From Bacteroidota bacterium (GTDB lineage: Bacteria > Bacteroidota > Ignavibacteria > UBA10030 > UBA6906): a stretch of 40,086 nucleotides of DNA. Positions 1-40,086 of the stretch are shown one piece after another. Position 1 is the stretch's first letter. Every line of letters begins with the position of its first letter. The notes beneath the pieces were generated by a model. It was not told the origin of the DNA. It made no database searches and was given only the letters and a program-made list of their open reading frames with translations. Both the position numbers and the translations under genes were made by a program. The stretch covers positions 1 through 40,086 of the forward strand of contig JBGPYM010000002.1 of NCBI GenBank assembly GCA_041493205.1. The letters run 5' to 3'.

Positions 1-1
1 C

Positions 2-334
2 CGCATGAGTGACGAGGGGATGTCATCCGGCCTCTACTATCCGGGTTTGCTTGCATTTGCCGACGGGCTTGTGGTCTGGGACTATTTCTATCTCGAGGGC
101 CGCTCGCCCGCCACGTCGGAACAGGTGGCAAAGTTCTTCGTGAGAAGGTACGGCGCAGACCGGATCATCATATCCGTCGGTCTCTGGGGCAAAGGGACAC
201 CTGTCAGTCCGGAGGAGCTCGCCGGCGCCGTTCGGTTCTCGCTTGCGGGGGGTGCCCAGCGTCTCTGGATAACGCCGAACCATCTCATCACCGAAGAACA
301 CTGGAAGGCGCTGCGGGATATCTACACTCATTGA
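2..334 (+). CDS. C-terminal fragment of a conserved hypothetical protein (5' end lies outside the window)
   Basis: Frame 2 is open from the window edge to TGA at 332-334. The track product starts at an internal Met (position 5). I can name no diagnostic motif. The 3' end overlaps the convergent gene by 7 nt. Confidence 0.5.
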   Translation, partial: RMSDEGMSSGLYYPGLLAFADGLVVWDYFYLEGRSPATSEQVAKFFVRRYGADRIIISVGLWGKGTPVSPEELAGAVRFSLAGGAQRLWITPNHLITEEHWKALRDIYTH

Positions 335-861
335 TGCAAGGCTTCCCTGAAATCCCTCACGACGTAATAAACACCCGCCCCGAGCGCGGAAAGACAGATG
401 AGTATACCCAGCCAGTAGACCGTCCCGCCGAGAATCTCCGCCGTATCCTGATCGCCGTTGAGCAGCCAGTTCCAGTCGTGAATCAGGCCCGCTGCAAGCA
501 GTTTGAGCTTGCGATAGGGGGCATCCTTGATGTAGACGCTCACGTTGACCATGTTCTCGCCGAGCCAGAACCCCGGGTACCAGATCTGACTGATGTTTGC
601 GCGCCAGACGACAACGAGCAGCGCGAGGGGAATCAGCACCTGGGTGAGTGATCCGCCCAGGATGTAAAGCCATTGACCCAGGATCTTGAAAAAGAGGTGG
701 CCCGCCTCATGTATGAACAGATTGATCGTGTCGAGCATCCAGAGCGCGAACGGGGGAGAGTATCCCGGTCGGGCCGGCTCATACCCCGTCAGGAGGAAGA
801 TGCAGAGATAGCCGCAATAGGCTATGACGAGAAGTTTCAGGACGAGAATGGCTCGTTGCAT
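328..861 (-). CDS. Integral membrane protein with an HExxH motif; putative M50B-like zinc metalloprotease
   Basis: 177 aa with several hydrophobic helices. HEAGH sits inside a hydrophobic segment (NLFIHEAGHLFFKILG), as in Peptidase_M50B-like proteins. The ATG directly abuts the DinB-family stop (TGAATG). Confidence 0.6.
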   Translation of the reverse strand: MQRAILVLKLLVIAYCGYLCIFLLTGYEPARPGYSPPFALWMLDTINLFIHEAGHLFFKILGQWLYILGGSLTQVLIPLALLVVVWRANISQIWYPGFWLGENMVNVSVYIKDAPYRKLKLLAAGLIHDWNWLLNGDQDTAEILGGTVYWLGILICLSALGAGVYYVVRDFREALHQ

Positions 862-1365
862 TCAGGTGAGTTTGGCAGTTTCCCGGTGGAATGCCATCAG
901 CCCCATGGCGGCGGGCGTGTATCCGAGCTGACGCATAAGAACTGCGATCTGTCCGCGGTGATAGGAAGAGTGATCCACCACGTGCTGAAACCCCTGCCAG
1001 AACTGGTGCATGTAAGTCCGGCCGGAAGCCACGGTCATCGTGAACGTGTCCTGCAATTTCCTGTCTGACAGCCCGCCCAGAAACTTCGCCATGTCGAACC
1101 CCGTCTTCTCCCAGAGCGCTTTGACATCTGCAAACGCCGGCACGTCCGACGGCGCCACCATGGCTTTGTCCGGCGACCCCGCCATCCTGCTCAGCCATAT
1201 CTTTTCGGCCGCAACCATATGCGTCAGGGTGCCATGGATGCTCCCGTGGCCGGTCTTGAGGTCCCTTGCATAATCTTCGCCGGAGACCGTTTCCACGGCT
1301 GCGAACACCCGGTTGTTCGCCCATGCATTGTAGGCAAGCAACAATTTCACTTCCTGGAGGGTCAT
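862..1365 (-). CDS. DinB-family (DinB/YfiT-like) damage-inducible protein
   Basis: 167 aa. The N-terminus LLAYNAWANNRVF and the His-rich motifs HGTLTHM and HVVDHSSYHRGQI are typical of the DinB four-helix-bundle metalloproteins. Confidence 0.8.
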   Translation of the reverse strand: MTLQEVKLLLAYNAWANNRVFAAVETVSGEDYARDLKTGHGSIHGTLTHMVAAEKIWLSRMAGSPDKAMVAPSDVPAFADVKALWEKTGFDMAKFLGGLSDRKLQDTFTMTVASGRTYMHQFWQGFQHVVDHSSYHRGQIAVLMRQLGYTPAAMGLMAFHRETAKLT

Positions 1366-1397
1366 GGCTGCCTCGCGTTATTCAAGGAACGGTCGGA

Positions 1398-4013
1398 TCA
1401 GGTTGTGCGCGCTTTCTTCTGTAACGCAGCGAGAGTCTGCAATGCCTCGAGCGGCGTCAGTGCGTCAAGGTCGAGATGGGCCAGTTCGTCCCGGAGGGCA
1501 TCGTCTTTCAGTTCAAAAAGCGTCATCTGAACGTTCCCTCCGGCGATCCTCCCTTTCTTCTTTCCGCCGCGCGTGTCATCATGAACGCTCAGCTCCGATC
1601 CTTCGAGGTTTTTCAGAATATCCTGCGCGCGTTCCGTGACCGCCGGCGGAAGACCCGCCATCCGGGCGACGTGAATACCGTACGAATGGTCGGCAAATCC
1701 GGGAGAGACCTTGTGAAGGAAGACGACCCTGTCTCCGTATTCGCGGACATCCACTTTGAAGTTGCGGATGCGCGGGAAGAGATCGGCCAGCTCGTTCAGT
1801 TCGTGATAATGAGTGGCAAAAAGAGTCCGGGCGCCGACGCGTTCGTGGAGATACTCAGTGAGTGACCACGCGATGCTGATGCCGTCGAATGTGCTGGTGC
1901 CCCTGCCGACCTCGTCAAGCAATATCAGGCTCCTGGGGGTGGCCGAATTCACGATGTGGGCCGCTTCATGCATTTCAACAAGAAATGTGCTCTCCCCCGA
2001 GGCGATATTGTCGCTTGCGCCTACCCGCGTGAAAATGCGGTCCACAATGCCCACCGATGCCTTCCGTGCAGGGACGAAACTTCCCACCTGCGCCAGGAGG
2101 ACAATCAGTCCGACCTGGCGAAGATAGCTCGACTTCCCGCTCATGTTCGGGCCGGTGATGATGAGGATCTGGTCGGTCCCGGTGTCGAGGTGAACGTCAT
2201 TGGGACTGTACCGCTCTCCGGGCGGCAGGAGCCGTTCGATGACCGGGTGGCGGCCGTCCACGATGTCGAGGATCGTGGAATCGTTCACCTCGGGACAGGT
2301 GTACTCCAGTTCGCCGGCCGCCCGCGCAAAGGAACAGAGACAGTCGAGCGCGCCGATGTGCCGTCCGTCTTCCTGGATTGCTGCAGCCCGGGCGGCGACC
2401 TGCATCCTGAGATCGTTGAAGATCTGCGTTTCAAGCGCCAGCATCCGTTCCTCAGCATGGAGGATCCGGTCTTCCTGCTCTTTCAGAGCGGGGGTGATGT
2501 ACCGTTCCGCGTTGGTCAGCGTCTGCTTCCGCAGGTAATCGGCCGGGATTTTTTCCCGGTGGGTATTCGTAATCTCGATGTAGTAGCCAAAGACGTTATT
2601 AAATCCGACTTTCAGCGATCCGATCCCGGTGCGCTCCCGTTCCTGCTTTTGCAGATCGGCAATCCATTGCTTGCCGTGCGAGGACGTCGCACGCAGCTCG
2701 TCAAGATCGGCATTGAATCCCTTTCGGATGACTCCGCCTTCGGCCAGCGTTGCGGGAGGGTCCGGTTCAACGGCTGCGTCAATCAGGCCCACGATTTCAG
2801 GGAGGGGAAGCAGGCCATCGCGGAGCTCGCTCAGGAGGGGGGAAGCAGCCGGGCCGAGCCCGGCACGGAGTTCGGCAACGGCTTCCAGGATATGCCGGAG
2901 ACCAACCATGTCGCGCGGACTCGCGCGGCCGGTGCATATTTTGGTCGTCAGCCGCTCGATGTCGCCGATGCGTTCAAGGACCGCGCACAGCGCGTTGAGA
3001 AGATCCTGCATGCTCACCAGTTCTGTGACCGCTGCATGGCGCCGGCGGATGGGATCAACCCGGTTGAGCGGATTGTTGATCCACTGTTTGAGAAGCCGGC
3101 CTCCCATGGGAGTGAGCGTCCGGTCAAGGACGGAGCAGAGCGTGCCTTCCTGCGATCCGCCGAGAGAGGAGGTAATCTCGAGGTTCCGTTTTGTGGAGGC
3201 ATCCAGCGCAATATGATCCCCCACCTCGTACGGCATGATCGAGCGTATGTGGAGAAGGTTTTGCTGCTGGGTCTCCTGCAGGTAGTTCATGACAACGCCT
3301 GCCGCCGTTGCGGCCGTCTGCGTCTCTTCCAGGCCGAACCCTTTGAGTGACTTCGTCTGCAACTGGCGGGTCAGGAGTTCGTAGGCGTAGTCGAATGTCA
3401 CGACCCAGTCTTCGACCGGCGTGTACAGCCCGGAAAACGTCGTCGCAAGGATCTCCTTCAGTGCGTTGAGGTCCCTTTTCTGGACCAGAATCTCCGCGGG
3501 GGCGATGGAGGCGACCTGCTCGGGGAGGCGGCGCAGGGGAAATTCGCCCGCGCGGAATTCGGCCGTGGAGACGTCCACGAACGCGAAACCGACAGTATCT
3601 GTTCCGGTGGCGAGGGGGGAGGAAAGGGCGATGGCTGCGAGGTAGTTGTTCTGTTTCTGTTCCAGTACCCGGTCGGAAAATGCGACGCCCGGCGTGACCA
3701 CCTCGATCACTTCACGCTTGACGATTCCCCTGGCAAACCGGGGGTCCTCCATCTGTTCGCAGACCGCAACGCGATACCCCGCCTTGAGAAGCTTCGGGAG
3801 GTAGGCATCAAGCGCGTGGTGAGGGAATCCGGCGAGCGGTATCTCTCCGGCAGCGCCGTTGCCCCGCCTCGTCAACGTTATACCCAGAACGCGCGCAGTG
3901 ATTTTTGCATCTTCTTCGAACGTCTCAAAGAAATCCCCCATCCGGAATAACAGTATGGTCCCGGGGTACTTTGCCTTCACCTGGGCATACTGCTTCATGA
4001 GGGGGGTAGACAT
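1398..4013 (-). CDS. mutS: DNA mismatch repair protein MutS
   Basis: 871 aa. N-terminus TPLMKQYAQVKAKYPGTILLFRMGDFFETF, Walker A GPNMSGKSSYLRQ, and LILLDEVGRGTSTFDG. Confidence 0.97.
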   Translation of the reverse strand: MSTPLMKQYAQVKAKYPGTILLFRMGDFFETFEEDAKITARVLGITLTRRGNGAAGEIPLAGFPHHALDAYLPKLLKAGYRVAVCEQMEDPRFARGIVKREVIEVVTPGVAFSDRVLEQKQNNYLAAIALSSPLATGTDTVGFAFVDVSTAEFRAGEFPLRRLPEQVASIAPAEILVQKRDLNALKEILATTFSGLYTPVEDWVVTFDYAYELLTRQLQTKSLKGFGLEETQTAATAAGVVMNYLQETQQQNLLHIRSIMPYEVGDHIALDASTKRNLEITSSLGGSQEGTLCSVLDRTLTPMGGRLLKQWINNPLNRVDPIRRRHAAVTELVSMQDLLNALCAVLERIGDIERLTTKICTGRASPRDMVGLRHILEAVAELRAGLGPAASPLLSELRDGLLPLPEIVGLIDAAVEPDPPATLAEGGVIRKGFNADLDELRATSSHGKQWIADLQKQERERTGIGSLKVGFNNVFGYYIEITNTHREKIPADYLRKQTLTNAERYITPALKEQEDRILHAEERMLALETQIFNDLRMQVAARAAAIQEDGRHIGALDCLCSFARAAGELEYTCPEVNDSTILDIVDGRHPVIERLLPPGERYSPNDVHLDTGTDQILIITGPNMSGKSSYLRQVGLIVLLAQVGSFVPARKASVGIVDRIFTRVGASDNIASGESTFLVEMHEAAHIVNSATPRSLILLDEVGRGTSTFDGISIAWSLTEYLHERVGARTLFATHYHELNELADLFPRIRNFKVDVREYGDRVVFLHKVSPGFADHSYGIHVARMAGLPPAVTERAQDILKNLEGSELSVHDDTRGGKKKGRIAGGNVQMTLFELKDDALRDELAHLDLDALTPLEALQTLAALQKKARTT

Positions 4014-4018
4014 GAAAG

Positions 4019-4047
4019 AATTAACGGAAATCGGCCGGGAAAATCAA
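4019..4047 (-). promoter_or_regulatory. Candidate sigma70-type promoter of mutS, leaderless geometry
   Basis: Minus strand reads TTGATT (4042-4047), a 17-nt spacer, TTAATT (4019-4024), 5 nt, then ATG (4011-4013). The -10 element is weak. Confidence 0.35.
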
Positions 4048-4054
4048 CGAAGCG

Positions 4055-4088
4055 AAAAGGGGAGAACGGTTCCCCGTTCTCCCCTTTG
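4055..4088 (-). terminator. Rho-independent terminator after the pilin-like operon
   Basis: Perfect 14-bp stem AAAGGGGAGAACGG (4056-4069) / CCGTTCTCCCCTTT (4074-4087) with a 4-nt loop. On the minus strand the stem runs into TTTT. It lies 21 nt past the stop of the 446-aa gene. Confidence 0.8.
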
Positions 4089-4108
4089 AAGGGATCAGCA
4101 ACGCGTTC

Positions 4109-5449
4109 TTACTGGAAGTCCATTATTCTGTAGCTCTCCCACCAGTTCAGGATCGCGTACGTCTTCCTGGTAAATCCCGGGTACGACGGCGGACGGAACG
4201 AAAGATCGGAGAGCCGGTCGTCGTAGCGATACCGTTTGTAAAACCCGCTCGCAAGAGTGGACGCACCTGTAAACGTACCGACCGGGCCGCGGATGTTCTG
4301 AACGATGGAGCCGAGCACGCGCAATTCACCGTTGACGGGACGGGAACTGTAATTTTCGGATCCGAATGAGCCCGTGCGTGCAAAGATGCTCCCATCGATC
4401 TGTCGGTTCCCGTTCACAGGGACATTGTCCGCGACCCACACGTTATTGTTGGCGACGAGACCGAGGAGGTCATCGCTCGCGCCGTTCCGGGGGTTCTGTT
4501 CGTATTTGATGTCGCCCTGTATATAGAGATCGTTACTGGTCGCCGTGGGGGTGCTGTACGATGCGATGGTCAGCTTCCCGTCCAGCGTTCCCTGCACGTT
4601 CACAGTTCCCGTCCCCTGAATAACACCATTGAATCCGGGGTCGGAGAGCCCGATGGAGTCGATTATGGGGCCGGTCTTTGTCGCACGGATGTACGCCTTT
4701 CCGTCGCCGGTGACCGCCGGGTTCTTCCCGTCCAGCGTCACCCAGATATTCCCCGTATATTTTCGTCCACCGGTGACCGCCGAAGATGCGAGTGCCGTGA
4801 GATCCATCGGGAAATCGATCCTTGCGACGCCCGTCTCGGGCTGCGGGGGATTCTTGAAAATCGCCTTGTTGGTGTAGTTCGTCCCGCCGATTTTCTGGGT
4901 CTTGCCCAGGGGAGGGATGAACCCCTTTGCCGTCGTCACTTTTGCCATATAGACCGGGCTTCCGCTGACGGTCATGTTGTCATTCGAATGGACGCGCCCC
5001 CAGACAGAGTCTCCCGTAATCCAGAACACCCCGTTCTCGATATTGGTCATCCAGGCGAAGAGAGAAAAACTATTGCTCAGTTCGGTGGACAGGATCACCT
5101 CGACCGTATCCCGGTACGTGGTGCCGTTGACGGCATACCGGGAGACGCTGCGCATCATCTTCCCCTGCGGGATTCTGTATGCGCTGGAAGTAAACTGGCC
5201 TGTCAGGGGTCCGGTGTCGAACGTTTGTGACACAGTCTCGGTACCGGTCGAACCCCATGTGGTATCACGGTAGAATTTTGCAAGGCCGACGTTCGCTCCC
5301 GCGAGTGCGAGGTTGTGCGAAGCGGTCATTGCATTGTAGGTGCTCATATTGCTCACTGCGCGCGTTCCTGCAGTGTTGAGATTGAGCACAGTGTACCCCA
5401 TCAGGAAACTGAATCCGAGTACGAATATGAGCGCTGCTTTGCCCCCCAT
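4109..5449 (-). CDS. PilX_N/TadG_N-like pilus-associated protein with a large beta-rich C-terminal region
   Basis: 446 aa. One N-terminal hydrophobic helix (GGKAALIFVLGFSFLMGYTVLNLN) is followed by ASHNLALAGANVGLAKF, as in PilX N-terminal domains. GGGGGA lies about 8 nt upstream of the ATG. It is the last gene of a three-gene unit. Confidence 0.55.
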   Translation of the reverse strand: MGGKAALIFVLGFSFLMGYTVLNLNTAGTRAVSNMSTYNAMTASHNLALAGANVGLAKFYRDTTWGSTGTETVSQTFDTGPLTGQFTSSAYRIPQGKMMRSVSRYAVNGTTYRDTVEVILSTELSNSFSLFAWMTNIENGVFWITGDSVWGRVHSNDNMTVSGSPVYMAKVTTAKGFIPPLGKTQKIGGTNYTNKAIFKNPPQPETGVARIDFPMDLTALASSAVTGGRKYTGNIWVTLDGKNPAVTGDGKAYIRATKTGPIIDSIGLSDPGFNGVIQGTGTVNVQGTLDGKLTIASYSTPTATSNDLYIQGDIKYEQNPRNGASDDLLGLVANNNVWVADNVPVNGNRQIDGSIFARTGSFGSENYSSRPVNGELRVLGSIVQNIRGPVGTFTGASTLASGFYKRYRYDDRLSDLSFRPPSYPGFTRKTYAILNWWESYRIMDFQ

Positions 5450-5476
5450 GGCGGTGTCCCCCGGTTTAAGTGTGTG

Positions 5477-6103
5477 TCAACGACGAAAATTCTGTGACGC
5501 AAGCCTTGTCTGTTGCCAGTACGACGTCGAGTAGAGCGCATTCCGTTCGCCGGCTGCGACCATGCCTGCCGGACGGTAGAGCGCATACGGGTTCTGGACT
5601 TCCATGGACACTTCAACTTCGGCGATGCGGTCGATATCCGACGAACTGACGGGGGTCGTGAGCGTATCCAGTGTCGCTGTCAGATACCGCAACCGGAAGT
5701 AGGTGACCACGCCGGCGTTTGACTGATCCGTACCGATCCCGGGGAGCTTGACCGTGCGGCGCAGGTATTTGTCCATCTCGTTCTGAGTGCGCGAGAGCTC
5801 GCTGACGGGTCCGACGCTGTATGTCACGGTGTCTATATTCCCGTTGCGGCCGATATCCGTCAGGAACGTTATCGAACTATCGCCTGCCGCCAGAATGGCC
5901 CGGGTTCCCTGCGCCAGCCCGTAGCCCATATTCCGCAGCTCACCTTCGACATACTGCACCTGCGTGATCAGCATTTCCTGGACGAGAACGTCTCCCTGGT
6001 AGGTGGAGGAGTTCTCGTACACGAGATCCTGCGCGCGCAGCACGTTGAGCAGGAGCATCCCCCCCATGATCATCGAAAAGAGAATATCCAGCATCACTGA
6101 CAT
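5477..6103 (-). CDS. PilW-like minor pilin/pseudopilin with a non-canonical N-terminus
   Basis: 208 aa. The N-terminus MSVMLDILFSMIMGGMLLL resembles the pilin helix FTLIELLVAMAI but has Asp where Glu5 is expected and almost no leader. The PilW-like core includes GELRNMGYGL and ITFLTDIGRNGNIDTVTYSV. AGGAG lies 8 nt upstream of the ATG. Confidence 0.55.
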   Translation of the reverse strand: MSVMLDILFSMIMGGMLLLNVLRAQDLVYENSSTYQGDVLVQEMLITQVQYVEGELRNMGYGLAQGTRAILAAGDSSITFLTDIGRNGNIDTVTYSVGPVSELSRTQNEMDKYLRRTVKLPGIGTDQSNAGVVTYFRLRYLTATLDTLTTPVSSSDIDRIAEVEVSMEVQNPYALYRPAGMVAAGERNALYSTSYWQQTRLASQNFRR

Positions 6104-6119
6104 GGCGTGTGCTCCTTAC

Positions 6120-6641
6120 TCAATCGAAGTGATAGTAGCCCATCACGAGGGACGTGGTGAGCGTGTCAATGATCTCGTCACTGGTCGGCGGGGGAGCGAC
6201 GCGCCAGGTCTTCATGTCCATCCTTTTCAGGTACGTCCGGACCGCCACGATGCTGCTCAGATTGGCTTCGTCCACGTACGAGACAATGAACGTCGTCCGG
6301 TACGATCTCCCCGAACCCCCGGCAACCTTGACTTCCGAGTACCTGTTGAAATCATCAAAATCGTTGAATTCGGCAATACTGTCTTCGCCCGCTTCCGGGC
6401 CGCAGGGGTACGACAGAAGAAGCGGCGACGCCAGCGCGACATCGGACGTATCGGTCACCTGGTCGAACGCCAGACGGTTCACCATTTCGCTGTACGACGT
6501 TGCGATGGTCGTCGCGAGGATACCGTCCTGTCCGCTGGAAATGTCGGCCCCGACATTCCCGAGGGAATTGTACAATCCCTGGAGGATGGTGGTCAGGAGC
6601 ACAAATGCTCCGATTGTGAGAATTGTTTGTCCGGTGTTCAT
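6120..6641 (-). CDS. Pilin-like (PilV/GspI-class) small protein with a degenerate prepilin N-terminus
   Basis: 173 aa. In the N-terminus MNTGQTILTIGAFVLLTTILQG, a Gly precedes a hydrophobic helix but Thr replaces Glu5. It is the first gene of the three-gene unit. Confidence 0.45.
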   Translation of the reverse strand: MNTGQTILTIGAFVLLTTILQGLYNSLGNVGADISSGQDGILATTIATSYSEMVNRLAFDQVTDTSDVALASPLLLSYPCGPEAGEDSIAEFNDFDDFNRYSEVKVAGGSGRSYRTTFIVSYVDEANLSSIVAVRTYLKRMDMKTWRVAPPPTSDEIIDTLTTSLVMGYYHFD

Positions 6642-6957
6642 CTTTCCATTCCCCCTGAATTATCGCTTCTTCCGATTCCTCGCACAACTTAGCGAAACTC
6701 TCGCCATAAATCTACTTTTATAATAAGAAAAATCTGTCAGCGGAGCTGTGACTACACGCACATCAGTACCACATTGTGACGTGATATCGATCTTGATAGC
6801 GTCCACTACCCTTACTGACGCCAAAACGGTGCCAGATTTATCGGGCCGATATCAGGAATTTGAGCCGGAATGGAGGTTCCGTGGAAACATCCAGGAGAAC
6901 CATGTCCGATCATAGCCCACACGGGGGAGTGTGAGGGCCTGGAACTCAAAAAGGGTG

Positions 6958-8790
6958 CTACCCGAGGATCATAAAGACGCCTTCGATCCGACCCATCGGG
7001 GCCGAGAGTTGAACGCCGGCGACTTCAGAGCGGACGTGCTCATACGTTTCACGCGCAATGCGGACGCCCTCGGCGAATCCCTCTTCCTTCGTCGTTGTCT
7101 TTCTCAGGCGCTCCATGATATCGGGGGGGACGCTCGCGCCGGGGACTTCATTGTTCATGAATTCCGCGTTCCGGTATGAGATCAGAGGCCAGATGCCGCA
7201 CAGGAGCGGGATCGTCACATGGCGGATCCTCTTCATGAACTGTTCAAGAATCCTGATGTCAAAGACCGGCTGTGTGATGACATACTCGGCGCCCGCCTCG
7301 ATCTTCCAGTCGAGCCGCCGGATCTCCTCGTCAAGATTGATCGCTCCCGGGTTGACGCCCACGCCGATGTTAAACCCCGTCGGTTCGCCGATCGGATTGC
7401 CCGCAAGATCGAGGCCGTGATTTAAACGCTGCATCACGTTCGTCAAGCCTATGGCGTCGACGTCAAACACCGCCGTCGCATTCGGGTAGTTTCCCAGCTT
7501 GGGCGGATCACCGGTGATGGCAAGGACGTTGCGGATGCCGAGAGCCCATGCGCCCAGCAGGTCCGACTGCATGCCGATCACGTTCCGGTCGCGGCACGCG
7601 AAATGAAGCACGGTCTCTATGCCGGTGTCCCGCTGCATGATGGCGGCCATGGCGAGCGCCGACATCCGTGCAGAGGCACGCGGGCCGTCGGGAATGTTGA
7701 TCGCGTCGATGCCGAAATGATGCAGTTTCCGGGCTTTTTCCACTTCGCGCGCAGGGGAGACTCCTTTCGGCGAAACGAGTTCGACGAGCGTGACAAATTC
7801 CTTGCGCGCAAGCTTGTTGGAAAGGCGCGACTTCTCGGTCTTGCCAAACACGTGGACCGCCTCGGGTGCGGTCACCGAGAGCGACTCCGCTGTGACGTCC
7901 ATCCTCTTGAGCGGACGAAGGGCACGCACGGCACGACGGATCGCCTTGATGTGTTCCGGGTTCGTTCCGCAGCACCCGCCGACAATGGTCGCGCCCGTCT
8001 GGATGAACCGTTTCGCGTACTCCGCCATGTACTCGGGGGATGTCATGTAGATATTCCGTCCGCCGATGTTCTGCGGGAGTCCGGCATTGGGCTGCACGGA
8101 GATCGGCAGCGCGGTCAGCGTTTTGAGGGTCTCCAGGGCGTCGAGCATCGCCTTCGGGCCGACGGAACAGTTGAGCCCGAGGGCGTCAACGTCCGACGGA
8201 AGAACCGCCTTGATAAAACTCTCCAGGGATGCACCGCTGAGCAGGTGCCCGTCGTCGTTGATTGTCACCTGCGCGATCAGAGGGATGGAGGTGTTCAGGG
8301 CACGTACGGCCTTGATGGCCTGCTGCAACTCCGGGACCAGGCTGAAGGTCTCCAGGATGATCAGGTCGACTCCCCCATCGAGCAGTCCTTTGATCTGCTC
8401 CCGGAATGCATCGGCGGCTTCCTCAAAGGAGAGCTTCCCGAGGGGCTCGATTTGAACGCCAAGGGGCCCAACCGAGCCCGCAACCAGCGTCCGGTCGCCC
8501 GCAACTCCTTTCGCGATCTGCGCACCGCGGAGGTTGACATCGTACACCTTTTTCTCAAGCCCGTGGGGGGCAAGTTTGAACCTGTTAGCGCCGAACGTGT
8601 TTGTTTCAATCACATCCGCCCCTGCAGCGGCGTACTCCCGGTGGACCTCGGCAACGATATCCGGGTTGGTCAGGTTGAGTTCGTCAAAGCACGTGTTGAT
8701 GTAGATCCCCTTTTCATAGAGATACGTGCCGGTGCCGCCGTCAAAGACGATCACCTCGTTCTGACTGAGCCGATCCCTCAAACCCACCAT
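6958..8790 (-). CDS. Bifunctional homocysteine S-methyltransferase / 5,10-methylenetetrahydrofolate reductase (YitJ-like fusion)
   Basis: About 610 aa counted from the Met of MVGLRDRLSQNEVIVFDGGTGTYLYEKG. The Hcy-methyltransferase domain ends in GGCCGTNPEHIKA. The C-terminal half is MetF-like. The upstream 67 codons of the track ORF overlap the promoter region and are not conserved-looking. Confidence 0.9.
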   Translation of the reverse strand: MVGLRDRLSQNEVIVFDGGTGTYLYEKGIYINTCFDELNLTNPDIVAEVHREYAAAGADVIETNTFGANRFKLAPHGLEKKVYDVNLRGAQIAKGVAGDRTLVAGSVGPLGVQIEPLGKLSFEEAADAFREQIKGLLDGGVDLIILETFSLVPELQQAIKAVRALNTSIPLIAQVTINDDGHLLSGASLESFIKAVLPSDVDALGLNCSVGPKAMLDALETLKTLTALPISVQPNAGLPQNIGGRNIYMTSPEYMAEYAKRFIQTGATIVGGCCGTNPEHIKAIRRAVRALRPLKRMDVTAESLSVTAPEAVHVFGKTEKSRLSNKLARKEFVTLVELVSPKGVSPAREVEKARKLHHFGIDAINIPDGPRASARMSALAMAAIMQRDTGIETVLHFACRDRNVIGMQSDLLGAWALGIRNVLAITGDPPKLGNYPNATAVFDVDAIGLTNVMQRLNHGLDLAGNPIGEPTGFNIGVGVNPGAINLDEEIRRLDWKIEAGAEYVITQPVFDIRILEQFMKRIRHVTIPLLCGIWPLISYRNAEFMNNEVPGASVPPDIMERLRKTTTKEEGFAEGVRIARETYEHVRSEVAGVQLSAPMGRIEGVFMILG

Positions 8791-8850
8791 GACCCTTTCA
8801 TCTCCAGATGTGTCACGCTCGGGGGGTGCCGCGGGACTCTGTCCCACTGT

Positions 8851-8878
8851 AGTATACGAAGTTTTCCTGACAGGGCAA
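8851..8878 (-). promoter_or_regulatory. Candidate sigma70-type promoter of the methyltransferase/MTHFR gene
   Basis: Minus strand reads TTGCCC (8873-8878), a 16-nt spacer, then TATACT (8851-8856). This leaves a leader of about 55 nt. Confidence 0.5.
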
Positions 8879-8890
8879 ATCGCCCGAATC

Positions 8891-8919
8891 TTGACTCTCC
8901 CGGGCGAAATCTCTATTTT
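8891..8919 (+). promoter_or_regulatory. Candidate sigma70-type promoter of pepF
   Basis: TTGACT (8891-8896), a 17-nt spacer, then TATTTT (8914-8919). The -35 lies 12 nt from the divergent -35 element. Confidence 0.5.
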
Positions 8920-8991
8920 GCTGAACTTTTCCGCCCTGGCTTCACAACAACAGCCCCCCGGGGTCCGTACAACCAGGAGTCCCATACCCAA

Positions 8992-10890
8992 ATGACAGGA
9001 GACCCGATGAACCCGCTCCGCGATGTCACGCTCTGCCTGCTCGGCTTATCCCTTGCCACCTCCTCCGCCTCGTTCAGCCAGGAGCGCGACAGGAGCAAGA
9101 TCCCCGACAAGTACAAGTGGAACCTGGCCGACCTCTATCCGTCCAAGGATGCATGGGCGGCGGAGAAGGAAGCGTTCACGAAAAGCCTGGAGATGGTGGA
9201 CAAGCTGAAGGGAACGCTTGCCCAGTCCCCGCAGTCGCTCCTGGCGTGCATGAGCACGGTCAGCAACCTCTCCCAGAAGTTCTCCAAGCTGTATGTCTAT
9301 GCGTCGCTCTCCTCCGATCTCAACCTGAATGACCCGCAGGCTCTTGGGATGGTGCAGGATATGGGGCAGGTGGGAGCCAAGTTCAGCGCCAAAGTGGCGT
9401 TCGTCCAGCCCGAGGTTCTGAAGATGGACCGGGCGGTGATCGACAAATTCCTTGCCGCAGAACCAAAGCTGGCGGTCTACCGCCATGACCTCGATGACAT
9501 CCTTCGCCGGAAGTCGCATACAGGCACGGAAAGCGAAGAGAAAATCATCGCGGACGCCGGCCTGATGGCCGACGGACCGGACAATATATACGGAGTATTC
9601 TCCAACGCGGAATTCCCCTTCCCGTCCGTCACCCTGTCGGACGGCAAAAAGGTGAAACTCGACAAGGCGGCGTTTAACCTCTACCGGGCGGTGCCGAACC
9701 GGGACGACCGCAAAAAAGTGTTTGCGACATACTTCGGAACATTGAACGATTTCGTCGGGACATTCGGCACGCAGCTCTACGCTGAGGTGAAGAAAGACAT
9801 GTTTTACATGAAGGCGCGCAACTACAAATCCTCCCTCGAATCCGCACTCGATGGCAGTAATATCCCCGTCGAGGTGTACAAAGGCCTCGTCAATAACGTC
9901 GACGCAAACCTTTCCACCTTCCACCGTTACCTCAAGCTCCGGAAACGGATGATGGGTCTCGACACGCTGCACTATTATGATCTCTACGCGCCCCTCGTGA
10001 AATCCGTCGACCTCACCTACTCCTACGAAGAGGCACAGAAGCTGATCCTCGCATCCCTGCAGCTGCTCGGGAAAGACTACACGACGGTTGCGGAACGCGG
10101 TTTCACCGAGCGATGGGTGGACGCCTACCCGAACGACGGGAAACGTGCCGGCGCCTACTCCCAGGGAGCTGCGTACGATGTACATCCGTACATGCTCCTG
10201 AACTACAACGGCAAGTACGATGACATGAGTACCCTGACGCATGAGTTCGGGCATACCATGCACAGTTACCTGGCAAACGCCAGCCAGCCCTACCCGACGT
10301 CACAGTATTCCATCTTTGTGGCGGAAGTTGCCTCGACGTTCAACGAGGCTCTGCTCATGAACTACATGCTCAAGTCGATCAAGGATGACAACGTGCGGCT
10401 CACGCTGCTCGGCAACGCGCTCGACAACATGAAGGGAACGATCTTCCGGCAGACACAGTTCGCGGAATTCGAGCTTCGCATCCACGAGCTCGCGGAATCA
10501 GGAAAGTCTCTGACAGGGGAGGGCCTGAATGACCTGTATGCGGAAATCACCAGGAAGTATTACGGGCACGACGCAGGCGTGTGCGTTGTGGACGACGAGG
10601 TGAAGGCGGAATGGTCGAACGTTCCGCACTTCTACTACAACTTTTACGTCTTCCAGTACGCGACATCGTTTACGGCATCGTCCGCGCTGTCGGAAGTGGT
10701 CCTCAGCGGCGACAAGTCGGCGCTCACACGGTACCTCGATCTCCTGAAGGCGGGAGGGTCAGATTATCCGATCACGCTCCTCCGGAACGCAGGTGTCGAT
10801 ATGACCACGGCCCATCCGTTCGAGCTAACGATGAAGCGGATGAACCGCATCATGGATGAAATGGAACAAATCCTCAATAAAAAGAAGTAA
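8992..10890 (+). CDS. pepF: Oligoendopeptidase F (M3B family), secreted form
   Basis: 632 aa. The zinc motif is THEFGHTMHSY. The N-terminus carries a signal peptide (MNPLRDVTLCLLGLSLATSSASF). AGGAG lies 12 nt upstream of ATG 8992, and an alternative ATG is at 9007. The rest of the 1095-aa track ORF is an antisense read-through. Confidence 0.9.
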   Translation: MTGDPMNPLRDVTLCLLGLSLATSSASFSQERDRSKIPDKYKWNLADLYPSKDAWAAEKEAFTKSLEMVDKLKGTLAQSPQSLLACMSTVSNLSQKFSKLYVYASLSSDLNLNDPQALGMVQDMGQVGAKFSAKVAFVQPEVLKMDRAVIDKFLAAEPKLAVYRHDLDDILRRKSHTGTESEEKIIADAGLMADGPDNIYGVFSNAEFPFPSVTLSDGKKVKLDKAAFNLYRAVPNRDDRKKVFATYFGTLNDFVGTFGTQLYAEVKKDMFYMKARNYKSSLESALDGSNIPVEVYKGLVNNVDANLSTFHRYLKLRKRMMGLDTLHYYDLYAPLVKSVDLTYSYEEAQKLILASLQLLGKDYTTVAERGFTERWVDAYPNDGKRAGAYSQGAAYDVHPYMLLNYNGKYDDMSTLTHEFGHTMHSYLANASQPYPTSQYSIFVAEVASTFNEALLMNYMLKSIKDDNVRLTLLGNALDNMKGTIFRQTQFAEFELRIHELAESGKSLTGEGLNDLYAEITRKYYGHDAGVCVVDDEVKAEWSNVPHFYYNFYVFQYATSFTASSALSEVVLSGDKSALTRYLDLLKAGGSDYPITLLRNAGVDMTTAHPFELTMKRMNRIMDEMEQILNKKK

Positions 10891-10905
10891 CGCGTCACTC
10901 GTGGC

Positions 10906-11040
10906 TTGACAGTGGCACCGGCGTCCCCCGTCTCGCGCGCCTTCGGCGCACGGACGAGGCTCGTCCCGCCAGAGGCGGGACGGCTGCCGGTGGTTGTTCC
11001 TCAGGAAGAGCGACGGGCGGAGACGCCCGTCCCACTGCAA
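10906..11040 (-). repeat. REP/BIME-like composite palindromic element, long copy
   Basis: The 135-nt block has imperfect terminal inverted repeats and three internal stem-loops, at 10937-10949, 10963-10981 and 11012-11031. About 78 nt recur in inverted orientation at 33006-33079. Confidence 0.75.
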
Positions 11041-11050
11041 AGGGTTGCCC

Positions 11051-11476
11051 CTACCTCGGCCGGATGATCCGCACGAGAGCCTCATAACGGGCATGCAGGA
11101 CTTCGGCGGCCTTCAGCAGCCGGGTTGAGTCATTCACGCTCACCGCTTCTGCATACTCTTTCACTGCGCTCCGCAGATCCACCACACCTCGATCCCACAA
11201 AGCTTTCTTCTCCTTGAGTCTCACGGGAAGCGTTGCTGCCGCGACGCTGTCCATGCCCGATTTCACCCCCGGGAGTAGCGCGGCGAGCTTCTCTGTGTCT
11301 TTTTTCGGCCATGCGACGTGCCAGAGTACGGAGATCACTTCATGATACCGGTCGAGCGCCGGGACGCCTGCCACGGAGTCGGCAGTGGCGGTGCCATGGG
11401 TCTCCTGCGCGAATCCGGGGAGAATCCCCGCAAGAAGGGTGAGGAACAACAGTGTGAAACGAAGTGTGAGGCGCAT
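11051..11476 (-). CDS. Secreted hypothetical protein (helical, 141 aa)
   Basis: The signal peptide is MRLTLRFTLLFLTLLAGILPGFAQE. The rest of the composition is helix-rich. I recognise no motif. Confidence 0.6.
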   Translation of the reverse strand: MRLTLRFTLLFLTLLAGILPGFAQETHGTATADSVAGVPALDRYHEVISVLWHVAWPKKDTEKLAALLPGVKSGMDSVAAATLPVRLKEKKALWDRGVVDLRSAVKEYAEAVSVNDSTRLLKAAEVLHARYEALVRIIRPR

Positions 11477-11522
11477 GGGATATCCAGGTGGTTGGGTGTG
11501 TGGGTGACCCGGCGGGTTGCCC

Positions 11523-12512
11523 CTACCGGTAACTGTTGAGAGCCTTCATGTAATTGGCGCGTTCGAACGCGGCCGGATCGGCGATCGACTTCTGGCTCAT
11601 GCTCCCGCGCATCTGGTTGACCGACACGTATTCGTGTTCGAGCATCCATTGATCGATCCCGGTGAGGACTTCCCGGATATGTTCCGGGCCGTGCCGCAGG
11701 AGGGCCGAGCACATCATGGTGACGTCGGCACCCGCCATCAGCATCTTCAGGACGTCCTGGGCCGTGTGGATGCCGCTGGTCGCGGCAAGACTCGCCTTGA
11801 CATGCCCGTGAAGAATGGCAATCCAGCGGAGCGGCAGCCGGAGGGCCTGCGATGTGCTGAGATTGACGTTCGGCGCCACTTCCAGAGTTTCGAGATTAAT
11901 GTCGGGCTGGTAGAACCGGTTGAAGAGTACAAGGGCGTCCGCCCCCGCGGTGTCGAGCCGGGCCGCCATGTTGGCCATGGAGCTGAAGAACGGGCTCAAC
12001 TTCATCGCCACCGGAATCTTGACAGTGTTTTTGACCGCATGCAGAACTTCAAGGTACCGGTCTTCCACGTCCGCGCCCGTGAGTTTCCGGTCGGTGGGAA
12101 TATAATAGACATTAAGCTCAAGGGCATCCGCCCCCGCTTCTTCAATCTTCTTGGCGAACTTCACCCAGCCGCCGGTCGAAACGCCGTTCAGGCTGCCGAT
12201 CACCGGGATGCCGAGCGCCGCCTTCGCCTTGTGCAGCAGCTCGACGTACTCTTCCGGCCCGAGGTTGTAATCGCCGGTTTCTGGAAAGTACGTGAGGGCC
12301 TCGGCAAAGCTTTCCGTGCCGTACGAGAGGTAGTGATCGAGCTCCATCATCTCATGCGCAATCTGCTCCTCGAAGAGGGAGTACATGACGATGGCTGCGG
12401 CGCCGTTATCTTCGAGCCGCTTCATCCCGTCCAGGGTATGCGAAAGCGGGCCCGCCGAAGGGACAATCGGGTTCTTCAATGCAAGCCCGCAGTACGTCGT
12501 TGAGAGATCCAT
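11523..12512 (-). CDS. Dihydroorotate dehydrogenase-like protein (DHOD/DHPD TIM-barrel family)
   Basis: 329 aa with [20 protein letters not shown] and [12 protein letters not shown]. It starts 35 nt downstream of nifJ. Confidence 0.8.
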
Positions 12513-12547
12513 GTGTGTGATTCCCGCAATAGGTGAATGGAGTCCGG

Positions 12548-15500
12548 TCAGTGTGCCGCGGGTGCGGGGGTCTTCGCCGGTGCAGCGCCGTCCCCGTCCG
12601 CCGCGAGCTCTTCATAGACCTTCCAGCGTTTCTTCACATCCTCTTCCGCGAGCGCCATCAGCCGCTTCGCTGCTTCCGGGTCGCTCTTGGTGAGCATCTT
12701 ATACCTGGCTTCACGGTACGCATACTCTTCGAACCGGATCCGCGGCGCTTTGGAGTCAAGTTTGAAGGGATTCTTTCCTTCGCGCCCCAGCAGCGGATTG
12801 AAACGGTAGAGGGGCCAGTGCCCGCTTTCCACTGCCGCCTTCTGGTTCACCATGCCGGTGGTCATGTTGATGCCATGGGCAATACAGTGCGAATAGGCGA
12901 TGATGATGGAGGGACCGTCGTATGCTTCCGCTTCCATGAATGCGCGGATCGTTTGCATATCGTTCGCGCCCATCGCCACCGCCGCGACGTACACACTCCC
13001 ATACGACATTGCGATCAGACCGAGGTCTTTCTTCGCAAGCGGTTTGCCGCCGGCCGCAAATTTGGCCACGGCAGACCGGGGGGTGGATTTGGACATCTGT
13101 CCGCCCGTGTTGGAATACACCTCCGTGTCGAGCACGAGGATGTTCACGTTCTTGCCTGATGCCAGCACGTGATCCAAACCGCCGAAACCGATGTCATACG
13201 CCCAGCCGTCTCCGCCGATGATCCAGACGCTCTTCTTCACGAGGCTGTCCGCGAGGCTGCGCAACTGGACCGCCTCGGGCGTCACGAGCCCGGCGAGTTT
13301 CTTCTTCAATTCCTCCACGCGCATGCGTTGTTCATGGATTCCCGGCTCGTCACCCTGGATCGCCCCGAGAATTCCCTGTGCAAATGTCTCTCCGATCGTT
13401 CCCGCAAGTTTCTGGACGAGCTCGCGCGCCATCTGCGTGTGCTTATCGATCGTCAGCCGCATGCCGAGGCCGAATTCCGCATTGTCCTCGAACAGGGAGT
13501 TGGACCACGCCGGCCCGCGGCCGTCGTTGTTCTGCGACCAGGGGGTTGTCGGGAGGTTTCCGCCGTAAATCGATGAACAGCCGGTTGCATTGGCGACGAC
13601 CATCCGGTCTCCGAAGAGCTGGGTGGCCAGTTTGATATAGGGCGTTTCACCACAGCCGGAACATGCACCGGAATACTCGAAGAGCGGTTGCAGGAACTGC
13701 GACCCCTTGACGGTGTCCACTTTCACCTGACGCCTGTCGGCTTCAGGCAGCGCAAGAAAGAAATCATAGTTGACGCGTTCCGATTCGCGGATGGCGGGCT
13801 GCGGCATCATGTTGATCGCCTTCAGGCGCGTTTCCGTCTTGTTCTTCGCCGGACAGACGTCAACGCAGAGACCGCACCCGGTGCAGTCTTCCGGTGCGAC
13901 CTGCACGGTGTACTTCATCCCCTTGAACTCGGTTCCCTTGTAATCCATCGCCTTGAACGTTGCGGGAGCCCCGCCCAGCCGCGCCTGATCGTACACCTTG
14001 ATCCTGATGGTCGCATGCGGGCAGACCAGTGCGCACTTATTGCACTGGATACAGATGGAGGAATCCCATACCGGGATTTCAAGGGCGATGTTCCGTTTTT
14101 CCCACTGCGCGGTGCCGGTGGGGTATGTTCCGTCCACGGGCATTTTGCTGACCGGGATCTGGTCCCCGAATCCCGCCATGATCCGGGCCGTGACGTCTTT
14201 CACAAACCCGGGTGCGGCGGGTGAGACCACCGGGGGCATTTCGATCGTGCTGGACGCTTTGGCGGGGACCTTCACCTCAAAAAGATTTGCAAGTGTCTGG
14301 TCGACGGCGGCGAAATTCTGCTCGACGACCTGATCTCCCTTTTTCCCGTATGTCTTCTTGATGGAATGTTTGATGGCTTCGATCGCCTGCGCGCGCGGCA
14401 GAACGCCCGAGATGGCAAAGAAGCAGGTCTGCATGATCGTGTTGACGCGCGCTCCCATGCCGGTCTGCTGGGCGACGTTGTATCCGTCGATGACGTAGAA
14501 CTTGATCTTTTTGTCGATGATCTGCTGCTGAATATGCCGCGGGAGCTTATCCCACACCGTGTCCGGGCCGAAAATGCTGTTGAGGAGGAACGTGGCGCCG
14601 GGGACGGCCGATTTCAGCACATCGAACTTCTCGAGGAAGAACCACTGGTGACATGCCACGAAATTGGCCCTATCCACAAGGTAGGTCGAATGGATGGGGC
14701 GCGGCCCGAACCGGAGGTGGGAGGTCGTTGTGGACCCGGATTTCTTCGAGTCGTACACAAAATACCCCTGCGCGTAGTTGGGCGTGTCTTCCCCGATGAT
14801 CTTGATCGAATTCTTATTTGCTCCGACGGTCCCGTCGGCGCCAAGCCCGTAAAACAGGGCGCGCACGACGTCGTCGCTTTCGGTGGTAAACGCCTGATCG
14901 TAGTCGAGGCTCGTGTGCGACACATCATCGTTGATGCCGACGGTAAAGTGGTTTTTCGGCGCAGGCTTTTTCAGCTCATCGAATACCGCCTTGACCATGG
15001 CAGGCGTGAACTCCTTTGACGAGAGCCCGTACCGGCCGCCGGTTACAAGCGGAAAGGACGTAAAGGGTGCGGTCCGTTCGGTCAATCCCTCGGCAATGGA
15101 AGTGATGACGTCCTGGTAAAGCGGCTCTCCCGCGCTTCCCGGTTCCTTCACCCGGTCCAGCACGGCGATTTTTTTCACGCCTGCGGGAAGGGCGCCGACA
15201 AAATGCGACGCGCTGAACGGGCGGAACAGGCGTACTTTCAGGAGCCCCACTTTTTCTCCGTGGGTATTCAGGTACTCGACTGCTTCCTGGGCCGCTTCCG
15301 CGCCGGAACCCATCATGACGATGACACGATCCGCAGACGGGGAACCCGTGTATTCAAAGAGCCGGTACTGCCGGCCGGTCAGGCCCGCAAACTTGTCCAT
15401 CTGCTTCTGGACAATGCCGGGGCATGCCCGGTAAAACGGATTGACGGTTTCGCGCCCCTGGAAGTAGACGTCGGGGTTCTGCGCCGATCCGCGCATGACG

Positions 15501-16138
15501 GGATGGTCGGGCGAGAGCGCCCGCTGCCGGTGGGCGTAGATCAGCTCGTCGTTGATCATCGTACGGAGGTCGTCATCGGTCAACTGTTCGATCTTCATCA
15601 CTTCGTGGGATGTGCGGAAGCCGTCAAAGAAGTGAAGAAAAGGGATACGGGTTTCGAGCGTCGCTGCCTGTGCGATCAGCGCGGTATCCATGACCTCCTG
15701 GACCGAATTCGACGCAATCATCGCAAAGCCGGTGCTGCGGGCAGCCATCACGTCGCTGTGGTCGCCGAAGATAGAGAGGGCCTGTGCGGCGAGTGACCGG
15801 GCCGAGACATGAAAAACGGTGGAGGTGAGTTCTCCCGCGATCTTGAACATGTTCGGAATCATCAGCAGCAATCCTTGCGACGCGGTAAATGTCGTCGCCA
15901 GCGCACCGGTCTGCAGCGCACCGTGAATTGCGCCTGCCGCCCCCCCCTCGCTCTGCATTTCAGTCACCGAAGGGACGGTTCCCCACAGGTTCGTCCGGCC
16001 TTGTGCGGACCATTCATCCGCCCATTCGCCCATGTTCGATGATGGCGTGATGGGATAAATGGCAATGACCTCATTCAGTTTGTGGGCGACATAGGCGGCG
16101 GCTTCGTTTCCGTCAATCGTGACCATGGTCCGTTTCAT
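12548..16138 (-). CDS. nifJ: Pyruvate:ferredoxin (flavodoxin) oxidoreductase
   Basis: 1196 aa. It has two ferredoxin-type clusters ([12 protein letters not shown] and [12 protein letters not shown]) and a TPP-binding region ([16 protein letters not shown]). Confidence 0.97.
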
Positions 16139-16356
16139 TGAGCTACCTTATCTATTGAGAGCATACACGTAATTGTAAGATTATTCACAAGGTCGGCGCA
16201 CCCTAAAACGCGAATATCATGCCATCAACCATGTGCCGAATTGGGGGAAAAATGCGGTAAAAAAGGCGTGGAATTCCAAGATTTGAGAATATCGGGGGAT
16301 GAACTGAGAATCGGGAAGCGCCGGGGGAGAGGAGAACGCCGGACGGGAGGGAACAG

Positions 16357-17388
16357 TCAGAGTGCCGGTTGTTGCTGCGTCAGACAGTGAAGAGTTCCCA
16401 GCCCCCAGACGAGATCGACGGCGTGAATGCCGACGACTTCCCTGCCGGGGAACAATTCGCCCAGGATGCCGAGGGCGATCCGGTCGTTCGGATCGTTGAA
16501 CGTCGGGACCAGGACCGCGCCGTTGGCGATGTAGAAATTTGCATAGCTTGCAGGAAGGCGGATGCCGTCGAATGTGACGGGGGAGGGCATGGGGAGCACG
16601 ATGACGTCGGGAGCAGACCCGCCTTCGAGCCGTGCTGCGAGGAGCCGCTCGCGGTTCTCGCGCAGCGGCACATGATTCGTGTCGGAGGTGTTTGGCTCCT
16701 CGCACAGAACGATCGTTGTCGCGTTGACAAACCGGGCGACGTCATCCACATGTCCGTGCGTATCGTCGCCCGCGATGCCCCGTCCGAGCCAGAGGATGGT
16801 GGAAACCCCGAGCGCTTCACGGAGGGCCTGCTCCATGTCCGCACGCCCGAGGCCGGGATTTCGTATCTGTACCGAGGGATCGAGAAGACATTCCTCGGTG
16901 GTCAGCAGTGTGCCGCGTCCGTTGACGTCGATGGCGCCGCCTTCGAGGACCAGCGGTTTCCCCTGATACGCCGGACGGAACGCCTTCAGCCCGAGCGCCC
17001 GCGCAGCGCGTGCGGGGATCATTGCATCCTTCTTCCAGTTCTTGTATTTCGCCCAGCCGGTAAACGAGAAATGATTGACGGCGATTGCGCGGGGGGGCGC
17101 ATCGCGCCGGACGAACATCGGTCCGATGTCCCTCGTCCAGGAGCGGTCGGTGGGCGCGCGGAAAAACTCAACGCGTGAACCATCGACGCCCGCCCTTGCG
17201 AAAACGCGCCGGGCTGAACGTTCATGTGCCGCCGATGCGACGATGATCCGCACGGACTCCCCGCGGACAAGCACGCGGACGATTGCGGCATAGACCCAGG
17301 GGATGGGAGCGAATTTGCCCGGCCAGTCGCTCGTGTTATGAGGCCATGCGAGCCACGTCGCCTCGTGCCGGTCCCATTCGGCCGGCAT
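16357..17388 (-). CDS. aguA: Agmatine deiminase
   Basis: 343 aa. The N-terminus is MPAEWDRHEATWLAWPH and the C-terminal catalytic Cys lies in GTLHCLTQQQP (PAD_porph family). Confidence 0.9.
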   Translation of the reverse strand: MPAEWDRHEATWLAWPHNTSDWPGKFAPIPWVYAAIVRVLVRGESVRIIVASAAHERSARRVFARAGVDGSRVEFFRAPTDRSWTRDIGPMFVRRDAPPRAIAVNHFSFTGWAKYKNWKKDAMIPARAARALGLKAFRPAYQGKPLVLEGGAIDVNGRGTLLTTEECLLDPSVQIRNPGLGRADMEQALREALGVSTILWLGRGIAGDDTHGHVDDVARFVNATTIVLCEEPNTSDTNHVPLRENRERLLAARLEGGSAPDVIVLPMPSPVTFDGIRLPASYANFYIANGAVLVPTFNDPNDRIALGILGELFPGREVVGIHAVDLVWGLGTLHCLTQQQPAL

Positions 17389-17426
17389 CCGGTAGCCGAG
17401 CGCTGCGGGGGAGTGGGCGGGGGATG

Positions 17427-18350
17427 TTATGACCGGGGACTCCAGGGTTCGTCGTTCATGAACCGGCGCGTGATACCGCCATACGCGTCAATGCGGCGGT
17501 CGCGAAGAAACGGCCAGTTGCGGCGGACATCTTCGATGCGGGCGGAATCGATTTCGGCTACGATGATCTCTTCCCTGTCGGCCGATCCTTCCGCGATCAC
17601 GATTCCCTGCGGATCGGCGATGAACGAGGAGCCCCAGAACTCAATCCCCGGACCCCCTTCCGCGGGTATTTCGTGGCCGACACGGTTGACTGCGGCGACA
17701 TAGACCCCGTTGGCGATGGCATGCCCGCGCTGCACGATCTGCCAGGCATCGCGCTGGGCCGCGCCAAATTCCGCCTTTTCGTGCGGGTGCCACCCGATCG
17801 CAGTGGGAAAAAACAGTGTCTCCGCCCCCTGCAGCGCAGTCAGGCGGGCTGCCTCCGGATACCACTGGTCCCAGCAGATCAACGTGCCCACCTTCCCCGC
17901 GGCGGTGTCGATCGCGGAAAATCCAAGATCGCCCGGTGTAAAATAAAACTTTTCATAGTACGCAGGATCATCCGGGATATGCATCTTTCTGTAAAGGCCG
18001 GCGATGGAGCCGTCAGCATCAATGATTGCGGCGCTGTTGTGATACACCCCCGCTGCCCGCCGCTCGAACAAAGGCGCGATGATAACGACGCGTTCCCTGC
18101 GTGCCAGCTCTCCCAGTGTCTGGGTGGTGGGACCGGGAATGGCCTCGGCGAGATCAAACTGGGCGACGTCTTCACGCTGGCAGAAATAGCGGGAGCGGAA
18201 AAGCTCGGGGAGGCAGATGACCCTGGCTCCCTGTGCGGCTGCCTGCTGAATCATTTCTGCCGCGTGCCGGAGATTTTCGTCGGGGCTGTTTCCGATCGAC
18301 ATCTGGATCAGTCCGATCGTCAGGCGGCGGGGAGTGGTGGGGGAAGTCAC
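17427..18350 (-). CDS. aguB: N-carbamoylputrescine amidase (carbon-nitrogen hydrolase)
   Basis: 307 aa. The nitrilase-superfamily catalytic residues sit in VICLPELF and GTLICWDQWYPE. It uses a GTG start and lies directly upstream of aguA. Confidence 0.88.
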   Translation of the reverse strand: MTSPTTPRRLTIGLIQMSIGNSPDENLRHAAEMIQQAAAQGARVICLPELFRSRYFCQREDVAQFDLAEAIPGPTTQTLGELARRERVVIIAPLFERRAAGVYHNSAAIIDADGSIAGLYRKMHIPDDPAYYEKFYFTPGDLGFSAIDTAAGKVGTLICWDQWYPEAARLTALQGAETLFFPTAIGWHPHEKAEFGAAQRDAWQIVQRGHAIANGVYVAAVNRVGHEIPAEGGPGIEFWGSSFIADPQGIVIAEGSADREEIIVAEIDSARIEDVRRNWPFLRDRRIDAYGGITRRFMNDEPWSPRS

Positions 18351-18386
18351 TGCGAGTGGGATCGTCGGTAGTGCATGGTGAAGTCA

Positions 18387-18415
18387 AATATACCCGGCGA
18401 CGTCCTGAAAATCAA
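18387..18415 (-). promoter_or_regulatory. Candidate sigma70-type promoter of aguB-aguA
   Basis: Minus strand reads TTGATT (18410-18415), a 17-nt spacer, then TATATT (18387-18392). Confidence 0.55.
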
Positions 18416-18427
18416 GATATGGTTCCC

Positions 18428-18456
18428 TTGACAATCGGCGGATTTTCGGGTATGTT
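18428..18456 (+). promoter_or_regulatory. Candidate sigma70-type promoter of the DUF2085-to-repeat-protein unit, leaderless geometry
   Basis: TTGACA (18428-18433), a 17-nt spacer, TATGTT (18451-18456), 5 nt, then ATG at 18462. There is no room for a Shine-Dalgarno sequence. Confidence 0.55.
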
Positions 18457-18461
18457 GCGCC

Positions 18462-18980
18462 ATGCGTTACGCCCGCGTCACATATTTCGTGATCGCGGCA
18501 GGAGCAGCACTCTGGTGTCTGATGATTCTCCTTCCCGCGCTCCTGACGGCGTCGGGCGGATCGCCGGGACAGACAGGGCAGATGATCGCCGCGCTGTTTC
18601 GCCCGCTCTGCCACCGGCTCGATGAACGCTCGTTCCACCTGTTCGGTGTCGCGCTTGCCGTCTGCTCCCGGTGTTCTTCCATTTATTTCGGGTTTCTCCT
18701 CGGGACGCTTGCTTACCCGCTGATCAGAAATCTCCGCACGCCGGTGCTGCCGGGGCGGATCTTCCTCGCGGCGGCCGCGTTCCCGATGCTCGTCGACGTG
18801 GCGTCAGGCATGCTCGGGCTGTATGAAGTCACGAACGTGTCGCGCGCCGTGACGGGGGGTTGGTTCGGCCTCCTGTCACCGTATCTGGTGATTCCCGGTG
18901 CGACGGAGGCGATGGACGGGCTCCTCCACCGCGCGCCACCCACAATGAACCACTCAGAGAAAGGACCAACCGATGCCTGA
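18462..18980 (+). CDS. DUF2085-family membrane protein
   Basis: 172 aa and multi-pass. The Cys/His motif PLCHRLDERSF ... CSRCSSIYFG is typical of DUF2085. Confidence 0.75.
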   Translation: MRYARVTYFVIAAGAALWCLMILLPALLTASGGSPGQTGQMIAALFRPLCHRLDERSFHLFGVALAVCSRCSSIYFGFLLGTLAYPLIRNLRTPVLPGRIFLAAAAFPMLVDVASGMLGLYEVTNVSRAVTGGWFGLLSPYLVIPGATEAMDGLLHRAPPTMNHSEKGPTDA

Positions 18981-19500
18981 AAAACCGAGCAAGCTCATGC
19001 CTGCCCTCTACGGCGGCGTCATCATGGGACTCATCTCCGGCATTCCGTTTCTGAACCTGGTGAACTGTCTGTGCTGCGCGGGCGTGATGCTTGGCGGGTT
19101 CATGGCGGTCTTTTTTTACCAGAAGGACCTGACGCCGGACAAAGGCCCGCTGACCAACAGCGACAGCCTCCAGCTCGGAGCGCTTGCCGGAGTCTTTGGT
19201 GCGCTAGTCGGTCTTGTGCTGACCGTACTCTTTCACTTTGCGCTCGGCGCTGCAGCAGGCGAGGCGACCGGTAAGATCATCATGTCGATGTACGACAAGC
19301 TCGGCATTCTCGACAAGATGCCGCCGGAAGCAGTGGAACAGATGCAGCAGAGCATGAGGGAACAGGCGCTCTCACCGCTGACGATCATCCCGTCCTTCAT
19401 CATAGATCCCCTCTTCGGCCTGATCGGTGGTTTGATCGGCTATTCGGTGTACAAGCCCAAAGGCCCGGCAGCCGGCACGCAGCCTCCGGCGGCGGCCTAG
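18973..19500 (+). CDS. Small integral membrane protein (hypothetical)
   Basis: 175 aa with 3-4 hydrophobic helices and a CLCC motif. Its start overlaps the previous stop by 8 nt (ATGCCTGA). Confidence 0.6.
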   Translation: MPEKPSKLMPALYGGVIMGLISGIPFLNLVNCLCCAGVMLGGFMAVFFYQKDLTPDKGPLTNSDSLQLGALAGVFGALVGLVLTVLFHFALGAAAGEATGKIIMSMYDKLGILDKMPPEAVEQMQQSMREQALSPLTIIPSFIIDPLFGLIGGLIGYSVYKPKGPAAGTQPPAAA

Positions 19501-19524
19501 CGCAGGACACATCCTCACACACCG

Positions 19525-20973
19525 GTGATCCCCATGGGCGGCATTTCGCCGCCCATGGCAGTTGTCGCGGCATTCGCCCTGCTTGCTTTTTCCTCAGTCA
19601 TTACCGTACTTAACACGCTTGTTACCCGACCCCGCATGAAGGGTCCGTTTTTTCCAACAGCTGGCTCACGCCGCATGTCCCCTCAGGATTCAGCCGGTAC
19701 CGCAGGATCGTCCCCGCAGGAGGAAAATCGCCGCCTGAAACGGGCCGTCGAGGAGCTCTCCATCCTGAACGACCTCGCCCGCGCTATCGGCGCTTCGGTG
19801 AACCTCCAGGACATCATGCGGACGATAATTCATCGTTCGTTACGGGCCATCCATGCGGAACAGGGCGTCATCACGCTCGTCGACCGCCGATCGCGCGATG
19901 CGATGAAAACATTTGTCCGCACCGCGGTCAGCTCTACACAGGCCCCGCACTTTCATTTCAGCCAGAGTCTTCTCGGGTGGATGCACCTGAATAAGAAGCC
20001 GCTGGCGATCCAGGACCCGCGCACCGACAGCCGCTTCAAGGGGGTCGAGTGGGACGATTCCATCCGGTCGCTTCTCTGCGTCCCGATGATGGCCAAATCC
20101 GCCCTGATCGGCGTGCTGACGGTCTATAATAAGAAGGAGGGAACCCCGTTTACAGACGAGGACCAGCGCCTCCTCGCGATCATCGCCGGACAATCAGCGC
20201 AGGTCGTGGAAAACGCGCGGCTCTACGAAGAGGAGCAGGCGCTCCACCGGATGAAGGAGGAAGTGCGGCTTGCCGCAACCATTCAGATGGACCTCCTCCC
20301 CAAGACCGCTCCTGTCGTGTCCGGGTATGACATTGCAGGAAGAAGCATCCCTGCACAGCTCGTCGGGGGGGACTACTTCGATTTCATTCCCATCGATGCC
20401 GCACGGCTCGCAATCTGCCTGGCGGATGTCTCCGGCAAAGGACTCCCGGCGTCACTCCTGATGGCCAATGTCCAGGCGACGCTCCGCGGGCAGACGCTGT
20501 CCAATACCTCGGTCAGTTCCTGCATCGCCCGGTCGAACCGGCTGCTCCATCAAAGCACGAGCCCGGAGAAATTTGTGACCGTCTTTTACGGACGGCTCGA
20601 CATCCAGGCGCACACGCTGACATATTGCAATGCCGGGCAGGACAACCCCCTGCTGTTCTCCGCCGAAGGCGAACCGCGGCGGCTCGGGACGGGAGGGATC
20701 GTTCTGAGCATCATGGAGGAATTCCCCTATCAGGAGGAAACCGTTCCGCTCGCGCCGGGGGATTGCCTGATCATGTTTTCGGACGGCATTACCGAGGCGG
20801 TCGATCAACAGGCGGAGCAATTCGGCGAGGCGCGCATCGCCTCGATCGTTAGGACCCGCCGCCTGGAGACGGCGGAAGCGATCATCGATGCCGTGGTCGA
20901 AGCCGTGAGGGTCCATGCGGCGGACGCGCCGCAATCGGACGATATGACCATCGTTGTTGTCAGGCGCCTGTGA
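19525..20973 (+). CDS. GAF-domain PP2C (SpoIIE/RsbU-type) serine phosphatase
   Basis: 482 aa counted from GTG 19525, with an alternative ATG at 19534. A possible N-terminal TM helix is followed by a GAF region. PP2C motifs are GGDYFDF, LADVSGKGLPASLLMA, FSDGITEA and QSDDMTIVVVRR. Confidence 0.88.
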   Translation: MIPMGGISPPMAVVAAFALLAFSSVITVLNTLVTRPRMKGPFFPTAGSRRMSPQDSAGTAGSSPQEENRRLKRAVEELSILNDLARAIGASVNLQDIMRTIIHRSLRAIHAEQGVITLVDRRSRDAMKTFVRTAVSSTQAPHFHFSQSLLGWMHLNKKPLAIQDPRTDSRFKGVEWDDSIRSLLCVPMMAKSALIGVLTVYNKKEGTPFTDEDQRLLAIIAGQSAQVVENARLYEEEQALHRMKEEVRLAATIQMDLLPKTAPVVSGYDIAGRSIPAQLVGGDYFDFIPIDAARLAICLADVSGKGLPASLLMANVQATLRGQTLSNTSVSSCIARSNRLLHQSTSPEKFVTVFYGRLDIQAHTLTYCNAGQDNPLLFSAEGEPRRLGTGGIVLSIMEEFPYQEETVPLAPGDCLIMFSDGITEAVDQQAEQFGEARIASIVRTRRLETAEAIIDAVVEAVRVHAADAPQSDDMTIVVVRRL

Positions 20974-21419
20974 CCACACCCGCCGCAGGGGGCGCCGCCG
21001 GCACCGGAGACCCGATGCGCCAGCTCTTTCAGAAGGAGATGCGTTCGCTGGATGCGCTCTTCGGATTCCTCACCCGGTTCACCCGGGCTGAGCGGATCGA
21101 TGCGGCGGCATCCTATGCCATCGCCCTTGCCGTGGAGGAGTTCTTCACCAACATGGTAAAATACAGCGGCGGGCAGGGGAATCCTGTGCTCGTTGAGGCC
21201 CTCCGTGTCGGAGAAACGGTCACTGTGCGGTTGGAGGAGGAAACGACCGCACCATTTGATGTTACGCGCCCCACCCAGACGCAGTTTGACCGCCCCCCGC
21301 TGGAGCGGCGGCCGGGCGGACTCGGTATTCATATCGCAAAAGAACTGCTGGATGACGTCCAGTACGATTTCAAGGAAGGCACCAGCAGAATCACGCTGAT
21401 TAAACACCTGGAGAAGTAG
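20970..21419 (+). CDS. RsbW/SpoIIAB-like anti-sigma regulatory factor (HATPase_c_2 fold)
   Basis: 149 aa from a GTG that overlaps the upstream stop (GTGA), with an alternative ATG at 21015. The N-box is AVEEFFTNMVKYS and the G2-like segment is RRPGGLGIHIAKELLDDV. Where the G1 box should be, the sequence reads VRLEEETTAPFDV. Confidence 0.8.
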   Translation: MTTPAAGGAAGTGDPMRQLFQKEMRSLDALFGFLTRFTRAERIDAAASYAIALAVEEFFTNMVKYSGGQGNPVLVEALRVGETVTVRLEEETTAPFDVTRPTQTQFDRPPLERRPGGLGIHIAKELLDDVQYDFKEGTSRITLIKHLEK

Positions 21420-21423
21420 CATC

Positions 21424-21711
21424 ATGTTCACGATTACCGTCAACGAAACGGGCGTCATCGAGCTGACGGGTCGACTTGACGCGGCCCAGACCGAGCGGGC
21501 ACGGGAGGTGTTCAACCGGCTGAGTGATTCGGCCGTCGTGGACATGCAGCACCTCGACTATATCTCCAGCGCCGGGCTGGGGGTGCTGCTGGCGACTCAA
21601 CAGCGGCTTGCCAGGGAGGGAGGAAAGGGACTTAGGTTGGTTCACATGAACAAAATGATCCGCGATGTGTTCAGAATCGCCCGATTTGACCTTATTTTCA
21701 CGATAGAGTAG
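21424..21711 (+). CDS. STAS-domain anti-sigma-factor antagonist (RsbV/SpoIIAA-like)
   Basis: 95 aa. The phospho-acceptor context is DYISSAGLGVLL. Confidence 0.88.
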   Translation: MFTITVNETGVIELTGRLDAAQTERAREVFNRLSDSAVVDMQHLDYISSAGLGVLLATQQRLAREGGKGLRLVHMNKMIRDVFRIARFDLIFTIE

Positions 21712-21740
21712 GCCAACTATTTGACCTCTGCATTGTATTT

Positions 21741-22280
21741 ATGACAGAACGCAGCGACGAAGAGTTTGTCCGCCAGTGCCGGTCCGGAGATCGGAAGGCG
21801 TATGATGCGCTCGTGGAACGGTATCAGCGGACGATCTATAATGTAGCGATCAGGATGGTGCGGGACCGGGATGACGCGGCGGACGTGACACAGTCGGTGT
21901 TCGTCAAGGCGTATGAAGGACTCGCAAAGTTCGATGACAGGTTCAAGTTCTTCAGCTGGCTCTACCGGATTGCGGTCAATGAATCCCTGAACCTGCTGAG
22001 CCAGCGGAAGCGGTTTGACGGCCTCGAAGGAGTCGATGTCGCAGAAACAATCGACGAGGGGCTGGACGACGAGACGGTTGAACGGGAAGCCAGCATCCAG
22101 GGTGCTTTGATGCTGTTAAAAAGTGATCAACGTGCAATCATCGTCCTGAAACACATGCAGGGATTGTCGTACGAGGAAATCGGTCAAATCATGGATCTTC
22201 CCGTGAAGAGGGTAAAATCAAGACTCTTCTCTGCGAGGCAGGCCTTGCGGGATCATCTCAGGAAAAAAGGGGTAGGGTGA
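21741..22280 (+). CDS. ECF (group 4) RNA polymerase sigma-70 factor
   Basis: 179 aa. Region 2 reads DAADVTQSVFVKAYEGLAKF...FFSWLYRIAVNESLN. Region 4 reads LSYEEIGQIMDLPVKRVKSRLFSARQALR. Confidence 0.92.
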   Translation: MTERSDEEFVRQCRSGDRKAYDALVERYQRTIYNVAIRMVRDRDDAADVTQSVFVKAYEGLAKFDDRFKFFSWLYRIAVNESLNLLSQRKRFDGLEGVDVAETIDEGLDDETVEREASIQGALMLLKSDQRAIIVLKHMQGLSYEEIGQIMDLPVKRVKSRLFSARQALRDHLRKKGVG

Positions 22281-22284
22281 ACTC

Positions 22285-23037
22285 ATGGACGCAAAAAACA
22301 GAGATTTGCTGAACAGAGACGTGGACGGTGCGGTGACGGATACTGACCGCCAGCAGGTCCAGCGGCTCCTCAAGCGCAGCGCCGAAGCCCGGCGATTCCA
22401 CGCCGAACTGACGCGGCTCTCCCGCCTTCTCTCCGGCGTGGCGGAAGTTGATCCGCCGGTGCACCTCGCGAACAGGATTCGCGCCGCGGTCCATGGCCAT
22501 GACGCCCCCATCCAACCGCGCACACACATCTGGCGCGAGAAATTGACTTCCCTTGTGCATCCGCCGACCCCCCTGCGCTACGGGTCGGTATTTGCCGGTG
22601 GACTTGTGGCAGGCCTCTTCCTGTTTATGACCTTTCTGCAGCCCCTGGACCGGTCATCGGTTCCTGACAGCGCTGCCGCCGGCACCGTTGTGGGACGTGC
22701 AGAATCCATCACTGTCGCCGCCGGTGATGCATCAGGGTCGGTCCGCGTTATGCGCCTCGGAGGGTCGAGCGAGCTTGCGGTCCGGATGACCCTGAACCGC
22801 GGCATTGTCACACGCCTCAGTTTTGATCCCTCCCGGATTACTCTCAAAGGCATCCGCGGGCCCGAAACACCCTCTGGAAGTCTCACGGTCCGGGAGGGCG
22901 TGGTGGAGCTCGCCGGAACGGGGATCCAGGCATGCACGCTTGACCTCGTCCCCCGTACGCCCGGAGCCTCCGTCGCTGTATCGCTCATGGGTGCCGAGGG
23001 GGAACTCCTTCGCAAATCAATCCCGATAGCAGATTAG
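22285..23037 (+). CDS. Single-pass transmembrane anti-sigma factor (non-zinc anti-sigma domain)
   Basis: 250 aa, starting 4 nt after the sigma gene. The N-terminal roughly 55 aa have the anti-sigma-domain helix layout but lack HxxxCxxC. There is one TM helix (YGSVFAGGLVAGLFLFMTFL) and a beta-rich C-terminal domain. Confidence 0.7.
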   Translation: MDAKNRDLLNRDVDGAVTDTDRQQVQRLLKRSAEARRFHAELTRLSRLLSGVAEVDPPVHLANRIRAAVHGHDAPIQPRTHIWREKLTSLVHPPTPLRYGSVFAGGLVAGLFLFMTFLQPLDRSSVPDSAAAGTVVGRAESITVAAGDASGSVRVMRLGGSSELAVRMTLNRGIVTRLSFDPSRITLKGIRGPETPSGSLTVREGVVELAGTGIQACTLDLVPRTPGASVAVSLMGAEGELLRKSIPIAD

Positions 23038-23125
23038 GCTGCAACAGGCCCAACACCCGGGAACAACGGAAGTATTTAAAACAAAGAACCAGTTTTCGCA
23101 CCGGACACCCTTCACAGGAGGCTGT

Positions 23126-24073
23126 ATGGAACAGAGCAACGAACCAACGACTTCAGGACCGAAGCGTTCCCTGCTTATCGGCGCGGCAGTTCTTGCCATC
23201 TGTGCCGTCGTGTACTTCTCGTATTACACCTCCTCTCCGGGAGTTGACAATGCCAGCGGCACCATCGGCGCCGCGAAGAAGTACCGGTCGGGCCAGATTG
23301 CAGAATCAGACGTGAAACTGGCCGAGGCGGGCACACACAATGCGGTCACGGTGAAGGATCCTGCTGACGAGAACGCGGCGACGGAACTGCGCAGCACTGC
23401 AGCAGCCCTCGGGATAACGGCCCGCGATCTCGGTGCACAGCAGTCGTTCGACCGCACCGCGGCCGCCGATCTCGCCCGGGCAGCGGCAGAACTTGGCAAG
23501 ACCGCGCAGGTCGCCCTCGACCACCAGGCATCCCTGGAAAAAACGGTCGTCGCGGACCTGCAGAGCCAGGCGTCGGCATTGCAGAAGAGCGCCGCAGAAG
23601 CCCTGAACAATCAGGCATCGCTCGAGAAATCAGCAATTGTGAATCTCGAAAACAGCGCCCAGTTGCTGGAACGTGCGTCCCTCGCCGCACAGCCCGCCTT
23701 CGAGCGGACGGCCATCGCGGAGTTCTCCCGCACGGCGGAGTCGCTGAATAATGCTGCAAAAGACCTGGGCTCACACCAGGGATTCGACAAGTCGGCGGTT
23801 GCAGAGCTCCAGTCGACGGCGGCCGCTCTCGCACAGGCGGCGCAGGCCATCGGACGCGCCGGCAGCATCGATCGCAACGAAGTCGCCACTCTCATGCAGC
23901 GCGCACGGGAACTGGACAGAACAGCGACAGGCATCCTGGAATCCAAGTCAGGCCTGAGCCGGAACGCGGCGGCAGACCTCGGGCAGAAGTCACAGGCCCT
24001 GGAAAAACAGCTCGCGAGTTTCGAGCGCACCGCGGGCGCGACGCTGGAACAGAAGGCCTCCAGCGACCAGTAA
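23126..24073 (+). CDS. Membrane-anchored tandem-repeat (Ala/Gln/Leu-rich, helical) protein
   Basis: 315 aa. The N-terminal TM helix is LLIGAAVLAICAVVYFSYY. About 8.5 repeats of 26-29 aa follow. GGAGG lies upstream of the ATG. Confidence 0.75.
   Translation: MEQSNEPTTSGPKRSLLIGAAVLAICAVVYFSYYTSSPGVDNASGTIGAAKKYRSGQIAESDVKLAEAGTHNAVTVKDPADENAATELRSTAAALGITARDLGAQQSFDRTAAADLARAAAELGKTAQVALDHQASLEKTVVADLQSQASALQKSAAEALNNQASLEKSAIVNLENSAQLLERASLAAQPAFERTAIAEFSRTAESLNNAAKDLGSHQGFDKSAVAELQSTAAALAQAAQAIGRAGSIDRNEVATLMQRARELDRTATGILESKSGLSRNAAADLGQKSQALEKQLASFERTAGATLEQKASSDQ
23378..24070 (+). repeat. Protein-level tandem repeat array (about 8.5 units of 26-29 aa)
   Basis: The units end in FDRTA, LEKTV, LEKSA, FERTA, FDKSA, IDRNE, LSRNA and FERTA. 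The consensus is x-A-[DE]-L-x3-A-x2-L-x3-A-x2-L-x3-Q-x-[FLI]-[DE]-[RK]-[TS]-A. Confidence 0.8.
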
Positions 24074-24094
24074 TACCCCCAACCACACACACCG

Positions 24095-24138
24095 TACGGG
24101 AGGGTGGCGACTGCCACCCTCCCGTATTGTTTTCTTCC
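24095..24138 (+). terminator. Rho-independent terminator closing the sigma-factor unit
   Basis: Perfect 14-bp stem TACGGGAGGGTGGC (24095-24108) / GCCACCCTCCCGTA (24113-24126) with loop GACT, followed by TTGTTTTCTTCC. Confidence 0.85.
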
Positions 24139-24202
24139 GCAGTATTCAGTACCCTTCCGTGCACTTCCGCAGATCGCAGACAGACACCGGAGCAGATCTT
24201 TC

Positions 24203-27154
24203 ATGCGGCATACCCCCCGACGCACCGTCCTGACCGCCGTTGCTGTGGTCTCCCTCGCAGTGTTCCCTCCGCCGGCAGGATCGCAGGTGTTTGTCCGTGA
24301 GACGGGGAACCTCCGGCTGATCACCCTCGACCGCGCACACGCCTACCTGGTGCCACACGCGGCAGCAAGCTTTGAAAATTCCCTCCGCTTCCATCGCACG
24401 CTCTTCGACTACACGCCGACCGAAAAAGTCACCGTCTTGCTCCACGATTTCAACGACTATGGGTCGGGCGGCACCAATACGATCCCGTGGAATTACCTGA
24501 GCATCGGCATCGAGCCGTATGACTATGTCTATGAAACGGCTCCGACCAATGAACGGATGAACTGGGTCATGAACCACGAGCTCGTGCACGTGCTTGCAAC
24601 GGACAAGGCCGCGGGAAGCGACAATATCTTCCGGAGCATCTTCTTCGGGAAGGTCACCCCGATCGCGGACAATCCTATGACCATGGCATACAGCGCACTC
24701 ACCAGTCCGCGCTGGTACTCCCCCCGCTGGTACCACGAGGGGATTGCAGTGTTCCTCGAGACCTGGATGTCGGGAGGCATCGGACGCGCGCTGGGCGCAT
24801 ATGACGAGATGGTCTTTCGGACGATGGTCGCCGACAGCAGCTATTTCTACGACTACGTCGGTCTCGAGTCGGAAGGGACCACCATTGATTTTCAGATCGG
24901 CGCCAACGCATATCTGTACGGCACCCGGTTTGTCAGCTACTGTGCCATGCAGAAAGGGCCGGAGAAGCTTCTCGCCTGGTTCAACCGGTCTGCCGGCAGC
25001 TCCCGCACCTACTCCGCACAGTTCGAAGAGGTCTACGGGCGGTCACTCCGCGGGGCCTGGAGCGATTGGATCGCCTGGGAACATCGCTGGCAGAAGGCAA
25101 ACCTCGATTCCGTGCACCGGAATCCCGTCACACCCATGCGCCCCCTGACGGCGGACCCGCTGGGTTCCGTTTCGCGCGCGTTCGTGGACCACGGGCGAGG
25201 GTCGCTCTTTGTCGCCATGAACAGGCCGGGTCAGCTCGCCGCGATCGCCGGGGTGGACCTTGCCGACGGGTCAGTGAGGACGCTGTGCGACGTTCCGTCG
25301 CCTGCCCTCTATTATGTCTGTTCCATGGCGTACGATTCCGCATCAGGCACGTTGTTCTATACGACGCACAACAGCACCTCCTGGCGCGACCTCCGGAGCG
25401 TGGATGTCCGGACCGGCGAGAGCAACGAACTGATCACCAACGGACGTATCGGCGACCTGGCATTCAACCGGGCGGACCGGTCTCTCTGGGGCGTCCAGCA
25501 TCATAACGGGTACTCCACGCTCGTGCGCATCCCCCCTCCGTACACGCACTGGGAGGATGTCCTTCCCCTCAAGTACGGACGGGATCTGTACGATCTCGAT
25601 GTGTCCCCCGACGGGAGCTTGCTGACAGCCTCCATGGCCGAAATCAGCGGCCGCCAGAGCCTGATTGCCATGCGCACCGACAGCCTGCGTGCCGGTTCAA
25701 TGGCCTATGATGCGCTGTACGAATTCAAGGACAACGCACCGATGAATTTCGTCTTTTCGCCGGACGGACGATACCTGTACGGATCCACGTATCAGACGGG
25801 CGTTGCGAATGCGGTCCGGTACGACCGGAGCACCAAATCAATGGAGTGGATCTCCAATGTGGAGACCGGCGTGTTCAGGCCGGTGCCGTTCGGTCGGGAT
25901 TCGCTCCTGGCATTCCGCTACACCGGCAGAGGGTTCCTTCCCGTCATTGTGCCTGTCGTCGTGCGGGAAGACATCAGTCCCATTGTCTACCTCGGACAGG
26001 CGGTGGTAGAGAAATATCCTGTGCTGATGCAATGGAAGATTCCTCCCCCGTCGGTCGTCAACATTGACTCATTGACCGTCTTTGCGGGAGAATACGACAG
26101 CTGGAGCCATTGTGGACTCGCCTCCGCATATCCCCTCGTTGAGGGGTATAAAGACTATACGTCCGTCGGCGAACGGTTCAATCTGCAGGATCCGCTCGGG
26201 GTCGCCGGTTTCATTCTGACGGGCTCATTCACGCCCTCCCGCGGCATACCGCCCGCGGAGCGTTTTCACGTTTCCGCCGAGGCCCGCTGGTGGCAGTGGA
26301 GGCTGACCGGTACGTACAATGCAGCCGACTTCTACGACCTGTTCGGCCCGACCCGGACCAGCCGCAAAGGGTACAGTGCAGGACTCCGGTACAGCGAATA
26401 CCTTATCTTCGAGAGGCCGAAGACGCTCGAGGTCAGCTTCGCGGCGACGGTGTACGCAGGGCTTGACAGGTTACCCGAGTACCAGAACGTCACGGCGTCG
26501 TTCGACAATTTTACCACGATCAACGGCCGGCTGACGTATGCATACATGCGACGTTCACTTGGTGCCGTGGACAATGAATCCGGCGTGGGCGCGTCGCTCA
26601 ACAGCCTGAATGCGATCGTCCGGGGGGAATTCATTCCCCGCGTGTACGGAACGGCGGATGTGGGATTTGCCCTGCCGATCGATCACTCGTCGCTGTGGCT
26701 GCGGGGGGCAGCAGGGTGGGGAGGAGGAAATCGCGACGATGTGTTCGGCGGCTTTTTCTTTGGCGGCTTCGGGAATAACTGGGTGGATTTCAGAGAGCCG
26801 AAGCGGTACCGGGAGTATTACAGCTTCCCGGGTGCGGAGCTCAACAGCATCGGAGGCACGACCTTTGTCCGCGCGATGGGGGAGTGGACACTTCCGCCCG
26901 TCCGCTTCCGGGAATTCGGCTTTCCCTCGCTGTACTGCACATGGATGCGCGCCGCCCTGTTTTCGTCTGTCATCAGCACCAATATTGACAATGCCGCATT
27001 CCGGACGCGGGCACTCTGCGCCGGTGCACAGGTGGATTTCAAGCTGGTACTGTTTTCCCATCTCGATTCGATGCTCTCATTCGGATATGCGGCGGCAGCG
27101 GGAGAGCATGCACGCATGACGCGTGAGTATATGATTTCCCTGAAATTGCTCTGA
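24203..27154 (+). CDS. Secreted Peptidase_MA-like metalloprotease / beta-propeller / predicted outer-membrane beta-barrel fusion protein
   Basis: 983 aa counted from MRHTPRR, which opens a signal peptide. HELVH lies at 24575-24589 and the third zinc ligand region reads SPRWYHEGIAVFLE. TolB-like SPDG blades include DVSPDGSLL and FSPDGRYLYG. The C-terminal roughly 340 aa are Gly/aromatic-rich with alternating strands (FGGFFFGGFGNNW). Confidence 0.65.
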   Translation: MRHTPRRTVLTAVAVVSLAVFPPPAGSQVFVRETGNLRLITLDRAHAYLVPHAAASFENSLRFHRTLFDYTPTEKVTVLLHDFNDYGSGGTNTIPWNYLSIGIEPYDYVYETAPTNERMNWVMNHELVHVLATDKAAGSDNIFRSIFFGKVTPIADNPMTMAYSALTSPRWYSPRWYHEGIAVFLETWMSGGIGRALGAYDEMVFRTMVADSSYFYDYVGLESEGTTIDFQIGANAYLYGTRFVSYCAMQKGPEKLLAWFNRSAGSSRTYSAQFEEVYGRSLRGAWSDWIAWEHRWQKANLDSVHRNPVTPMRPLTADPLGSVSRAFVDHGRGSLFVAMNRPGQLAAIAGVDLADGSVRTLCDVPSPALYYVCSMAYDSASGTLFYTTHNSTSWRDLRSVDVRTGESNELITNGRIGDLAFNRADRSLWGVQHHNGYSTLVRIPPPYTHWEDVLPLKYGRDLYDLDVSPDGSLLTASMAEISGRQSLIAMRTDSLRAGSMAYDALYEFKDNAPMNFVFSPDGRYLYGSTYQTGVANAVRYDRSTKSMEWISNVETGVFRPVPFGRDSLLAFRYTGRGFLPVIVPVVVREDISPIVYLGQAVVEKYPVLMQWKIPPPSVVNIDSLTVFAGEYDSWSHCGLASAYPLVEGYKDYTSVGERFNLQDPLGVAGFILTGSFTPSRGIPPAERFHVSAEARWWQWRLTGTYNAADFYDLFGPTRTSRKGYSAGLRYSEYLIFERPKTLEVSFAATVYAGLDRLPEYQNVTASFDNFTTINGRLTYAYMRRSLGAVDNESGVGASLNSLNAIVRGEFIPRVYGTADVGFALPIDHSSLWLRGAAGWGGGNRDDVFGGFFFGGFGNNWVDFREPKRYREYYSFPGAELNSIGGTTFVRAMGEWTLPPVRFREFGFPSLYCTWMRAALFSSVISTNIDNAAFRTRALCAGAQVDFKLVLFSHLDSMLSFGYAAAAGEHARMTREYMISLKLL

Positions 27155-27166
27155 GGGGCCGGTTCC

Positions 27167-28156
27167 ATGGAATTCCTGCTCGGCCTTCTCCCTGTCTGTG
27201 CTTTTCTCGCTGCGCTCTATCTCATGGACAGCTACAAGCTCATCCCTGTCCGCTCACTCGGTTGGTCCCTGGCGGCCGGATGCGGCGCGGCGGTTGCCGC
27301 CTTCGGTCTCAACATGTTCCTCTCGGACGTCACGGGGCTTTCCTTCGAGCCGTTCTCGCGGTACGTCGCACCGGTGACCGAGGAGACGCTGAAATCGGTA
27401 CTGCTGGTGCGTCTGTTGCTGACGCGCAGAACGGGGTTTCTTGTCGATACGGCGATTCACGGCTTTGCAATCGGCGCGGGGTTTGCGCTCGTGGAGAACA
27501 CCGGTTATTTCCTTACGCTGGGGTCGTCCTCGACGCTCCTCTGGATCGTCCGGGGCTTTGGCACGGCGATGATGCATGGTGCGGCGACGTCCATCGCGGG
27601 CATCATCGGGAAGGTGCTGACGGAGCGGGCGGGGTCGGCGTCCCCTGCCACCGTCTTCCCAGGTGTGCTGGCTGCGATACTCATACACTCCGCGTTCAAT
27701 CACTTCTTTCTCACCGCGGTGACGACCACCCAGCTGATTATCCTGGTGCTCCCGGTCCTGATGGGCGTCGTGTTCCGCCGGAGCGAGAAAGCGGTCCGGC
27801 GGTGGCTTGGCGTCGGTTTCGACTCCGACAGGGAGCTGCTGGAGATGATCACCACGGGCCGTCTCCGGGAGACGAAAATCGGCGTGTACTTCCAGACGCT
27901 TGAATCAAGGTTCCGGGGGGAAATTCTCGCCGACATGGTCTGCATGCTCCGGATCCATCTTGAGCTTGCGATTGCCGCGAAGGGGCTCCTCCTCATGCGC
28001 GAGGCGGGATTTGAATTTCCACCGGACCCGGAGTGGAAGGAACAGCTTGCGGAACTGCACTACCTCGAACAGAGCATCGGACGCACGGGCATCCTCGCCG
28101 CCGAGCCATTCCTTCACACCTCCCGGCACCAGCTCGCGCAACTGCTGCGGGTGTAG
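27167..28156 (+). CDS. PrsW-family intramembrane protease with a roughly 130-aa cytoplasmic C-terminal extension
   Basis: 329 aa. The PrsW motifs are EETLK (ExxxK/R class), GFALVEN, HGAATSIAG and HSAFNHF. It starts 12 nt after the previous gene. Confidence 0.8.
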   Translation: MEFLLGLLPVCAFLAALYLMDSYKLIPVRSLGWSLAAGCGAAVAAFGLNMFLSDVTGLSFEPFSRYVAPVTEETLKSVLLVRLLLTRRTGFLVDTAIHGFAIGAGFALVENTGYFLTLGSSSTLLWIVRGFGTAMMHGAATSIAGIIGKVLTERAGSASPATVFPGVLAAILIHSAFNHFFLTAVTTTQLIILVLPVLMGVVFRRSEKAVRRWLGVGFDSDRELLEMITTGRLRETKIGVYFQTLESRFRGEILADMVCMLRIHLELAIAAKGLLLMREAGFEFPPDPEWKEQLAELHYLEQSIGRTGILAAEPFLHTSRHQLAQLLRV

Positions 28157-28262
28157 CGGCCCATTGGTGCGGGAAGGGCGGCAATTGCCCTTGTTTCAAG
28201 GGGAGCGCGATGCAACAGGGGGCAGGGCGGGCACGTAAGAGAATAATCAATCAGGAGGCAGG

Positions 28263-29618
28263 ATGAAACGAATCATTATGCTGGGCATGCTCGCCTGTTC
28301 GATCGCCACGGCAGGCGACGGCAGGCTGTCGGTGCCCTACACGCGCTTCGCACTCCCGAACGGCCTGGATGTCGTCCTCCATGAGGACCATGCGGTCCCG
28401 TCCGTCGCGGTGAACATCTGGTACCATGTCGGATCGGGACGCGAAAAGCCCGGGCGCACCGGGTTCGCCCATCTGTTCGAACATATCATGTTCGAAGGAT
28501 CCAAAAACGTGCCGGAGGGGAAATTCGACGAATGGCTCGAGGCGGCCGGGGGGGACAACAACGGCACTACGACCACCGACCGGACGAATTATTTTGAAAA
28601 CGTCCCGAGCAACGCACTCGAGCTGCCGCTGTTCCTCGAATCGGACAGGATGGGTTTCCTCGTCGATGCCATGACGCCGGCAAAGGTCGACGGTCAGCGT
28701 GACGTCGTAAAAAATGAACGGCGCCAGAGTTATGAGAACCGGCCCTACGGACTCGCTTCGATCCTGCTCAGTGAAAACCTGTACCCGCCGGACCACCCGT
28801 ACCACTGGCCCACGATCGGATCAATGGACGATCTGACTGCGGCAAGCTTTGACGACGTCGTGGAATTCTTCAAGAAATATTATGTGCCCGGGAACGCATC
28901 GCTTGTCATCGCCGGCGATATCGATCCGGCCGGCGCACGGGCACTGGTGGAACGCTGGTTCAGCGATGTCCCCGGAGGGAATCCCGTTCCGCCTCAGCCG
29001 GCGCCGGTAGCGTACCTGACGGAAGAGAAGAGAATTGTGCATGAAGACAAGGTCCAGGTACCGCGCCTGTACATTGCATGGAATTCCCCGCCGTTGTACG
29101 CCCCCGGAGACGCCGAGCTGGACATTCTGGCCAGTGTCCTGACCGCCGGCAAGAATTCCCGGCTCTACAAACGGCTGGTCTATGATATGCAGATTGCGCA
29201 GGACGTGACCGCCTCCCAGGCGTCCTCGGGCCTCGCGTCGACGTTTCAGATCATCGTGACCGCCCGGGCCGGACACGGGCTCTCGGAAATCGAGACAGTC
29301 GTGAACGAGGAAATCAGAAAGGTCAAAGCGGAGACTCCGTCGCAGCGCGAAGTCGACCGCGCCGTGAACCAGTACGAAGCCTCGTTTCTGGACAGGCTTG
29401 AGAATATCGGCACCAAGGCAGATCTCCTGAACAGCTATCTCACCTCCACGGGAAACCCCGACTTCTTCAACGAGGATCTGGCCCGCTACAAGGCGCTCGA
29501 TCCGAAAGATATCCAGTCTGTCGCGGTGACGACCCTGCGTGAGAACGGCCGCGTCGTTCTGAGCATCGTGCCGGAAGGGAAAACTGAACTTGCCGCGACC
29601 AGGGAGGATGGAAAATGA
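28263..29618 (+). CDS. M16-family (pitrilysin-like) zinc peptidase, active subunit
   Basis: 451 aa with a signal peptide. The inverted zinc motif HLFEH lies in GFAHLFEHIMFEGS. AGGAGG lies upstream of the start. Confidence 0.9.
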   Translation: MKRIIMLGMLACSIATAGDGRLSVPYTRFALPNGLDVVLHEDHAVPSVAVNIWYHVGSGREKPGRTGFAHLFEHIMFEGSKNVPEGKFDEWLEAAGGDNNGTTTTDRTNYFENVPSNALELPLFLESDRMGFLVDAMTPAKVDGQRDVVKNERRQSYENRPYGLASILLSENLYPPDHPYHWPTIGSMDDLTAASFDDVVEFFKKYYVPGNASLVIAGDIDPAGARALVERWFSDVPGGNPVPPQPAPVAYLTEEKRIVHEDKVQVPRLYIAWNSPPLYAPGDAELDILASVLTAGKNSRLYKRLVYDMQIAQDVTASQASSGLASTFQIIVTARAGHGLSEIETVVNEEIRKVKAETPSQREVDRAVNQYEASFLDRLENIGTKADLLNSYLTSTGNPDFFNEDLARYKALDPKDIQSVAVTTLRENGRVVLSIVPEGKTELAATREDGK

Positions 29619-31111
29619 ACAGAGAATTCAGCATGAAGAAATCAGACGTCAGAACGATGTGGGGAATGATCGTTGCCGCGATCCTCCTGTCACTTGCGCC
29701 GCTGACATACCTCCAGGCACAACCGGACCGGACCGGTCCGCCGAAACTGGGCCCCCCGCCGGCGCTCAAACTCCCCCCCATCCAGCACCTGAAACTCTCC
29801 AACGGGATCCCGGTCGTCCTGCTTGAAAAACATGCCGTGCCCGTCGTCCAGATCGACCTTGTGGTGAAGGCAGGTGCGTCGATGGAACCCCCCGAGAAAT
29901 CCGGTCTGGCGAGCATGACTGCGACAATGCTGATGGAGGGGGCCGGACTGCGCGACGCCCTCCAGCTCGCCGATGCGATTGACTATCTCGGCGCACACAT
30001 CGGAACGGGGGCAGGGCAGCACACGACAGGCATTTCATTCCACACGCCCGTCGGTAAACTCGACTCGGCACTTGTGCTTCTCTCAGACATTGTGCGCCGT
30101 CCTACGTTTCTGGGGGCCGATCTTGAACGGAAGAAAAAAGAGCGGCTGACCGCGCTGACGCAGTGGCGGGATGAACCGCGCATGCTTGCGTCGGTGATGT
30201 TTAGCCGCACACTGTACGGCACTGCGCACCCCTACGGCGTCCCGTCGATCGGGAGCGAGAAGTCGATACGATCGCTCACGCCGGACGACGTGCGAAAATT
30301 CCACGCCGGCTATTTTGTGCCGGGCAACACCACCATCGTCGTCGTGGGCGATGTCAACCCTGCAGCATTGCTCGCCCGCCTTGAAAAATCGTTCGGAAGC
30401 TGGAAAGGGAAGTCCGCCTCCCTGCCGTCCCTTCCGGCAATTGGGCAGATCAAGGAAAAGACGCTGGTCCTTGTGGACAAGCCGGGGGCACCGCAATCGG
30501 TGATCATGATCGGACGCATCGGCGTGCCGCGGCTGACCGATGATTTCTATCCCATCATAGTGATGAACACGATTCTGGGCGGGTCATTTTCGTCGCGGCT
30601 CAACCAGAACCTCCGCGAGAAGCACGGGTACACCTACGGGGCCGGGTCGCGTTTTGAGTTCCGTCCTCTCCCCGGGCCCTTTGTCGCGAGTGCCTCCGTG
30701 CAAACGGCGGTGACCGACAAGGCCCTGACGGAGTTCATGAATGAGCTGCGCGGGATTCTTGCAGAGGTCCCGGACGAGGAGCTCGCACGAGCGAAAAACT
30801 ACCTCGCGCTCGGATATCCCGGCGACTTCCAATCCGTCGGTCAGATCGCGGGCCAGATCGAAGAACTCGTCATTTACGGCCTGCCGGACGACACGATGAA
30901 CAAGTACATCGGGCGCGTCCTTGCGGTCACGAAGGAAGAAGTGCTGCGCGTGGCCCGGAAGTACGTTGTCCCGGACAACCTGGCGATCGTCATTGTTGGT
31001 GACAGGAAGGAGATCGAAGGGGGAGTTGCGGCGCTCGACCTTGCCCCGGCGACCTACCTGAGCGTCGAGGATGTCCTCGGGCCGGCGCCATCGGCCGGGG
31101 AAGGGAATTGA
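29615..31111 (+). CDS. M16-family peptidase, non-catalytic (HxxEH-less) subunit
   Basis: 498 aa. The ATGA start/stop overlap links it to the upstream gene. The position equivalent to the zinc motif reads GLASMTATMLMEGAG. A signal peptide follows MKKSDVRT. Confidence 0.85.
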   Translation: MNREFSMKKSDVRTMWGMIVAAILLSLAPLTYLQAQPDRTGPPKLGPPPALKLPPIQHLKLSNGIPVVLLEKHAVPVVQIDLVVKAGASMEPPEKSGLASMTATMLMEGAGLRDALQLADAIDYLGAHIGTGAGQHTTGISFHTPVGKLDSALVLLSDIVRRPTFLGADLERKKKERLTALTQWRDEPRMLASVMFSRTLYGTAHPYGVPSIGSEKSIRSLTPDDVRKFHAGYFVPGNTTIVVVGDVNPAALLARLEKSFGSWKGKSASLPSLPAIGQIKEKTLVLVDKPGAPQSVIMIGRIGVPRLTDDFYPIIVMNTILGGSFSSRLNQNLREKHGYTYGAGSRFEFRPLPGPFVASASVQTAVTDKALTEFMNELRGILAEVPDEELARAKNYLALGYPGDFQSVGQIAGQIEELVIYGLPDDTMNKYIGRVLAVTKEEVLRVARKYVVPDNLAIVIVGDRKEIEGGVAALDLAPATYLSVEDVLGPAPSAGEGN

Positions 31112-31115
31112 CCCC

Positions 31116-31811
31116 ATGACAGCCGCCGGACTGGCCGTGCTGGAGCGTGAGGTGATCGCGTGCCGGCGCTGTGTGCGGCTCGTCCGGTGGCGTGAGAAGG
31201 TCGCCCGGGTGAAAGTCCGCCGGTTCTCCGACCAGGAGTACTGGGGAAAGCCGATCCCCGGTTTTGGCGATCCCGCCGCCCGGCTGCTGCTGATCGGTCT
31301 CGCACCCGCGGCCCACGGGGGGAACCGGACCGGGAGGATGTTCACCGGGGATGAAAGCGGCAACTGGCTCTTTCGCGCCCTGCATGCGGCAGGCTTTGCA
31401 AATCAGTCGGCCTCCGTTGACCGCCGCGACGGCCTCGCGCTCACCGATTGCTATATCACGGCAACCTGCCGTTGCGCGCCGCCGGGCAACAAGCTCCTGC
31501 CGCGGGAAGTTCTGACCTGCCGCCCCTTCCTCCTCCGCGAACTCGCACTCCTTACGCACGTGCGCGTCGTCGTCGGCCTCGGCCGCGTGGGGTTTGAAAC
31601 GGCGCTCTCCTCCTATCGCGCCATGGGAAGGATCGCCTGGGCGAAGAAACCGGCGTTCGCACACGGTGCACGCTACGATTTCGGTGACATCACCCTCCTT
31701 GCGTCGTTTCATCCAAGCCAGCAGAATACGTTCACCGGCCGTCTGACGCGCCCGATGCTTCAACGGGTGTTCCGCGAGGCCCGCACGGTCCTCGGAAGCC
31801 GGTCCCGCTGA
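31116..31811 (+). CDS. Uracil-DNA glycosylase superfamily protein (motif A GLAPA suggests family 5)
   Basis: About 231 aa counted from MTAAGLAVLEREV. It has a CRRC cluster region, LLIGLAPAAHGGNRTGRMFTGD, and motif B SFHPSQQN. Confidence 0.8.
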   Translation: MTAAGLAVLEREVIACRRCVRLVRWREKVARVKVRRFSDQEYWGKPIPGFGDPAARLLLIGLAPAAHGGNRTGRMFTGDESGNWLFRALHAAGFANQSASVDRRDGLALTDCYITATCRCAPPGNKLLPREVLTCRPFLLRELALLTHVRVVVGLGRVGFETALSSYRAMGRIAWAKKPAFAHGARYDFGDITLLASFHPSQQNTFTGRLTRPMLQRVFREARTVLGSRSR

Positions 31812-31827
31812 GCGAACCGGAAGGCCG

Positions 31828-31856
31828 TTGGAAGAGTCCGCGGCCTTTGCTATCTT
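31828..31856 (+). promoter_or_regulatory. Possible promoter of the patatin-like gene
   Basis: TTGGAA (31828-31833), a 17-nt spacer, then TATCTT (31851-31856). The ATG follows after only 3 nt, so the call is tentative. Confidence 0.3.
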
Positions 31857-31859
31857 TCA

Positions 31860-33041
31860 ATGCCAACCATTTCATCCCGTACCATACTCCCGGGCAGTCG
31901 CGTGGGAAAACTTGCACTCGTTCTCTCCGGAGGCGGTGCACGGGGCGCCTTTCAGGCCGGCGCACTCGTGGAGCTTCTGGAGCATTTCAGAAAGACGGGC
32001 AGGCGGATCAACATTCTCTCCGGCACCTCCGTCGGCGCACTCAACGGCATGAGCATTGCACAGGCGCCCGATCTCCGCGCGGCCGGCGAGGAGATCGAGC
32101 GCCAGTGGAAGCAATTGACGAACCGGGATATCTACCAGATCCGCGGCTGGGAAATATTCGGATTGATGCTCAAGTTTGCCACCACCCGGATGGACCGCTG
32201 GCCCGCGGTCAGGGGTGTCGACTCCCTCTTTGACAATGCTCCCCTCTACAGGAAGTATGTCAGGGGGTATTTCCGGCATGATCTGATACGCGAACGGAAA
32301 ACGGTGGACGAGTTTTATGTGAGCCTCAGTTCCCTGAACACCGGAGCGGCGTATATCCGCTCCATCACGGACGAACCGGATTCACACAAAGCGATGGAAT
32401 ACATCATGGCCTCCACGATCACGACCGTCGCGTACCCGCCGGTGCGGACGATCGTGGAAGACCCGGATGTCCCCGCACAGTGCCGCAACGTCCCGCAGCT
32501 CTACGCCGACGGGGGAATTTCCAACAAGACGCCCCTGAAAAGCGTGCTGAAGTTCGGCGGGGTGAGCGACCTCTACGTGGTGAACACCTACCCTTCGTAC
32601 CCGAACATGTCGGAACTGAGCATTCGCGCCACCTTTCCGAACGTGTTTGCGATCCTGATGCGGACGGCGCTGGAGTTGTTGCCCAATCTCTACTTCCTGC
32701 GGGATATGGACACGGTACGGGACGTCAACAACGACCTGGCGTCATGGGAACGGGTCAAGGCGGCGCTCCGGACTGCGGTTGCGGACGACGCGACCCGCGC
32801 CCGCCTTGAAGAAATCCTCCGGAGCGAGGAAGACCGCTTCTCCTTCAAAGAGGGGAACAAACAGATTATCGATCCGGTGATTATCGCGCCGGATGAAGAG
32901 CTGCCGGTGCAGGACACGGAGTTCGTTCAGCCGAAGCTTGGGGAGACATTTGAAATGGGGCGCGAGAAGGCGCGGAAGGTATTGCAAAAAATGTCGTCCC
33001 ATGATAGCGGGACGGGCGTCCCCGCCCGTCGCTCTTCCTGA
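31860..33041 (+). CDS. Patatin-like phospholipase
   Basis: 393 aa. The oxyanion motif is GGGARGAF, the nucleophile motif is GTSVG, and the catalytic Asp lies in ADGG. The last 11 codons and the stop fall inside the repeat element. Confidence 0.88.
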   Translation: MPTISSRTILPGSRVGKLALVLSGGGARGAFQAGALVELLEHFRKTGRRINILSGTSVGALNGMSIAQAPDLRAAGEEIERQWKQLTNRDIYQIRGWEIFGLMLKFATTRMDRWPAVRGVDSLFDNAPLYRKYVRGYFRHDLIRERKTVDEFYVSLSSLNTGAAYIRSITDEPDSHKAMEYIMASTITTVAYPPVRTIVEDPDVPAQCRNVPQLYADGGISNKTPLKSVLKFGGVSDLYVVNTYPSYPNMSELSIRATFPNVFAILMRTALELLPNLYFLRDMDTVRDVNNDLASWERVKAALRTAVADDATRARLEEILRSEEDRFSFKEGNKQIIDPVIIAPDEELPVQDTEFVQPKLGETFEMGREKARKVLQKMSSHDSGTGVPARRSS

Positions 33042-33079
33042 GAAAATATCCACAGGCAGGGACGCCGGTGCCACTGCAA
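33006..33079 (+). repeat. REP/BIME-like palindromic element, short copy
   Basis: It matches the reverse complement of 10906-11040. Identity is 35/37 over the block carrying hairpin GACGGGCG-TCCC-CGCCCGTC (33011-33030). The match continues with CCACNGGCAG and then GGGACGCCGGTGCCACTG. It lacks the central 57 nt of the long copy. Confidence 0.75.
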
Positions 33080-33082
33080 TAG

Positions 33083-34282
33083 TTACCCGAGCCGGATGCG
33101 GAAGGTTGTGCCGACACCGACGGAACTCTGCTTGACGTACAGTTTTCCCGTGTGATACTCTTCGATGATGCGCTTGGAGAGCGTCAGTCCAAGCCCCCAC
33201 CCGCGCTTCTTCGTGCTGTACCCGGGCCGGAAGACGTCCTTGTGGAATTTCGGGTCAATCCCCTTGCCCGTGTCCGTGACGTCGATGGTCGTTTTGCCCG
33301 CCGCCTGCGCGAGACGGAATGAGATAATGCCGGTCGGCCCCTCCATCGCATCCAGCGCATTCTTCATGAGGTTTTCCACCACCCACTCAAACAGCTCCCG
33401 GTTCATTCTGACCGGGAAGCGCCCCGGAGTTTCAATGATGCAATCAACCCTTTTCCCCGAACGGGGGATGCGTTTGGCGATATAGGTGATCACGCCGTTG
33501 ATAACCTCCGTGGCGTCCTCCTCCTTCAGATCGGGCCGGGAACCGATTTTCGAGAATCGCGCCGCAACCTTGTTGAGGCGCTCGATATCGTGCTCCATCT
33601 CCTGAAGGCTTTCCCTGATGACCGGCGCGCCGGCACCTACCGCCTTCGCGCGCTCCAGCCATCCGATCATGCTGGAGAGGGGCGTCCCGAGCTGATGAGC
33701 GGTTTCCTTCGCCATCCCGACCCAGATATTGCTCTGTTCCGTGCGTTTGATGTAACTGAAGCCGACATAGGCGACAAAGATGAACACGGCCGCAAGGATG
33801 ATTTCCAGGATGGGGAGCCACCGGAGCTGACCGATCAGTTCCGACTCTCCGTAATGGACGTAGTTGAGGACGATGGTGTCATTGACCGTGATCCTGATCG
33901 GCTTGTTCTCCTTGTCCATGAGCGCGAGCATCGGCCGGATAATTTCCTTCTGCTGGTCGCGGGTCAGAAGGGAATCGAGGTCAACGTTTTTCCAGTAGAG
34001 GGGTTCGTTTGACGCATCGCTCAGGACGACGGGGAAATCGATCGTGCGGATGACTTCATCGAACAGGAAGCTGAAATCGCCGCTGGCGGCGCGCTCGCTG
34101 CTGATGTACTCGTAGGATTTCGCATACAGGTCGACCACCTGGCGTTCACGGACGAGAAGCTGATTGGTGATCCTTTGCGAATACACGAGCATGGCAAGGA
34201 CGAAGACCGAGGCGAACGCCAGCAGGATGATCTTGAAATTGCCGGCCTGGCCGAGCGGAAGTCCGGCGAATGGGTTTTTCAT
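33083..34282 (-). CDS. Sensor histidine kinase (two TM helices, periplasmic loop), no cognate response regulator adjacent
   Basis: 399 aa. The H-box is ETAHQLGTPLSSMIGW, the N-box is NLMKNALDA, G1 is DTGKGI and G2 is GWGLGL. Confidence 0.88.
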   Translation of the reverse strand: MKNPFAGLPLGQAGNFKIILLAFASVFVLAMLVYSQRITNQLLVRERQVVDLYAKSYEYISSERAASGDFSFLFDEVIRTIDFPVVLSDASNEPLYWKNVDLDSLLTRDQQKEIIRPMLALMDKENKPIRITVNDTIVLNYVHYGESELIGQLRWLPILEIILAAVFIFVAYVGFSYIKRTEQSNIWVGMAKETAHQLGTPLSSMIGWLERAKAVGAGAPVIRESLQEMEHDIERLNKVAARFSKIGSRPDLKEEDATEVINGVITYIAKRIPRSGKRVDCIIETPGRFPVRMNRELFEWVVENLMKNALDAMEGPTGIISFRLAQAAGKTTIDVTDTGKGIDPKFHKDVFRPGYSTKKRGWGLGLTLSKRIIEEYHTGKLYVKQSSVGVGTTFRIRLG

Positions 34283-34294
34283 GGGGAGTATGCG

Positions 34295-35563
34295 CTATCG
34301 GGCTATCGTTTGATCCCTTCTCGGCCCGACGGAGACCAGCCAGACCGCTGTGCCGGTCAGGCGTGCGAGTGCGTCGAGGTATGCACGAGCGGCCGCAGGA
34401 AGATCGCCGTACGTCTTCACCTGCGCCAGGGAGGTACGCCACCCGGGGAATGATTCATAGATCGGCGTCACCTGCTCCAGCGTCGTCAGGTCCGTCGGGA
34501 ACGATTTGAGCCGCCTGCCTTTTACTTCATACGCGACGCACACCCGTATTTCGTCAAAGGTGTCGAGCACGTCCAGTTTTGTGACAGCGATGTGCGTGAT
34601 GCCGTTGATCATGGCGGAGTACTTCAACGCAACGGCGTCAAACCAGCCGCACCGTCGCGGACGGCCGGTCGTGGAACCGAACTCATGTCCGAGCGCACGC
34701 AGCCGCTCCCCGGTCGCGTCGTTCAGTTCCGTGGGAAACGGCCCGTTCCCCACGCGGGTGCAGTAGGCCTTCACGACGCCGGCAATATCGTCGACCGCCG
34801 TGGGGGGGATGCCCAGCCCGGTGCACGCCCCGCCCGAGGTCGGGTTGGACGATGTGACATACGGATAGGTGCCGTGATCGACGTCCAGGAGGGCGCCCTG
34901 GGCCCCCTCCGCAATGATCCGCAGGCCGTCGGCCAGGGCGCGGTTGAGGTAGAGTGCGGTGTCGGTCACGAACGGGTCGATCTGCTTGTCGAACTCCTGG
35001 TACTCGGCGATCATCCGGTCAACGTCGATGGTCGTCCCGCCGTACACCTTCGTCAGGATCTGGTTCTTTTCTTCGAGGTTCGCGGTGATCTTCCGGGCGA
35101 GCACGTCCCGGTCGAGGAGGTCCACGATCCGGATCCCGTTGCGTGTCGCCTTGTCGATGTACGCGGGCCCGATTCCGCGTCCCGTTGTCCCGATCTTGTC
35201 CGCCCCCTTCTCCCTGATCACGTCGAGTTGCTTGTGGTACGGCATGATGAGGTGGGCGTTGTGGCTGATCAGCAGGCGTCCCGTGATATCGATGCCGGCG
35301 TCGCGGAGCTGGCTGATCTCGAGCATCAGCGCGGCGGGATCGATCACGACACCGTTGCCGATGACGCAGGTGATTTTCTCATGAAAGATGCCGGAGGGGA
35401 TCAGGTGCAGGATGTACTGGCGCTCGCCGATGCAGACCGTGTGGCCCGCATTTGCGCCCCCCTGGTACCGGGCGACGATTGCGGCATGTTCGGCAAGGAG
35501 ATCGACTATCTTTCCCTTGCCTTCGTCGCCCCACTGGGCGCCGACGATGATCTGAACGGGCAT
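34295..35563 (-). CDS. purA: Adenylosuccinate synthase
   Basis: 422 aa counted from MPVQIIVGAQWGDEGKGKIVD. It also has QGGANAGHTV. The upstream 32 codons of the track ORF cross the terminator and are rejected. Confidence 0.95.
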   Translation of the reverse strand: MPVQIIVGAQWGDEGKGKIVDLLAEHAAIVARYQGGANAGHTVCIGERQYILHLIPSGIFHEKITCVIGNGVVIDPAALMLEISQLRDAGIDITGRLLISHNAHLIMPYHKQLDVIREKGADKIGTTGRGIGPAYIDKATRNGIRIVDLLDRDVLARKITANLEEKNQILTKVYGGTTIDVDRMIAEYQEFDKQIDPFVTDTALYLNRALADGLRIIAEGAQGALLDVDHGTYPYVTSSNPTSGGACTGLGIPPTAVDDIAGVVKAYCTRVGNGPFPTELNDATGERLRALGHEFGSTTGRPRRCGWFDAVALKYSAMINGITHIAVTKLDVLDTFDEIRVCVAYEVKGRRLKSFPTDLTTLEQVTPIYESFPGWRTSLAQVKTYGDLPAAARAYLDALARLTGTAVWLVSVGPRRDQTIAR

Positions 35564-35601
35564 TGCAGACGATCCGGATGATGAATGACAACGCCGGGCA
35601 C

Positions 35602-35643
35602 AAAAAAAAATCCCCGACCTTCCGCTGTCAAAGGTGGGGGATT
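35602..35643 (-). terminator. Rho-independent terminator after the secD-secF-STAS unit
   Basis: On the minus strand the sequence is AATCCCCCACCTT-TGACAGCGG-AAGGTCGGGGATT, followed by seven more T residues (nine in a row including the stem end). The 13-bp stem has one G.G mismatch. Confidence 0.85.
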
Positions 35644-35659
35644 CGACGTTGAGAAGCAA

Positions 35660-36001
35660 TCATTTTTTGAAGCTTGCCACAGCTTCCGCGACGCCCGGAT
35701 ACATTTCGAAGATTGCACCGAGCTTGGTAATGCGGATCAGCGAGAGAATTTTCTCCGATGCGCGGGCAATCTTGAGCGCACCGCCCGCGGTTTTCAGGAG
35801 ACTTGCTCCCCCGATGAGCAGGCCGAGGCCGGAGCTGTTCATGAACTGCACGCCGCCAAGGTCGACCACCACATGCCGCGTTCCGCCGTCGACCAACTCG
35901 TGGAGCGTCGCATTGAGGGCGCTCGCGTCCGGTCCGCCCATGAGGTTGCCGGTGAGCGAAACCACCGCCACATCACCCCGTGTTACCGTGGAAAGTATCA
36001 T
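35660..36001 (-). CDS. STAS-domain anti-sigma-factor antagonist (second copy in window)
   Basis: 113 aa. The phospho-acceptor context is QFMNSSGLGLLIG. It starts 40 nt downstream of secF. Confidence 0.85.
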   Translation of the reverse strand: MILSTVTRGDVAVVSLTGNLMGGPDASALNATLHELVDGGTRHVVVDLGGVQFMNSSGLGLLIGGASLLKTAGGALKIARASEKILSLIRITKLGAIFEMYPGVAEAVASFKK

Positions 36002-36041
36002 GACGTCGTCTCCTGAAGAACGGCTGACCCGCAGCGCCGGG

Positions 36042-36959
36042 TCAGTTGATCAGCTTGCCTTCTACCTTGCGTCGCAGGACCCACTCGAGGGCGACGGCGC
36101 TCGCAACGTAGATGGAGGAATACGTCCCGGTGAGAATGCCGAAGGCGAGCGTAAATGCGAACCCGCGGTTCACTTCGCCGCCTGTAATGAGCAGCACGAT
36201 GAGCACCATGAAGATCGTCCCCGAGGTGATGATCGTGCGGCTCAGGGTTTCGTTCAGGCTCTTGTTCATGAGTTCCTGGAGCGGCATGCTCCGGAAGATC
36301 TTCTGGTTCTCCCGGATGCGGTCAAAGATGACGACCGTATCGTTGACCGAAAGGCCGACGAGCGTCAGAAACGCGGCCACCATCGATTGGTTGATTTCGA
36401 GGTTGAGCACCCCGTCGAAGATTGACACGAGCCCGAATGTTGCCAGAACGTCGTGAAAGAGAGCCACGACTGCACCAACGCCGTAAATGAACTTGAACCT
36501 TACCCAGACGTAGATCCCGATGGCCAGGAGCGACGCAATGACGGCATAGATCGCGTCGCGCCTCAACTCGGCTCCCACCTTCGGACCGATCTTGTCTTCC
36601 TTTCTTACCTCGAAGGAATTTTTCGCGAACTTCTCCTGAAGGCCTGTGCGGATGCGGTCTCCCACAGAACTCCCTTCACCCTGTGCAACGGTGCGGATGA
36701 CGATGTCGCGATCGGTGCCGAACGTCTTGATCTCGGCATCGCCGAGGCCGATCTTGTCCATCGCGGAACGGATGGCCCCGATGTCCACCGGCGTCTGAAA
36801 CTGCACGATGATCTCCGTCCCGCCCAGGAAGTCGATTCCGTAGTGAATGCCCTTGACGAAAAGCGATACCACGCCGATAAGAACCATGATCACGGAGAGA
36901 ACATACCACAGGTTCCGCCGCCCCATGAAATCGATATTTGTTTTTCCAAAGAAACGCAT
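36042..36959 (-). CDS. secF: Protein translocase subunit SecF
   Basis: 305 aa. The N-terminus is NIDFMGRRNLWYVLSVIMVLIG, followed by GIDFLGGTEI, and the C-terminal region carries VNDTVVIFDRIREN. Confidence 0.95.
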   Translation of the reverse strand: MRFFGKTNIDFMGRRNLWYVLSVIMVLIGVVSLFVKGIHYGIDFLGGTEIIVQFQTPVDIGAIRSAMDKIGLGDAEIKTFGTDRDIVIRTVAQGEGSSVGDRIRTGLQEKFAKNSFEVRKEDKIGPKVGAELRRDAIYAVIASLLAIGIYVWVRFKFIYGVGAVVALFHDVLATFGLVSIFDGVLNLEINQSMVAAFLTLVGLSVNDTVVIFDRIRENQKIFRSMPLQELMNKSLNETLSRTIITSGTIFMVLIVLLITGGEVNRGFAFTLAFGILTGTYSSIYVASAVALEWVLRRKVEGKLIN

Positions 36960-36983
36960 GAAGTCCTGCTCCGGGAGAATTCG

Positions 36984-38834
36984 TTATCCGAAATGAATGC
37001 GTGAGCCAAACCTTTCGATCATGACGTTGAAGACCACCCGCGTGATGAAGATGGCGCTGAACATCGAGACCACGATGCCGATCATCAGCGTGAGCGCGAA
37101 CCCCTGCACCGGGCCGGTGCCGAACTGGAAGAGGATCACGCCGGTGATGAACGTCGTCAGGTTGGAATCGAAAATTGCCGAGAATGCCTTTTCGTATCCC
37201 GCGTCCACGGCGGCACGGGGGGTTTTTCCCGTCGCAAGCTCCTCGCGGATGCGCTCGTAGATGAGCACGTTGGCGTCGACGGCCACTGCCAGGGTCAGGA
37301 TGATGCCGGCAATACCCGGGAGCGTCAGCGTTCCCTGGAATGCGGCGAGGACAGCAAGCAAGAACGTCAGGCAGAATATGAGCGCGAGGTCCGCTACCGC
37401 CCCTCCTGTCCGGTAATAGATGACCATGAACAGGACTGTCAGCGCGGTCGCAAGCGCCGACGAAAAAATGCCGCTGTGAATGGAGTCTTCACCCAGGGAA
37501 GGTCCGACGGACCGCTGTTCGACGATATCCACGGGGGCGGGAAGCGCGCCGGCCTTCAGAACGATTTCAAGCAACCGCGCCTCGTCGAGGTTGTCCATTC
37601 CCTCGATTTCCGAGTTGCCGCCCGTAATCTTGTTCCGGACGACAGGGGCGGAGAAGACCGCGTTGTCGAGGACGATAGCAATGCGCTTGTTGATGTTCGC
37701 ACCGGTGATGCGCGCCCATTCGCGCGCGCCCTCGCTATTCATCTGCATGGTGACGATGGGCGCGTTGAAGCTCGGGTCGAGCGTCGCCCGCGCGCCGGTA
37801 ATGACGCCGCCGGTCAGTTCTGCGATGACCTTCACCGGGTACAGCGTAAAAAACCTTTTCCCCTCGCTCACGATCCGGGGCTTGGCGCTCCAGGAAAACT
37901 GCATGTCGTTCGGGATGGCCCGCCGGATGTCATCCCGGTCAAGGATCCGCCGTACTTTCTCCTTGTTTTCCTCGGCGACGATCGCTTCGCCCGGGAACTG
38001 CTTCGGATTGACGATTGCTAATGAGAAAAATGGGTGTTTCCGGGCGAATTCCTCGGGCGAAAGATCCCCTTCGGGCGTGGTGATTTTTGAGGTGTCCCGG
38101 GAAGCTGCCGTGATGCTCGTATCGGTCGAATCAACGGTGCCGGTGGCGATAAGCTGCTTTTCGATCGCCTCCATCACCCGGTAAGTGACCTCGGGCTCCT
38201 TCAGGAGTTTGAATTCCAGGAGGGCAGTACCCTGCAGGAGGGAGCGGACTTCGGATTCGCGCGTGACCCCGGGGAGTTCCACGATGATACGGGTGCCGCC
38301 CAGCTTCTGGATGGAGGGTTCCGAAACGCCGTACTGGTCAACGCGGTTGCGGACGATTTCCATGCCCCGGTCGATCGACTTGGTGGCCTCATCATCCAGG
38401 AACTTATAGATCTCGTCGTTGGTGTCGCGGAGGTTGCGGTAATACCTGCTCATCCGGATCTGGCGGGTCTCGAACTTTTTACGCAGCAGGAGGACCGGAG
38501 ACTCTTCGGAAGTCCGCACTTCGTCGCGGACCTCTTTGATGATCTGGTTGAAGGCATCGTCCTTGTTCTTCGCCAGATCTTCAATGAGCTTCAGGACGTT
38601 GACTTCCAGCACAACGCGCATGCCGCCCTGGAGGTCGAGACCGAGCTTGATCCGCTTGGCGCGGTAGTCGCGGATATCACTTTCATGCTTCTCGACAAAC
38701 TGCAGACTGTCCTCACCGTGAAGTCCGGCGAGCGACTTGTGCAGCTCGTAGTCCTTGTACGTCGGCCAGAGAAAATAAATCGCGAGCAGTACGGTTGCCG
38801 CAATGAACAGTATTTTTCCGGTGTACTTTTTCAC
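36984..38834 (-). CDS. secD: Protein translocase subunit SecD
   Basis: 616 aa with a GTG start and GGAGG 7 nt upstream. It has a large periplasmic domain. The C-terminal TM block carries GIAGIILTLAVAVDANVLIYERIREE. Confidence 0.95.
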   Translation of the reverse strand: MKKYTGKILFIAATVLLAIYFLWPTYKDYELHKSLAGLHGEDSLQFVEKHESDIRDYRAKRIKLGLDLQGGMRVVLEVNVLKLIEDLAKNKDDAFNQIIKEVRDEVRTSEESPVLLLRKKFETRQIRMSRYYRNLRDTNDEIYKFLDDEATKSIDRGMEIVRNRVDQYGVSEPSIQKLGGTRIIVELPGVTRESEVRSLLQGTALLEFKLLKEPEVTYRVMEAIEKQLIATGTVDSTDTSITAASRDTSKITTPEGDLSPEEFARKHPFFSLAIVNPKQFPGEAIVAEENKEKVRRILDRDDIRRAIPNDMQFSWSAKPRIVSEGKRFFTLYPVKVIAELTGGVITGARATLDPSFNAPIVTMQMNSEGAREWARITGANINKRIAIVLDNAVFSAPVVRNKITGGNSEIEGMDNLDEARLLEIVLKAGALPAPVDIVEQRSVGPSLGEDSIHSGIFSSALATALTVLFMVIYYRTGGAVADLALIFCLTFLLAVLAAFQGTLTLPGIAGIILTLAVAVDANVLIYERIREELATGKTPRAAVDAGYEKAFSAIFDSNLTTFITGVILFQFGTGPVQGFALTLMIGIVVSMFSAIFITRVVFNVMIERFGSRIHFG

Positions 38835-38914
38835 TACGAAGCCTCCGAGGTCACGCGTACGGGGAATGTCACGGATACATGGCAGGAGAACAAGTCGTCA
38901 CGTTCAAGCTTATG

Positions 38915-38943
38915 AATATAACCGAACCGCGAGAAAAAGTCAA
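38915..38943 (-). promoter_or_regulatory. Candidate sigma70-type promoter of secD-secF
   Basis: Minus strand reads TTGACT (38938-38943), a 17-nt spacer, then TATATT (38915-38920). Confidence 0.6.
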
Positions 38944-38954
38944 CGAAAAAAGCG

Positions 38955-38983
38955 TTGCTTTTGCTGGCCGTTTCGGTTATATT
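38955..38983 (+). promoter_or_regulatory. Candidate sigma70-type promoter of ppiD
   Basis: TTGCTT (38955-38960), a 17-nt spacer, then TATATT (38978-38983). The -10 region is the exact inverted repeat of the secD -10 region. Confidence 0.55.
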
Positions 38984-39040
38984 TTCATTCACATCATTTC
39001 GTAGATTCATCCCCCCTGAAGGAGGAGGTTCGTTTCTCGT

Positions 39041-40086
39041 ATGCCCATTATGACCCGCATGCGCGACAGCATGCCGATAATACTTTTCGGGTTGCTCATC
39101 GCGTTTCTCATCACGATCGTGTTCGAATGGGGAATGGATTACCTCGGCATCCGTGGCGGTCAGCAGGATACCATCGGCAAGATCAATGGCAAGAAAATCA
39201 GCTACAAGGAATTTTCCGAAGTCCTGAAGACGCTCACGGACAACGCGAAGACGCAGTCCGGACAGGAGCCGGACGAAGCGATGACGCGCCAGCTCCGGGA
39301 CCAGGCGTGGCAGTCCATCGTCAATGAACGGCTCTTCGACGATGAGGTGAAGCGGCTCGGCATCACGGTGAGCGACCAGGAACTGCGTGACTGGGTGTTC
39401 GGCGAGAACCCGCCGGAGGATCTCCGGCGGAATTTTGTCGACTCGACCGGCCGGTTCAACAAGGAACTGTACGAGCAGGTGCTGATGAATCCCAATCAGT
39501 ATATCCAGGACCCCCGGGGTGAAGATCCCAATTTCGGCGTCAAACGGCTTCAGGAATTCGAGAAAGCCCTCCGCCAGCGCCGTATTCAGGAGAAACTCCA
39601 GAGTATCGTGACCTCCGCGGTCCGGGTAACGGAAGGGGAGGTCCTCCAGCGCTACATGGACCAGAACGTCCGGTACGACGCTGTGTACGCCATGTTCGAT
39701 CCCAACGTGCTCGTCAAAGAAGGGGATGTCACCGTCTCGGATGCCGAGCTTCGCGAGTACTATGAAGACAATCTTGACCAGTACAAGTTCGAGGCGACGC
39801 GGACGCTGAAATACGTGTTGTTTTCTGAGAAACCGACCGCATCGGACTCGACCGCCCGGCGGGCGGAGATTGATGATGCGGCGGCGAAGGCGCGCGGCGG
39901 CGCCGACTTTATCCAGCTGGTGTATACGTACTCGGAACGCCCCGACAGCGGCGCGTTCTTCCGCCACGGCGAGCTGAGCCCGGTGCTGGAGAACGCCGTC
40001 TTCACGCAGGCTGCGGGAGCAATCGTCGGGCCGGTCGAAGACGCGGACGGACTGCACCTGCTGAAAATTCTCGGTGAACGCAAATC
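39041..40086 (+). CDS. ppiD: Periplasmic chaperone / peptidyl-prolyl isomerase PpiD (5' part; continues beyond the window)
   Basis: This gene is not in the ORF track because no stop occurs before the edge. My own translation from ATG 39041 (GGAGGAGG lies 12 nt upstream) gives MPIMTRMRDSMPIILFGLLIAFLITIVFEWGMDYLG...INGKKISYKEFSEVL...QAWQSIVNERLFDDEVKRLGITVSDQEL. That is a typical PpiD N-terminal TM anchor plus a SurA_N-like domain. The sequence approaches the rotamase region near the window end (GELSPVLENAVFTQAAGAIVGPVE). Confidence 0.85.
   Translation, partial: MPIMTRMRDSMPIILFGLLIAFLITIVFEWGMDYLGIRGGQQDTIGKINGKKISYKEFSEVLKTLTDNAKTQSGQEPDEAMTRQLRDQAWQSIVNERLFDDEVKRLGITVSDQELRDWVFGENPPEDLRRNFVDSTGRFNKELYEQVLMNPNQYIQDPRGEDPNFGVKRLQEFEKALRQRRIQEKLQSIVTSAVRVTEGEVLQRYMDQNVRYDAVYAMFDPNVLVKEGDVTVSDAELREYYEDNLDQYKFEATRTLKYVLFSEKPTASDSTARRAEIDDAAAKARGGADFIQLVYTYSERPDSGAFFRHGELSPVLENAVFTQAAGAIVGPVEDADGLHLLKILGERK

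Follow-up and report, generated by a model that had tools for sequence, protein, structure and literature searches.

An ECF sigma factor, a membrane anti-sigma factor and a PrsW protease encoded beside an RsbW/STAS partner switch in uncultured bacteria

Eight open reading frames on one strand, as listed in a sequence-only reading of this DNA, were confirmed between positions 18462 and 24073 of the window (the whole 40,086-nt stretch analyzed here), and they are given in Table 1 together with the genes that follow them, the promoters and hairpins of the region, and a second, lone STAS gene. The domains assigned in that reading to the phosphatase, the RsbW-like protein, the STAS protein and the ECF sigma factor were borne out by Pfam (GAF plus SpoIIE/PP2C, HATPase_c_2, STAS, and sigma regions 2 and 4, respectively). 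The junctions between genes had been described as very tight, which holds for the 8-nt overlap of the DUF2085 and DUF4199-like genes and for the 29-nt STAS–sigma spacer, but the gaps given as +24 and −4 nt are in fact 174 and 41 nt, since the ORFs had been read over-long and homologues place the two starts at 19675 and 21015. Met51 of the long ORF is the conserved start of the phosphatase; five sequences share it, along with the Asp motifs GGDYFDF, DVSGKG, DGITEA and DDMT. The RsbW-like homologues are 134 aa long, which sets the start of that gene at the ATG in Table 1, with no GTGA overlap.

Table 1. Genes and signals at the locus, with positions in the window
Feature	Position	Strand	Evidence or remark
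Sigma-70-type promoter, TTGACA-17-TATGTT	18428–18456	+	Ends 5 nt before DUF2085 ATG
DUF2085 membrane protein	18462–18980	+	Pfam PF09858, 73.7 bits
Small membrane protein, weak DUF4199 match	18973–19500	+	PF13858, 27.2 bits, below Pfam cut-off of 32.3
Hairpin (GACCC/GGGTC) and T-run	19628–19655	+	Within 174-nt gap between DUF4199-like and phosphatase genes
GAF-PP2C (SpoIIE-family) serine phosphatase	19675–20973	+	SpoIIE 164.6 bits, GAF_2 64.1 bits
RsbW/SpoIIAB-type GHKL protein (serine kinase/anti-sigma fold)	21015–21419	+	HATPase_c_2, 58.6 bits
Single-domain STAS antagonist	21424–21711	+	STAS 43.7 bits; TIGR00377 55.3 bits, above cut-off
ECF-type promoter P1, CCAAC-N17-GTATTT	21713–21740	+	Occupies 29-nt STAS–sigma spacer; PWM score 30.1
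ECF (group 4) sigma factor, RpoE/SigW-like	21741–22280	+	Sigma70_r2 and r4_2
Single-pass membrane anti-sigma, RsiW-like class I anti-sigma domain	22285–23037	+	RsiW 5WUQ_C profile match
Weaker ECF-type promoter P2, CCAAC-N17-GTATTT	23050–23077	+	Upstream of gene 8
N-terminally anchored Ala/Gln-rich repeat protein (gene 8)	23126–24073	+	Degenerate ~28-aa repeats
Intrinsic terminator-like hairpin and T-run	24094–24127	+	14–15 bp stem, between gene 8 and large gene
~980-aa secreted protein: HExxH helical domain, TolB-like beta-propeller, C-terminal beta-barrel	24203–27154	+	Signal peptide
PrsW-family intramembrane protease	27167–28156	+	PF13367, 69.2 bits
Second, lone STAS gene	35708–35995		Within window

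Across related loci, the conserved gene order is RsbW, STAS, ECF sigma, RsiW-like anti-sigma, anchored repeat protein, large protein and PrsW, and this block contains no sigma gene besides the ECF gene. Upstream genes were counted in the 45 related loci whose sequence extends 4.5 kb or more in that direction; RsbW, STAS and ECF genes lay upstream of the large-protein gene in 38, and STAS and ECF genes in 41. Four Ignavibacteria-type loci have the STAS–ECF pair without an adjacent RsbW gene, and one of these also keeps the PP2C gene. The phosphatase gene varies in position among loci and is missing from some. Starting from RsbW homologues at 89% to 41% identity, eight gene contexts were retrieved, and every one showed the identical order. 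In 67 of 70 loci, the ~980-aa gene and, directly behind it, the PrsW gene follow beyond the terminator, so the conserved synteny continues through the point at which the unit had been taken to end. Carriers belong to Ignavibacteriota, Bacteroidota, Acidobacteriota, Latescibacterota, Calditrichota, Zixibacteria and other lineages. The linkage of partner-switch genes to an ECF/anti-sigma pair, first proposed from the window, thus extends far beyond the window's genome and spans many phyla, and since the adjacency is not limited to one genome, two control layers acting on one ECF sigma are still plausible. The region is a widely conserved ECF signaling module with an unrelated neighboring gene pair, not one eight-gene operon. 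Hundreds of uncultured species carry a stress-sensing ECF sigma, a membrane anti-sigma and a PrsW protease beside a partner switch, a combination that seems not to have been described before.

In the STAS protein of the partner switch, all 53 sequences have a serine at the position of SpoIIAA S58, inside the motif LxYISSAGLG. In PDB, the RsbW-like family profile matched B. subtilis RsbW best (6M36, E = 4.4e-6) and SpoIIAB next; the protein itself scored 16.7 against the RsbW equivalog model, with a cut-off of 145. Its N-box and G2-box are conserved, and the N-box region has lost its His; the G1-box Asp is replaced by Glu in the window's clade, which makes kinase activity uncertain.

The ECF sigma reached ~125 bits with the RpoE and SigW models, below the equivalog cut-offs, and its nearest solved relatives are AlgU-like, RpoE and SigW. 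In nearly all loci, the ECF gene is followed by an ORF of ~260 aa with a transmembrane segment at about residues 95–100, and the earlier view of a group-4 factor with its own transmembrane anti-sigma agrees with the RsiW-like single-pass protein encoded next to the sigma gene. The N-terminal profile of this anti-sigma matched RsiW 5WUQ_C with E = 1.3e-10; the match to NF052375 was weak, no Pfam family scored above threshold, and the zinc-binding Cys/His motif is absent.

P1 is predicted to be the autoregulatory promoter of the ECF sigma, whose ATG in the window comes 3 nt after the GTA. Of 53 loci, 52 have CAAC-N17/18-GTA ahead of the ECF gene, and 40 of these 52 place the start codon 3–4 nt past the GTA. 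Since this spacing is under the usual ECF −10-to-start distance, the transcription start site is uncertain. The conserved consensus is aCCAACtTTTt-N-tGTA, and P1 resembles both the ECF −35 (tgaAACnTTTt) and the sigmaW −10 (CGTA) of B. subtilis (PMC5758882). CCAAC-N17-GTATTT matches the 40-kb window exactly twice, at 21713 and 23050 and both times on the + strand, where shuffles expect 0.00. Extra PWM matches in the loci all fell on the coding strand (38/38), ~27 of them before the gene-8 family; strong copies of P2 stand at the equivalent position in ~27 other loci, and P2 is only partly kept, in degenerate form, in L087 and L088, the window's closest relatives. An ATGAAC...TCAGA motif, previously noted as a weak and unconvincing sigmaE-like match, sits in conserved STAS coding sequence, and the conserved promoter is CCAAC-N17-GTATTT instead.

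The description of gene 8 as encoding a repeat protein holds for the protein, but the DNA has no tandem repeat. No Pfam family scored above threshold for it; its family varies in length among loci, with tblastn matches in 32 of 45. The perfect 14-bp terminator reported near 24095 was recovered as the 24094 hairpin and T-run. L087 and L088 both retain it, and on our reading of the alignment L088 shows one compensatory pair. The large protein, in which HExxH is invariant in alignments, belongs to an uncharacterized family; of its clusters, which number at least 5857, hardly any has a Pfam family. The AF2 model of the protein has pLDDT 83.8 and pTM 0.82, and PDB matches exist for the propeller only (TolB). 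In PrsW, the motifs EExxK, EN, H and HxxxN are conserved in 74 sequences, and the protease probably cleaves the module's anti-sigma factor. It also carries a conserved extra C-terminal domain of ~130 aa, with no Pfam or PDB match, which may face the cytoplasm, the sole indication being the positive-inside rule.

The loci themselves show gene content and synteny, promoter motifs, the identities of the domains, and catalytic or phospho-acceptor residues; from these we infer a scheme of protein–protein interactions, anti-sigma cleavage, transcription start sites and read-through. The best explanation, which we hold with middling confidence, is a sigmaW/RsiW/PrsW-like proteolytic cascade with a phospho-serine partner-switch input. 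The ECF sigma would be held at the membrane by the single-pass RsiW-like anti-sigma until, upon an envelope signal, PrsW makes the first cut and a site-2 protease encoded elsewhere completes the cleavage. The freed sigma would transcribe its own gene from P1, and, as P1 abuts the start codon, the sigma mRNA would be leaderless or nearly so. From P2, it would drive the anchored repeat protein and, through terminator read-through, the HExxH/propeller/barrel protein and PrsW, the output of the two promoters closing a positive feedback loop. The GAF-PP2C phosphatase, the RsbW-type GHKL protein and the STAS phospho-serine, encoded upstream of P1, would form a cytoplasmic partner switch. In the submodel that we favor, the RsbW-like protein holds the sigma (or its released complex) and lets go when it is captured by dephosphorylated STAS; an envelope signal and a cytoplasmic signal would thus both be required. 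Counting against this explanation are the strong terminator between gene 8 and the large gene and the degenerate P2 of L087 and L088. RsbW/SpoIIAB-type proteins are known to bind group-3 sigmas, partly via region 3, which ECF sigmas lack; this preference counts against it too, as do the four loci in which no RsbW gene adjoins the STAS–ECF pair. No RsbW–ECF coevolution signal came from a mirror-tree test (partial r 0.01), whose positive controls were weak as well (0.17–0.22).

The proposed cascade invites comparison with the sigmaW–RsiW–PrsW–RasP pathway of regulated intramembrane proteolysis in B. subtilis, reviewed in PMC4105308. Like that system, the module has an RpoE/SigW-type ECF sigma, a single-pass anti-sigma that matches RsiW in its cytoplasmic domain, a PrsW with conserved catalytic-type motifs, and an autoregulatory promoter combining AAC at −35, a T-tract and GTA at −10. 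In contrast, its sigma falls under the SigW and RpoE equivalog cut-offs, its anti-sigma lacks the zinc-binding motif, and its prsW lies in the same cluster and encodes the extra ~130-aa domain. The promoter also differs, with CCAAC at −35, TGTA rather than CGTA at −10 and a sigma start codon abutting it. Moreover, the module adds the RsbW/STAS/PP2C switch, the anchored repeat protein and the ~980-aa HExxH/propeller/barrel protein, and its carriers (FCB group and Acidobacteriota lineages) are, judging from taxonomy, probably diderm.

All three protein types of the Firmicutes sets RsbU/RsbW/RsbV and SpoIIE/SpoIIAB/SpoIIAA recur in the switch itself: PP2C phosphatase, compact GHKL anti-sigma/kinase and STAS antagonist, the last with its phospho-serine invariant. 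Unlike those sets, the module locus has no group-3 sigma, its sole sigma being a group-4 ECF factor with its own membrane anti-sigma; its phosphatase has a GAF input domain and a gene that is variably placed or absent; and, compared with the Firmicutes proteins, its GHKL protein lacks the N-box-region His and, in the window's clade, carries Glu in place of the G1 Asp. The Bordetella btr locus also joins an ECF sigma (BtrS), an anti-sigma (BtrA) and a PP2C/kinase/STAS switch (BtrU/BtrW/BtrV) (PMC7498569). However, btr serves type III secretion with a secreted anti-sigma rather than a membrane RsiW-like one, its genes are interspersed with unrelated genes and include no PrsW, and it occurs in one genus versus many phyla. 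In the alphaproteobacterial PhyR–NepR–sigmaEcfG system (ECF15), an ECF sigma is likewise under a phosphorylation-dependent partner switch (PMC7826278), as proposed for the module, but the proteins are entirely different, the switch there consisting of a response regulator that carries a sigma-like domain plus a small anti-sigma, without STAS, GHKL kinase, PP2C or proteolysis.

It is possible, if rather unlikely, that the partner switch belongs to the module with an output other than sigma sequestration, the STAS protein or the RsbW-like kinase gating proteolysis instead, with the cytoplasmic domain of the anti-sigma or the ~130-aa domain of PrsW as candidate targets. Such a switch would resemble Bordetella BtrU/W/V or Vibrio SypE/SypA, whose targets are not sigma factors. 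ECF sigmas are without region 3, this sigma already has its cognate RsiW-like anti-sigma, and STAS–ECF adjacency (41/45) is tighter than RsbW–ECF adjacency (38/45), with STAS present and no adjacent RsbW in four loci. That the extra PrsW domain belongs to no known family also fits, although its cytoplasmic placement depends on the positive-inside rule, and it is with PrsW that RsbW shows its highest distance correlation (r 0.68; weak evidence). In the btr locus, no switch protein negatively regulates BtrS (PMC7498569). The RsbW-like protein, on the other hand, is still a compact 134-aa protein built like RsbW/SpoIIAB, an architecture typical of anti-sigma factors.

Control of a different sigma or target elsewhere by the RsbW-like/STAS pair, with adjacency to the ECF gene reflecting only co-inheritance or co-expression, would suit the finding that all characterized RsbW-type anti-sigma factors target non-ECF sigmas (PMC7406223), the lone STAS gene of the window, which makes the STAS network larger than the module locus, and the missing mirror-tree signal. 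We consider it improbable, since the RsbW–STAS–promoter–ECF order is kept across many phyla with the STAS stop codon abutting the ECF promoter, all eight sampled members of the RsbW subfamily lie in the module, and the conserved block offers no other sigma gene.

Very improbable is a single eight-gene operon from the 18428 promoter to the 24095 terminator, with DUF2085 and the small membrane protein as sensory or input heads: the eight genes share a strand, the promoter and the terminator exist and the closest relatives retain them, L087 has the same gene order, and upstream promoters may read through into the sigma gene, but L001 has an ABC-transporter cluster upstream of the phosphatase gene, a real 174-nt gap with a hairpin and internal ECF promoters at 21713–21740 (conserved) and 23050 break up the supposed transcription unit, synteny is conserved past the terminator, and the front pair is absent from the module beyond its closest relatives.

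Among the loci compared, the DUF2085 and DUF4199-like pair accompanies the module in just three (the window, L087 and L028), and it adjoins the module in the first two alone, the L028 pair lying 4 kb further away. DUF2085 is therefore a lineage-specific neighbor, and the pair once placed at the head of an operon stands outside the conserved module. The TTGACA-17-TATGTT promoter was found as described, 5 nt ahead of an ATG, and belongs to this pair, not to the module; its stretch from −35 to ATG shows one substitution in L087, the sequence further upstream diverging, and the 5-nt spacing suggests a leaderless DUF2085 mRNA. The hairpin behind the pair (19628–19645), whose stem is kept in L087 with changes confined to the loop, may act as a terminator or in regulation.

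Partner switches and ECF sigma/anti-sigma pairs are two of the main controls of alternative sigma factors and are normally treated separately. The sequence-only reading had linked genes of both kinds in this stretch, and comparison with related genomes strengthened that link. When we inspected the genomic context of eight homologues of the RsbW-like protein (89% down to 41% identity), a single gene order was found in 8/8: RsbW-like, STAS, ECF sigma, a protein of ~250–270 aa, a protein of variable length, a protein of ~930–1000 aa and a PrsW-family protease, preceded in some by a GAF-PP2C phosphatase, a second STAS gene or both. The window keeps the genes for the large protein and PrsW, both past the terminator. 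An alignment of the large protein, scanned against one genome per species, matched at least 587 stretches. The best 80 of these loci, from metagenome-assembled genomes and one single-cell genome, belonged to Ignavibacteriota, Bacteroidota, 'Chlorobiaceae', Thermoanaerobaculia and other Acidobacteriota, Latescibacterota, Eisenbacteria, Calditrichia, KSB1, Zixibacteria, Krumholzibacteriia, Fibrobacteraceae and Neomarinimicrobiota (Marinimicrobia). Using tblastn with the window proteins against these loci, we detected RsbW, STAS and ECF genes upstream on the same strand in 38 of the 45 loci with enough upstream DNA, STAS and ECF genes in 41 of 45, and PrsW directly downstream of the large gene in 67 of 70. 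The module is widespread, sharply defined and experimentally tractable.

Features of the window, with profile scores (Pfam and NCBIfam) where genes were assigned by them
Feature	Coordinates	Assignment or remark
Metabolic genes upstream (− strand)	12548–18350	pyruvate:ferredoxin oxidoreductase (1196 aa), agmatine deiminase (PAD_porph), CN-hydrolase
Promoter before gene 1	18428–18456	sigma-70-type, TTGACA-17-TATGTT
Eight same-strand ORFs (genes 1–8)	18462–24073	
Gene 1		DUF2085, Pfam, 73.7 bits
Gene 2		DUF4199, 27.2 bits, under the cut-off of 32.3
Spacer before gene 3	19500–19675	174 nt
Hairpin in spacer	19628–19645	
Gene 3	ATG at 19675	GAF + SpoIIE/PP2C phosphatase; SpoIIE 164.6 bits across the full model
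Gene 4	start at 21015	RsbW-like; HATPase_c_2, 58.6 bits (cut-off 27.4)
Gene 5		STAS; TIGR00377, 55.3 bits (cut-off 53.45)
P1 (predicted)	CCAAC 21713–21717; TGTA 21734–21737	fills the whole 29-nt STAS–sigma spacer
Gene 6	ATG at 21741	ECF sigma, 179 aa, regions 2 and 4; TIGR02937 95.6 bits (cut-off 42.9), Sigma70_r2 65.1 bits, r4_2 49.9 bits
Gene 7		weak 'antisigma' NCBIfam match alone, 34.4 bits
P2 (putative)	23050	upstream of gene 8
Gene 8		no family over threshold (Pfam, NCBIfam)
Terminator	24094–24127	hairpin + T-run
Large protein (~980 aa)	24203–27154	beyond the terminator
PrsW-family protease	27167–28156	PF13367, 69.2 bits
Two M16 (insulinase-type) peptidase genes	28263–31111	after PrsW
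Lone STAS gene (− strand)	35708–35995	between purA and secF; STAS 45.8 bits

Within the window, the eight ORFs, the promoter in front of them and the terminator behind them were all present as first described, but two of the junctions had been misplaced. A gap of +24 had been proposed before the phosphatase gene; homologues of the phosphatase (432–434 aa) align from Met51 of the window ORF, so that the start moves to the corresponding ATG and the gap widens to 174 nt. Likewise, in place of the GTGA overlap (−4) proposed before the RsbW-like gene there is a gap of 41 nt, the homologues being nearly all 134 aa long.

We then looked for bipartite words in the 150 nt preceding each ECF gene. The pair CCAAC...TGTA was found in 40/53 loci and, refined to CAAC-N17-GTA (N18 in three), in 52/53. 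The refined motif has the consensus aCCAACtTTTt...tGTAtTT, and in 40 of the 52 loci the annotated start codon comes 3–4 nt after GTA, in 8 of them 6–8 nt after it. This motif resembles the −35 (tgaAACnTTTt) of Bacillus subtilis ECF promoters and the −10 (CGTA) of sigmaW (PMC5758882). An AAC −35 and a −10 resembling CGTA stand before the sigma gene, as in an autoregulatory ECF promoter, and we refer to this predicted promoter as P1. A position weight matrix built from the same sites, applied to 1.25 Mb of loci at a threshold of at least 12 bits, returned 38 further matches, all 38 on the coding strand; ~27 of them sit after the anti-sigma gene and before the gene-8 family and have ordinary leaders. 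In the 40-kb window, the exact word CCAAC-N17-GTATTT occurs twice on the + strand, at 21713 (P1) and 23050 (P2), compared to 0.00 matches expected from shuffled sequence. Since the site upstream of gene 8 is only partly retained in the closest relatives, we place less confidence in P2 than in P1.

At P1, the distance from GTA to the ATG is shorter than in the usual ECF geometry. Between its ATG and region 2 the sigma gene offers no other in-frame start codon, and its ATG lacks a Shine-Dalgarno sequence; we infer that the sigma mRNA is leaderless or nearly so. Upstream of the RsbW gene, no conserved bipartite motif was detected, the best word pair occurring in 8 of 49 sequences. Another motif, ATGAAC-N19-TCAGA, had been noted earlier as weakly promoter-like; it belongs to the conserved coding region of STAS (HMNKMIRDVF) and is distinct from the conserved promoter. 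In one related locus, L033 (large gene 10001–12940), no RsbW, STAS, ECF or PrsW gene is nearby. At 8479, ~1.5 kb upstream of the large gene, the ECF promoter motif nevertheless recurs as a strong copy, which suggests that the large gene there may be controlled by a sigma encoded elsewhere.

The sigma itself is an ECF (group 4) factor with a conserved region 2.2 motif, DDAxDITQ. Among solved sigmas it is closest to AlgU-like proteins, RpoE and SigW; it scores below the NCBIfam equivalog cut-offs for RpoE (TIGR02939, 127.1 vs 236.15) and SigW (PRK09641, 125 vs 209). Direct phosphorylation of the sigma has been proposed for kinase-linked ECF groups. We looked for a special docking region and found none: both the N-terminus and the linker vary, and region 2.2 has its canonical form, which argues against control by direct phosphorylation in this family. 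Gene 7 comes next after the sigma gene, and its product crosses the membrane once, with a transmembrane segment at about aa 95–100, likewise in nearly all loci. A profile of its first 95 residues matched the anti-sigma domain of RsiW (5WUQ_C, E=1.3e-10) and RskA (1.4e-3), placing it with class I anti-sigma domains, and the family consensus has no Cys or His at the positions aligned to the zinc-binding HxxxCxxC motif of RsiW. In five other loci (L012, L017, L022, L053 and L079), the ECF gene and the large gene are separated by a single ORF of 361–434 aa, which has a transmembrane segment at about aa 105–115 (aa 47 in L053); given this single membrane-spanning ORF, the anti-sigma factor and the repeat protein encoded by gene 8 may be fused there, or the repeat protein lost.

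Among the partner-switch proteins, the RsbW-like family has a profile whose best match is B. subtilis RsbW (6M36, E=4.4e-6), with SpoIIAB next. Its members share the N-box E/N and the G2 GGLG; most also have the G1 Asp, which Glu replaces in the window, L001 and L028. The STAS protein is a single-domain antagonist whose serine aligned to S58 of SpoIIAA is invariant (53/53 sequences). In the phosphatase, the metal-binding Asp motifs are invariant among 5 aligned homologues; its gene lies no more than 6.5 kb upstream in 12 of 45 loci and elsewhere follows PrsW or is missing from the locus. No group-3 sigma gene was found within the conserved block. Four Ignavibacteria-type loci (L078, L082, L084 and L086, the last also with a PP2C gene) carry STAS–ECF without an adjacent RsbW-like gene and nevertheless retain the STAS serine.

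The PrsW-family protease has the features of a site-1 protease, with E72, E73, K76, E110, N111, H137, H174 and N178 at least 93% conserved across 74 sequences; no site-2 protease gene was seen in the 40-kb window. The longest ORF of the large gene begins inside the terminator, yet homologues, ~930–1000 aa across loci, align from Met34. Clustered at 90% identity, this family has at least 5857 clusters, nearly all of them lacking both a name and a Pfam family, and members from different phyla are still ~50–55% identical. An AlphaFold model (pLDDT 83.8, pTM 0.82) predicts a signal helix, a helical domain carrying an invariant HExxH, a beta-propeller and a C-terminal beta-barrel. In a fold search against the PDB, the propeller alone was matched (TolB, TM ~0.2 on query) and no relative of the whole protein was found. 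Gene 8 encodes an N-terminally anchored protein with degenerate ~28-aa repeats, present at the protein level only; no DNA tandem repeats were found in the gene.

The closest functional analogue of the module core is the sigmaW–RsiW–PrsW pathway of B. subtilis (reviewed in PMC4105308), from which it differs in that sigma, anti-sigma and PrsW are encoded together and the anti-sigma factor lacks the zinc motif. The closest analogues of the add-on are the RsbU/W/V and SpoIIE/AB/AA switches. To our knowledge, only the btr locus of Bordetella unites such a switch with an ECF sigma and an anti-sigma factor; the switch there works in type III secretion, through a mechanism that is not established (PMC7498569). 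Full-text literature searches returned no description of an RsbW/STAS/ECF/PrsW cluster, and ECFs go unmentioned in a 2021 review of STAS-only proteins. The ECF classification paper covers multi-layered regulation, and RsbW, STAS and PrsW do not appear in its main text; an ECF Hub group entry may already list the module neighbourhood.

Since the sigma, the anti-sigma factor and PrsW correspond to the components of the B. subtilis pathway, we propose a cascade in which PrsW would start proteolysis of the anti-sigma factor. The sigma would autoregulate from P1, gene 8 would be expressed ECF-dependently from P2, and the large protein and PrsW would be expressed by read-through of the conserved terminator. 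The partner switch lies immediately upstream of P1 in nearly every locus and its STAS protein retains the phospho-acceptor serine; on these grounds, the switch almost certainly functions within the same circuit as the ECF sigma. How it would act is a more tentative matter. Under classical logic, the RsbW-like protein would hold the sigma and STAS would relieve it, and such direct binding is possible rather than probable. It is with similar reserve that we put forward the full scheme, in which the RsbW-like protein would directly bind an ECF sigma that has no region 3, a phospho-regulated STAS would reverse this binding, and activity would need a proteolytic signal at the membrane, from PrsW on the RsiW-like anti-sigma factor, together with a cytoplasmic one through GAF-PP2C. 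Since STAS–ECF loci exist without an adjacent RsbW gene, the comparison leans slightly toward STAS as the key partner. We also correlated the distance matrices of RsbW, STAS, ECF, anti-sigma, large protein and PrsW over 37 loci (mirror-tree). All pairs gave r of 0.37–0.68; with the large protein and PrsW controlled for, RsbW–ECF fell to 0.01, and the positive controls were also weak (RsbW–STAS 0.17, ECF–anti-sigma 0.22), so that these correlations do not discriminate among the models for the switch.

An alternative that we likewise hold to be possible rather than probable is that the output of the switch is not the sigma but another part of the module, either the anti-sigma domain or the C-terminal domain of PrsW. 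The latter is an extra conserved domain of ~130 aa (residues ~200–329) with more than 20 positions at least 93% conserved in the 74 sequences and no match in Pfam or the PDB; it probably lies in the cytoplasm, where regulators could dock on it. That the switch has its target elsewhere in the genome is improbable, set against its nearly constant place in the module. Least likely of all is the single operon headed by DUF2085 that had been proposed at first, for although its ORFs, promoter and terminator exist, its boundaries conflict with the predicted internal promoters and with the conserved genes beyond the terminator.

Joined in a single gene order across many phyla, with PrsW in the cluster and a sharply conserved promoter motif, the two control systems offer a concrete, testable case in which cytoplasmic and envelope signals are possibly combined on one sigma. 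The module also gives a regulatory context to a very large, uncharacterised HExxH/propeller/barrel protein family, and with the predicted promoter as a search pattern, the regulon can be mapped out in metagenome-assembled genomes of Ignavibacteriota, Bacteroidota, Acidobacteriota, Latescibacterota and related groups. If direct RsbW–sigma binding were true, the module would provide the first demonstrated case of a classical partner switch acting on an ECF sigma, such a switch would occur in hundreds of species, mostly of uncultured phyla, and the ~980-aa envelope protein family would be the main output or sensor of a switch–ECF system.

DUF2085, once counted as part of the unit, is not a part of the module: among ~90 loci, it was seen only in the window, in the near relative L087 and in L028, in each case paired with the DUF4199-like gene (4 kb further upstream in L028). 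In L001, what precedes the phosphatase gene is an ABC-transporter cluster, and a DUF2085 gene was not seen there. From this distribution, we regard the front two genes as local neighbours of the module. The pair has its own promoter, which is retained in L087: from the −35 through the ATG (window 18428–18464; L087 6400–6452) there is one substitution, and the promoter ends 5 nt before the ATG. This suggests that the DUF2085 mRNA would be leaderless as well, and leaderless starts may be common in the lineage of the window. Between the window and L087, the spacer in front of the phosphatase gene shows 86% identity, with the hairpin stem retained and the loop altered, and it also holds a TTGCTT-N18-TACTTA stretch; it is a candidate terminator, promoter or regulatory element.

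Further upstream, the metabolic genes, whose CN-hydrolase is consistent with N-carbamoylputrescine amidase, occur in the same order in L087, indicating a chromosomal context. The M16 peptidase pair is syntenic in the Bacteroidota/Ignavibacteria-type relatives L007, L028, L087 and L088 and not in other phyla. The lone STAS gene, whose product is 28% identical to the module STAS, is probably the second of the two STAS proteins mentioned in the sequence-only reading.
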